From NCBI GenBank assembly GCA_041479765.1, contig JBGOYR010000001.1, positions 1 through 39,963 on the forward strand: a stretch of 39,963 nt of DNA, written 5' to 3'. Positions 1 to 39,963 of the stretch are shown piece after piece. Below the pieces are notes generated by a model. That model had not been told where the DNA came from, searched no databases, and saw only the letters and a program-made list of their open reading frames with translations. A program made the translations under genes and the position numbers. This DNA comes from Candidatus Bathyarchaeia archaeon (GTDB lineage Archaea > Thermoproteota > Bathyarchaeia > Bathyarchaeales > Bathycorpusculaceae). Within the stretch, counting starts at the first letter, position 1. Each line of letters starts with the position of its first letter.

Positions 1-94
1 CACTTCTAAAGCCAACACAACAGAGAGAGACACTCTAAACGCTTAAATCCTGTCTTTTGGTAGCAAGAGGAAAGAATAGGACCGGAAGAAGCTA

Positions 95-1390
95 TTGGTG
101 TCGTTGAGTAAGCTAAGAGAGGAATTCTCCTTCATCAAAGGAAACTATCTAATATTACTCATAAGCTGGATTCTGATGGATTTCGCCAACGAGCTGCCGG
201 GAACTTACTATTCTGACTACGTTAAGAACGAGCTAGGTGGAAGCGCCACAATCTTGGGCATCATAATGTTCGCGTCATTGATAGCCCTAGCTTCTGTCCA
301 ATTCTTGGGAGGGTATCTTGCAGACAAATATGGAAGAAGGCTTTTGGTTTCGACGCTAACGTTCGGCGTAGCCTTTTCATTCATCCTATACGCAACAGCA
401 CCAAGCTGGCATTTCCTCCTGATCGGTGCGATAATTCAGAACCTATGTTTGCTCTATCAACCAGCACTAAACGCCATGATGGCGGATTCATTGCCGCCTG
501 AAAAGCGAGGAATGGGCTTCTCAGTACTAAACCTCATAATGAGCGTTTCCACAACCCCAGGACCCATCGTAGCTCTTGCACTTGTCGCCACTTTCGGATC
601 GAATTGGGGAATGAGAATAGCTTACCTCATCGTTACAGTCTTGTACTTGATAGCAGCGACAGTACGACTGAAACTGAAGGAAAGCATGCAAAACACGGAG
701 AAGATGAACATCGGGGAAGCTCTCCGTTCTTATCCTAAGGCATTGAAGGAGGGAGTGACCGTGTGGAAGAAAGTGCCGCGCTCAATGCTCTGTCTGTTCT
801 TCTCTGAGCTGATAGTGCGATTGTCATTCGCGATGACGCAAATGCTTTTCCTGCTTTACGCCTTCTACGTGATCCAAATAGGAGGAATGCCAAACCCTGC
901 ACTCCCAGCAGCTTCAGACCCTGCTCTCCAACTTGCGCGCATCAATTGGGGCTACGTCATGACTGCCCTGTTCATCTGCATGATAGCCTTTGCCTTCCCC
1001 ATCGGAAAACTGCTTGACAAAATCGGCAGAAAGAAACCGCTAATAATATCCAACATCCTGGTAGTTCCAGCCATTCTCATATTCGTATATGGAAACTACC
1101 TGACCACTTACATAGCCATGATCCTCACGGGATTGACAATGCTTCTCGGCTTCTCCTCCTACCAAACCATGTTCGCAGATCTTGTTCCACAAGCACTACG
1201 CGGAAAAGTCACAGGCTCACTAAACTTCTTCACATACATATTCATGGCCCTCGGAGCAGCCCTAGGCGGATTCCTGTACGACAACACGTTCCCGCAACTC
1301 CCATTCCTCCTAATGATCATCCTCGTCATCCCATCCACACTGCTGGCGTTACTCGTGCATGAACCAAAACCGGAAGAAAGACAAGCCTAG
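95..1390 (+). CDS. MFS-type transporter
   Basis: 431-aa ORF with a TTG start. It is hydrophobic throughout, consistent with about 12 TM segments. The loop GGYLADKYGRRLL fits the MFS signature G-x-x-x-D-[RK]-x-G-R-[RK]. Confidence 0.8.
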   Translation: MVSLSKLREEFSFIKGNYLILLISWILMDFANELPGTYYSDYVKNELGGSATILGIIMFASLIALASVQFLGGYLADKYGRRLLVSTLTFGVAFSFILYATAPSWHFLLIGAIIQNLCLLYQPALNAMMADSLPPEKRGMGFSVLNLIMSVSTTPGPIVALALVATFGSNWGMRIAYLIVTVLYLIAATVRLKLKESMQNTEKMNIGEALRSYPKALKEGVTVWKKVPRSMLCLFFSELIVRLSFAMTQMLFLLYAFYVIQIGGMPNPALPAASDPALQLARINWGYVMTALFICMIAFAFPIGKLLDKIGRKKPLIISNILVVPAILIFVYGNYLTTYIAMILTGLTMLLGFSSYQTMFADLVPQALRGKVTGSLNFFTYIFMALGAALGGFLYDNTFPQLPFLLMIILVIPSTLLALLVHEPKPEERQA

Positions 1391-1434
1391 AATACCCAGA
1401 TCTTAGCTCTGAGGAAGGAGTGGACGGGTAAATC

Positions 1435-2273
1435 ATGGCACCAGACGACAGACAAATGAAAAAAGTCGTTAAGGCTTGGTACACAAAAACTGCGCATTAC
1501 GAATGGCGCCGTCTGAAACAAGACGCATACCACCAAATCGAGTTCCTCACAACCATACATTTTGTTGAGAAACACTTGCCAAAACACGGTTTGGTCTTGG
1601 ATGCTGGTGGAGGGCCGGGAAGATATACGATTGAGCTTGCCAAACGCGGTTACGATGTTGTGTTGTTGGATCTCGTTCCTGAAATGTTGAAAGCCGCCAA
1701 GAGAAATATCAAAAGAACAAGCGTTCAAGAAAGGGTCAAGCAGATCATTGAGGGCTCTATTGACGATCTTTCATTGTTTGAAAATGAATCATTCGATGCG
1801 TGCTCTGTTTGGGGGCACCGCTCACTCACATCCTTGATGCAGAGAAAAGAGAAAAGGCTACAGCAGAACTCGTGCGTGTAGCCAAGCAGAACGCTCCAAT
1901 CCTAGTTTCTGTCATCAGCCGCATGGGACTGCTCAGAACGATCCTTATCGGGTTTCCGCACGAGATGAAATACGCAAAACACCACTGGAAAACTGGCGAT
2001 TACATTCCAGGTCTGTATGGCAAAGGCTTCACCGCAGCCCACTGGTTCTTACCCGAAGAGCTGCGTTTGCTCTTTGAGAGGAATGGTGTTGAAGTCTTGG
2101 AGATGGCTGGGTTGGAAGGGCTCTCTTCGCATCACGAAAAAGAGACAAATAGGCTTTACAAGGATCAAGAGAAATGGAAAATGTGGATGGAAATCCTGCT
2201 GGAAACGTGCACACACCCGTCGATCGTAGGAAGTTCTGAACACTTCCTGCTTGTGGGCAGAAAACGTGGCTAG
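1435..2273 (+). pseudogene. Class I SAM-dependent methyltransferase interrupted by a one-base frame break near 1800
   Basis: ORF 1435..1881 carries motif I (VLDAGGGPGRYT) and reads sensibly up to ...ENESFDA. ORF 1800..2273, in the -1 frame, continues with VLCLGAPLTHILDAEKRE... The second frame is open only from 1788, so the switch lies at about 1798-1802 (gcg|gtg). One additional G would restore a 279-aa protein. Confidence 0.7.
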
Positions 2274-2698
2274 CTTTCTTCGGTTATGTGTTTTCTGAAG
2301 TACACTATATCCTTCCGTTCACGGTAACCGCACTTCATGAACAACTCTTTCGAGGCGTCGTTGGAATCGTCGACCAAAGCGGCGAATATGATGATTCCTT
2401 GCTTTTTGAGCAGTTTTTCAGATTCAGCAATCAGAGTCTTGGCGATCCCTTGATGCCTATGATCGGGATCAACAGCCAGACGGTTTATCCAGCCTCGCCG
2501 TGTGTCGCTACTTATGATGACTGTGCCGATGAGCTGGCTTTCTTGGAAGGCGCCTAGAAAAAGATGCGGGTTTGCAGCCATTTGGGCTGCTATTGCTTTC
2601 TTGCCGTCGCGTCCACGGGGTTCAATCGGCAGACCTCCCCTGGCCCACAGGTCGATTATCCTCTCATAGTCGTCGATGGTCAGTTTTCGAATTTGCAT
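2270..2698 (-). CDS. GNAT family N-acetyltransferase
   Basis: 142-aa ORF. The acetyl-CoA motif A-like segment is LAVDPDHRHQGIAKTLI (R-x-x-G-x-A). Size is typical for the family. Confidence 0.8.
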   Translation of the reverse strand: MQIRKLTIDDYERIIDLWARGGLPIEPRGRDGKKAIAAQMAANPHLFLGAFQESQLIGTVIISSDTRRGWINRLAVDPDHRHQGIAKTLIAESEKLLKKQGIIIFAALVDDSNDASKELFMKCGYRERKDIVYFRKHITEES

Positions 2699-2716
2699 TT
2701 GCAGACACTGATAGGT

Positions 2717-4054
2717 CTAAGCTTCCTTCGCGACTTCTTTCGTAACATCTTCAATAATGTCTAGTGCTGAGTCAACAAGTTCTTTTGTGATAATCAGTGG
2801 TGGCGCGACTCTGATTGTTGAAGCTCCGCATGTGATTACGTTGATTCCGCGTTTCCATGATCGCATCATGATCTCGGTGACCTTCTTCGGAGCTGGTTTC
2901 TTGCTTTCCTTGTCTTCAACGATTTCCATGCCAATCATCAAGCCCTTGCCGCGCACATCGCCAACAATATCGCACTGCTCTCTGAACTCGCCAAGTCTCT
3001 TCATGATGTAAGCACCTTGCTTAGTGGCGTTGTCCAGAAGCTTCTCCTCTTTTATGACGCTGATTACTGCAAGAGCGGCAACACATGACACTGGGTTTCC
3101 ACCGAAAGTGCTCGCGTGAGAACCCGGGACCCAATCCATGATCTTGGCATTTGAAATCGTAGCGCCTAAAGGCATTCCAGAAGCCAAAGCCTTTGAAGTG
3201 CACACAATATCGGGCTCGATTCCCCAGTGTTCAATCGCGAACCATTTTCCAGTTCGTCCCATTCCAGCCTGCACTTCATCATCAATCAGCAGCAAGTTGT
3301 ACTTGTCAGCCAACTTCTTCAACCGCTGGAAATACTCCGGTGGCGGAACAACGTAACCGCCTTCGCCTTGAATAGGCTCAATGAGGATCGCGGCCGTGTC
3401 TTCGGGAGGCACGTATTTCTGCAACACGTATTCGTCAATGAAGTCTACGCACCAGTAGTGGCAACCTGGATAGGTGAGTTTGAATGGACAGCGGTAGCAG
3501 TATGGGTAAGGTACATGGGTTACTCCGGGCATCAGTGGGAAGAAATATCGCTTCTGGGTAGGTTTGCTGGCAGTGAAAGACAGTGCCCCGATTGTGCGGC
3601 CGTGAAAGGCGCTGATGAATCCTATGAAAAGCTGCCTGCGAGTATGCCACTTAGCGATTTTGACCGAAGCTTCAACCGCTTCGGCTCCGCTGTTTCCAAA
3701 GTACACCTTCTTGTCAAACTTGCCAGGCGCGATTTCTGCAAGCTTCTCTGCAGCATCCAAAACCTCGTTGTAGTAAAAGTCAGTGTTGGAATAATGCAGG
3801 AATCTGTCGCACTGGTTCTTTATCGCCTGTATCACTTTTGGGTGGTTGTGGCCAACGTTCAAACATACTAGACCTGAGTTGAAATCAATATACTCGTTTC
3901 CATCAACGTCTGTGACTATGCAACCTTTGCCAGACTCAACAACAAGGGGGTAGAAGCGACCATATGAAGGGGAAATGAAGCGCTCGTCCTTTTTGACTGC
4001 TTCTCGTGCTTTTGGGCCTGGTGGTGTAACCTTAATTCTTGGATAAGTGCTCAT
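2717..4054 (-). CDS. Class III PLP-dependent aminotransferase (4-aminobutyrate/acetylornithine aminotransferase-like)
   Basis: 445 aa. It has DEVQAGMGRTGKWFA and TSKALASGMPLGA (PLP lysine context) and GNSGAEAVE. A GGTGAT SD lies 5 nt upstream of the ATG. Confidence 0.85.
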   Translation of the reverse strand: MSTYPRIKVTPPGPKAREAVKKDERFISPSYGRFYPLVVESGKGCIVTDVDGNEYIDFNSGLVCLNVGHNHPKVIQAIKNQCDRFLHYSNTDFYYNEVLDAAEKLAEIAPGKFDKKVYFGNSGAEAVEASVKIAKWHTRRQLFIGFISAFHGRTIGALSFTASKPTQKRYFFPLMPGVTHVPYPYCYRCPFKLTYPGCHYWCVDFIDEYVLQKYVPPEDTAAILIEPIQGEGGYVVPPPEYFQRLKKLADKYNLLLIDDEVQAGMGRTGKWFAIEHWGIEPDIVCTSKALASGMPLGATISNAKIMDWVPGSHASTFGGNPVSCVAALAVISVIKEEKLLDNATKQGAYIMKRLGEFREQCDIVGDVRGKGLMIGMEIVEDKESKKPAPKKVTEIMMRSWKRGINVITCGASTIRVAPPLIITKELVDSALDIIEDVTKEVAKEA

Positions 4055-4094
4055 TTCGCATCACCGAAAAGAGAACAAACGTTAGAAAAGACAG

Positions 4095-4107
4095 TTTTAT
4101 ATATTTA
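4095..4107 (-). promoter_or_regulatory. TATA-box-like element upstream of the aminotransferase gene
   Basis: ttttatatattta lies about 45 nt upstream of the ATG at 4054. That spacing leaves room for a short leader containing the SD. Confidence 0.35.
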
Positions 4108-4211
4108 CCTATGCAACTCGAAGAAAAAGAAACGTAAGAAAATGCTAACGGACCACATGATGGAAAAGCCGTCTGTTCTTCGACTTGTCCCCGACAGAAA
4201 AGCGAGTCGTG

Positions 4212-4568
4212 TCATGGTTTAGTCAATGTGATCTCGATGGCTGAAACGTTCGACTTTCGACCAGCCTCTCTAGTCACTTCTTCTGTGCACAATAATACGC
4301 CTTGAACGTCTAGGTTCTTCGCGAAAGACCGCCTCAGGACCTCAGCAGTGTCGACTGCTCTACAAATCGCTCGCCCTCTAGCTTTGATTGTGACCTTGTT
4401 AGAGCCAGAGCTCAGGTGGGTCAGACAAGCAACCACATAGCTCATTACGGGTTTCTTGCCGGTGAGCACGGCTTTCTCGTTCTTCTCTATGTTCTCGACG
4501 GCCTTCGTTTGCTCCTCAGATGGCTTCTGTTTCTGTGCAGTCTCTTTCTTGCGTTTATTGACAGGCAT
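4212..4568 (-). CDS. albA: Alba family DNA/RNA-binding protein with a Lys/Glu-rich N-terminal extension
   Basis: The C-terminal ~85 aa are VLTGKKPVMSYVVACLTHL...VTIKARGRAICRAVDTAEVLRR...SAIEITL, which matches the Alba core pattern. About 33 extra N-terminal residues are present if the ATG at 4568 is used. An internal GTG at codon 34 is an alternative start. Confidence 0.8.
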   Translation of the reverse strand: MPVNKRKKETAQKQKPSEEQTKAVENIEKNEKAVLTGKKPVMSYVVACLTHLSSGSNKVTIKARGRAICRAVDTAEVLRRSFAKNLDVQGVLLCTEEVTREAGRKSNVSAIEITLTKP

Positions 4569-4728
4569 GTTTTGTCGTCTCTTTTAATGTTAAGAACTAC
4601 TTACATTGTAACGCAGACTGTACCATAGTCCTTTGGTAATTCTTACATCTTTCCGTACAGTGAACAGCCAGACGCACTAGCCGGCAGACGATACGATTTG
4701 ACCCCGAAGAAGGGCTTTGAATCACTCC

Positions 4729-5295
4729 TCAAGTCTTCGGTTGAATGAACTTCATTCCTTCCTCTAACGCACGCACGTTAGCCTCGAAAGCTTTAACCTT
4801 CGCACCGTAGAGTTCCTTCAATCCTTCAGCTATGCTTTCTTTAGATACGACCTTCGTGCAGGCAATGTAGGCACCAAGCATCACCATGTTAGCTGCTCGC
4901 TCATTGCCGACGCTGGCTGCAATCTCGTTCGCAGGAATCGATAACGCCCTAATGTCCTTTCGGACAACTGGTCTTGTTACGAAAGAACTGTTGGAAAGCA
5001 ACAAGCCGTTGCTTCCAAGGCGCTGCTCGAAAGCCTCCAAAGACGGGTTGTTCATTACAATGACCGATCTTGCATGCGGTATCACGGGAGACCCTATCTC
5101 CTCCTGTGATATGACGACAGTACAGTTCGCGGTTCCACCACGCATCTCAGGCCCGTAAGAGGGAATCCATGTCACGTTTCTTCCTTCCTTCATGGCGCTG
5201 TAGGCCAACAGCTTACCAATGAACATCAAGCCTTGACCGCCGAAACCCGCCATAATGACATCTTCGTAGAAAGCTTTCCCCTTCGCTTTCGCCAA
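4729..5295 (-). CDS. 2-oxoacid:ferredoxin oxidoreductase, gamma subunit
   Basis: It carries the GFGGQG motif. The track ORF starts at GTG 5328 and overlaps the beta subunit by 29 nt. A TTG at 5295 lies 8 nt downstream of AAGGAGGT (5304-5311) and directly after the beta stop, so I prefer it. The start remains uncertain. Confidence 0.8.
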   Translation of the reverse strand: MAKAKGKAFYEDVIMAGFGGQGLMFIGKLLAYSAMKEGRNVTWIPSYGPEMRGGTANCTVVISQEEIGSPVIPHARSVIVMNNPSLEAFEQRLGSNGLLLSNSSFVTRPVVRKDIRALSIPANEIAASVGNERAANMVMLGAYIACTKVVSKESIAEGLKELYGAKVKAFEANVRALEEGMKFIQPKT

Positions 5296-5299
5296 GCCT

Positions 5300-6049
5300 C
5301 TATACCTCCTTGGGGGCTTTGAACTCACCCAACGGGTAATACTGCATCATCGTCTCTTCAACCCACTTCGTCGACTCAAAAGGCGTCATATGCCAGTTTG
5401 TAGGACACTGGGACAAGACCTCAACAAGAGAATAGCCCAATCCTTTTAGCTGAGTCTCAAACGCCTTCCGAATTGCCTTCTTAGCCTGAATCACACACTT
5501 AGGACTGCTGACAGCCACCCTTGCAACATAAGCCGCACCCTGAAGAGTCGCAATCATCTCACTGACCCTAATCGGGTATCCTGCAGTTTCCGCCTTCCTG
5601 CCGTCAACGCTCGTCGTAGTCTTCTGTCCAACAAGCGTTGTTGGCGCCATTTGGCCTGCTGTCATTCCGTAAATTGCGTTGTTCACGAAAATCGTTGTAA
5701 TCTTCTCACCGCGCGCAGCCACATGAACTGCCTCTGCCGTCCCAATCGCCGCTAGGTCTCCGTCGCCTTGATAAGTGAAGACGACAAGCTCCGGACGAAC
5801 CCTCTTGCACCCTGTGGCAATTGCAGGCGCACGACCATGAGCAGCCTCGTATGCGTCAATGTCAAAGTAGTTGTAAAGAAGAACTGCACAGCCCACGGGA
5901 GCAACCACAGCGGTCTTCTCGCGGATGCCAAGCTCGTCTATTACTTCTGCGACCAGTCGATGAATTATCCCGTGCCCGCATCCCGGACAATAATGGGTTG
6001 GCACCGGAAGAAGGGATTTCGGCCTATCAGAGACCAATTCCATCACCAT
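5300..6049 (-). CDS. 2-oxoacid:ferredoxin oxidoreductase, beta (TPP-binding) subunit
   Basis: It has CPGCGHG near the N-terminus and a GDGD TPP motif ([11 protein letters not shown]). The ATG at 6049 sits 1 nt after the alpha stop, whereas the track start at 6088 would overlap alpha. Confidence 0.85.
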
Positions 6050-6050
6050 C

Positions 6051-7112
6051 TTATCTAGCCCTCCCTGCAATTTTCTCAACCTCAGCAACTATTTCATCAT
6101 AGCTAGGCACGATGCCGCCTACTCTGCTGTAGAAGTGCACGTTGGTCTTGCCGCAAACGGCAAGCTTGACGTCCTCCAGCATTTGGCCTAGACTCATTTC
6201 GACCACCAGAATATTCTTGATCTTTTCCGCGGTTTGGGCAAAAGCTTGGGCTGGAAAAGGGTAAAGCGAAATCGGTCTCAAGAGCCCAACCTTCAAACCC
6301 TCTTCACGAAGAATTTTGATGGCGGTCTTCGTGATCCGCGCCACCGTACCGTAAGCAGCTATTATTACATCGGCATCTTCAGTCATGTAGGATTCGAAAC
6401 GGACCTCGTTCTTGACAGCTTCGCTCATCTTGTGGGCAATGTCAAGGTTTCGTTTTTCAAGAACTATAGGATTCAAGTGGAGGGTTTTGATGATGTGTCT
6501 GGGTCTGCCTTTAGCTCCGGTGATCGCCCAGTCCTTTTCAGTCACAGAAGGCTTCTCAGAAGGCTTGAACTCTACAGGTTCCATCATCTGGCCGATGTTG
6601 CCGTCTCCCAGAATCATAACGGGGTTCCGGTACTTGTCGGCAAGATCGAAAGCAAGCATGGTGAGGTTCACAGCTTCTTGTGCTGTGGATGGCGCAAGAA
6701 CTATCAGGTGATAGTCGCCGTGACCACCACCTTTTGTGGCTTGGAAGTAGTCAGACTGCGAGGGCGCAATTCCGCCGAGACCGGGCCCGCCTCGCATCAT
6801 GTTCACTATGACGCAAGGAAGCTCGGCAGCCGCGATGTAAGAGATTCCTTCCTGCATGAGGCTAATCCCGGGACTGGAAGAGGATGTCATGACCCTGGCT
6901 CCTGCACCTGAGGCCCCGAACACCATGTAGATGGCGGATAATTCGCTCTCTGCTTGAATGAAACAACCTCCAACCTGCGGAAGCCTCCAAGACATCCGCT
7001 CACCAATCTCGTTCTGGGGCGTTATAGGGTAGCCGAAATAGAATCTGCATCCCGCCTGAATGGCAGCTTCGGCTATTGCGTCGTTTCCAGACATGAACTC
7101 TTTCTTCGACAC
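6051..7112 (-). CDS. 2-oxoacid:ferredoxin oxidoreductase, alpha subunit
   Basis: The N-terminus [19 protein letters not shown] is typical of OFOR alpha subunits. A GTG at 7112 immediately follows the delta stop (7115-7117), and an ATG at 7094 is the alternative. The track start at 7199 would overlap delta. Confidence 0.85.
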
Positions 7113-7114
7113 TT

Positions 7115-7348
7115 CTACTTCACACCTATCTTCTTCTCTCTGTAAACCTGAATCGCAGCGTCCGGACAAACCAGAGCGCACATACCGCAACCCGTACACT
7201 TGCCTTCAGGATCGACAAGCTCAGCTGGATGGTAACTCGTTTCACTAACGTGCTTTGCAGTTTGAAGAAGCCGCTGAGGACAAGCATTAATGCAGAGCTC
7301 ACAACCCTTACAGAATTTCTCGTTCACCACGACTTTCCCCATTTCCAC
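7115..7348 (-). CDS. 2-oxoacid:ferredoxin oxidoreductase, delta (2x[4Fe-4S] ferredoxin) subunit
   Basis: 77 aa with two CxxCxxCxxxCP motifs (CKGCELCINACP and CTGCGMCALVCP). A GGAGGG SD lies upstream. The gene order delta-alpha-beta-gamma resembles KOR-type operons, but substrate specificity cannot be called from sequence alone. Confidence 0.85.
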   Translation of the reverse strand: MEMGKVVVNEKFCKGCELCINACPQRLLQTAKHVSETSYHPAELVDPEGKCTGCGMCALVCPDAAIQVYREKKIGVK

Positions 7349-7468
7349 CCTCCATCAATAGTTACCAGACTTGACCGGGAACCCTTCTAGGTCGCACTCA
7401 ACCAGGAGCCTCAAGCTTCACTTTTGCTCCAAGGAGCAGTCAGAAAGTTCTGCCATATTAGCGTTAGG

Positions 7469-9262
7469 CTAGACAGACAGCAGAACTAACATCAGAAACA
7501 AGCCGCTAAGCGTGAAAATCGATGGAGCAAGTATCTTTGCCTTGTGGATAGCTCTATCCGTGAGCAGACATAGAGTTTCTAGCTGCTTTGCCCCGATGAC
7601 CTTGACCTTGGGAACGACTATCTTGCGGCAATCTATATTTTTGACAGGTTCCAGATTGGCCAAAGCGGCAAGTGCAGCTTTTTTGATATAGTTAATCAGT
7701 TTTTCGTTATCCATGGCTTCGCCTACGGGGTGATACCCGCGTTCACCCAGTATCACAGCATTCACCGCATGAGTATCTGTTGTGAAAATCTCACACTCAT
7801 TAAAACCGACAGAATGCAAGGCAGACAGAACACGTTCACGCAATCCAGACACCATGTTATTGCCATCAATAACCACGTAAGCAGTCTTCTGTTCACCGAC
7901 CTGAATCACGACGGCAGTGATACCTCCGGGTCCCATACCGTCACTTAGAGTGAATTCTTTTGGAAAGACTGTTGCGCCGCCAATGCCGAATGGCAGTCGT
8001 CCAAGTGAAGATGCCTTCTCTAGACAGGAAGATGCCACCATCTGTAGCGAGTCCAAGGCTTTTTGCATGTCTGAAATTCCGTTTATGCTGTTGTGGGCAT
8101 TGACAACTGCGGAACAAGCTAGGCCTTGCTTTTCGGCTTCTTGCTGAACGAAAAGCCCTAACTCCTTCGGAAAATCCTCAGTAGTCTCAGGCGCAAGCGT
8201 GAAAGAAATGAACACAAGATTACCGAAAACTTGACAGCAAGCTGTAGCCGTTCCATTGCTAACAGAGACGAAGGGCGACGCCTTTGCTTCTAAAGACTCG
8301 GCATTCTTGGAATGAATGATGCTGTCAATTATCTTTTGGTTCTGAGTTTGCGATGCTAGATCAAGTTCGTGACCGAAAAGGCCATGTGGAACGCAGACAG
8401 CGCAGCCCAGTTTCTTTTCCAATGTATTCTTGATCATCGAAGGCAGGATGCTGCTTCCGATGTTTTTGAATGGGCCTGGGTGAACTGAAGGAACGACTAT
8501 CATTGCTTTGGGTTGCGAAGAGATGAACTTCATCAATGAAACTTCGACATCTTGCTCTTCGCCCAGCTTCTCGAGAAGCTCCTCAAAAGGAGCATTCAAA
8601 TCCAACACCCAATTAAGCAGAAAAGCCTTCAAAAGAGAGAAGGACGGAACACCAAGTGCCTGTTTGCCTATCCGGTTGAGGAGAGATATGAAACAGAAAC
8701 TCGAAAGCAATGCCACGACTACTGAAAAAGCGAAGAATAGGCCCATCTGCACGGTTGGTGGAAAGCCCATTCTAGTCCAAAGAGCTAAGAACGGAACCGC
8801 GCAAGAGAGCGGTTGAAGAAATGCTGCTGTAAGAACACGCTTGTAACTCATACGGGATGTAGTAGTAAACACGATCAACCGCAAGATCAGCACTGCTGAA
8901 AACCCAAGAAGACAGAGCCTGATCCACCACAACAAGCCAGATGTTGCGGCGGCCATAGTGCCTACAAGGCCAAAGCACAACCATAGGACCATGCAAATGA
9001 GTGAAATCGCTGCGGTTCTTCTGAAGCTGAAAATGGGATCTCTTCTCAAAAGTAGCATGCTTACCACGTAGTCCAAGATGAAATTCACAAGAAACAGCGA
9101 AAAGCCTAAGAACAATGCATCAAGCAACCCATCAGGATACCCAAAAAGGCCGATTGTTGACAGAAAGCTTCCTCCAAAGCAGACTAGGGCCATGAGCAGA
9201 ATCACTCGTCTGTAGGATGGAAGTTTGAAAAGCGATGAATAGTGTTTGACTGCGTTGTCCAT
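7469..9262 (-). CDS. Large archaeal membrane protein (DUF2070-like: N-terminal multi-TM region plus C-terminal soluble domain)
   Basis: The track ORF is 620 aa. I prefer the ATG at 9262 (MDNAVKHYSSLFKLPSY...). There are about 7 hydrophobic helices, then a ~300-aa soluble part, then a final TM segment. The family assignment is from memory of the architecture only. Confidence 0.55.
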   Translation of the reverse strand: MDNAVKHYSSLFKLPSYRRVILLMALVCFGGSFLSTIGLFGYPDGLLDALFLGFSLFLVNFILDYVVSMLLLRRDPIFSFRRTAAISLICMVLWLCFGLVGTMAAATSGLLWWIRLCLLGFSAVLILRLIVFTTTSRMSYKRVLTAAFLQPLSCAVPFLALWTRMGFPPTVQMGLFFAFSVVVALLSSFCFISLLNRIGKQALGVPSFSLLKAFLLNWVLDLNAPFEELLEKLGEEQDVEVSLMKFISSQPKAMIVVPSVHPGPFKNIGSSILPSMIKNTLEKKLGCAVCVPHGLFGHELDLASQTQNQKIIDSIIHSKNAESLEAKASPFVSVSNGTATACCQVFGNLVFISFTLAPETTEDFPKELGLFVQQEAEKQGLACSAVVNAHNSINGISDMQKALDSLQMVASSCLEKASSLGRLPFGIGGATVFPKEFTLSDGMGPGGITAVVIQVGEQKTAYVVIDGNNMVSGLRERVLSALHSVGFNECEIFTTDTHAVNAVILGERGYHPVGEAMDNEKLINYIKKAALAALANLEPVKNIDCRKIVVPKVKVIGAKQLETLCLLTDRAIHKAKILAPSIFTLSGLFLMLVLLSV

Positions 9263-9492
9263 TGAAGCATTGAGCGAATTATCAGTCACAAGCACATCCT
9301 CTCGAGCGAAGCTTCTATGAGAGCAAATCAACCATATTAAAGTGTTGCGAATCTACGAACCGCATCGACAAGAGCATTCAGATATCGCTCAAGGAGGACG
9401 AATGAAAGCAGGGTCAATGGAAAGTGACATATAACTTAATAAGAGTGAATGTTTTATCTCTAAATGCCTGTTCTGAAGGTTTTGTCAAATCT

Positions 9493-9780
9493 ATGCCAGA
9501 TCAAGACGTTCCCCCCACAATCTTCCACATGCTTGAAAGAAATCTAGGCAAAAAGATACGTGTCATCTTGGATCCTGCCTACGGTTTTGAGGGAACATTA
9601 GCAGCCATGACCAGCGAACCGTCAGGAATATGGCTTTCAGACGCTGAAGCCATCATACTCAGAGCTACAATCGCTCAACCTATTCCAACAGTCGCAAGTA
9701 GAGAAGAAAGAAGTGAGATATTCATCCACTTGAACTCTGTACAAAGAATAGAAGTACTGCACCCACCAGCGCGCCGCTAA
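9493..9780 (+). CDS. Putative Sm-like (LSm) fold protein
   Basis: I prefer the ATG at 9493 over the GTG at 9424. LGKKIRVIL...FEGTL...IWLSDAEAI plus IFIHLNSVQRIEVL resembles Sm1/Sm2 motifs with an insertion. The assignment is weak. Confidence 0.45.
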   Translation: MPDQDVPPTIFHMLERNLGKKIRVILDPAYGFEGTLAAMTSEPSGIWLSDAEAIILRATIAQPIPTVASREERSEIFIHLNSVQRIEVLHPPARR

Positions 9781-9787
9781 AGAGCTT

Positions 9788-9958
9788 TTACTTGAAAAAG
9801 GCTTGCGCCAAGATACAAATCACTATTAAGCCTATTGCTGCAACTACCAATACTTCTGGCCTCACCTTGACTCCCTCAGTCTCCTCCTCGAAGAACCTGA
9901 GAAGTCCTGCACTTGCAGCAGGCATTGGTGACTTGCTTTCTTTTTTCTTCTTACTCAT
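9788..9958 (-). CDS. Preprotein translocase subunit Sec61beta (archaeal SecG)
   Basis: MSKKKKESKSPMPAASAGLLRFFEEE...VRPEVLVVAAIGLIVICILAQ has a basic N-terminus, the SAGLLRFF motif and a single C-terminal TM segment. The ATG at 9958 is preferred. Confidence 0.8.
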   Translation of the reverse strand: MSKKKKESKSPMPAASAGLLRFFEEETEGVKVRPEVLVVAAIGLIVICILAQAFFK

Positions 9959-10063
9959 CGCAGACCCCACTGATCTTCTGCACTGAAGTTGTACCTTCAT
10001 CTCCATTATTAATGTTACGTTGCCCCAAAAGAGTTTTTAGTTTTGACCGAATGATAATGTGAT

Positions 10064-11398
10064 ATGCAAAAGGTGTCTGCTGTGCCATCGTACCGAGACG
10101 AATATGATCATGTCTTTAGCCTTCTGGAACAACATCACAAATGGTTCCAAGAAAGCATCCCACTTATAGCAAGCGAAAACATTCCAAGCCCTGCCGTTCG
10201 CGAGACTCTTGTGACGGATTTTGGAAACCGTTACGCTGAAGGATGGCCTGGGGAACGAGTCTATGCCGGATGCCGCTTCATAGACCAAGTAGAGTTCAAA
10301 TGCATCGAACTCATGAAGAGACTCTTCAGCGCAGAATTTGTCGATGTCAGGCCAATCTCTGGCGTCGTGGCAAACTTGGCCGTGTATACAGCTTTCACTG
10401 AACCCGGCGACACATTGCTGGCACTCTCCATACCCTGCGGCGGCCATATCACCTCAGGTAAGAAGGAACTCGGAGGCACGGCAGGCGCAGTGAAAGGACT
10501 AGTCGTTGAGTACTTGCCTCTCGATTACAAGGAATTGAATATTGATGTAGAAAAAGCAAAGAACAAGATTCAAGAGCTTGCCGCAAAGGGCAAACCGCCA
10601 AAATTCGTAATGTTTGGCGCCAGCGTTTTCCCTTTTCCGCATCCAGTGAAAGAGCTCGTTGAGGCTGTTCACTCAGTCAACGCAACTGTTGGATACGACG
10701 CCGCCCATGTAGCAGGATTGATTGCAGGTGGGCAATTTCAGGACCCGCTAAGAGAAGGCGCTGATGTTGTAAGCCTGAGCACGCATAAGACGTTTTTTGG
10801 ACCTCAGCATGGCGGAATCGTGTCATGGGAAAAGAACGCTGAGAAGTTGAAGAAGGCAACCTTTCCGGGAATGGTCAGCAACCACCATCTGAACGCAGTT
10901 GCTGGTTTAACGATTGCTTGTGCTGAGATGCTCGAGTTTGGCAAGGAATATGCAGGTCAAGTGGTGAGGAATGCGAAGGCTCTTGCCCAAGCGCTTTATG
11001 AGAAGGGTTTCAATGTATTGGCTGAGCATAAGGGTTTCACTCAGTCTCATGTGATCTTGATAGACATAACCAAGCACGGCGATGGCGGCACTATTGAAGA
11101 AACCTTGGAGAAGGCAAACGTGATCATCAACAGAAACTTGCTACCGTGGGACATCAAGGAAGGCAGGCATTTCATGCACCCGGGCGGCATAAGGATGGGC
11201 GTTTCAGAAGTCACCAGAATAGGAATGAAAGAATCCGAAATGGGCACGATAGCAGAGTTCATCAAACGAGTGATTATCGACAAAGAACCAGTAGAGAAAG
11301 TGGGAGCGGATGTGGCGGAATTCCGCAAGGAATATCAGAAAGTGCAATACTGCTTCGAGAACACAACAGAAGCTTACAAGTACATAAGAATCCGCTAG
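10064..11398 (+). CDS. glyA: Serine hydroxymethyltransferase
   Basis: 444 aa. It has IASENIPSPAVRE, the PLP-lysine motif STHKTFFGPQHG, and overall SHMT length. Confidence 0.9.
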   Translation: MQKVSAVPSYRDEYDHVFSLLEQHHKWFQESIPLIASENIPSPAVRETLVTDFGNRYAEGWPGERVYAGCRFIDQVEFKCIELMKRLFSAEFVDVRPISGVVANLAVYTAFTEPGDTLLALSIPCGGHITSGKKELGGTAGAVKGLVVEYLPLDYKELNIDVEKAKNKIQELAAKGKPPKFVMFGASVFPFPHPVKELVEAVHSVNATVGYDAAHVAGLIAGGQFQDPLREGADVVSLSTHKTFFGPQHGGIVSWEKNAEKLKKATFPGMVSNHHLNAVAGLTIACAEMLEFGKEYAGQVVRNAKALAQALYEKGFNVLAEHKGFTQSHVILIDITKHGDGGTIEETLEKANVIINRNLLPWDIKEGRHFMHPGGIRMGVSEVTRIGMKESEMGTIAEFIKRVIIDKEPVEKVGADVAEFRKEYQKVQYCFENTTEAYKYIRIR

Positions 11399-11410
11399 AA
11401 GCGAGGACAC

Positions 11411-12013
11411 TTGAAGGCTCTGGGAATAGCATTCAGCGCAAGGAAAAGAGGCAACTGCCTAAGCTCTATAGAATACGTTTTAGCAGAGTTGAAAAAGCAA
11501 AGATTCGAAACTGAAGCCATCAACATTTATGATTGTGCGATCAAACCATGCAGCCACTGCAACTACGAATGCTTCGCCGAAAGCCTGAGAGGCAAAGACG
11601 AAGAATGCCCAATCCAAGACAACGTTCCTGAGATTTATAGGAAAATGAAAGAAGCCGACATGATCGTTCTGGCAGTCCCAACATACGGTGGTAAAACCGC
11701 GAGCTTGTACAATGCTTTCACCGAAAGAGCACAAGGAATCATCAAGAATTATGAAGAGTTCAAAAGAGACGTGTTAGGCAAGGTTTTTGCGTTGATAGTT
11801 ATAGGAAACGTTCCTGCCGGTGGCGACCTCGCTTACCACACGGTAGTTCTGGACAACCGGGACTGCAGGCACCCACCGACCTCGCTGTTGCTTCAAGCCG
11901 CCGACTATGGCCAGAGTTCGATAGGTGGAACCCTGATCACGAACGAAAGAGTTAGAGAACGCTTAGACAGTCTAGCGAAGTCGATGCTCAGGCAATGGAA
12001 GGGCAAGCATTGA
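11411..12013 (+). CDS. Flavodoxin-like NAD(P)H-dependent FMN reductase / iron-sulfur flavoprotein family
   Basis: 200 aa with a TTG start. GIAFSARKRGNC, then C-x2-C-x3-C (CSHCNYEC) and ADMIVLAVPTYGG match the Isf/FMN-reductase pattern. Confidence 0.55.
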   Translation: MKALGIAFSARKRGNCLSSIEYVLAELKKQRFETEAINIYDCAIKPCSHCNYECFAESLRGKDEECPIQDNVPEIYRKMKEADMIVLAVPTYGGKTASLYNAFTERAQGIIKNYEEFKRDVLGKVFALIVIGNVPAGGDLAYHTVVLDNRDCRHPPTSLLLQAADYGQSSIGGTLITNERVRERLDSLAKSMLRQWKGKH

Positions 12014-12022
12014 CTTGACTTG

Positions 12023-12526
12023 TCAAAAGTTGAATTCGCACTCATGGATTTTGATCCCGGACTTCCATAAGCTATCAGAGAAATCCATAAACATGTCAAT
12101 GTGCCCTAGATTTCTGAAACCTAGCTTATGCAGGAACCCTATAGTCTTCATATTCCGAGCCACAGGCTTCACATCCAAGAACCTAACCTTCCTTCTTTGG
12201 GCTTCCGATATAGCCGTTTGCACAAGTCTTGTTCCCACTCCTTGACCGCGACAGTTCTTGCTGACAATGAGAGGCTCAATTTCAGCCTCACTCCCTTCAA
12301 CAATCAACCCGACAAACCCAACAACCTTACTGCCATGAACCGCAACCCAAAGTTGGTCAGGCCCAACCTTGTTCAAATGGTTGTCAAAGTAGTCTTCCGG
12401 ATGCTCTCCGCCAATGCGTGGGTCTTGGTAAATTTCACGGTGCCATTCAGTCAGTTCTCTCCATAGCGCTCTGCATGTTTCTCTATCATCAGTTTGGTAC
12501 TTTCGTAAAACAAGTGTTGAAGCCAT
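12023..12526 (-). CDS. GNAT family N-acetyltransferase
   Basis: 167 aa. VSKNCRGQGVGTRLV is motif A (Q/R-x-x-G-x-G/A). Confidence 0.8.
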   Translation of the reverse strand: MASTLVLRKYQTDDRETCRALWRELTEWHREIYQDPRIGGEHPEDYFDNHLNKVGPDQLWVAVHGSKVVGFVGLIVEGSEAEIEPLIVSKNCRGQGVGTRLVQTAISEAQRRKVRFLDVKPVARNMKTIGFLHKLGFRNLGHIDMFMDFSDSLWKSGIKIHECEFNF

Positions 12527-12662
12527 CTCTCAACCACAGAGCCAATTATCTCAGCCAACTATCTTAAAGCGTTGTTGACTTGGTTTTCGCTTGGCCAAAC
12601 CCTGAGAAAACCCATTTTTAAGTAGCTGCAGCATATTCTCAAGAGGCAAGGGTGAGAAGATC

Positions 12663-12950
12663 GTGTATATACACGAGTTCCAAGAAATGATGCGTCGTTT
12701 GTACTTCCACCGTGATTCTGAGCGTGGCCTGTCAGGAACTTACGATTGGCTCAAGGAAGAAGTGGAAGAGCTAGGCGAAGCGCTGAGAGGTAATGACAAA
12801 GAAGCACTTGGAAAAGAGTTCGCAGATGTCACAGCATGGTTAGCTTCTCTTGCGAATGTTGCGGGTGTGGACTTGGAGAAAGCTGCGCTGGATAAGTATG
12901 ACAACAGATGCCCAAAGTGTAGATATTCACCGTGTCAATGCACCTTCTAA
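12663..12950 (+). CDS. MazG-like nucleotide pyrophosphohydrolase (small, single domain)
   Basis: 95 aa with a GTG start. EEVEELGEAL...EFADVTAWLASLANVAGVDLEKA shows the EExxE/D metal motifs of the all-alpha NTP-PPase fold. The C-terminus has a CPKC...C-x-C cluster. Confidence 0.7.
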   Translation: MYIHEFQEMMRRLYFHRDSERGLSGTYDWLKEEVEELGEALRGNDKEALGKEFADVTAWLASLANVAGVDLEKAALDKYDNRCPKCRYSPCQCTF

Positions 12951-13219
12951 ACTGAGTTCGACAGACGTTTCTGTCCTGCCCCGGTCAAAGTCCAGACATG
13001 CGGCTTGCCGTCCTTTCGCACGACTATTCCTTCTTTCTGCAGAAGCCTTAAGTGATGCGTCACAACGCCATAGTGCAACTCAGCCTCTCTTCCGATGCTC
13101 TTGGCTTCAGCAGAACTCCTCTCTAAAACGGTTAGTATCTGGGTTCGGACTTTCAATCCCCGTTTGATGTTCTTTATGCTTGATAAGTGAGCATTGGGGT
13201 GGTAGATTTCTCTGACCAT
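12947..13219 (-). CDS. ArsR/SmtB-type winged-helix transcriptional regulator
   Basis: 90 aa. RTQILTVLERSSAEAKSIGREAELHYGVVTHHLRLLQKEGIVV fits the ArsR HTH pattern. It converges on the MazG gene with a 4-nt overlap. Confidence 0.65.
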   Translation of the reverse strand: MVREIYHPNAHLSSIKNIKRGLKVRTQILTVLERSSAEAKSIGREAELHYGVVTHHLRLLQKEGIVVRKDGKPHVWTLTGAGQKRLSNSV

Positions 13220-13262
13220 TTCAACCAGTGGGTATTACGTTGTCTGCATAGAAAAGTTTTCT

Positions 13263-16200
13263 TCAGGCAAAGTCCGTCAGACTGATTTGTTTTGGTTTTT
13301 TGGTTTCAAACATGGCGCTGATCTCCTCTCTCACTAACTGAATCCTCTGGGCATAGTAGCTAGGCAATCCATATTTCTGAATCAAATGCTCCGCTGCATC
13401 CAGGTACTTTTCTATGCTGCCTCGATAGACGGTTAGGGTCAGTGTTCCGCCACAGATGGAACATTTCCCTTTAAGGGGCAAGCGTCGGTAGCGTTTGTTG
13501 CATGATTTGCATCTGAAGCTTTGAGTGGAGAAAGCCCTAAGGTTTCCAGCTATGTCGCGCATGAAGTGTTTCGTCAGAACCTTCATAGCCACCTTCTTTG
13601 CGTCAACAGCCTCGATCTTTTCAGCCAACTCAAGCTGACTGTTCAGCTTGTCAACCATTGTCTTGAACAGTTTGTAGGAGCTTTCAGGATTTCCCATATT
13701 GACATTTGAAACTGGCGTGGTGAAGCTGAAGCCCTCAAACTGTCCTGCTGTACCAAGTCTATAGTCAATCAGATCGATAAGCGGACTGACCTGTCTCGAA
13801 TCAACCCTTTCCAGAGTCTTCTCATAAAACTCGAGAGGATACGCTCCAGCAACGTCAAAGTAATGCGCTTGTCTCTGAACCTCCTTCGTTATGACGACTG
13901 GAATCAGAAGCATAGGCGCATCCATTATCCCTCCTATTTGCGCTGGAAGATACTCCCGCGAAAAGTTGACCAAAGTATCCAAGGCAAGCATCACAGTGTC
14001 CTCATCACCGTCACAGTCTCTGCGTTTCGCTGAATGCCAAACCGGATGCGCATAACAGATGCTCAGGTCCGTGAAGCCGACAACGCGCCCCAGAATACCA
14101 GCGCAGGTGTGAGGGGCCAAGCCAACCACAAGTTGACCAACGATGTCTTCCACACGTCTCACGTTGTAGTACGGCTGAAGCCCGTATGTTTTCGTTAGCA
14201 GTTCGTCCATGAAATCTGCAATGTGCATAAGGTATTCTGCACCTTTCGTAGGGATTATGATGTCTTGGAGTTTCAGTTCGCATACTTGGTTTGGATCAGT
14301 CAGCGGTGATCCGTCTGTGGCATGAGTATACCCTAGCTCTCGCAGTTTCTCAACTGAGGCTCCTACCTCGGAAGGCTTAAAATGGGTCAAAGGTGCGTTT
14401 GTGGCGTCAAAACGTATGGTTCCGTCCTTGTACACTGATAAGTCATGTCTAGCTCGCAGAATCCCCTTTTCAATCACCTCGGGAGTTTTCGTCTCATTAG
14501 TCAGGCCTTTGACGCCTTTCAGAAGCTTCGGAATGGAAACGCCCAAAAGGCTACTTGCGGTTTCAAGCGACTCTCTGAAGTTGACCACTTGCCTCTGATA
14601 AGCGACGGCCTTTGTGTTGCAGGATGGGCACTGCTTGTCTTTCAGGCTTTTTCCACAACGCGGACAACTTTTGTCTAAAACCGTTTCACAACCGCATGAA
14701 GGACATTTGACTCTGAACGTGAAGGTTTTGCAGTTCGGACACTTACGTTTGACAACCTCAAGAAAGGATGGCTCTCGTTTCGCCGCTTCGACCAGATCTC
14801 TGTGAGAACCGCCGACTAGACCAACAGGAAAAAGAACGTGAATGAGTGGTTTCATCTCGCGTCTTTTTGCCTTTTCAGGTCTTCCCATTCTCGCGCCAAC
14901 GAAGGTTGGAGCCTTATCCCTCACCGACACTCCACAAATCGAGCAGACCGCGTCCAAAGGAGACTTGGCAGAAGAGAGATCAACTTCACAGGAAGCGCCA
15001 CGCCCCAGACAAGAGGCAAACGCACGTGCGTCGTCACCTTCAATTGTGATCTTGTTATCTGAGACCCTGTGAGGCAACCATAATGTTTCTAACGCTTTCT
15101 TTACATTAGCCTCGATTTCGCCCACGACCCTGAAAACGGCCTCGTCCTCGCGTGTGATCTCAGAGTTAAGAAGCCACCGTTCCAGCTGCTTGATCTCTTC
15201 AGTCGAAGACAAGTTTGAACAAGGAAACGTGAAGGAGGGATGTAAAGGAATGCCCAGCATGCGTGACAGCGCTATGGCTTCCTTGAAGTTCGGCTTGTCG
15301 TCATAGGGCTTTTCAACAACAGCCTTCAGCCTTGCCAGTGGAACGGCAGTGATTTCTGCGGCTCTTTCGAGTTCTCCATTGAACTTTTCCATGAGAGCCC
15401 GTCGCAGGTCTTCAACCCACCACTCTTCAACATACCCTGAAGGTGCAAGGCTTTTGCTATTGTACAGGAAATCCCCAAAACTGATCAGAATATCTCCTAG
15501 AAACAGGATTCTACTAATCTGGTCCTTAATGCCACTAAAGCTCTCAACTGACACCCTGACAACCGAACCATTCTTCAATCGAACAACTGGAGGCTCCAGA
15601 GAATCAACAGGAACCGCAACGCCACCCTTTCCTGGAAGCTCCAAACGCATCTGTGTTCCCCCAGCCAGAAACCCCTGCAACACAAGCATGGTCGCAGGAT
15701 GAACCCCCACAGCAGCCAAGCCCGTATTCCGAGCCCTACCATACCTCAGGCGGAAGCCCCCACGTCTGGATGGAAAACCGAAAACTGGACGGCCCGCAAT
15801 GACGTCATCCATGAAGCTGCCTGATTTCTTCTCCGACTTCTTATGGAACTCTCTAAGCCAATCCCAACCTTGAATGCCAAGCTTCTCAATAATGGCCAAG
15901 ACTTTGGGCGCTCTTCCAACAATACCATCATTGACAACCCTTAGCGCTCCGCCTCTCACACGGTTGGTTTCTATTCGTGGAAGATTCCTGAAAGAAGAAA
16001 CCTCGAACGGATCAGACTCGGTTCCCGTAACCTCCACAGGAATCCATTGAAACGCCTTCCGCAACTCCTCATCAGAAACGTGATATTGAAAACGAGTCAC
16101 AACATGCTGGTAAAGCCTAATCTCCTCAATGAACCGCGAAATCTCATCTTCTGCAGGCTTGTAGCGATCAAGCCCGAGCAAACGCCGCACAAAATCGCCT

Positions 16201-16679
16201 ATTACCAACGTCAAGGCTTGGTCTGTACCGCCTGCAGCTCTCATGGGTCCTGCGAAATAGATGGCTAAGTAACGTGTCCGATCATTGTTCGACTTGATTA
16301 TTACCTTCGCAACGCCTTGAAGTGGCGCAGCGGTAAGCCCTTCCGTTAGAATCGCAAGGGCGGTGCGAATGGACTGTTCGGCAGCAGCCTCAGGCTCCAA
16401 GTGTCCGAATCTGCCATAAACGATCTGCTCGGCCACCTTGAAAGCTAATTCCTCTCTTGGAAGCTTCGAGCTTAACTCTCTTATGCTTTCGGCAACGCCT
16501 TTCGGTCCCACGAGCCCCTCAACCAGATCCGCCAAGTCTTTGGCAATTCTGCATTCAGTCTTCAAGGAGGGGTCTAAACCTTTCTCCCGCGCCTTATCGC
16601 TGATCTCATATAGTAAGCTAAGCCTTCTCTCCAGATCCGCTACGTAACGTTGATAGGACTCGCTCATCTGACCGTCCAA
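13263..16679 (-). CDS. polC: DNA polymerase II (family D) large subunit DP2
   Basis: 1138 aa. There is an internal cluster of CxxC zinc modules (CPNCKT...CPSCGC...CPRCGK...CPSCN) and a C-terminal CKSC...CSICGG. The length implies no intein. A TTG start at 16679 lies 7 nt after GGAGGGGGAG, and an ATG at 16667 is the alternative. Confidence 0.9.
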   Translation of the reverse strand: MDGQMSESYQRYVADLERRLSLLYEISDKAREKGLDPSLKTECRIAKDLADLVEGLVGPKGVAESIRELSSKLPREELAFKVAEQIVYGRFGHLEPEAAAEQSIRTALAILTEGLTAAPLQGVAKVIIKSNNDRTRYLAIYFAGPMRAAGGTDQALTLVIGDFVRRLLGLDRYKPAEDEISRFIEEIRLYQHVVTRFQYHVSDEELRKAFQWIPVEVTGTESDPFEVSSFRNLPRIETNRVRGGALRVVNDGIVGRAPKVLAIIEKLGIQGWDWLREFHKKSEKKSGSFMDDVIAGRPVFGFPSRRGGFRLRYGRARNTGLAAVGVHPATMLVLQGFLAGGTQMRLELPGKGGVAVPVDSLEPPVVRLKNGSVVRVSVESFSGIKDQISRILFLGDILISFGDFLYNSKSLAPSGYVEEWWVEDLRRALMEKFNGELERAAEITAVPLARLKAVVEKPYDDKPNFKEAIALSRMLGIPLHPSFTFPCSNLSSTEEIKQLERWLLNSEITREDEAVFRVVGEIEANVKKALETLWLPHRVSDNKITIEGDDARAFASCLGRGASCEVDLSSAKSPLDAVCSICGVSVRDKAPTFVGARMGRPEKAKRREMKPLIHVLFPVGLVGGSHRDLVEAAKREPSFLEVVKRKCPNCKTFTFRVKCPSCGCETVLDKSCPRCGKSLKDKQCPSCNTKAVAYQRQVVNFRESLETASSLLGVSIPKLLKGVKGLTNETKTPEVIEKGILRARHDLSVYKDGTIRFDATNAPLTHFKPSEVGASVEKLRELGYTHATDGSPLTDPNQVCELKLQDIIIPTKGAEYLMHIADFMDELLTKTYGLQPYYNVRRVEDIVGQLVVGLAPHTCAGILGRVVGFTDLSICYAHPVWHSAKRRDCDGDEDTVMLALDTLVNFSREYLPAQIGGIMDAPMLLIPVVITKEVQRQAHYFDVAGAYPLEFYEKTLERVDSRQVSPLIDLIDYRLGTAGQFEGFSFTTPVSNVNMGNPESSYKLFKTMVDKLNSQLELAEKIEAVDAKKVAMKVLTKHFMRDIAGNLRAFSTQSFRCKSCNKRYRRLPLKGKCSICGGTLTLTVYRGSIEKYLDAAEHLIQKYGLPSYYAQRIQLVREEISAMFETKKPKQISLTDFA

Positions 16680-16836
16680 GCTGAAGCTCCCCCTCCGGCT
16701 CCTTCTGTGTTAGAGATTGCTTATTTCCATTCTTTGACACGAATAAGTCAAAAAACTTACGACCCCGCGGCCGTTTTCCATGCGTTTTCCACAGAAAGGA
16801 GCGTCAGTGGTTTTCTCAGCAGAGTCTTGTTACCTT

Positions 16837-17598
16837 TTACGCCCTAAAACGTTTTATGCCTTGAACGATCTCCGAGACTCTTTGTCTAACTCCGCTTTGT
16901 TCAACAAGGTTGCCAGTCACAATAATGTCCGCCCCGGCAGCCGAAGCCTCCAGCGCTTGTTCCCTCGTTCTTATTCCTCCCCCAACTATGAGGGGAACAT
17001 CAATGTAGTGTTTAACAGCGCGGATCATCTCTTTTGGAACGGGTTTCTTAGCGCCTGATCCACCTTCTAAGTATACGAAGCGCATACCCAGATATTCGCC
17101 TGCTAGAGCGTGTGCTGCTGCAAGTTCAGGTTTTTCGTAGGGAACAGGTATTGCTTTTCCGACCACGCCCGCGGTGCCGCCTTCTCCGACGATTATGTAT
17201 CCTAGTGGAAGGGGCTCTAAGCGGTACTTCTTGACAAGCGGAGCACCCAAGACTTGGGCGCCAATTAGAAAGTAGGGATCAACCGAATTCAGCAGTGACA
17301 TGAACCATATGGCGTCGGCATAACGCGTTATGCCGGACACATTGTTCGGGAACAGAATGACTGGGAGTTTGACAGTGCGCTTCACGGCCCTCACAACGCT
17401 GTCGAGGTGTGTTCCGGACACGAAAGTTGATCCTCCGATCATTATGGCTGAGGTTTCGCTTGCTTTTGCTTTGCTTGCGATTCTGGAGGCCTGTGGGGGT
17501 GTCACTTCTTCGGGATCAATGAGTGTAATGTGGATAGTTTTCTGTTGTTCGATCTTTTCAAGCAAATACTGCTCAATAGGACCTATCATGGAAGCCAT
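16837..17598 (-). CDS. Geranylgeranylglyceryl phosphate (GGGP) synthase
   Basis: 253 aa TIM-barrel pattern with YLEGGSGA and LIVGGGIRTREQALEASAAGADIIVTGN, typical of the GGGPS/PcrB family. Confidence 0.85.
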   Translation of the reverse strand: MASMIGPIEQYLLEKIEQQKTIHITLIDPEEVTPPQASRIASKAKASETSAIMIGGSTFVSGTHLDSVVRAVKRTVKLPVILFPNNVSGITRYADAIWFMSLLNSVDPYFLIGAQVLGAPLVKKYRLEPLPLGYIIVGEGGTAGVVGKAIPVPYEKPELAAAHALAGEYLGMRFVYLEGGSGAKKPVPKEMIRAVKHYIDVPLIVGGGIRTREQALEASAAGADIIVTGNLVEQSGVRQRVSEIVQGIKRFRA

Positions 17599-17604
17599 GT
17601 CTTG

Positions 17605-17871
17605 CTATGCACCTTTGATCGTTGCCACGGAAGGCCTGCGAGCGCTTCCGTAAACCTTATCGGTGAACATACAGTAAACGTCAACTTCGCCTTGTGCAGG
17701 CTTGACTGAGAACTCGTCCTTTATGCCGCAACTTCCGCAACCTACAAGGGCTCTGCCTTGATCGCGAAGAATCTCAACTCTTATGGTTTCTTTTCCGCAT
17801 CTGGGACAAGAGAAGAGTTTAGGCAAGTGTTTCTTAGGAATGCGAACAACTTTCCTTCTTCTTCGCCCCAT
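17605..17871 (-). CDS. Elf1-like zinc-ribbon protein (transcription elongation factor 1 homologue)
   Basis: 88 aa. It has a basic N-terminus [14 protein letters not shown], then CPRCG...x...CGSCG. Confidence 0.7.
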
Positions 17872-17969
17872 AGCCAGATCCTTCTAATACGTTAGAGCAT
17901 CCCTTCTCACATATTTGTGTTGCCCTTAAATACTTCCTTTCGAACATAGAAAAAGGAGCATGTGACCTC

Positions 17970-18809
17970 TTGGAACTAACGTCATCCGTTCTTTATCTAG
18001 ACTGCTGCGAAGTTGCGGCAAGAATAGAACGGTTCATCAAAGACTATGTTGAGAAGTCAGGGGCAAAGGGCATTGTTGTATCTCTGTCAGGAGGACTTGA
18101 CAGTTGCACGGTAGCAGCACTCTCGGCTTTGGCCATAGGAGGAAACAAGGTCCTAGGACTCATGTTGCCTGAAGAAGAGGCGCAAGGCATCAAGGACATT
18201 GATCACTCAAGGCTCGTGGCCAAGAAGCTCGGCTTCAAAACCGAGAAGGTTGACATCACGCCAACCTTGGAAGCCTTCTACGAATCAATTCCCATCTTCA
18301 ACAGCGCAGACAAACTCTGCAAAGGCAACGTGAAAGCACGGACAAGAATGGTTTACACCTATTACTATGCCAACAGACTGAATAGACTCGTTTGTGGAAG
18401 CTCGGACAAATCGGAAACAATGCTGGGGTATTTCACAAAATGGGGAGACGTTGCCGCAGACATATCACCCCTGATGGACTTATACAAGACTCAAGTTCGG
18501 GAACTTGCTCGAGACATTGGCATCCCCAAATCTATAATTGCAAAGCCGTCCTCGCCAGCTTTGTGGCCTGGGCAGACTGCGGAGAATGAACTTGGTGTGA
18601 AGTATGAACAACTCGACCTCATTCTTTATGGTTTGGAGCATTTCATGAAACCAAAGGAGATTGCGGAACAGTTGAAGGTTAAGAGAGAACTGATTGAAAG
18701 TGTAAAGCGCAGATGGCTTTCAATGGAACATAAGAGAAGAATGTTGCTGACGGTCAAGCTTGGATACAGAACAGTGGGAACGGACTTCAGGTTGGCTCGC
18801 AACCTCTAA
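17970..18809 (+). CDS. nadE: NAD+ synthetase (NadE, synthetase domain only)
   Basis: 279 aa with a TTG start. It has the PP-loop SLSGGLDS and no N-terminal CN-hydrolase domain. Confidence 0.85.
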   Translation: MELTSSVLYLDCCEVAARIERFIKDYVEKSGAKGIVVSLSGGLDSCTVAALSALAIGGNKVLGLMLPEEEAQGIKDIDHSRLVAKKLGFKTEKVDITPTLEAFYESIPIFNSADKLCKGNVKARTRMVYTYYYANRLNRLVCGSSDKSETMLGYFTKWGDVAADISPLMDLYKTQVRELARDIGIPKSIIAKPSSPALWPGQTAENELGVKYEQLDLILYGLEHFMKPKEIAEQLKVKRELIESVKRRWLSMEHKRRMLLTVKLGYRTVGTDFRLARNL

Positions 18810-18831
18810 CAACGTCGCAAGAGGAATAGGT

Positions 18832-19665
18832 ATGAAGGAAAGTTTCAAAATAGCTTTGGCACAAATAAGCTGCAAACGTGGTGACAAGGCAGCAAACCTC
18901 AAGAAGATCGAGAAAACCGCGACAGCCGCTAAGAAGCAAGGAGCAGACCTCGTAATCTTCCCCGAACTCTCCGTGACAGGATACACTGTCAGGGACCAAC
19001 TCTACGAACTTGCAGAAACAATCCCCGGATCGTCAACCAATACAATCACAAACGTTGCACAGAAAGCCAGAATCCACATAGTCTTTGGTATGCCAGAGCT
19101 GAGCGACAAAACCCAGGCGACAATCTACAACACTGCAGTTCTGGTTGGACCGCATGGCCTAATCGGCAAATACCGTAAGATGTACCTCGCGACACACAGT
19201 GTCTTTGAAGAAAAGCGATACTTCCGCTCAGGATACGAAGCCACAGCATTCGACACAGATATTGGAAAGATAGGTCTAATCATTTGCTACGACATTTTCT
19301 TCCCAGAAGTGAGCAGGTTGACCCGCTTGAAAGGAGCCCAACTCATAGTTTGCATCTCGGCTTCCCCAGCTGTTCGACGGTCATTCTTTGAAACTTTGAC
19401 CGTTGCAAGAGCAATTGAGAACACAGCTTTCTTGGCTTACGTGAACTTGGTGGGCATAGAGGACGGCTTGCAGTTCTGGGGTGGAAGCAGACTCATCGGA
19501 CCGCAAGGAAAGATGCTTGCAAAGGCAAAGTATGATGAAGAAGACGTTGTTATTGGCCAAGTCGATTACGCTGATATCAGGCCTGTCGAAACATTTGTTC
19601 CTACACTGCGGGACTTACGGCCAGAGCTTTTTGATAAGCTCAAGGAAAGCGCAGAGAAACTGTAG
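18832..19665 (+). CDS. Carbon-nitrogen hydrolase (nitrilase superfamily)
   Basis: I prefer the ATG at 18832 (MKESFKIALAQIS), 22 nt after the nadE stop. The Glu-Lys-Cys triad contexts are FPELSVTGY, YRKMYL and LIICYDIFFPE. Confidence 0.8.
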   Translation: MKESFKIALAQISCKRGDKAANLKKIEKTATAAKKQGADLVIFPELSVTGYTVRDQLYELAETIPGSSTNTITNVAQKARIHIVFGMPELSDKTQATIYNTAVLVGPHGLIGKYRKMYLATHSVFEEKRYFRSGYEATAFDTDIGKIGLIICYDIFFPEVSRLTRLKGAQLIVCISASPAVRRSFFETLTVARAIENTAFLAYVNLVGIEDGLQFWGGSRLIGPQGKMLAKAKYDEEDVVIGQVDYADIRPVETFVPTLRDLRPELFDKLKESAEKL

Positions 19666-19670
19666 GCTGA

Positions 19671-20843
19671 CTATTTTATCTTCTTGACGACCTTCTCTAT
19701 ACGGTCCATTGCCTTTTCCAATTGCTCATATGCGGCAGCATAAGAGATTCTAATATAGCCTTCTCCATAGTTACCGAAAGCAGAGCCCGGAACCGTTACT
19801 ACGCCAGCCTCCTTGACGAGAAACTCGGCGAACTCCTCTGAGGACTTGTCAAATCCTCTGATGTTCGGAAAAACGTAGAAGGCACCCTTCGGAAGCGCAC
19901 ATCTGAAAGGAGGCATCGCGCTAAGCCGCTTATGAACAAGGCGTCGACGTCTGTCGAACTCCAGAACCATACCTTCGACAAGTTCCTGTGGGCCCCGTAA
20001 CGCGGCCAACCCCATATACTGTGAAGGACTGTCAACTGAAGCAACCGTGTATTGATGAACTAGCCATAGTGGGGCAAGAAGCTCCTTAGGGCCGTAAACA
20101 TATCCGACCCTTAGACCTGTCATCGCATAAGTCTTCGAGAAGGAGTTAACTATCAAAGTGCGTTCACGCATCCCTGGAAACGTCGCAAGATTATAGTGTT
20201 TGGCGCCATCGTAGACCATCTTTTCATACACCTCGTCACAGATCACAAGCAAATCACGCTCGACAGCAATCTTCGTCAATGCTGCCGCTTCATCATAAGA
20301 AAGAACGGCACCGGTCGGATTACTTGGGAAGTTAAGAATAATCACACGTGACTTGTCCGTAACAAGTGACATCACATCGCCGGCCGACGGCCTAAAATCG
20401 TTCTTTTCAAGCAAAGGGACAGACACGGGAACAGCCCCAGCCAGTGTCACACATGGTTCGTAAAGTACAAATCCAGGATTCGGAATCAGCACTTCATCAC
20501 CAGGATTCACCAAACCCATCAACGCCAGAAAGATTGCCTCGGTCCCACCTACAGTAATCAAGATCTCTGAATCAGGATCATAGTTGAGTCCATAATCGCG
20601 GTAGGCCTTTTGGGCAAGCGCCTCGCGGAGTTCAGGGATACCGTTGGTTGGGGCATAGTGCGTCTTACCATTTCGTGTAGCTTGGCAACCAGCGTCTACA
20701 ACGTGTTGCGGAGGCGAAAAGTCGGGCTCCCCCACGCTCAAATTTATCGAATTCCGCATTTCACTGGCCAAAGCGAAAAACCGGCGTATTCCTGACGGCT
20801 TTATGTGTTTAAGGCGTTCCGCGGGTTTGAAACGTGAAGCCAA
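19671..20843 (-). CDS. Class I/II PLP-dependent aminotransferase (aspartate aminotransferase-like)
   Basis: It has FPSNPTGAV and SFSKTYAMTGLRVGY (PLP lysine). The track ORF extends to 21035 (454 aa). A TTG at 20843 lies 6 nt after GAGGAG and gives a typical ~390-aa protein beginning (M)ASRFKPAERLKHIKPSGIRRFF. An ATG at 20966 is another option. Confidence 0.8.
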   Translation of the reverse strand: MASRFKPAERLKHIKPSGIRRFFALASEMRNSINLSVGEPDFSPPQHVVDAGCQATRNGKTHYAPTNGIPELREALAQKAYRDYGLNYDPDSEILITVGGTEAIFLALMGLVNPGDEVLIPNPGFVLYEPCVTLAGAVPVSVPLLEKNDFRPSAGDVMSLVTDKSRVIILNFPSNPTGAVLSYDEAAALTKIAVERDLLVICDEVYEKMVYDGAKHYNLATFPGMRERTLIVNSFSKTYAMTGLRVGYVYGPKELLAPLWLVHQYTVASVDSPSQYMGLAALRGPQELVEGMVLEFDRRRRLVHKRLSAMPPFRCALPKGAFYVFPNIRGFDKSSEEFAEFLVKEAGVVTVPGSAFGNYGEGYIRISYAAAYEQLEKAMDRIEKVVKKIK

Positions 20844-21025
20844 GGCATGCTCCTCAGTAGCAATAACCCCGCTCGGAATAAAATGTTTGTGTTCTAGAAT
20901 CTGTCCTATAAAACACGGAACTGCGATAGTTTTAAGAGCGAAGCCTGTATACAAAGTCGTATTCATTACGTATAACGCCTGAGGAGAGAGATTTGAAGCT
21001 GAAAGAGGGCCTTCAACCGTGGCTA

Positions 21026-21472
21026 ATGAGCTCACTGAACGACCCCATTACAAAAATTCTGGCCAAAAACAGCCACTTAACCACAACGCAGCTAGAAACA
21101 CTCTTGATCGACATTTTGTCCGACAATATAGCTGGCAAAACGCTGAAATACGACGAAAAGGCCTCCTTGAGACTAACTAAGGCGAAAATAACCCGCGGCG
21201 CCTTTAACAGGACAGCCAGACAGGCAAAAGAGAACGTCATAAAATCCATCTATACAGTATTGCTCCTAGGGTACTTGGGAATCTTCGAAAGCACGGTTCT
21301 GGACCCCTACCTAGAAATAGCGCACAAATTGCGGGACTATCTGGAGGCCTACAAAAGCATCCCGAACACGAGCGACAAACTGGAAGAGCATCTAAAAGTC
21401 ATAGAAATGATAAGAGAAGAGCTTGAAACGAGCCTAGAACAGCTCTCAAATCCATCAGAAGGCCTTTCGTGA
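21026..21472 (+). CDS. Hypothetical protein, possible HTH (Tfx / sigma-70 region-4-like) DNA-binding protein
   Basis: Start is either the ATG at 21026 or the TTG at 20993. LTTTQLETLL...KITRGAFNRTARQAKENVIKSI resembles an HTH followed by a helical tail. The coding call comes from ORF length and ordinary amino-acid composition. Confidence 0.5.
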   Translation: MSSLNDPITKILAKNSHLTTTQLETLLIDILSDNIAGKTLKYDEKASLRLTKAKITRGAFNRTARQAKENVIKSIYTVLLLGYLGIFESTVLDPYLEIAHKLRDYLEAYKSIPNTSDKLEEHLKVIEMIREELETSLEQLSNPSEGLS

Positions 21473-21755
21473 CGTCACAAGTCACATAAGAAGTGATGTC
21501 GTTTCAGGCACTTGTGATGCAATCAAACGAGCAGCCGTAAACAAGTCTGGTTTCTGTGATAGAGCCTAAAATGAGGTGGTCAGGAGGTACTAAATCGCCC
21601 AAGTACCGCATGGTCTTTGGCGTCTTGGCTGTGACGTGTGATGTCATGGAACCATCAACTCATGGTAAGAACCATAAATCTTAAATGCTGTCATGGTAGA
21701 AGTGTGATGTGTGATGCAACACGATAAAATCACACATGATCACATGTGAATCACA
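21470..21755. repeat. Dense array of TCACA/TGTGA cores (mostly TGTGATG / ATCACA), likely an operator array
   Basis: Exact cores lie at 21474, 21481, 21513, 21555, 21630, 21637, 21703, 21710, 21729, 21739, 21745 and 21750, plus an AGTGATG variant at 21492. There is a 10-bp palindrome TCACATGTGA at 21740-21749, a TGACGTCA palindrome at 21470-21477, and TGTCATGG twice (21643, 21687). Confidence 0.8.
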
Positions 21756-21767
21756 GAGAGGGCGAAC

Positions 21768-22481
21768 TTGCCAGAGATCTTGCTTATCCTTGCGGCAGCA
21801 ATACTTGCTGTAACGGCAGGCATCTTGGTCAGGCATCTGCGAGAACTTCGCAAGGCTCAGAAGGCGTACCAAAAAGCTAGAGAAGCGGTTGAAGATATTG
21901 TCTTGAGTTTCAATAGACAGTTCAAACGTGCGGCGGAACGCTTAGAACTCGTTGCGTACAAGGTTGAGGCTAACACTTCGCGTAGTAATAGGGCTGTAAG
22001 TAAAGCGGAAGAGGTTGAGAAGCAACTTCACGCGTTAGGTGAAAGATTTGGCTCTGCCTTAGAGGACAAGAACAAAGTAGCAGCGAGAATTGATGAAGTT
22101 GACCAACGAGTACGTGATATCGTCACATCACAGGAAGCGTTTACTACGAGAATCTTGAGCCTAGAAGAACAGGCGAAGAAGCTTTCAGTGATTCCTGAGC
22201 CAAATGTTGAAGCAGTCATCCCCATAAAGAGAGATAAAGCGTTAGCTCCGTTGACGGGAACTGAGTTAGCGGCACTTGAGATGTTGGCTGCTGAGGGGCC
22301 TAAGACAGCGCCTGAGATTAAGTGGCGGATAAGACTTAGCAGGGAACATACAGCACGGTTGATGAAGAAGCTTTACGAAGAGGGATACTTGGAAAGAGAC
22401 CCGAGCAAGATTCCGTTTAAGTATAGCGTTAAGAAAGAGATGGAGAGACTGCTTAAGAAACCTGAAGGCCAAGCAACGTAG
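21768..22481 (+). CDS. Membrane-anchored coiled-coil protein with C-terminal winged-helix (MarR/TrmB-like) domain
   Basis: 237 aa with a TTG start. It has an N-terminal TM helix (ILLILAAAILAVTAGILV), about 130 aa of heptad-like charged helix, then LTGTELAALEMLAAEGPKTAPEIKWRIRLSREHTARLMKKLYEEGYLER. Confidence 0.6.
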   Translation: MPEILLILAAAILAVTAGILVRHLRELRKAQKAYQKAREAVEDIVLSFNRQFKRAAERLELVAYKVEANTSRSNRAVSKAEEVEKQLHALGERFGSALEDKNKVAARIDEVDQRVRDIVTSQEAFTTRILSLEEQAKKLSVIPEPNVEAVIPIKRDKALAPLTGTELAALEMLAAEGPKTAPEIKWRIRLSREHTARLMKKLYEEGYLERDPSKIPFKYSVKKEMERLLKKPEGQAT

Positions 22482-22643
22482 CCTATTGTGGAGCACTGAC
22501 TCATTGATACTGAGCTATTTCAGGCGCTTCTCCATACTTGAGAGCCCTGTGATTCTGGAAGCCTATAATCCACTTCCCCTCTTCTCTCAACCCCACCCCT
22601 ATTGGCATTTTGCTTGAAAAAGAGCTTGAACGCGATGCTGTTC

Positions 22644-23075
22644 TCAAGACGTCTGTTGTTTGATGATTGCTTGCGAGATTTCTGGAGCCGTTTTGTACTT
22701 AAAGCTATTAAATGCTCCCGACTTCAACACTGTTCCTTTTCCTGTCATCCTTGCAAGGTAGGTTGCAACGGTGCTTAAGCTGATGGGCTCCTTGAACTCC
22801 TGTTCATAGACGGACTGGACCTCTCTTGAAGAGAACCAGACGACCGGAAAGTGTTTCTGAACCACACTACGAACCTTGTCATACTTAGATCGCTCAGCAC
22901 TGGCAACAGTGTCACCAACGGTTGGGCTGTTTCCGCCACTTGGCATACCGCCAAGCAACTCGACCAAATCCAGAAGTCGTAGAGCCTTGTCTCTAGTCAC
23001 TTGTCCCTCGAAGCTTATCGAGTATCGATTCCCCTCAGTATCTGATAGCTCAACGCGAATTTTCTTGGCAGGCAT
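22644..23075 (-). CDS. Small winged-helix DNA-binding protein (uncharacterised)
   Basis: I prefer the ATG at 23075 (MPAKKIRVELSD...); the track start is a GTG at 23120. The C-terminal part FSSREVQSVYEQEFKEPISLSTVATYLARMTGKGTVLKSG looks like a wHTH. Confidence 0.55.
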   Translation of the reverse strand: MPAKKIRVELSDTEGNRYSISFEGQVTRDKALRLLDLVELLGGMPSGGNSPTVGDTVASAERSKYDKVRSVVQKHFPVVWFSSREVQSVYEQEFKEPISLSTVATYLARMTGKGTVLKSGAFNSFKYKTAPEISQAIIKQQTS

Positions 23076-23099
23076 TGACGTTGCGCACCTTAAGGCGGT

Positions 23100-23423
23100 C
23101 TTCACAACTTTACACTTCACATGTTATAGGTATTACGGTGAAAACAGCAGCAGTAAAAAAGGAGAAGGAAGCCAGAACGGCGAAAAGTGGCGAGGATTGA
23201 GGTTTTAATGACATTACAGGCTTCACAGGGTTGCCCAGCCGTATTTGGAAAGAGGAAAAGCCGCAAGTCTGTAGTTCCAATAGAAGCCTAGGGGTGCACA
23301 TTTCACAGAAACGAAACACGAACAGGGCAATAAAGGTAAAAAGAAGGAAGCGAAAGAAACGTTTCGCAGTTAACTTCACAAGGACTTCACAAAGTGTGAA
23401 GGAAAGATGCTGTCGACTTCACA
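23100..23423. repeat. CTTCACA heptamer (iteron-like) array
   Basis: Exact CTTCACA on the + strand occurs at 23100, 23115, 23221, 23374, 23385 and 23417, with an inverted copy TGTGAAG at 23395. This forms the 17-bp palindrome CTTCACA-AAG-TGTGAAG (23385-23401). Variants are TTTCACA at 23301 and TTTCACT at 23462. Confidence 0.8.
23275..23296 (+). other. ORB-like origin recognition box 1
   Basis: TTCCAATAGAAGCCTAGGGGTG: a TTCCA...GAAG dyad-like half followed by a GGGG string. Confidence 0.6.
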
Positions 23424-23541
23424 TACATTAGAGCCTTCGGCGAAATCTGGTCTGAGAAAAATTTCACTAGGAGTTTCCAAAACACACCAAAAAGCAGGCA
23501 AGGGCATGAGAAGTACATACCCATTACCGTTCGAGCACCGG

Positions 23542-23563
23542 CACCCCTTGACTTCCATTGGAA
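23542..23563 (-). other. ORB-like origin recognition box 2 (inverted)
   Basis: The reverse complement is TTCCAATGGAAGTCAAGGGGTG, identical to box 1 at 19 of 22 positions. It contains the palindrome TTCCATTGGAA. Confidence 0.6.
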
Positions 23564-23584
23564 ACTCTTGCGAAGTAGAAAGAC

Positions 23585-23725
23585 TGCTGTTTACTCTGCA
23601 TAAAGATTTCCTGTTTTCATCTAAAAACTTTAACTGATGTATTTTAAATCACGAAATCACTACTTACCGTACAGGGTATATCTCTTCATTAGGAAGAGAT
23701 CCACATTATTTTGCAAACTAATACA
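23585..23725. other. AT-rich stretch, candidate duplex unwinding element
   Basis: By hand count, 23591-23650 has 15 G/C in 60 nt. It lies between inverted ORB box 2 and the half-box and box 3. Confidence 0.5.
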
Positions 23726-23736
23726 GGATCTGCACA

Positions 23737-23751
23737 GGAAAGACAGGGGTG
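23737..23751 (+). other. Half ORB-like element (G-string half only)
   Basis: GGAAAGACAGGGGTG shares the GGAA...AGGGGTG half with boxes 1-3 but lacks the TTCCA arm. Confidence 0.35.
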
Positions 23752-23854
23752 TGTGGGCATGACCATTAACCCCAGTATTTCATATGGTGAATCTGGCTCG
23801 GTTTTACGCTTCTTGTGCGGCTGATTTAGTTTTCTGTACGGCAGGTCTTATCTT

Positions 23855-23874
23855 TTCCACGAGAAGTAGGGGTG
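23855..23874 (+). other. ORB-like origin recognition box 3
   Basis: TTCCACGAGAAGTAGGGGTG has the same architecture as box 1 with a 2-nt shorter spacer. It overlaps the GTG (23872) that opens the orc1/cdc6 ORF. Confidence 0.55.
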
Positions 23875-25152
23875 TTGCTTCTGAAAGAGAGAGTGAGGAC
23901 TTTGGATAACTCAAACATACTCGACGATGTATTCGATAAATGCGTCAGCAACACGAGAATTTTCAAGGATCGAGAAGTGTTGAGGCATGATTATCTGCCC
24001 GGTAGGCTACCTCACCGTGAGGAACAGATCAGAGAACTTGGCGAAACCGTGGCACCGGTTCTGAAGGGGGCGAGAAGCTCTAACATTTTCATATATGGAA
24101 ATACTGGCACGGGGAAGACAGCGGTGGCAAAATATGTCCTGAGCCACTTAGAAGCCAAGGCCAAGGAGTTCAACGCACCAGTGAGGTTCTGTTACGTGAA
24201 TTGCCGCATGGCCGCGTCGGAATACCGCGTCTTTGCGAGTTTGTGCCAAAGCACAGGAATCACTGTCCCGTTCACAGGTCTTTCCGTTGGTGAAGTCTTT
24301 GACAGGTTTCGAACAAGCTTGGACGCCTCTAAAATAATATTCATCATAGTTTTGGATGAGATTGACGCCTTGATCAAAAGCCGTGGTGATGGGCTCCTAT
24401 ATGAATTGACGAGAATCAATGAAACCTTGGCCAGAAGCAAGGTTTCTGTGATCGGCATCTCAAATGACCTTCGCATGAAAGAGTTCCTTGATCCGCGCGT
24501 ATTGAGTTCGCTTAGTGAGGAAGAGCTTGTCTTTAGGCCCTACGATGCTGACGAGCTGAAAAATATCCTTTCCGAGCGGGCGGTCTTGGCATTCTTCGAT
24601 TCAGCTCTATCTGCTGGCGCTTTGGCTCTTTGTGCAGCATTAGCGGCTGCGGAACACGGAGACGCTAGACGAGCCCTGGATCTGTTGCGAGTTGCTGGGG
24701 AAGTTGCGGAGAGAAAGGGTGCAACGGGAGTTGTCGATGAGCATGTTAGGGAGGCCGAAAAACACATTGAGCACAACCGTGTCGTTGAGGGTCTCAAAAA
24801 CCTAACGCTTCATTCGAAGCTTGTGGTATTGAGCGTTTACCACCTCAAACTCGCCAACGTCAACAGTGCAGTGACAGGCGATATCTACGATGTCTACAGC
24901 GAACTGTGCATGGAGCTAGGCGTTATGGCGTTGACGCAACGCCGTTTATGTACATTGGTAAACGAGCTTGACGCTATGGGGTTGTTGAATGCGAAAGTTG
25001 TCAGCATGGGCAGATATGGCCGAACAAAGAAGATCAGATTGGAGTTGCCACGCACGCTCGTCAAGGACGTTTTTGCAGAAGACAACAGGCTTGGTCCCTT
25101 AGTTGCTTACTTGCCGAAATGCCTTGCAAAACACGCACCTAATAGCAGTTGA
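23872..25152 (+). CDS. cdc6: Orc1/Cdc6 replication initiator
   Basis: 426 aa. It has LPHREEQI, Walker A GNTGTGKTA, Walker B IIVLDEID and a C-terminal winged helix. The start is uncertain: GTG 23872, GTG 23893 and TTG 23902 are all in frame. Confidence 0.9.
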   Translation: MLLLKERVRTLDNSNILDDVFDKCVSNTRIFKDREVLRHDYLPGRLPHREEQIRELGETVAPVLKGARSSNIFIYGNTGTGKTAVAKYVLSHLEAKAKEFNAPVRFCYVNCRMAASEYRVFASLCQSTGITVPFTGLSVGEVFDRFRTSLDASKIIFIIVLDEIDALIKSRGDGLLYELTRINETLARSKVSVIGISNDLRMKEFLDPRVLSSLSEEELVFRPYDADELKNILSERAVLAFFDSALSAGALALCAALAAAEHGDARRALDLLRVAGEVAERKGATGVVDEHVREAEKHIEHNRVVEGLKNLTLHSKLVVLSVYHLKLANVNSAVTGDIYDVYSELCMELGVMALTQRRLCTLVNELDAMGLLNAKVVSMGRYGRTKKIRLELPRTLVKDVFAEDNRLGPLVAYLPKCLAKHAPNSS

Positions 25153-25170
25153 TGCGTCAGATTCAGAAAT

Positions 25171-26733
25171 CTAGGCGAACGATGCGACTGTAACCTCGAA
25201 TGTCTGAAGGTTCACTACTGGAACCTGACCTACCGTTGGCATCAGTCCCATTCTTTGCATGTAAGTTGTCTGTTCCTGCCATCCACCTGAGTTTATGATT
25301 GAAACTCCACGGTAGTTGACATACCCGAGCACGTGAACATGACCGGCGTGGAAGATGTCTGGGGCCCGCTCTATGACTAGAAAATCCCGACTTTCTGGCG
25401 ACAACATTGTCTTCCCACCATACAAGGGTGCCAGATGACGGCCCTGCAGGAGTAACTTCATGGCTTTCTCTGGATGTTGATAAGCCATGCCAGGAACAGT
25501 TGCCATGATGTCATCCAAGCTACGGCCATGGTCCATCAACACTTCCACCCCGTGAATGTTGACGGTGCACGGGTTTCCGAGGGAGTACACGTTTCGCGAT
25601 TCTTGTAGCGTTTCTAGGTACTCTTTGGATAATGCCGGTTGGGGAGCAGCTTTTCGTGTTGCATCATGATTCCCTGGTATGATCACGACTTCTATGTAGT
25701 CTGGGATTTGCTCGATGTATTTTGCTGCGTGCCGGTACTGTTTGTGGATGTCCTTAACCGCAAGTTCTTTCACTTGATTGGGGTATATGCCTATGCCGTC
25801 GACAATGTCACCTGCTACTAAGACGTATTTGACGTGGGCAGCAGTTTCTCTCATTTGCTCATTCCCATACTTACCATTGAGCCAAAGGACGAACCGACTG
25901 AAAGCTTCTCTGTTGAACTTGGCGCTTCCCACATGAAGGTCCGAAGTGAGCACAACATAGACAGGCTCTTGAGCGCGATGGGGAATCTTCTGGGCCACGT
26001 CCGGAAAGATAATGTCTTCAGCGATCAGCAGAGTGCCTCGTGTCTTGACTACGCTTAAGCAGACAACTTGGTCAAGTAGCAGCGCCCGAGCTTTCTTCTT
26101 GACTTCTTCAGGGGCGTTCTGAGGCACAAGAACTGTGATATTTGCCTGCAAATCTTCCACGGTTAAGATGGTTCTCTGCTTGGACTCGCGCTTCTCAGTC
26201 ACCATGCCTATTATCTTGAGTTTCGCGTTCGGCGCAGCTCGTAATGCATCTATAATCGAAGCCGCTGTTTTGACGTCTATGCGTTGCCTCAGGAGCTTCT
26301 CAATTCTCTTGAACCTGTCCCGAAAATACTCTAGATAATCGTCGATCGTGCCGTTCGTGCTGAGCTTGGTAGTGGGGTCTTCGATTACGTTGAGGTTTGG
26401 CTCGATCTCTCTTGCAAATGGGCGAAAGGGGTTCTTGGCTTCGGCTATTTGAGGTTCTGGTGTAGGCGTTTCTTTGGCAGGGTGTTCTGGCGGCTGAATA
26501 ACGATCTCTTTGGACGGTTCTGACTCTGACAGCAATTGTTCAAGGAAGCCCTTGTCGATGAAAAGCGGCTTCTCTTCGAGGTTTCCTATCTTCTGGAGTG
26601 CTTTGTTCATTATTTCACTTGGGTCTTCGCTTGCGGCTGCGACACTTAGGAATTCGAAGGCTTCTCGGTTCAGCTGGTAGCCTGCAGTGATTGTCAAAGC
26701 CACCGCTTTCTGCAGTTTCTCCGTTCCGCTCAT
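25171..26733 (-). CDS. polB: DNA polymerase II (family D) small subunit DP1
   Basis: 520 aa. It has an OB-fold region followed by calcineurin-like phosphoesterase motifs (DLHVGS, GDIVDG, GNHD, GHVH). Confidence 0.9.
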   Translation of the reverse strand: MSGTEKLQKAVALTITAGYQLNREAFEFLSVAAASEDPSEIMNKALQKIGNLEEKPLFIDKGFLEQLLSESEPSKEIVIQPPEHPAKETPTPEPQIAEAKNPFRPFAREIEPNLNVIEDPTTKLSTNGTIDDYLEYFRDRFKRIEKLLRQRIDVKTAASIIDALRAAPNAKLKIIGMVTEKRESKQRTILTVEDLQANITVLVPQNAPEEVKKKARALLLDQVVCLSVVKTRGTLLIAEDIIFPDVAQKIPHRAQEPVYVVLTSDLHVGSAKFNREAFSRFVLWLNGKYGNEQMRETAAHVKYVLVAGDIVDGIGIYPNQVKELAVKDIHKQYRHAAKYIEQIPDYIEVVIIPGNHDATRKAAPQPALSKEYLETLQESRNVYSLGNPCTVNIHGVEVLMDHGRSLDDIMATVPGMAYQHPEKAMKLLLQGRHLAPLYGGKTMLSPESRDFLVIERAPDIFHAGHVHVLGYVNYRGVSIINSGGWQEQTTYMQRMGLMPTVGQVPVVNLQTFEVTVASFA

Positions 26734-27003
26734 ACTTTAAAAGCTCTCCAAACATGAGACAAGAGAGTTTGCGCCTCGATGTCTCCTTCTTGTGCTGCAC
26801 TCTTAAGGGTTGCTAGAAAGCTTCTTTGGTGTCGCATTGGCACCTGCAAGGCTGCGTTTGATGAAGGCAGAAGGCTTTCCTGCCATGGTTTTCGACTATA
26901 AGAAGCGCCTCTAGTCATAACTCCTGCCCGCATGTTTATAGTTTGAGCCCTTGTTTAGATGTGTTAATATTCTAGTTCCGAATATGGTTTGAACACTAGG
27001 TGG

Positions 27004-27993
27004 ATGTTGATGGGAGATTTGAGGAAGGTTCAGCGAACCGCCAGTGGGACCTTCTTTGTTTGCTTGCCTAAGGCGTGGGCTCAGCATTATGGTCTGGACC
27101 GTGGCTCTGTAGTTGCAGTAAGCGAGACTGGAGACGGCAAGCTTCTTGTGAACCCTGAATACGGCGCTGCGCCTTCACCGCGCACAGTAACATTGAAGGC
27201 TGGCCCATACCTGAGCCGCGAGATCATTGCTAAGTACTTGCTGGGTTTTGACATTATTCGCGTTGAATCAAAGGAGAGAATCAGTCTTGAGATTCGGGAA
27301 ACAGTCAAGGCAGCAGTTAGCAGACTCGTCGGCCTAGAAATCGTTGAAGAAGACTATTCCAGCATCGTCTTGCAGTGTTTGCTGGAGCCTTCAGGCTTTC
27401 CACCGGAAAAGATACTGCGACGTGGCTATGCCCTTGCAGCAGGGATGCATCGGGACGGCGTGAATGCGCTGGTTGATGGGGATTTGAATTTGGCCAAAAG
27501 CATCATAGTACGGGATGATGAGGTTAACAGGCTATACTTCTTGCTGGTTCGAATCTTGCGTACCATCATACAGAATCCCAGTTTGAGTGAGAACTTGGGA
27601 GTGCGACCAATCGACTGCCTTGACTATCGCCTTGCAGCGAGCCTTGTTGAGGCTCTTGGCGATGAATGCGTGGGCATAGCGTCAAAGGCTGCGGAGCTGA
27701 AAGGTGCGAAGCTATCTAGGGAGTTGAAAAAGATCTTGGTTGATTTTCACACTGCATGTTTCGAGGCGCATGAGAACGCGGTGAAAGCGTTTCTTGCGGG
27801 CGACATTGTGTTGGCCGAGGATGTGCGGAAGACCCGGGAAAAGGTGGAGATCACTTTTGCAGAGATCGAGAAGGTGGCTAAGGAGCAGTCGCTTGATGCT
27901 GTTCCTCATGTCTTGGCAGTGGCGTCGCTTCTGAAGCAGATTTATGAGCACAGCGTAGACATCGCGGACTTGGTTATGCCTAAAAGGGAATGA
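27004..27993 (+). CDS. PhoU-family regulator with N-terminal AbrB/SpoVT-like domain
   Basis: The ATG at 27004 or 27010 follows AGGTGG. The N-terminus RKVQRTASGTFFVCLPKAWAQHYGL is AbrB-like and is followed by two PhoU-like helical repeats (DDEVNRLYFLLVR...). Confidence 0.65.
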   Translation: MLMGDLRKVQRTASGTFFVCLPKAWAQHYGLDRGSVVAVSETGDGKLLVNPEYGAAPSPRTVTLKAGPYLSREIIAKYLLGFDIIRVESKERISLEIRETVKAAVSRLVGLEIVEEDYSSIVLQCLLEPSGFPPEKILRRGYALAAGMHRDGVNALVDGDLNLAKSIIVRDDEVNRLYFLLVRILRTIIQNPSLSENLGVRPIDCLDYRLAASLVEALGDECVGIASKAAELKGAKLSRELKKILVDFHTACFEAHENAVKAFLAGDIVLAEDVRKTREKVEITFAEIEKVAKEQSLDAVPHVLAVASLLKQIYEHSVDIADLVMPKRE

Positions 27994-28002
27994 CAACCTC
28001 TT

Positions 28003-29223
28003 TCACAGAGGAAGCTTATCCACTTTCTGTGGTTGCTTGCTCAGTCTGACATCGTTACCCATGCGTAAATCATGAGTGTACTGTACTTCCCCTCCTATGC
28101 CACAGTGTGATTCGATCATGACGCTTTCACCGTAGATGTTCTCAACTTGTGCGCCACTCCTGAGGACGATGCGTTTTCCGTAGATATCGCCAGCACGTGC
28201 GTCCTTGCCGATGATTACTTCGTCTGCTCGTATTGGGCCGCGTACCTCACCGCGGTTGCCTATTTCAACGAATGCCGCCTCTGCGCCTTCGTCAGTGTCG
28301 ATGGAACCACCTACCTCGACGCGTGTTTCGGCTTTGGCTTTTCGTGCGCGGAAGGTTCCGCCAACTTCGATGCTTCTGGTTGTGACTTCGCCGAACACAC
28401 CTACTCTGCCGCCGACCTCTAGGCTACCCGACAGCTTGAGCGACCCACCGACATCTACTCTGCCGCCCACTTCCAAGTCCTTGCCTTGGCCTGTGCCTGA
28501 AATGTCTACCTTGCCTCCGACATCTATGCCCTCAAATTCAAGGTCGCCTTCCACTCGGAACGAGCCGCCCACATCTATGTCGCCGCCTTTACTGTTGCCT
28601 GCTAGCCGAACGGTTCCACCGACGTCTATCTTTTCAAACTCTAGTGGTGCTGTTGATTCGAAGCTTCCGCCTACGTCTATGTCATGGATTGTTCCTCCAT
28701 GGACTTTGGCTGCTCCGCCTATGTCGAGTGAGCGTATGTTGACTTTTGATTCGACGTGCATGCTACCGCCTACATCCACGCTCTCTACTTCAGCTTCGCC
28801 TTTGACTCTGAAGCTTCCACCCACATCTACGTCCTTAATCTTCGCGTTTCCGTCGACCTGAAGGCTTCCGCCTACTTCGGCTTCTTCCGCAGTTAGGTCT
28901 TCGCTTACGTACAGAGCTTCGTCTACGTCGATGTGGTTTGCAGACATCTTCCCGTGAACCTCAAGACGCCCATCTGAGACATCTACATCGCCTTCTACAA
29001 TTAGGTCTCCGCGGATGGTTACGTTGTCTTCAGCTTCCAGATTGCGTGCTGAGAGGTTGCATTCGAACGTGACGTCTTCTTCGCAGTAGACTGTGCCTGC
29101 AACTTTCAGAGTGGCTGGTGAACCTGTGCCTTTTACTAATGCGTGGGAGCCTACGGTCAAATCTCCGTCAACGAAGTCTAACGTTAACGTGCTTCTTCGT
29201 GGAACCGATATTTTGCTGTCCAT
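28003..29223 (-). CDS. Beta-solenoid repeat protein, bactofilin-like (polymer-forming cytoskeletal family candidate)
   Basis: 406 aa with a GGAGG SD. There are 13 [DE][VI]GG[STAKR] units, mostly spaced exactly 17 residues apart. The C-terminal segment GEVRGPIRADEVIIGKDARAGDIYGKRIVLRSGAQVENIYG resembles bactofilin windings. Confidence 0.65.
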   Translation of the reverse strand: MDSKISVPRRSTLTLDFVDGDLTVGSHALVKGTGSPATLKVAGTVYCEEDVTFECNLSARNLEAEDNVTIRGDLIVEGDVDVSDGRLEVHGKMSANHIDVDEALYVSEDLTAEEAEVGGSLQVDGNAKIKDVDVGGSFRVKGEAEVESVDVGGSMHVESKVNIRSLDIGGAAKVHGGTIHDIDVGGSFESTAPLEFEKIDVGGTVRLAGNSKGGDIDVGGSFRVEGDLEFEGIDVGGKVDISGTGQGKDLEVGGRVDVGGSLKLSGSLEVGGRVGVFGEVTTRSIEVGGTFRARKAKAETRVEVGGSIDTDEGAEAAFVEIGNRGEVRGPIRADEVIIGKDARAGDIYGKRIVLRSGAQVENIYGESVMIESHCGIGGEVQYTHDLRMGNDVRLSKQPQKVDKLPL

Positions 29224-29297
29224 TTTTCCGTTTTCCTCCTTTTCTGGTTAATTTGGCTGTTTAAAAGGGGTACTCACCTTTTGTTACTGCTCGCTGT

Positions 29298-29432
29298 TTA
29301 GCGGATTGCTGATGCCTTTATGATCTGCGCCTGAAGCATCCTGACGATTTGCGGCTCAGTGTCTCTTCCCTTGTCATTCTTTTCCTCTATTGATCCATGC
29401 ATCCCATTTGATTCATTCATTCTACGTGCCAT
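29298..29432 (-). CDS. Candidate 44-aa micro-ORF upstream of the beta-solenoid gene
   Basis: MARRMNESNGMHGSIEEKNDKGRDTEPQIVRMLQAQIIKASAIR. The ATG is preceded by GAGGTGA at 6-nt spacing. It is below the ORF-track length cutoff and on the same strand as the downstream gene. Confidence 0.35.
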   Translation of the reverse strand: MARRMNESNGMHGSIEEKNDKGRDTEPQIVRMLQAQIIKASAIR

Positions 29433-29540
29433 TTCTGTTCACCTCATCAGTTTACTGATTAAAGAGTGAGGCTTTGGAAGGCTTAAAAGGCGACGCACCT
29501 AAGGAAAACACAACAGGTAATAACAGACTGTTACTGCTGT

Positions 29541-29834
29541 CTATTCTTCTTCTAGCGCGGCGAAGAATTTGCGCATGCGCTTGAACGTTTCCAGGAATTC
29601 GAGGCCCCATTTCGTGGTTCTGTATTTTTTCGCGTTGCCTATGAGCACTTCATTTATGAAACCATGTACAACCAGAAAATTGAGAATCTTCTTGGTCCTG
29701 TCCACGGGCATATTGGCTCCGTAGGAGATCCTTGTAAGCGAGCATTGTCCTTTCCTAACGATCATCTCGATTACATCCGCGTAAATGTCGTACTTGGTTC
29801 TCCTCCGTTCTTCTTCCAAGACAGGCTTCTCCAA
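29541..29834 (-). CDS. Small archaeal winged-helix protein (HTH_45-like)
   Basis: YDIYADVIEMIVRKGQCSLTRISYGANMPVDRTKKILNFLVVHGFINE...KYRTTKWGLEFLETF matches the small archaeal wHTH pattern. The start is uncertain: TTG 29834, GTG 29885 or GTG 29897, and the last would overlap the divergent gene. Confidence 0.65.
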   Translation of the reverse strand: MEKPVLEEERRRTKYDIYADVIEMIVRKGQCSLTRISYGANMPVDRTKKILNFLVVHGFINEVLIGNAKKYRTTKWGLEFLETFKRMRKFFAALEEE

Positions 29835-29877
29835 TATCCGGCAATAATTAAAGGCAGAACACTTAATCTTAGTTGCG

Positions 29878-30699
29878 GTGAACACCGTGCACCACACAGC
29901 TTTTGAGGATAGGCAAGTTCACATAAACTGTCAGAAGGGAGACTTGGCTGAATACTTGCTGATACCAGGGAACCCAGATCGTGCACAGAAGATTGCCAGC
30001 CATTGGGACTCGAGTCACGAAGTCTCGGCGCATCGCGAGTTCCGCAGCTTCACGGGCAAATACAAAGACGTGCCCATCTCCGTTCTTTCAAGCGGTATAG
30101 GTCCAGCCTGCATGGCAATAGCCGTCAACGAAGCCGCGAATGTTGGCGTGAGCACGTTCGTCCGTGTTGGCAGCACAGGCGCCATACAGAAAAACATCGA
30201 GATCGGCGACCTTGTCATCTCTTCAGCCGCTGTCCGTCTTGACTGCACCAGCAACTGCTACGTAATGCCCGAATACCCCGCAGTTGCAAACTATGAAGCT
30301 CTTCTCGCGCTCATCGAAGCCGCCGAAGTCTTAGACATAACCAACTACCATATAGGCGTAACCGCCACAACAGCCGACTTCTACGCTGGTCAAAGCCGCC
30401 CAACCAAAGCATCTGCGCCTCAATCTGAAAACCTGCTTCCCACATTGCAGAGAGCTGGCGTGCTGAACTTCGAAATGGAAACAGCCACACTCTACACGCT
30501 CGCAAGCCTCGGCGGTCTTAGAGCGGCCTCTATCTGTGCCGTGTTTGCCAATCGTTGCACGAATAAATTCGAAACTGGTGCCGGTGAGGAGGAAGCGATA
30601 AAGATTGCCGATGAAGCAGTCAGGATTCTGCACGGCTGGAATGAGCTGAAGAAAAAGAAGAAGAAACGTTGGCTTTATCCTTCACTCCTTAGGTTATAG
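29878..30699 (+). CDS. Nucleoside phosphorylase (uridine/purine nucleoside phosphorylase family, PNP_UDP_1)
   Basis: 273 aa with a GTG start. It has LLIPGNPDRAQKIA, VRVGSTGAIQ and NFEMETATLY. Confidence 0.8.
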   Translation: MNTVHHTAFEDRQVHINCQKGDLAEYLLIPGNPDRAQKIASHWDSSHEVSAHREFRSFTGKYKDVPISVLSSGIGPACMAIAVNEAANVGVSTFVRVGSTGAIQKNIEIGDLVISSAAVRLDCTSNCYVMPEYPAVANYEALLALIEAAEVLDITNYHIGVTATTADFYAGQSRPTKASAPQSENLLPTLQRAGVLNFEMETATLYTLASLGGLRAASICAVFANRCTNKFETGAGEEEAIKIADEAVRILHGWNELKKKKKKRWLYPSLLRL

Positions 30700-30711
30700 A
30701 AAACCTGGAAA

Positions 30712-31884
30712 GTGCCAGCGTTGAGCGAAGACGTGGAAGTAGTAGCGCTAGAGAGGCTGACTAGGTTCTATCTGCTGAACCACTTCCTGCCGGAGAAGGC
30801 TAAGAAACGGAGGATCCTAGATGTTGTTGGGGCAGTGTGCGGTTTGCATTCGCAATTGCCCCTGGCACCCTATTCTTCTCTTTGGAACAGGGTGAAAGAT
30901 TTCGAACCTCAACTATTAGACGATGCTCTCTACCAAGAGAGGAGTCTGGTCAAAACGTGGTTCATGAGAGGGACACTCCACATAGTCCCTTCCAAAGATC
31001 TGCCCATCTACCACAACGCCCTCAAGAGAATGTGGTTCGAACATCACGGAAGATACATGAACACGCCAGACTGGCCAAACCGCGAACAACGAGAAAAACT
31101 GATCTACCCCAAGATTCTGGAAGCACTTGCTGAAAAACCACTACGGAGGAAGGAACTCAACGACAAGACACGCTCGTTGCTAGGTGATGAACGTCAACCC
31201 TATGCTAGGCTCTTTTCGGCATGGGGCGGCATTCTGAAAGAAACCTGTTACATGGGCCTAACGGTTCATGCTCAACCATGTGGCAAGGAATCGTGCTTTG
31301 CAAGATTGGATCAGTGGCTCCCGAACATAAGTCTAGGAGAGACTGATGAAGACCAGGCGAGAAACGAGCTATTGTTGAAGTACTTGCACTGTTACGGACC
31401 TGCTTCTGCCCAAGACTTTGCCTGCTGGAGTGGGCTACTCACGAGCGAGGCAACAAGGGCGATTGAAATCAACTTGACAGTTCTGAAACCTGTGCAGATC
31501 AAGGAAACTGGCAAGAGGCTTTGGATGTTGAGGAAGGACTTCAAAAATCTGCAGAAACTGGATTTGGACGAGGAAGCTCCACTATGCCTGTTGCCGAAGT
31601 TCGACTCATACCTGATGGGGCACAAGAACAGAACAAGAATAATCGAAGACCAATTCCTCAAACAAGTGTACCGCCCAGTCATAGGCGATGTAGCCGCCAC
31701 CATGCTTGTCAACGGGCGCATAGTCGGAACATGGGCCAGCAAGAAAACTGCGAAAATGCTTACAGTTGCCGTAAAGGCCTTCAGAAAACTCGATAAAGAC
31801 ACGCTGTCTGAGCTTGAGCAAGTCGCCAAGGAACTAGGTGCATTCATGGGCGTCGAGCAGACAAAAGTTGTGTTGGCAGACTAG
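30712..31884 (+). CDS. Winged-helix DNA glycosylase-like protein (HTH_42 / AlkZ-YcaQ superfamily)
   Basis: 390 aa with a GTG start. The N-terminal pattern ...VVGAVCGLHSQLPLAPYSSLWNRV...SLVKTWFMRGTLHIVPSKDLP resembles the family as I remember it. Confidence 0.55.
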   Translation: MPALSEDVEVVALERLTRFYLLNHFLPEKAKKRRILDVVGAVCGLHSQLPLAPYSSLWNRVKDFEPQLLDDALYQERSLVKTWFMRGTLHIVPSKDLPIYHNALKRMWFEHHGRYMNTPDWPNREQREKLIYPKILEALAEKPLRRKELNDKTRSLLGDERQPYARLFSAWGGILKETCYMGLTVHAQPCGKESCFARLDQWLPNISLGETDEDQARNELLLKYLHCYGPASAQDFACWSGLLTSEATRAIEINLTVLKPVQIKETGKRLWMLRKDFKNLQKLDLDEEAPLCLLPKFDSYLMGHKNRTRIIEDQFLKQVYRPVIGDVAATMLVNGRIVGTWASKKTAKMLTVAVKAFRKLDKDTLSELEQVAKELGAFMGVEQTKVVLAD

Positions 31885-31946
31885 ACAGCAAGTTTCGTTC
31901 CAGTTGGATAAAGCTAAAAGCTACGGTTTCAGAACTTCTACGCAGA

Positions 31947-32074
31947 GCCGGGGTGGCGGAGTGGTTATCGCGCTGGCCTCGAGATCCTAACACAGAAACA
32001 GGGCCAAAGCCAACAAGGGACGGGCAAGCCAGTGGGCCGCAAGGCTCGCAGGGGTTCGAGTCCCTTCCCCGGCG
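31947..32074 (+). tRNA. tRNA-Ser(CGA) with a 43-nt intron at the canonical 37/38 position
   Basis: I folded this by hand. The acceptor is GCCGGGG/CCCCGGC with discriminator G. The D arm is GCGG-AGTGGTTA-TCGC. The anticodon stem CTGGC (31973-77) pairs with GCCAG (32028-32), and the loop is CTCGAG|A with anticodon CGA. The intron spans 31984-32026. A long variable arm has a GCAA loop. The T arm is AGGGG-TTCGAGT-CCCTT. No CCA is encoded. Confidence 0.85.
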
Positions 32075-32146
32075 CCTAGCTTGCCATGACCGCAAGTGCT
32101 TTATTGAAGCTGTGAATAGCCTTCGTTGTTCAGGTTTGTGGGTGGT

Positions 32147-32614
32147 ATGAGTTCAGGTTCACCTTTGGATGATTGGCGTTTTCTTGTTGGCACTTGGAAG
32201 GGTTCAGCGAAGGATCAGTTCGGCGAGAAGGGCATAATCGAGGGCACTGTTGTTTTCTCTCTTGAGCCGAGTGAGAAGTTCATCATGGGCAAGCACGAAG
32301 GTTACAGTGAAAGTCGCCTGCTCAACAAGAGTGTCACGCTACTGTTTTATGACTCCTTGGAACAGAAGTTCAGGCGGAAATCGTTCTTCTCTTATGGTTT
32401 CGTGAACAACGAAGTGGAATGCACCAGAAACAAGGACGAGGTCAAGTTCGACGTTGCGATGGAACCGTTGCCGAAGAGCTTCGAAGGAACACGATGGCGC
32501 TCTTTCCTAAGGAAGATATCGGACAAGGAACTGGCTATGGGCTTGGAGGTAGCGAAGCAAGGAGAGGAATTCAAGAAATACGGCGAATCGATTCTGCACA
32601 AAACAGAAAAATAG
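32147..32614 (+). CDS. Hypothetical protein (possible lipocalin/DUF1579-like beta-barrel)
   Basis: The ATG at 32147 follows GGTGG. The WRFLVGTWKG motif near the N-terminus is followed by mixed beta-type sequence. Confidence 0.5.
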   Translation: MSSGSPLDDWRFLVGTWKGSAKDQFGEKGIIEGTVVFSLEPSEKFIMGKHEGYSESRLLNKSVTLLFYDSLEQKFRRKSFFSYGFVNNEVECTRNKDEVKFDVAMEPLPKSFEGTRWRSFLRKISDKELAMGLEVAKQGEEFKKYGESILHKTEK

Positions 32615-32706
32615 AGAAGACTCAATCCTTAGCTTGCGATATTCTTAAATCGCACCTCTGACTGGTTCATGTTTTATCAATCTGAGGTCAAGTTGGCGAA
32701 TGAGAG

Positions 32707-34371
32707 TTGCGAAGGTACCTGCTGAGTTTCATCTGCGGATTAGCCATTCTCTGCGTTATGACCTGGCTAATCATGACCTTCCTGCCATACGATGAAATCA
32801 GGCAACTCCCACTATACACATTCAGCACAGTCACCAGAATCGTAATCACACTAGTAATATCAGTCATATGGGGAGTATCCTTCGGCATACTGGCAGCCAC
32901 AAACAAATGGGCATCATTGACTCTTACGCCCTTCATAGATCTGCTGCAATCCATCCCGATACTGGGTTACTTCCCAATGGTCATAGGATTCCTGTTCCTG
33001 ATGGGACCTTTAGGTATCGAGCTTTCGGTCATCGTTTTGCTTTTTACATCAATGGCATGGGCAATATTCTTCGGCGTACTGGGCGCGATCCGCGGAATTC
33101 CGACAAATGTCGTTGAGTCTGCACGAAGCTTCGGCTTGACTGGGTGGCGGTACGTCAGGCATGTCGTACTGCCCGCGATTACTCCCGCAGTGATTTCAGG
33201 AGCGAATCTTGCATGGTGCGACGGCTGGTTCTTCATGATAGCCGCAGAATACATCCAATATCGGGGCAGCGTAGTTACTCCACCCTCAGGCGGGCTGGGT
33301 TATCTCCTCGCAAAAGCTGCTTACGAGTACCGAGACATGAATCTAGCCATAATCCTGCTCATATTCATAACTTTCATCGTCGTGTACTTCAACACTTTGA
33401 CATGGCATAAGCTTATGGAACGTGCGAGCACAGGCACCTTTAAACCAGTCTTCAAGATGGACCTTTCAGGAGTTGGAAAGCTTGGTATCGCGAAGGCAAC
33501 CAACTGGTTCCATTTTGGACGGCTTCATTGGCCGAAGTCCTTTTCCATAGCTGCCCAACGCCTACGCAAGTACACACGCATCGAGAAGGCAGTAGGAGTT
33601 ATCTTGGTCGTCATAGCGACTTTTTCTGTCCTGTACATCGCGCTTGGTCAATTTCCAACGATAGCGATAATTCGCGAAGGTTTCACCAAAAAACCCGCAG
33701 AAGAGCTTGTCTTTCTGCCCCTTTTTGTTGCCTTGACGATGGGGCGTCTGGCAATAGCTTACGGAATTTCGTTGGCAGTGGCTATTGGTATGGGGGTTCT
33801 GGCCGCGGAACACAAGAGGTTCGCAGCCATCTTCTATCCGCTCTTTGATATTGGGCAAGGGGTACCTATCCTGGCTTTGTTTCCGGTTCTTTCCCTTGGG
33901 TTGAGCCAAGTCATCGGAGATCAGAGAATCGCCCTTGAGCTTACTTGCATTATCATATTGGTTTTGGACATGATATGGTACATGTTTCTTAACGTTGTGA
34001 GCGCGGTGAAGAACATTCCCACAGAAATAAATGAAGTCGGGCATCTTCTAGGCTTCAAAGGTCTGAAGAGAATAATCCACATTGTCATTCCATCCATATT
34101 GCCAGCCATAGTGACCGGGAGCATCTTGTCCTGGGGAACAGGCTGGAACACCATAATCTTTGCAGAGTACTTACCCTCAACTTCACCGGGTATTTCGCCG
34201 GTCTCGATTCCAGGGATAGGCTCATTGCTGGATAAGGCAGGTTATGAGTATGGAAATACCATTGTGCTCGTTTTCATGCTAGGGATAATCGCCGCAATAG
34301 TCCTCTTGATGGAAGCTTTCGTGTGGCGACGCTTGCTTAGGAGATTTGAAAAATATCATGTGGAAGTGTGA
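32707..34371 (+). CDS. ABC transporter permease, fused double-domain (NitT/TauT-like)
   Basis: 554 aa. It has two EAA-type loops (ESARSFGLTGWRYVRHVVLPAI and NEVGHLLGFKGLKRIIHIVIPSI), each within a block of about 6 TM segments. The start is uncertain (TTG 32707). Confidence 0.8.
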   Translation: MRRYLLSFICGLAILCVMTWLIMTFLPYDEIRQLPLYTFSTVTRIVITLVISVIWGVSFGILAATNKWASLTLTPFIDLLQSIPILGYFPMVIGFLFLMGPLGIELSVIVLLFTSMAWAIFFGVLGAIRGIPTNVVESARSFGLTGWRYVRHVVLPAITPAVISGANLAWCDGWFFMIAAEYIQYRGSVVTPPSGGLGYLLAKAAYEYRDMNLAIILLIFITFIVVYFNTLTWHKLMERASTGTFKPVFKMDLSGVGKLGIAKATNWFHFGRLHWPKSFSIAAQRLRKYTRIEKAVGVILVVIATFSVLYIALGQFPTIAIIREGFTKKPAEELVFLPLFVALTMGRLAIAYGISLAVAIGMGVLAAEHKRFAAIFYPLFDIGQGVPILALFPVLSLGLSQVIGDQRIALELTCIIILVLDMIWYMFLNVVSAVKNIPTEINEVGHLLGFKGLKRIIHIVIPSILPAIVTGSILSWGTGWNTIIFAEYLPSTSPGISPVSIPGIGSLLDKAGYEYGNTIVLVFMLGIIAAIVLLMEAFVWRRLLRRFEKYHVEV

Positions 34372-34374
34372 GCT

Positions 34375-35199
34375 ATGTCAGCGCTTGAAATAGAAAATGT
34401 GACCAAGAGTTTCATGACAGAGAAAGGCAAGATACTGGTTCTGGACAACGTCAGCTTCTCAGTGGGAAAGGATGAGTTCCTCTGTCTGGTAGGGTCTTCC
34501 GGCTGCGGAAAATCCACTCTACTCAGGATGATTGCAGGCCTAGAACGCATGGATTCCGGCAGGATATTGTTTCAAGGACAACCACTGACCCAGCCAACTC
34601 CGAAGATCACCATGGTTTTCCAGCTTTTCGGATTGTTGCCTTGGAAGACCGCTTTGGAAAACGTTGAAGTGCCTCTGGAAGTGCTCGGGGTCCCGAAACA
34701 GAACCGTGTGCATGTTGCAGATGAATACCTTCAGATGGTTGGACTTGAAGGGTTTAAGGATTCCTACCCTCATGACCTCTCAGGCGGAATGAAACAACGT
34801 GTTGGAATCGCAAGGGCTTTGGCCTTAAAACCTGAAGTGCTACTTATGGATGAGCCTTTCTCTTCGTTAGATGAACTTACAGCAAAAACGCTCCGTGAGC
34901 TTGTGCTCAACATCTGGCGCAATCCTGCCTTGCCAACGAACACGTTCATAATGGTGAGCCACAATGTCGAAGAAGCCGTATTCATGGCAGACAGAGTAAT
35001 CGTAATGTCGCCTCGTCCAGGAAAAGTTGTCGGGGAGATACGAGTTGATCTGCCGAGACCTCGCTCTTCACAATTGCGGGAGAAAGAGTACTTTCGATAC
35101 GTGGACGAAGTGATGGAATTGCTCGAAAAAGGCAAAACTGTAACAAAGGATGAAAGCCCTCTCTCTTTAACCGCTAGTCGAACGAACAAGCTCCAGTAG
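34375..35199 (+). CDS. ABC transporter ATP-binding protein (nitrate/sulfonate/taurine family-like)
   Basis: It has Walker A GSSGCGKST, MVFQLFGLLPWKTALENV, signature LSGGMKQRV and Walker B LLMDEPFSSLD. Confidence 0.9.
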   Translation: MSALEIENVTKSFMTEKGKILVLDNVSFSVGKDEFLCLVGSSGCGKSTLLRMIAGLERMDSGRILFQGQPLTQPTPKITMVFQLFGLLPWKTALENVEVPLEVLGVPKQNRVHVADEYLQMVGLEGFKDSYPHDLSGGMKQRVGIARALALKPEVLLMDEPFSSLDELTAKTLRELVLNIWRNPALPTNTFIMVSHNVEEAVFMADRVIVMSPRPGKVVGEIRVDLPRPRSSQLREKEYFRYVDEVMELLEKGKTVTKDESPLSLTASRTNKLQ

Positions 35200-35276
35200 A
35201 AATATTGCCTTCCTATGAAAACTTCGAGATGGCCGACAAAACGGGCGGCCAACCTAAGTATTGGCTTCTCGCAGGT

Positions 35277-35474
35277 CTAGCGCGTTGCTCTTACCGCAAC
35301 CAAGGCTTTCATGGGTTTCTGTTGTTCTGGAATGTAGGCAATCTTGGTCTCTATTCTCTTCATGGCTTCTTTTGCTGCTTTTGCCGCCTCCACTCTCGTT
35401 GTATAGGTTTTTTTCAGTTCGATCCACGGCAACGTGTCATCAATCTTCACCAATATACCGTACATGCTTTCCAT
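35277..35474 (-). CDS. Small hypothetical protein (65 aa)
   Basis: MESMYGILVKIDDTLPWIELKKTYTTRVEAAKAAKEAMKRIE... has ordinary composition. The overlapping + strand ORF (35205..35519) is rich in Cys, Phe and His and looks non-coding. Confidence 0.45.
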   Translation of the reverse strand: MESMYGILVKIDDTLPWIELKKTYTTRVEAAKAAKEAMKRIETKIAYIPEQQKPMKALVAVRATR

Positions 35475-35601
35475 CACTTCCAGCCGAAAATTGAGCCTGA
35501 GCAATTAAAACGGTTATGAATTTGGAATACTGATTCGTGTTCAACTTAGCTTGGATATTTATTTCGGCTTCAATAACACTATAAAGCCGGAGTCCGATTC
35601 T

Positions 35602-36017
35602 ATGTCAGAGGAGGGTTAACCATCCCGAAGAGGAATGAAATTATAAGAGGAAACCAGAACTTTACGTGCCCGAATCCCTCGTGTGGAAAAGTCTTCGCTA
35701 ACCCGCTGAAGACCGAGAATCTGGGTTCGAAGAATGCGCAAGCTTTTGATGCATGCCCTTATTGTCTGACAGAAATAGTAATTGGCGCAACTTCGCTCGT
35801 CACCGAAGATGAGCAGAAACCAGAGATCAAGACGATCGAAATCCAAGAACCAGATGAACCCCTGATGAAAGAGAAACACGTTCAACCGACTGCAACGCCC
35901 CATTGCTCCCATCAGCTTGGTTACCTGAGCAAGCGCTCGCCAAAAGAAAAGATACCTGAAGAGTGCATGATGTGCAACAGTATTGTCCAATGCATGCTCA
36001 AGAAATTAACAGGATGA
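35602..36017 (+). CDS. Zinc-ribbon protein (Cys4 ribbon plus C-terminal Cys/His cluster) lacking an in-frame canonical start
   Basis: The frame is open from 35577 to the TGA at 36015-36017 and encodes ...IPKRNEIIRGNQNFTCPNPSCGKVFANPL...AFDACPYCLTEIV...PHCSHQLGYLSKRSPKEKIPEECMMCNSIVQCMLKKLTG. The first in-frame ATG/GTG/TTG is only 50 codons from the end. An ATG at 35602 is one base out of frame (MSEEG then TAA). GGAGGG at 35609-35614 precedes an in-frame ATC at 35622. Confidence 0.55.
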
Positions 36018-36093
36018 GCTGAGGGCTCATGACAAGCGCGTGTCCTTTCAGACTCTTGGCAATGTCCTAAGTAAGACATAGGAGACAACGTGA

Positions 36094-36468
36094 TTGGCGG
36101 CTACTCTGCAGAAGAGAACCCTTGGTCCCCTTACTTCAGTCATTCCGCAGGCGAGAGCATTGAACGCTGAAACAGTGACTGCCATTGCCACTGGCTTTCT
36201 TAAGCGAATTGGACATAAAGGCGGTTTGAAACCCAAGCGGGTTTCATTGGAGGAAGGGGTCTACACCGTCGAGGTTGAAATGAAGAAGCTTGCTGCCATT
36301 GTTCGCGTTGACTCTGAAACGCATGAAATCAAGGAATATGAGATACAGTCTAAGGGCGAAGAGGCGCCTCTACTTTCGGTGTCTCCGAAAACTCTCATTA
36401 TAGTGTTTGGCATCTCTGCGATTGTTTATGTTGTGTTGTCGTTCGCGTTCAAAATGATCGGAATGTAA
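36094..36468 (+). CDS. Tail-anchored small protein with PepSY-like ectodomain pattern
   Basis: 124 aa, with a TTG start 9 nt after GGAG. ...FLKRIGHKGGLKPKRVSLEEGVYTVEVEMKKLAAIVRVDSETHEIKEYEI is followed by a C-terminal TM segment (LIIVFGISAIVYVVLSFAF). Confidence 0.5.
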   Translation: MAATLQKRTLGPLTSVIPQARALNAETVTAIATGFLKRIGHKGGLKPKRVSLEEGVYTVEVEMKKLAAIVRVDSETHEIKEYEIQSKGEEAPLLSVSPKTLIIVFGISAIVYVVLSFAFKMIGM

Positions 36469-36535
36469 GAAGCTGCTTCCTTTCGCGATTCAAAATTCAT
36501 AGGCGCTGAGCAAATTCACGAGGAAGTGAAATCGT

Positions 36536-36913
36536 TTGAAAGCTGCCGTAGCCGCCTTCCTACTGGTCTTCGCTACTGTTGTCGTTGCGGGTGTTGTCTT
36601 CTACCAGTTTGCTTTTGATCTGACGGAGAAGATGAAAACGACTTTCCCGGTGCAGGCGTTGCAGCTTGAATCTTTTGACATCAATGAAACTTGCTTGACG
36701 GTTCGCGTCAGGAATTTTGCGTCTGCCAGTGTGCAAGTGACGGAGATCTATGTAAACGACCAGATTTGCAGGATACAGAAGCCAGTCACGATTATGCCAA
36801 GCAGCATCGGTGCGGTCAACTTGCATGGGAAATACGTTAAAGGTGGAATCTACGTCGTGAAGGTCTTTTCGGGTCTTGGTCTTCCGTTAGTCTTCAACGT
36901 GGAATACCAGTGA
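36536..36913 (+). CDS. N-terminally anchored beta-sandwich-like protein (pilin-like or surface protein candidate)
   Basis: 125 aa, with a TTG start after GAGGAAGTGA. An N-terminal hydrophobic helix AAVAAFLLVFATVVVAGVVFY is followed by beta-rich sequence (LTVRVRNFASASVQVTEIYVN...). Confidence 0.5.
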   Translation: MKAAVAAFLLVFATVVVAGVVFYQFAFDLTEKMKTTFPVQALQLESFDINETCLTVRVRNFASASVQVTEIYVNDQICRIQKPVTIMPSSIGAVNLHGKYVKGGIYVVKVFSGLGLPLVFNVEYQ

Positions 36914-36949
36914 AAACGCTTTGTTCAAAAATTAGAGTTTGGAGATTTG

Positions 36950-37318
36950 CTACTGTTTCTCCTCTTTCCGCTTCCTTTCTGGTTTCTTTTCTTCCTCGGT
37001 CTTCTCCGGTTCGGCAGCAGGCTCTTCTTTCTTCTCTTCCATCTCGCTGGTGAGTTCCTCTATTGGTTTCGGTGGCGGTGTTGTAGCCATGGTCCAGCCT
37101 ATCCATGCACCTATGCCTACTATGGCGACGAATGCGATCAGAACGGGTATTGCTATGGCCCATATTCTGATGTCAAGATCCGTCATTGATATCGCTATCA
37201 ATGAGAGCCATTGTGGCCATGCGAGTGTCAGAACATATAGGATGCCGAGCACGGCGCAAACTATGAATATTGCTACGCCTATTGCTTGATCTTTACTAAC
37301 CATTTTACGTTTCACCAC
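36950..37318 (-). CDS. Two-TM membrane protein with a highly charged Glu/Lys C-terminal tail
   Basis: 122 aa. It has two hydrophobic helices followed by PPPKPIEELTSEMEEKKEEPAAEPEKTEEEKKPERKRKEEKQ. Confidence 0.5.
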   Translation of the reverse strand: MVKRKMVSKDQAIGVAIFIVCAVLGILYVLTLAWPQWLSLIAISMTDLDIRIWAIAIPVLIAFVAIVGIGAWIGWTMATTPPPKPIEELTSEMEEKKEEPAAEPEKTEEEKKPERKRKEEKQ

Positions 37319-37379
37319 ATGTTAGCCAATGTTTATCTCTTTACACCTTTTAAAGTTTACCATGGCTTCAGGTCCGAAG

Positions 37380-38636
37380 CTATGTTGTGCCCATTTCCCA
37401 TGTTGCAAGATACTTCTTCTGCTCGCTTGTTAGCTCGTCGACTTTGATGCCCATTGAGTCTAGTTTTAGCTTTGCAACCGTCTCGTCTATCTCGTTTGGT
37501 ACCTGATAGACCTTCGGCGGTTGTTTAGCTGTCTTGGCTATATATTCTGCGCATAGGGCTTGGTTGGCGAATGACATGTCCATGACTTCTGAGGGGTGGC
37601 CTTCCGCAGCCGCCAGGTTCACAAGTCGGCCATCAGCCAAAAGGTATATCTTTCTGCCATCTTTGAGTGCGTACTCTTCTAGGTTTGGTCGCATGTTTCG
37701 CTTTGAGACGGTCAAGGCTTCAAGGTCTTTTATGTTTATCTCAACGTTAAAGTGACCACTGTTTGCGAGTATGGCTCCGTCTTTCATTGCTTGCATATGT
37801 TCCTTTCTTATGACACTCACATCGCCTGTTGCCGTTACGAATATGTCACCTAAAGCTGCTGCCTCTGCTAGGGGCATCACTCGATACCCGTTCATCGCGG
37901 CTTCAAGCGCTCGGAGTGGATTCACTTCTGTAACGATTACATTTGCTCCCATTCCTTGGGCTCTCATTGCTATTCCCCGGGCACACCAGCCGTATCCGCA
38001 GATCACGAAGTTCTTGCCCGCGAGAAGAATGTTTGTTGCTCTAAGAATCCCGTCTATGGTGCTCTGGCCCGTGCCGTAACGGTTGTCAAACAGGTATTTC
38101 GTATAGGCGTCGTTCACGGCCACTATCGGATATTTCAGTGCACCTGTTTTCTCCATTGCCCTCAGCCGCAGAACTCCGGTTGTCGTTTCCTCTGTCCCGC
38201 CTTTGACGTTTCGAAGCACCTCTGTTCTTTTGCTGTGGATCGTGCCGACAAGGTCGGCGCCATCATCCAAAGTCATGACAGGTTCATAATCCAACACGCG
38301 TTCCACACACCAATAGTATTCATCAGTCGTTTGCTCTCGCCAAGCAAACACGTGAACGCCCTCTTCCGCCAAAGCAGCGGCCACATCGTCTTGCGTGGAG
38401 AGCGGATTGGAGCCACACAGTGCCACTTTTGCCCCGCTTGCCAAGAGTGTTTCAATGAGGACTCCTGTTTCTTTCGTCACGTGCAGGCATGCACCCAATG
38501 TCAGCCCTTTTAGCGGCTCTTCTTTACTGAATCTTTTCTGGATTTGACTTAGAACAGGCATGTGATTTGAAGCCCATTCTATCTGTAAGTGCCCTTTCGA
38601 AGCTAGAGAGGGATCCTTAACTTTAGAATCTTCCAT
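37380..38636 (-). CDS. ahcY: S-adenosyl-L-homocysteine hydrolase family (archaeal short type; could be an S-inosylhomocysteine hydrolase)
   Basis: 418 aa. It has the NAD-binding [10 protein letters not shown], then DDGADL and NSGHFNVEI. Confidence 0.85.
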
Positions 38637-38673
38637 ACTGCTTCGCCTTCATTCATGCTCATTCATAGTTTGG

Positions 38674-39963
38674 CTATTTAACATTGGCGTCCAACTTCTC
38701 AAGAAGGATCCTTTTGGCCTTTTCAGTATTCTCCATAACCCTTTCAACGTCAACAGTGGTCAGTCTCATTTCTTCCATAACAATCTTGCCATTGACTATC
38801 ACCGTCTCAACGTCCGATCCTTTCACCGCATACACCAGATGACTGGCCTCGTTGAAAAGCGGACAAAGATGCTGCTTCTTGAAATCCACTATCACTAGAT
38901 CTGCCCGTTTGCCAACTTCAATTGAACCTATCCCGCTATCCCACGACAATGCCTCCGCACCCTTCATAGTTGCCATTTCTAGGACTTGTTGGACAGGCAT
39001 CAACGTTGGATCCCTGTTCATTCCCTTGTGCAGAAGGGCTGCAGCTTTCATGGCTTCAAACATGTCTGCAGAGTTGTTCGAGCACGGACTATCCGTGCCC
39101 AGTGAAACTACTATTCCTCTCCTCAGCATCTCCGGAACTGGACTTACGCCTGAAGCGAGCTTAAGGTTCGATATAGGGTTGTGCGAAACCTTTGTCTTTG
39201 TACTTTTCATTACACTCAAGTCTTCGTCGGTCAGTGCTACACAATGCGCTGCAATGACGTGTTCGTCTAGAACACCAAGCGACTTCAGGTATTCCATCAT
39301 GCCGTTCTTGATCCGCACGTTGAACGCCTTCCGAGTCTTGACAGGTTCGTCCTCGGTTTCAGCAATGTGGACATGCCCTATTATGGGGGCTTTCTCTGAA
39401 CCGTACTTACTATTCAGTTCTTGTTTAGTCTCTTTCAATTCCTTCATGTATTCTGGGTCAACAGTGTAAGGCGCATGCGGGTCCACGCTGACACGGATCA
39501 AACCATCTGCCTTGTCATGCCATTTCTTAGCCAAATCCTCTAATGCGTTCTTGTCCTCCTTCTTTCTCCATGAAAAGCATACGTGGCCCACCACTCCTCG
39601 GAGGCCTGCGTCTGCAAAGGCTTCTGCTTCGTTTCCGTCTGGGGAGTAGTGGTACATGGTGTTTACGGTTGTGGTTCCGCTCGTTATCGATTCTGCTGCT
39701 GTCAATAAGGCGCCCGTGTAGATATCGCGGGGCGTCATGTGGCTTTCGATTGGCCATATCCATTTTTCAAGCCATTCTTGAAGCGGTAAATCATCTGCAT
39801 AACCTCTCAAGAGGCTCATAGCAGCGTGCTGATGCGTGTTTATCAAGCCAGGTATGGCAACTTTATCCTTGGCGTCTATCTTCTCGTAGCCGGTCCGGTA
39901 CTTCCTTCTTAGGTCGTTAGTCTTTCCTACTTCGACGATGGTTTTGCCTTCTACGGCGATCGC
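38674..39963 (-). CDS. Amidohydrolase-family deaminase (MtaD/DadD-type 5'-methylthioadenosine / S-adenosylhomocysteine deaminase), 5' end truncated by the window edge
   Basis: The frame stays open from 39846 to 39963 (AIAVEGKTIVEVGKTNDLRRKY...KVAIPGLINTHQHAAMS), so the track's M at 39846 is an internal TTG. Metal ligands are HxH (THQH), HVHIAET, AAHCV and LGTDS. Confidence 0.8.
   Translation of the reverse strand, partial: AIAVEGKTIVEVGKTNDLRRKYRTGYEKIDAKDKVAIPGLINTHQHAAMSLLRGYADDLPLQEWLEKWIWPIESHMTPRDIYTGALLTAAESITSGTTTVNTMYHYSPDGNEAEAFADAGLRGVVGHVCFSWRKKEDKNALEDLAKKWHDKADGLIRVSVDPHAPYTVDPEYMKELKETKQELNSKYGSEKAPIIGHVHIAETEDEPVKTRKAFNVRIKNGMMEYLKSLGVLDEHVIAAHCVALTDEDLSVMKSTKTKVSHNPISNLKLASGVSPVPEMLRRGIVVSLGTDSPCSNNSADMFEAMKAAALLHKGMNRDPTLMPVQQVLEMATMKGAEALSWDSGIGSIEVGKRADLVIVDFKKQHLCPLFNEASHLVYAVKGSDVETVIVNGKIVMEEMRLTTVDVERVMENTEKAKRILLEKLDANVK

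Follow-up and report, generated by a model that had tools for sequence, protein, structure and literature searches.

The window, a 39,963-nt stretch of a Candidatus Bathyarchaeia contig (JBGOYR010000001.1), carries three deeply conserved small genes with predicted DNA-binding products, which adjoin the chromosome replication origin (Table 1). The order at the locus is ORF1, ORF2, ORF3 (minus strand), the origin recognition boxes (ORBs), orc1 and PolD-DP1 (minus strand). The ORB pattern has five matches in the window, all at 23276-23875, against 0.42 expected.

None of the three proteins matched a characterised family in searches that included Pfam, NCBIfam, PDB and Foldseek, which bears out the original prediction that the genes are uncharacterised. 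ORF1 had been placed at 21026-21472 as an HTH-like protein; the gene stands, but its most likely start is the TTG at 20993, because the N-terminal extension is conserved and GGAG precedes it. Its invariant stretch VSRGAFNRT..QA..N looks like a helix-turn-helix, an impression drawn from the sequence. ORF1 has no match in Pfam, NCBIfam or PDB, and Foldseek found nothing with its poor AlphaFold2 model (pLDDT 53). The family comprises 267 representative clusters at 50% identity, and identity across 66 species is 70-89%, about equal to the conservation of Orc1.

ORF2, named only 'MarR family' or 'hypothetical' in the sources, has a MarR domain at residues 162-213 (Pfam score 26.5 vs a cut-off of 24.6), with a recognition helix, SREHTARLMKK, kept in all lineages. 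Its N-terminus, predicted from hydropathy to insert into the membrane, consists of a single hydrophobic segment (residues 3-21) and, after it, a basic stretch; both are retained throughout the lineages, even in the short Caldarchaeales form of 124 aa. The coiled coil of about 120 residues gave coiled-coil-type matches to SMC, MukB and Rad50. The C-terminal half of ORF3 is a winged helix (AlphaFold2 pLDDT 72-86, residues 61-130), for which the best Foldseek matches are the winged helices of MecI, BlaI, Fur and RosR (E about 5e-3); Pfam Penicillinase_R scored under its cut-off. All 2921 ORF3 homologues are named hypothetical, and the recognition helix S-T-(V/I)-(A/S)-T-Y-L-x-R is kept in every lineage.

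Table 1 Genes, motifs and origin elements at the locus (window coordinates; fractions are relatives' loci).
Feature	Position	Strand	Description
TATA-like TTTTAAGAG (ORF1 promoter)	20930-20938	+	
GTATAC-N6-GTAT (ORF1 promoter)	20947-20962	+	
ORF1	20993-21472	+	159 aa, predicted all-alpha, uncharacterised family
Palindrome GTGACGTCAC with flanking AGTCACA half-site	21469-21486		Overlaps ORF1 stop codon; region consensus TGTGACGTCACAAATCACA, >90% column identity, 66 loci
TGTGACGTGTGATGTCAT block, ORF1-ORF2 spacer	21630-21647		Consensus TGTGATGTGTGACGTCAT, 80-99% column identity
ORF2 promoter and leader	21671-21760	+	Ends with Shine-Dalgarno GAGG
TATA-like ACCATAAATCTTAAAT of ORF2	21671-21686	+	
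Tandem TGTGATG TGTGATG, ORF2 promoter	21703-21716	+	
Three RATCACA repeats, ORF2 promoter	21728-21755	+	10-11 bp spacing
ORF2	21768-22481	+	237 aa; predicted membrane anchor, coiled coil, C-terminal MarR-type winged helix
ORF3	22644-23075	-	Small winged-helix protein
ORF3 promoter	23100-23130		Two CTTCACA boxes between TATA-like gttatagg and start codon; block GGTGTTCACAACTTTACACTTCACAAGTTATAG, 85-99% column identity
CTTCACA boxes 1, 2	23100-23106, 23115-23121		TTTACAC between; exact in 65/72 and 62/72
TATA-like gttatagg of ORF3	23123-23130	-	
TTCACA box 3	23221-23227	+	Exact in 61/72; at most one mismatch in 72/72
ORB1	23275-23297	+	Auxiliary origin recognition box (dyad and G-string); fits ORB pattern; consensus among relatives TCCAGTAGAAG..AGGGGTG
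TTCACA box 4	23301-23307	+	Four bases past ORB1; exact in 53/72; at most one mismatch in 71
Triple box	23374-23401		Two direct CTTCACA 11 bp apart plus inverted copy, giving TTCACA-N3-TGTGAA; copies at 23374, 23385 and 23395(-) exact in 66, 53 and 53 of 72
Core origin	23541-23755		ORB2(-), then AT-rich DUE, then ORB3(+)
ORB2	23541-23563	-	23-nt inverted repeat with ORB1
DUE	23564-23728		AT-rich, GC down to 23%
ORB3	23729-23755	+	Far side of DUE from ORB2
ORB4	23856-23875	+	Overlaps orc1 GTG start; ORB pattern with one mismatch; kept as TCCACAcGAAAtAGaGGTG among relatives
orc1/cdc6 initiator gene	23872-25152	+	Pfam Cdc6_C, Cdc6_lid and AAA domains

Three motif classes around the trio

The repeats fall into three motif classes that differ in their evolutionary linkage: 1) TTCACA boxes, 2) RTCAC palindromes and phased arrays, and 3) GTATAC-N6-GTAT. 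The original prediction saw a single repeat vocabulary; TCACA is indeed shared, but the preceding base separates the classes, being T in 86% of origin-side sites (72 relatives) and A or G in 94% of those in the ORF1-ORF2 spacer, where T accounts for 3% (66 relatives). Its further claim, that in both winged-helix genes repeats separate a TATA-like element from the start codon, holds, with TCACATGTGA at 21740-21749 and both CTTCACA copies and gttatagg where it had put them; this placement takes as its reference TATA-like motifs chosen by eye.

Of the 66 Bathyarchaeia loci with a delimitable ORF1-ORF2 spacer, 64 have GTATAC-N6-GTAT as a single copy 30-45 bp upstream of ORF1; elsewhere in about 1 Mb it is absent, bar one palindromic match on the reverse strand of that site in one locus (L022). 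The ORF1-like genes of a Caldarchaeales-like clade and of the deep lineage L115 are preceded by a related GTCTAC...GTATAAC.

In the second class, 302 bp hold 12 copies of [AG]TCAC[AG] (P about 5e-13). RTCAC arrays reach 7-10 sites around ORF1 and ORF2, and some species have them upstream of ORF1 too. Before ORF2, the ATCAC copies number from 2 to 7 by species at a constant helical period of 10-11 bp, a pattern that accords with protein binding and not with an RNA structure.

A 330-bp stretch holds eight TTCACA copies, both strands counted, vs 0.51 per kb in the rest of the window (Poisson P about 1e-11); among relatives, the ORF3-orc1 spacers hold 445 copies in 55 kb vs 524 in 853 kb of background. 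Clusters of at least three copies are almost confined to that spacer across about 1 Mb of related loci. Seven copies, all between the ORF3 start and ORB2, are positionally conserved, and the eighth (23417) is specific to the window. The copies beyond the ORF3 promoter pair, at 23221, 23301, 23374, 23385, 23395(-) and 23417, read CTTCACA or TTTCACA. Mean column identity is 0.86 at the box positions (the seven conserved boxes plus the window-only one), 0.82 at the ORBs and 0.51 in other spacer columns. The heptamers had been described as continuing into the origin and bracketing ORB1; boxes 3 and 4 do bracket it, but the array lies beside the core origin, with no TTCACA box inside the DUE.

Conservation, rearranged lineages and a clade without a nearby origin

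The trio, its repeats, the origin, orc1 and PolD-DP1 occur together in all 66-72 related Bathyarchaeia loci with enough flank. This decisively counters the loss of synteny and motif co-occurrence that the original prediction had named as grounds for its refutation. The same gene order, again with repeats, is kept in the four deep lineages L084, L086, L088 and L115, where ORF1 identity falls to 25-37%, and L086, L088 and L115 each have a divergent ORB pair around an AT-rich stretch with the geometry seen in the window.

Two of these lineages are rearranged. In L086, corA stands between ORF3 with its boxes and two ORBs on one side and the core origin on the other, and an ORB is followed by TTCACA in the same order as ORB1 and box 4 in the window. 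In L115, the orientation of ORF3 is reversed; upstream of it remain the boxes and one ORB, and downstream is the core ORB-DUE-ORB. The core origins of both lineages lack TTCACA boxes, that of L115 having one TTCACT (7855). Where the locus is rearranged, the TTCACA boxes thus track the auxiliary ORBs and the 5' side of ORF3 instead of the core origin.

The trio of the Caldarchaeales-like clade has within 8 kb neither orc1 nor PolD, nor any ORB or cluster of TTCACA, indicating that it is an independent unit. A GTGAY/RTCAC palindrome is nevertheless present at the 3' end of ORF1, before ORF2, as in the window, as a single palindrome with one half-site. This position in a clade without a nearby origin, together with the ORF2 recognition helix conserved alongside the palindrome, ties the RTCAC class to the ORF1/ORF2 pair. 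The ORF3 of this clade keeps its recognition helix, but the gene has no TTCACA box nearby, so that the protein either acts on distant sites there or never binds TTCACA.

Candidate roles beside the origin

Synteny, gene content, motif classes, motif positions and deep conservation are direct results of this analysis. The reading we favour, which we hold about as readily as we doubt, is that the trio is an ancient, self-contained and self-regulated module whose ORF3 control region has become fused to the auxiliary side of oriC. Each gene would be controlled through its own motif class, placed downstream of a TATA-like element and ahead of the start codon: ORF1 through GTATAC-N6-GTAT, ORF2 through GTGAY/RTCAC palindromes and phased ATCAC arrays, and ORF3 through TTCACA boxes. 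A motif between TATA and start codon is the usual geometry of archaeal repression. ORF2, anchored in the membrane, would most likely bind its RTCAC sites as a dimer. The module appears welded to oriC in Bathyarchaeia and allied lineages, such that Orc1 at ORB1 and the TTCACA-box binder, probably ORF3 itself, would share about 330 bp of DNA, a multi-site nucleoprotein array might form next to ORB1, and ORF3 transcription could be tied to initiator occupancy. Proteins were assigned to motifs by position; repression, any effect on replication and any competition with Orc1 are inferred. Against this reading, seven boxes over 330 bp exceed the needs of a simple auto-repressed promoter.

A rival reading is a direct accessory origin factor: ORF3 or another trio protein on the TTCACA array next to ORB1 would alter origin firing, helping or hindering Orc1 loading or MCM recruitment. 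We consider this somewhat unlikely; it overlaps the favoured reading and adds an effect on replication. Seven sites in so short a span suggest a higher-order complex, the boxes interleave with ORB1 at a conserved spacing (with a like order in L086) and are as conserved as the ORBs, their clusters are near-exclusive to the ORF3-orc1 spacer, and the trio remains beside orc1 and PolD across deep divergence. The authors of the UBP study also raise the question of analogous origin proteins in other archaeal lineages (PMC12141716). However, the DUE and the core ORB pair are free of boxes, a whole gene (L086) or ORF3 (L115) can separate the array from the core origin, and the Caldarchaeales-like trio lacks a nearby origin. 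The outlying ORB region may moreover be dispensable by analogy with Sulfolobus oriC1, where the essential elements are reported to be ORB2, ORB3 and ucm (PMC12141716).

The trio could instead be local transcription factors of an ordinary kind whose place beside orc1 is a matter of history, with the TTCACA binder encoded elsewhere, for example as a general chromatin protein or as a second Orc1/Cdc6 paralogue. The haloarchaeal 'origin-associated' OapABC, conserved origin-side genes that turned out to drive vesicle formation (PMC10927574), provide a precedent and show that a conserved position of this kind can mislead. Boxes also always accompany ORBs in Bathyarchaeia-type lineages, and the Caldarchaeales-like ORF3 does without them despite its conserved helix. 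We nonetheless judge mere neighbourhood improbable: rearranged lineages keep the boxes with the auxiliary ORBs on the ORF3 5' side, away from both orc1 and the core origin, the ORF3 promoter of 62-65 of 72 species is overlapped by two boxes, synteny persists down to 25% ORF1 identity, and all three genes have one motif class per promoter.

A membrane tether, in which anchored ORF2 on RTCAC arrays 1.8-2.1 kb from the DUE would hold origin-proximal DNA for segregation or sequestration, is more doubtful. The conserved hydrophobic and basic N-terminus with essentially no extracellular signal-sensing part, a long coiled coil suited to act as a spacer or oligomerisation domain, and the size of the RTCAC arrays are consistent with it. 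However, ORF2 and its palindrome have no origin nearby in the Caldarchaeales-like clade, so origin tethering is not ancestral, the palindrome with half-site there resembles an ordinary operator, and the gene cluster has no partner ATPase or segregation gene. Finally, it is very improbable that the TGTGATG and ATCACA inverted repeats form a leader hairpin controlling ORF2 translation: 21702-21715 can pair with 21729-21745 (predicted -21.2 kcal/mol), but z is only -1.9, with 10 of 200 shuffles folding at least as well, repeat number shifts without a compensating change in the other arm, the motif recurs in different arrangements, both at the ORF1 stop and a long way upstream of that gene, and the ORF2 leader has no Rfam match.

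The original prediction likened the locus to plasmid iteron/initiator pairs, WhiP and centromere-binding partition proteins. This likeness did not hold up, as the trio and its repeats differ from plasmid iteron/Rep pairs, and the trio from WhiP/Cdt1 and from ParB-type partition systems, in the features that are open to test. For an accessory factor, the parallels are UBP at the Sulfolobus ucm and CtrA, Spo0A and IHF at bacterial oriC; for a membrane tether, they are functional and bacterial, namely RacA, HubP-linked systems and SeqA sequestration. With a conserved motif ahead of each gene and one motif set interleaved with the initiator's sites, the trio next to oriC is, on its sequence features, a strong candidate for a link, so far undescribed, that would connect gene regulation with the start of replication in archaea.

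A conserved gene trio beside a predicted origin

The three genes that the original prediction had placed between an aminotransferase gene and orc1/cdc6, here called ORF1, ORF2 and ORF3, are present in that position, the aminotransferase being of class I/II, and the strings it had quoted were all found where it had put them. When each species was represented by one genome, 80 loci with a 72-88% identical Orc1 were found, nearly all labelled Bathyarchaeia, and six proteins of the window were compared with them by tblastn. Wherever the contig was long enough, the order was ORF1, ORF2, ORF3 (minus strand), spacer, orc1 and PolD-DP1 (minus strand). Synteny and co-occurrence of the motifs in relatives, which had been proposed as a check, are both present in 66-72 related species. 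ORF1 is 65-89% identical over full-length matches, a conservation about equal to that of Orc1, and the spacers measure 697-805 bp (ORF3-orc1) and 257-396 bp (ORF1-ORF2). In 25 of 67 loci, ORF2 is separated from ORF3 by an inserted nurA-herA pair (Pfam NurA; DUF87/HerA; at 2201-4751 of locus L001, for instance). The pair is on the strand of ORF3 and immediately downstream of it, which suggests that ORF3 is co-transcribed with these DNA end-resection genes.

Judging from Pfam domains and the ORB pattern, the initiator at the predicted origin is Orc1 acting with ORBs. Five matches to the ORB pattern (dyad plus G-string) occur in the window against 0.42 expected, all of them in 23276-23875. ORB1 is an outlying, auxiliary ORB that makes up an inverted repeat of 23 nt with ORB2. 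The GC content reaches its minimum (23-37%) in the stretch flanked by ORB2 (minus) and ORB3 (plus), and the distant loci L086, L088 and L115 likewise have two divergent ORBs with AT-rich DNA between them; we therefore assign the DUE to this GC minimum. An alternative placement of the DUE, between ORB1 and ORB2, was dropped because the fine composition profile and the ORB orientation in L086 and L088 contradict it. The window has the features of an archaeal Orc1-dependent oriC, namely ORBs, an inverted pair around an AT-rich DUE and an adjacent orc1/cdc6. Since an ORB-like element over the orc1 start codon is conserved, the sequence suggests that Orc1 may repress its own gene through this element.

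Features of the window, with the consensus elements of the ORF1-ORF2 spacer in relatives
Feature	Position	Strand	Remarks
GTATAC-N6-GTAT	20930-20962		ORF1 promoter; coordinates span the TATA-like TTTTAAGAG (20930-20938) and the element just downstream of it (20947-20962)
ORF1	20993-21472	+	
TGTGACGTCACAAATCACA			Consensus element at the ORF1 stop, spacer of relatives
TGTGATGTGTGACGTCAT			Second consensus element, spacer of relatives
TGTGATGTGTGATGCAAC			Third consensus element, spacer of relatives
RATCAC, 2-7 copies			10-11 bp period; after TGTGATGTGTGATGCAAC, directly before the ORF2 ribosome-binding site
ORF2	21768-22481	+	
ORF3	22644-23075	-	
ORB1	23275-23297	+	
ORB2	23541-23563	-	
Predicted DUE	23564-23728		GC minimum
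ORB3	23729-23755	+	
ORB4-like element TCCACGAGAAGTAGGGGTGT	23856-23875	+	Overlaps the orc1 GTG start; kept in relatives
orc1/cdc6	23872-25152		Pfam Cdc6_C, Cdc6_lid, AAA
PolD small-subunit gene	25171-26733		Convergent with orc1 and adjoining it

Three motif classes, one for each gene

We show that three conserved genes go with three motif classes, and that each class sits downstream of a TATA-like element and ahead of the start codon of one gene. The first class, the TTCACA boxes, belongs to the ORF3 side. A stretch of 330 bp holds eight copies of TTCACA, both strands counted, where the rest of the window has 0.51 per kb (P about 1e-11), and 7 of the 14 CTTCACA matches in the window fall inside 23100-23423. 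The boxes, 6-8 bp long and irregularly spaced (11-106 bp), all fall in the interval from the ORF3 start to the core origin, on the left side of ORB2 and 140-460 bp away from the DUE; the DUE itself (23564-23728) contains no TTCACA box. Across 72 ORF3-orc1 spacers, 372 copies are on the orc1 strand and 73 on the other, which amounts to about 6 per locus against a background of 0.6 per kb. Seven of the eight boxes of the window are positionally conserved (exact in 53-66 of 72 loci, with at most one mismatch in 70-72 of 72), while the box at 23417 is private to the window. Mean column identity is 0.86 at the eight box positions, 0.82 at the ORBs and 0.51 in the remaining spacer columns. In about 1 Mb sampled, clusters of the candidate boxes of ORF3 were almost confined to one locus. 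A chance origin of the repeats is ruled out by the window statistics together with the conservation in 66-72 species.

We noticed a strong plus-strand purine bias between the TTCACA boxes, at 23120-23220 and 23280-23360, where AT skew rises to 0.74 and GC skew to 0.50; relatives keep the A-richness of these stretches, not their sequence. One species (locus L049, 4698-4739) has an extra five-copy TTCACA/TGTGAA cluster in the gap that separates the 3' ends of the convergent genes ORF2 and ORF3, away from the ORF3-orc1 spacer where such clusters usually lie.

ORF3 is modelled with one C-terminal winged helix (AlphaFold2 pLDDT 72-86), for which the best Foldseek matches, at modest scores, were the winged helices of MecI, BlaI, Fur and RosR. 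On the model, the fold match to MecI/BlaI (E about 5e-3, TM 0.34-0.40) is generic for winged helices, and the score against Pfam PF03965 (Penicillinase_R) is 18.7 bits, below the 22.6 cut-off. The N-terminal domain, a beta-hairpin plus helix in a low-confidence model, gave no structural match. The recognition helices of ORF2 and ORF3 are conserved in all lineages.

The second class occupies the ORF1-ORF2 spacer, which spans 302 bp in the window and holds 12 copies of [AG]TCAC[AG] (P about 5e-13). In relatives, k-mer enrichment is extreme in both spacers. The original prediction had taken the repeats of the trio and of oriC for a single vocabulary; the base preceding TCACA splits them almost completely, being T in 86% of sites on the origin side and A or G in 94% (T in 3%) in the ORF1-ORF2 spacer. 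ORF2 (237 aa) scores 26.5 bits against Pfam MarR PF01047 (cut-off 24.6) over residues 162-213, which puts its winged helix at the extreme C-terminus, behind a coiled coil of about 120 residues; coiled-coil-type matches lie between the hydrophobic segment and the MarR domain. That hydrophobic segment is the only one at the N-terminus (residues 3-21, Kyte-Doolittle 2.6) and is followed by a basic stretch, a sequence pattern that fits a predicted membrane anchor with the remainder of the protein cytoplasmic.

A second array, in which 5-8 RTCACA/TGTGAT sites are densely packed and partly spaced at 10-11 bp, was seen about 400-500 bp upstream of ORF1 in L044 (2435-2545), and likewise in L035, L046-L048, L052, L061, L068, L077 and others. 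The loci with this array are those lacking the aminotransferase gene, and no ORF of at least 70 aa lies between the array and ORF1.

The third class, GTATAC-N6-GTAT, follows a TATA element of the TTTAAAAG type and precedes the ORF1 start codon. Of 66 Bathyarchaeia loci, 64 have it at a single site each, with no other site in about 1 Mb. The start of ORF1 is most likely TTG 20993, as read from the conserved 11 extra N-terminal residues and the GGAG that precedes it. The aminotransferase ORF as listed, 19671-21035 (minus), would cross the promoter and start codon of ORF1; because its Pfam domain starts only at residue 96, we consider this ORF over-extended at its 5' end, the true start probably lying 55-65 codons further in.

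ORF1 is predicted to be all-alpha, with an invariant VSRGAFNRT..QA..N stretch resembling a helix-turn-helix. Neither the single sequence nor the profile matched anything in Pfam, NCBIfam or PDB, and Pfam scans of the individual members were empty too. The AlphaFold2 model is poor (pLDDT 53), and Foldseek matches obtained from it are meaningless. Searching 1.8 billion representative proteins with a profile recovered 267 ORF1-family clusters at 50% identity; at 90% identity the family comprises about 2,700 sequence clusters. Public names of the trio proteins are 'hypothetical' or the generic 'MarR family'.

Rearranged loci and a clade without the origin

Deep lineages, found through contigs of divergent ORF1-family members, show which elements keep together. 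L084 (ORF1 37% identical; rearranged region 8918-11254) has the order ORF1, hypF, ORF2, ORF3 (minus), orc1 and PolD-DP1. The same order without hypF is seen in L088 (ORF1 30%), where PolD-DP2 lies upstream and four GTGAA boxes adjoin the ORF3 start; beyond these boxes come the ORBs and, further on, the DUE. L086 (ORF1 33%; region 9381-11001) keeps the usual order except for an inserted corA: ORF3, TTCACA/TGTGAA boxes and two ORBs are on one side of it, a clean ORB-DUE-ORB with orc1 on the other, and this core-origin half has no TTCACA box. ORF3 of L115 (ORF1 25%; region 7099-7993) is inverted, on the orc1 strand, with the boxes and one ORB upstream of it; orc1 is separated from the 3' end of this ORF3 by the core ORB-DUE-ORB. 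Whatever the rearrangement, the boxes keep to the 5' side of ORF3 and to the auxiliary ORB(s), not to the core origin. We show that the control region of ORF3 is fused with auxiliary ORBs in Bathyarchaeia-type lineages.

In their upstream flanks, the four deep lineages (L084, L086, L088 and L115) carry the PolD large subunit (DP2) and PcrB on the strand opposite to ORF1, and L086 and L088 also have an Elf1-type zinc ribbon directly upstream of ORF1, again on the opposite strand. With DP2 upstream of ORF1, trio and origin are therefore bracketed in these lineages by both PolD subunit genes.

One ORF1-family member is labelled Nitrososphaeria archaeon, and a neighbouring gene clusters with Candidatus Wolframiiraptor (Caldarchaeales). 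On the contig of this member, UPF0147, ORF3-like, ORF1-like and ORF2-like genes follow each other on one strand. A metagenome scan yielded 25 loci of this Caldarchaeales-like clade. The ORF2-like protein has the membrane anchor and the MarR winged helix and is without the long coiled coil. No orc1, PolD, ORB or TTCACA cluster was found within 8 kb in any of the 25 loci. Because this clade carries the trio without a nearby origin, we regard the trio as a unit of its own. Most of the 25 loci have a GTGAY/RTCAC palindrome at the 3' end of ORF1, before ORF2, with an extra half-site about 10 bp upstream; at the palindrome, the DNA is more strongly conserved than the encoded amino acids. Its persistence here argues that the RTCAC class belongs to the ORF1/ORF2 pair, and the absence of TTCACA near the trio of this clade argues that the TTCACA class occurs only where ORF3 abuts ORBs. 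That one set persists and the other does not also speaks against a single shared repeat. A GTCTAC...GTATAAC element, related to GTATAC-N6-GTAT, lies upstream of the ORF1-like gene in this clade and in L115.

In this clade (L090-L113; e.g., L081/L090 7110-7394), 17 of the 25 loci have UPF0147 (PF03685) as the gene immediately before the trio and in the same orientation. A conserved TTGGCCAYTTAAAGATTATATCTGAAGC promoter block stands between UPF0147 and the ORF3-like gene.

Candidate working and known systems

From this arrangement we infer that the trio proteins would bind their motifs and repress their own genes, and that Orc1 at ORB1 and the TTCACA binder would act on the same 330 bp. This shared stretch could couple the module to initiator occupancy and build a multi-site complex adjoining the origin. 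For a self-repressing module coupled to initiator occupancy in this way, we see the chances as evenly balanced. Among the candidate protein-motif pairings, that of ORF2 with RTCAC is the best supported. A direct effect of the module on origin firing, which would add to the coupled module and not exclude it, is possible, though we would not expect it. That the TTCACA binder is unlinked to the trio, for example a second Orc1/Cdc6 paralogue, seems improbable to us.

We also consider doubtful a dedicated origin-encoded accessory system of Bathyarchaeia and allied lineages. In it, ORF3 would polymerise on the TTCACA array beside ORB1 and gate Orc1-dependent initiation, in a role comparable to that of UBP/ucm, or of CtrA at Cori, though without homology to them; ORF2, anchored in the membrane and sitting on RTCAC arrays about 2 kb away, would hold the origin region at the membrane, and ORF1 would be a third, unclassified DNA-binding partner. 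If true, neither its candidate origin-to-membrane tether nor its origin-linked regulatory circuit would have a described precedent in archaea. Tethering of origin-proximal DNA to the membrane by ORF2 as a mere addition to the self-repressing module, again not exclusive of it, is quite improbable. An RNA leader structure, riboswitch or non-coding RNA in the ORF1-ORF2 spacer is unlikely, as this spacer has no Rfam match and a weak fold z-score, and the variation in repeat copy number does not fit a hairpin. Overall, the observation behind the original prediction stands and its functional reading does so in part, whereas the single vocabulary is given up.

The self-repressing module is made of ordinary components: winged-helix regulators, operators and ORBs. 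What appear to be undescribed are the ORF1 family, a membrane-anchored coiled-coil MarR-type protein, the allotment of one motif class to each gene, and the fusion to the auxiliary side of oriC across an archaeal class. Our literature search found no paper on Bathyarchaeia origins or the trio proteins, and among accessory origin motifs it found a known binding protein for ucm (UBP) alone. Control of the start of replication in archaea is poorly understood. Here, an origin layout is offered for a large uncultured class, with 4-5 ORBs, a DUE and, at conserved positions, seven boxes that are not ORBs, along with three uncharacterised, strongly conserved candidate binding proteins encoded beside the predicted origin and natural rearrangements that reveal which elements travel together. 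No culture is needed to test the predictions, since recombinant proteins and short oligonucleotides allow all of this in vitro. Even if the module were purely regulatory, ORF1 would be a new conserved family and ORF2 a predicted membrane-anchored MarR-type protein, with one operator class per gene from Bathyarchaeia to Caldarchaeales.

Palindromic operators between a TATA-like element and a start codon, fitting auto-repression, recall MarR and BlaI/MecI. However, ORF2 departs from the MarR format (a soluble dimer of about 140-160 aa with N- and C-terminal helices at the interface), having a membrane anchor and a long coiled coil in place of the dimerisation helices, and the N-terminal domain of ORF3 is unrelated to BlaI/MecI; a gene for a BlaR1/MecR1-type sensor protease is absent from the cluster in the window and from 66-72 related loci. 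A winged-helix protein encoded beside the origin on which it might act is a trait shared with WhiP at Sulfolobus oriC3 and with plasmid Rep/iteron pairs, both of which the original prediction had invoked. The likeness to WhiP does not hold further, since WhiP/Cdt1 have tandem winged helices and the ORF3 model one, and ORF3 gave neither a CDT1 family match nor a PDB sequence match. Nor does that to iteron/initiator pairs: no trio protein matched a Rep family at E <= 1, ORF3 has a single winged helix where Rep initiators have a WH1-WH2 architecture, and instead of evenly spaced direct iterons, about 17-22 bp long and adjoining the DUE, there are short, irregular boxes away from it. Centromere-binding partition proteins (ParB/SegB/AspA), also suggested earlier, would call for a partner ATPase; the conserved cluster consists of ORF1, ORF2 and ORF3, with nurA-herA as the optional insert, and contains no ParA/SegA-type ATPase.

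In bacteria, CtrA (Caulobacter), Spo0A (Bacillus), MtrA and AdpA are winged-helix or helix-turn-helix regulators whose boxes are interspersed among the initiator boxes of oriC and which link their own transcriptional circuit to the control of initiation. Their genes are not near oriC, and they are response regulators or global regulators of demonstrated binding; the trio genes flank the origin, and their products are predicted binders. Pfam found no receiver domain in the trio proteins, unlike in response regulators. With these differences, CtrA and Spo0A would be the closest mechanistic parallels.

A caution against inferring function from position comes from OapABC (now ArvABC), a haloarchaeal three-gene cluster conserved beside orc/oriC and hence assumed to be replicative, in which OapA is a small GTPase driving vesicle formation and OapB/OapC carry DUF2073 and a zinc ribbon (PMC10927574). 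By Pfam, OapABC has no homology to the trio, and because it has neither DNA-binding domains nor shared repeats, we consider the present case stronger.

UBP differs from the trio in several respects. Built on beta sheets, it forms a strand-swapped homodimer whose DNA contacts are made by beta-hairpins; it has more than 300 genomic sites, and its gene is not described as adjoining an origin (PMC12141716), whereas ORF3 is a winged helix; PDB sequence searches with ORF1, ORF2, ORF3 and the ORF1 profile found no related chain, UBP included. The ucm motif sits in the middle of the DUE (PMC12141716), and the TTCACA boxes lie outside the core origin. Yet ucm is an essential non-ORB motif, bound by a small protein, at Sulfolobales and Desulfurococcales origins (Dhanaraju et al. 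2025, PMC12141716), to which ucm/UBP is restricted, and its authors ask whether analogues exist in other lineages (PMC12141716). Both cases join a short conserved non-ORB motif at an Orc1-dependent origin to a small non-initiator protein, whose binding is predicted here, and by this analogy UBP/ucm would be the closest functional precedent.

Follow-up and report, generated by a model that had tools for sequence, protein, structure and literature searches.

Between orc1 and a divergently transcribed winged-helix (wHTH) gene, the window (the whole stretch of 39,963 bp analysed here) carries a cluster of TTCACA hexamers beside a predicted chromosome origin. The motif, its clustering, and the conservation of its positions and spacings extend to orthologous Bathyarchaeia loci, as do the synteny with the wHTH gene and the co-occurrence of gene and motif over deep divergence. 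Seven hexamers and three near-copies are probably recognition sites for a protein other than Orc1, for which the 143-aa product of the wHTH gene is the strongest candidate, and the array is best read as putative operator and origin sites of this adjacent protein.

The array lies beside a predicted origin core

The locus is a predicted chromosome origin, as judged by its ORBs, AT-richness, and orc1/polD synteny. An ORB pattern scan and conserved alignment columns place ORB1 (TTCCAATAGAAGCCTAGGGGTG) at 23275–23296 on the + strand, ORB2 (TTCCAATGGAAGTCAAGGGGTG, read on the − strand) at 23542–23563, and ORB4 (TTCCACGAGAAGTAGGGGTG) at 23855–23874 on the + strand, at the start of orc1. ORB3 (23730–23751, + strand) is marked by conserved columns; its dyad is degenerate in the window and its G-string GGGGTG lies at 23746–23751. 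The true ORBs of the locus read TTCCA(A/G)T(A/G)GAA...GGGGTG, and within the region GGGGTG/CACCCC is confined to ORB1–4. ORB2 bounds the core origin on the left and is followed by an AT-rich segment (23570–23720; GC 30–32% at 23550–23700), the candidate DNA-unwinding element (DUE). The orc1/cdc6 initiator gene (23872–25152, + strand) encodes the Pfam domains Cdc6_C, Cdc6_lid, and AAA. The order ORB2 (−), AT-rich stretch, ORB3/ORB4 (+), orc1, and polD-DP1 is kept in 73 loci, and the locus has the ORB(−)/DUE/ORB(+) layout beside an initiator gene that characterizes an archaeal Cdc6-type oriC, the canonical pattern as in bioRxiv 10.64898/2026.08.15.744077. The repeats had been placed over the origin in the preliminary description. 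The array does flank ORB1, but it stays outside the ORB(−)/AT-rich/ORB(+) core, on its left side.

CTTCACA copies are clustered in the window

An exact scan located CTTCACA at every position listed in the preliminary description, on the + strand at 23100, 23115, 23221, 23374, 23385, and 23417 and on the − strand at 23395. Half of the 14 exact copies in the window thus fall within 23100–23423. The window-wide total does not stand out from the expected 8.25 ± 3.0, since 14 or more copies arise in 6 of 100 shuffles. The clustering is not due to chance: at the rate outside the region approximately 0.057 copies are expected per 324 bp, where 7 are found (Poisson P(≥7) = 3.8e-13), and in 200,000 random placements of 14 sites a span of 324 bp never received 7 of them. 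The region also holds the four extended copies reported earlier (ACTTCACA) and the two reported variants, TTTCACA at 23301 and TTTCACT at 23462.

Other parts of the earlier account require revision. The element at 23385–23401 had been called a perfect 17-bp palindrome; its arms are 7 bp long, the AAG spacer is non-symmetric, and the reverse complement reads CTTCACACTTTGTGAAG. Just the 6-bp arms of this dyad are kept in relatives, around a spacer of 3–4 bp, and 41 of 58 sequences show no pairing at the outer C/G position. The term iteron-like fits only loosely, given the 6-bp unit, the uneven spacings, and the one inverted copy. Three conserved near-copies are to be added to the earlier list, namely TTTACA at 23109–23114, TTACA at 23214–23218, and GGTGAA at 23138–23143 (TTCACC on the − strand).

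Hexamer positions and spacings are conserved in orthologous origins

We collected 80 orc1 loci from Bathyarchaeia MAGs and aligned 73 intergenic regions; the Orc1 proteins share 72–88% identity. TTCACA is the top 6-mer in all 73 regions, with 454 copies altogether. The conserved unit is this hexamer and not CTTCACA: the C before TTCACA is peculiar to this window, relatives showing G, C, T, or A, and the flanks differ among copies so that the common part is 6 bp only. Seven aligned positions (23101, 23116, 23222, 23302, 23375, and 23386 on the + strand and 23395 on the − strand) are each occupied in 54–67 of the 73 sequences, and every other position in fewer than 5. Column conservation in the 73-sequence alignment reaches 96.6% for the hexamers, compared with 81.6% for the ORBs and 54% for other intergenic columns. 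The substitutions found at the seven sites are TTTACA, TTAACA, GTCACA, TTCTCA, and TTCACT, and never TTCCA.

The sites follow one another at 15, 106, 80, 73, 11, and 9 bp. Each segment from 23101 to 23401 varies in length with an sd of at most 0.6 bp, compared with 3.9–15.8 bp in the adjoining origin segments. The number and phasing of the repeats, which the preliminary description had proposed to compare among relatives, are kept, with seven positions and near-invariant spacing over a 300-bp block. Across approximately 650 kb of loci, TTCACA occurs at 6.78/kb in origin zones and at a background of 0.57/kb elsewhere, and close TTCACA pairs number 160 in origin zones and 6 outside. Absence of the motif from orthologous origins, or an equal frequency elsewhere, had been named as results that would count against it; it occurs at seven fixed positions in the 73 sequences and is at background outside origin zones.

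Reading from the left, H1 (23101–23106, + strand) keeps its aligned position in 66 of 73 sequences and is followed by the near-copy TTTACA (23109–23114, + strand), which lies in conserved columns. H2 (23116–23121, + strand; 63 of 73) is spaced 15 bp from H1 (sd 0.6) and stands beside a TATA-like element, across which the near-copy TTCACC (23138–23143, − strand; GGTGAA on the + strand) is its inverted partner. H3 (23222–23227; 62 of 73) belongs to the + strand element TTACA-GGC-TTCACA (23214–23227), whose first part is conserved in relatives as TTACA or CTACA. Counted from start to start, H3 precedes ORB1 by 53 bp, and this distance is 52–54 bp in all sequences. H4 (23302–23307, + strand; 54 of 73) lies 5 bp past the ORB1 G-string and makes a composite element with ORB1, the distance from the ORB1 start to H4 being exactly 27 bp in 73 of 73 sequences. 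The copies at 23221 and 23301 thus flank ORB1, as had been proposed. The triplet at 23375–23400 consists of H5 (23375–23380, + strand), H6 (23386–23391, + strand), and H7 (23395–23400, − strand), present in 67, 54, and 54 of the 73 sequences, respectively. H5 and H6 form a direct pair with a spacing of 11 bp in 97% of cases, and H6 and H7 form the inverted repeat TTCACA-N3-TGTGAA. An extra CTTCACA at 23417–23423 (+ strand) is specific to the window (1 of 73 sequences) and lies in an indel-rich segment (23401–23542); like the copy at 23462, it has no counterpart in relatives.

A separate observation concerns locus L049, where five tandem TGTGAA copies at 10–11 bp stand immediately 3′ of the wHTH gene. 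Literature searches on TTCACA at archaeal origins and on Bathyarchaeota origins returned nothing relevant.

The adjacent gene encodes a small winged-helix protein

The candidate hexamer binder is encoded at 22644–23075 on the − strand, divergent from orc1, and the gene is present in this arrangement in 72 of 72 loci with sufficient flank. The 143-aa protein comprises an N-terminal beta-beta-alpha domain (residues 1–43), a flexible linker, and a C-terminal wHTH domain (64–130). In an AF2 model (mean pLDDT 67.6) the wHTH domain has a pLDDT of 77–87 and the N-terminal domain approximately 60; a second AF2 model has a pLDDT of 56. Foldseek searches of the PDB with the AF2 models returned generic wHTH repressors alone, the best being MecI/BlaI, RosR, and Fur at E ≥ 2e-3, with MecI as the best match (E = 2e-3). 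The protein scores 18.7 bits against PF03965 (Penicillinase_R), under the cut-off of 22.6, and 13–26 bits against CopY_TcrY (TIGR02698), for which the cut-off is 122; a profile search of PDB sequences gave CopR (2k4b) alone, at E = 0.9. The protein thus appears to be a relative, rather than a demonstrated member, of the BlaI/MecI/CopY fold class. Comparison with the neighbouring MarR-like wHTH protein found no homology. Nor did hhalign detect any relationship to the Orc1 winged helix (probability 0.2% against Orc1). In the recognition helix, T105, Y106, and R109 stay unchanged in homologues with as little as 23% identity, and the motif is likewise invariant.

The putative promoter of the wHTH gene occupies 23097–23145 (− strand), where the intergenic alignment has its longest run of nearly invariant columns. 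On the gene strand this block reads TTCACC-N15-TGTGAA-G-TGTAAA-GT-TGTGAA, with the TATA-like CTATAAC within N15. The bracket TTCAC[CA]-N15/16-TGTGAA surrounds the TATA-like element in 63 of 80 wHTH promoters, including those of the distant loci L082, L084, and L087; in L083, L085, L086, and L088 the promoter-proximal hexamers are oppositely oriented or the bracket is missing. These distant loci were gathered through contigs encoding wHTH homologues, and three of the contigs (L081–L083) are too short to inform on anything past the promoter. TTCACA clusters and ORBs again lie upstream of the gene in L083–L088, where the wHTH homologues share 23–46% identity; the upstream regions contain 25 TTCACA in 3,614 bp, compared with 16 in 33,477 bp outside. 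In L084 and L087, the cluster stays beside the wHTH gene though orc1 is not adjacent. The gene is transcribed, as a contig from a sediment metatranscriptome covers 22669–22994. Transcripts of the region come from this one metatranscriptome, whose contigs span portions of orc1 and of the wHTH gene, stop within the latter, and show no 5′ ends.

Candidate proteins for the hexamers

The preliminary description had proposed two kinds of binder, either Orc1/Cdc6 acting on degenerate mini-ORBs or some other factor, for which it named the adjacent wHTH protein as an example. The comparative evidence, circumstantial as it is, favours the second, because the synteny is strict, gene and motif co-occur down to 23% identity, and hexamers bracket the TATA-like element. 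Mini-ORBs do occur at archaeal origins, as in the oriC of Sulfolobus and Pyrococcus. If the hexamers were degenerate half- or mini-ORBs, they would stretch the initiator footprint leftward from ORB1 and ORB2, which would agree with their place in the orc1-proximal origin region, with H4 lying invariably 5 bp past the ORB1 G-string, with a TGTGAA that directly abuts an ORB G-string in L084, and with the resemblance of ACTTCACA to the ACTTCCA arm of ORB2 with one base inserted. We consider this quite unlikely. Hexamer and TTCCA do not interconvert at any of the seven sites across the 73 orthologues, the dyad partner and the adjacent G-string are missing at 6 of the 7, and neither the TTCCA-N-TGGAA dyad nor the G-string places the hexamers among the ORBs. 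In addition, their columns are better conserved than ORB columns, and they bracket the TATA-like element in the wHTH promoter. A sister array of (A/G)TCACA, a hexamer with one base changed, sits before a second winged-helix gene, in intergenic DNA outside the origin. Persistence of the array beside the wHTH gene at loci without an adjacent orc1 points the same way, but weakly, because Orc1 acts in trans.

A different trans factor is somewhat less improbable than Orc1, though still unlikely. It could be the MarR/TrmB-like membrane-anchored coiled-coil protein encoded at 21768–22481, whose gene is also a conserved neighbour, distant loci included, or an abundant, sequence-specific nucleoid protein resembling UBP of Sulfolobus, given that Sulfolobales origins need the non-initiator element ucm, bound by an unlinked nucleoid protein (PMC12141716). 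The MarR-like gene, however, has its own upstream array of (A/G)TCACA (6–10 copies in 41 of 41 loci), a hexamer that differs at position 1, with TTCACA there in 5 of 41 loci, which suggests a separate specificity. As for a UBP-like protein, TTCACA is at background outside the origin zones in approximately 650 kb, whereas UBP has hundreds of sites, and ucm (ATTATACAAAC), a single copy inside the DUE, is unlike the hexamers in sequence, copy number, and location. Against both candidates, autoregulation is the simplest fit to hexamers at the core promoter of the 143-aa gene. It is very unlikely that the array serves partition or tethering in the manner of a centromere bound by the small wHTH protein, comparable to TubR-tubC, AspA, or ParB-parS, and not the control of replication or transcription. 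Short repeats clustered near an origin at rigid spacings would suit such a site, as would the tandem TGTGAA just past the wHTH gene in L049, the weak matches of the wHTH fold to AspA and TubR, and the neighbouring gene for a membrane-anchored coiled-coil DNA-binding protein, which has a repeat array of its own. The conserved neighbourhood contains no ParA/SegA-type ATPase gene, however; matches to centromere-binding-protein folds, all weak, rank under the MecI/BlaI repressors, and autoregulation alone accounts for the promoter-bracketing sites. That the repeats are non-functional, through chance, shared ancestry, or an RNA hairpin, is already refuted. The window-wide CTTCACA count is by itself not significant and 2 of the 9 originally listed copies (23417 and 23462) are lineage-specific, but the cluster has P ~4e-13 under chance, the hexamers are far above their flanks in conservation though the Orc1 proteins are just 72–88% identical, and the motif recurs where wHTH identity is 23–46% and the DNA is unalignable. 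The hairpin reading of the dyad was rejected on the lack of covariation (score 0.046 against a shuffle mean of 0.056, with no compensatory change) and of any Rfam match in a scan of 22400–24100 at E ≤ 1.

Proposed mode of action

If the 143-aa wHTH protein is the binder, TTCACA would be read by its invariant recognition helix, LSTxxTYLxR. The protein may dimerise through the N-terminal beta-beta-alpha domain; this is a guess, because the AF2 model is of no more than moderate confidence, and weaker in that domain. The sites bound would include inverted pairs (TTCACA-N3/4-TGTGAA and TTCACC-N15-TGTGAA) and direct pairs 7–8, 11, and 15 bp apart. At the protein's own promoter, sites bracket and follow the TATA-like element, and their occupancy would hinder TBP/TFB/RNAP and lead to autorepression. 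H3–H7, at fixed distances on either side of ORB1, may constitute a rigid 300-bp platform beside the ORB(−)/DUE/ORB(+) core, where the 143-aa protein and ORB1-bound Orc1 could assemble into a defined nucleoprotein complex. Such a complex might tune how active the origin is, or it might make expression of the 143-aa protein depend on the origin's state; a role of the array in replication is proposed wholly from its position. A more far-reaching version, in which the 143-aa family is a second lineage-wide origin-binding protein that gates firing with Orc1 on the 300-bp platform, perhaps with the membrane-anchored coiled-coil neighbour and its (A/G)TCACA array positioning or tethering the origin region, is doubtful.

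Relation to known systems

The array shares with the ORBs and mini-ORBs of Sulfolobus, Pyrococcus, and Aeropyrum the form of short repeats in the intergenic region by orc1, interleaved with true ORBs. The hexamers, lacking the TTCCA-TGGAA dyad or G-string, are nevertheless conserved as a sequence class apart, and they extend into the core promoter of the wHTH gene. To our knowledge, ucm/UBP (2025) is the only non-ORB archaeal origin cis-element tied to a protein. ucm is an 11-bp element found once in the DUE of Sulfolobales origins (Dhanaraju et al. 2025, PMC12141716), and UBP is a beta-rich saddle protein with more than 300 genomic sites that is encoded elsewhere (PMC12141716). Both cases involve a conserved archaeal origin element that is not an ORB and is presumably read by a separate sequence-specific protein, not by the initiator. 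Here, in contrast, seven 6-bp TTCACA lie outside the DUE around ORB1 and do not match the ucm consensus, the candidate protein is a wHTH encoded beside its sites, and elsewhere the motif does not rise above background density.

Regulator sites are embedded in several bacterial origins, such as CtrA boxes in Caulobacter Cori, Spo0A boxes in B. subtilis oriC, and IHF, Fis, and SeqA sites in E. coli oriC. The likeness lies in multiple short sites of the transcription-factor type among initiator boxes, with a regulator that controls promoters in or beside the origin; the differences are the domain of life, Orc1 instead of DnaA, and another protein fold. Plasmid iterons are also mostly direct repeats by an origin, and an adjacent winged-helix gene with would-be autoregulation through an inverted repeat in its promoter recalls them further. 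Iterons, however, are direct repeats of approximately 17–22 bp that recur at regular intervals and are bound by the initiator, whereas the TTCACA array has 6-bp units at unequal but fixed spacings with one inverted. An adjacent wHTH gene exists, yet its 143-aa product is a single wHTH, not the WH1-WH2 pair of an iteron Rep, has no similarity to Rep or Orc1, and is encoded on a chromosome with a canonical Orc1/ORB system.

In sequence and fold, the wHTH domain comes closest to BlaI, MecI, and CopY, a family for which autoregulated promoters are typical, as proposed for the 143-aa gene. MecI/BlaI/CopY repressors bind xACA-NN-TGTx dyads, TACANNTGTA (PMC7253601). The CACA-N3-TGTG of the array resembles TACA-NN-TGTA, and the candidate operator TTCACA-N3/4-TGTGAA is similar, not identical, to TACANNTGTA (PMC7253601), which is a resemblance and not a test. 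The 143-aa protein differs from the family in its reversed domain order, with an extra domain at the N-terminus instead of a C-terminal dimerisation or sensor domain, in the absence of the CxC metal site, and in its archaeal, origin-linked context, and all its matches fall below family thresholds.

These features bear on the control of origin activity, or of an origin-linked regulator, in Bathyarchaeia, a large, ecologically dominant, and essentially uncultured class, through an element stricter in conservation than the ORBs themselves and adjoining the gene of its obvious candidate binder. A second origin-binding protein, if that reading were true, would be an archaeal counterpart of the bacterial origin regulators; were the protein merely an autoregulated transcription factor, the locus would still offer a clean case of an operator set held at fixed geometry in an origin. 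The wHTH gene, TTCACA array, and ORBs together make a simple signature by which origins can be located in MAGs, including cases in which orc1 is no longer nearby.

A clustered, conserved and rigidly spaced TTCACA array surrounds ORB1

The origin-like region in the window is a 796-bp intergenic region (23076-23871, GC 43%), bordered on the left by the gene of a 143-aa winged helix-turn-helix (wHTH) protein (22644-23075, - strand) and on the right by orc1/cdc6 (23872-25152, + strand), past which lies the PolD small subunit gene (25171-26733, - strand). Judged from its predicted origin recognition boxes (ORBs), the locus shows the canonical archaeal origin layout, with ORB2 (23542-23563, - strand), an AT-rich stretch (23570-23720, GC ~30%), and ORB3 (23730-23751) and ORB4 (23855-23874) on the + strand. 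An additional box, ORB1 (23275-23296, + strand), lies left of ORB2, and the hexamer array lies in this left arm around it, outside the presumed unwinding element.

Exact CTTCACA was confirmed at all seven coordinates of the preliminary description, and its clustering is non-random: seven copies fall within 324 bp versus 0.057 expected (Poisson P = 3.8e-13), and when 14 sites were placed at random 200,000 times, the observed density was never reached. The window-wide total of 14 copies, against 8.25 ± 3 expected, is unremarkable. An Orc1 protein search returned 80 loci (72-88% protein identity), nearly all labelled as Bathyarchaeia/Bathyarchaeota MAGs. Two contigs with an archaeal orc1/polD locus (L016 and L071) are filed under bacterial names, Candidatus Acidoferrum sp. 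and Candidatus Limnocylindrales bacterium, probably reflecting mis-binning. Upstream regions were aligned with MAFFT (n = 73). The proposed check of whether number and phasing of the heptamer are kept at relatives' origins was positive for seven positions of the hexamer TTCACA, which is the invariant unit, and negative for the leading C, which is peculiar to the window. TTCACA/TGTGAA is the commonest 6-mer across the 73 intergenic regions (454 copies, ~6 per region). The aligned positions are 23101, 23116, 23222, 23302, 23375 and 23386 on the + strand and 23395 on the - strand (H1 to H7); each is occupied in 54-67 of the 73 sequences, and every other position in fewer than 5. The CTTCACA at 23417 and the variant at 23462, previously counted with the array, are lineage-specific. 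Column conservation reaches 96.6% in the hexamers, compared with 81.6% in ORBs and 54% in the remaining intergenic sequence, and the flanks differ from site to site. Conserved near-copies are found at 23109 (TTTACA), 23214 (TTACA) and 23138 (GGTGAA). In the window, C precedes the hexamer at all but one of the seven conserved sites, as it does in the additional copy 23417, whereas in relatives the preceding base varies (G, C, T or A) in a site-specific manner; the leading C may reflect a lineage-specific extended specificity or homogenisation.

The site-to-site segments measure 15, 106, 53, 27, 73 and 11 bp, each with an sd of at most 0.6 bp, and the ORB1-H4 distance is exactly 27 bp in 73/73 sequences. 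Neighbouring origin segments are looser, with sd values of 15.8 bp (23401-23542), 3.9 bp (AT-rich stretch) and 8.7 bp (ORB3-ORB4). Thus, 23101-23401, with seven hexamers and ORB1, behaves as a rigid platform. The spacer from this platform to ORB2 (23401-23542) is indel-rich, poorly conserved and 67-153 bp long in relatives.

Equal frequency of the motif elsewhere was also assessed, over the 80 loci and the window. Within 900 bp upstream of orc1, TTCACA has a density of 6.78/kb, compared with 0.57/kb in the 651 kb outside origin zones, where chance predicts ~0.49/kb. Of the closely spaced pairs (6-16 bp), 160 lie within origin zones and 6 outside. Four of these six belong to a single array of five tandem TGTGAA with a 10-11-bp period, directly 3' of the small wHTH gene in one relative (L049:2698-2739); the window has no such array.

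Hexamers are located at the putative core promoter of the wHTH gene

The conserved block 23097-23145 has, on the gene strand, the sequence TTCACC-N15-TGTGAA-G-TGTAAA-GT-TGTGAA, with a TATA-like CTATAAC within the N15. A Shine-Dalgarno-like GGTG precedes the ATG by 10 nt. Hexamers sit at the predicted core promoter. The bracket TTCAC[CA]-N15/16-TGTGAA around the TATA-like element was present in 63 of 80 wHTH promoters examined, among them those of the distant loci L082 (41% protein identity), L087 (42%) and L084 (27%). Classical sites of archaeal repressors such as MDR1, LrpA and Phr flank and follow the TATA box. Since the hexamers are arranged in the same manner around the TATA-like element, we infer that the wHTH gene is autorepressed through them, the transcription start site being putative.

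The array is strictly and deeply associated with the wHTH gene

A small wHTH gene lies divergent from orc1, ~800 bp off, in 72/72 loci with sufficient upstream sequence (72 of the 80). We then collected contigs for wHTH homologues with 23-46% identity to the window protein. Their upstream DNA is unalignable to the window, yet each carries TTCACA clusters interleaved with ORBs, often as tandem pairs 8-10 bp apart; the intergenic DNA upstream of these genes, 3,614 bp in total, contains 25 hexamers versus 16 in 33,477 bp outside. The divergent neighbour is orc1 in L085, L086 and L088. In L087, an origin-like region with ORBs and TTCACA (2683-3500) separates the wHTH gene from polD-DP1, and orc1 is not adjacent. 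In L084, such a region (2876-3500), with an ORB abutted by the palindrome TTCACAGTTGTCAACTGTGAA, adjoins the wHTH gene, and both orc1 and DP1 are absent within 3.5 kb. The hexamer/ORB region is therefore more tightly linked to the wHTH gene than to orc1. Within the origin intergenic regions of L088 and L086, gene calling gave one gene each, of 140 aa (2744-3166) and 148 aa (3033-3479), respectively, neither of which has a Pfam match. The former may be a real insertion, the intergenic region there being 1,087 bp; the latter is probably a spurious call, as it overlaps ORBs and hexamers.

Candidate proteins binding the array

The 143-aa protein begins with a beta-beta-alpha domain (1-43), which a variable linker joins to the wHTH at the C-terminal end (64-130). 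Its sequence matches are all weak and point toward the BlaI/MecI/CopY class, and its best Foldseek matches are MecI, BlaI, RosR and Fur (E >= 2e-3). Kinship to the Orc1 winged helix was considered and rejected. In the recognition helix, T105, Y106 and R109 are unchanged in all homologues down to 23% identity. The family has ~2,900 members at 90% clustering (365 clusters at 50%), hypothetical or ArsR-like where named, and the sole organism named is Bathyarchaeota/Bathyarchaeia. Contigs of the wHTH gene and of orc1 are present in one sediment metatranscriptome.

A second array occupies the intergenic region 21470-21770, with 12 TCACA pentamers in 300 bp versus ~0.6 expected (8 ATCACA, 3 GTCACA, 1 TTCACA), often paired 7 or 10-11 bp apart. 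It is kept as (A/G)TCACA in 41/41 loci at 6-10 copies per 300 bp, ATCACA being the top 6-mer and TTCACA almost never occurring. In distant loci, RTCACA clusters lie in other nearby intergenic regions, and the wHTH-upstream region contains almost only TTCACA. Directly after this sister array, a MarR/TrmB-like gene (21768-22481, + strand) runs convergent with the wHTH gene, likewise in L084, L085, L086 and L088. Its product starts with a hydrophobic, membrane-anchor-like helix, continues with a ~110-aa coiled coil with weak SMC/MukB/Rad50-type matches, ends in a MarR/TrmB/Lrs14-like wHTH and may act as a tether near the origin.

The preliminary description had offered two alternatives, that the repeats may be degenerate mini-ORBs bound by Orc1/Cdc6 or sites of a distinct factor such as the adjacent wHTH protein. 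Against the former, variants at the seven orthologous sites (TTTACA, TTAACA, TTCTCA, GTCACA, TTCACT) never include the ORB dyad TTCCA, and the G-string is missing at six of the seven. Moreover, each of the two adjacent winged-helix genes has an array of its own in front of it, with a different base at hexamer position 1, which fits operator-type sites of distinct specificity better than initiator sites. An RNA hairpin at the inverted pair H6/H7 was rejected: pairs are broken without compensation, covariation does not exceed the shuffled level, and there is no Rfam match. We predict with good confidence that the hexamers are sites of a non-Orc1 sequence-specific protein and, with moderate confidence, that this is the adjacent wHTH product. 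This protein, probably dimeric, would bind the hexamers and repress its own promoter; on H3-H7 it would form a defined complex beside ORB1-bound Orc1, which may either modulate the origin or tie wHTH expression to origin occupancy. For particular effects on replication, our confidence is far below that for binding.

A search of the accessible literature found no description of the motif or the protein family. Auxiliary origin elements with a dedicated binder are known in bacteria. One has been known in Sulfolobales since 2025 (PMC12141716): ucm (ATTATACAAAC), a single copy within the unwinding element, bound by the beta-rich UBP, which has >300 genomic sites. The TTCACA array is unlike ucm in its sequence and position, in the number of copies and in the type of binder. 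It would belong to this kind of element, with the wHTH product as its candidate dedicated binder. The AT-rich candidate unwinding element of the window also holds two conserved blocks, 23619-23635 and 23665-23690, neither ORB nor TTCACA, exemplified by ATCTAAAAACTTTAACT and a stretch resembling CCGTACAGGGTATATCTC; these could be a ucm-like element.
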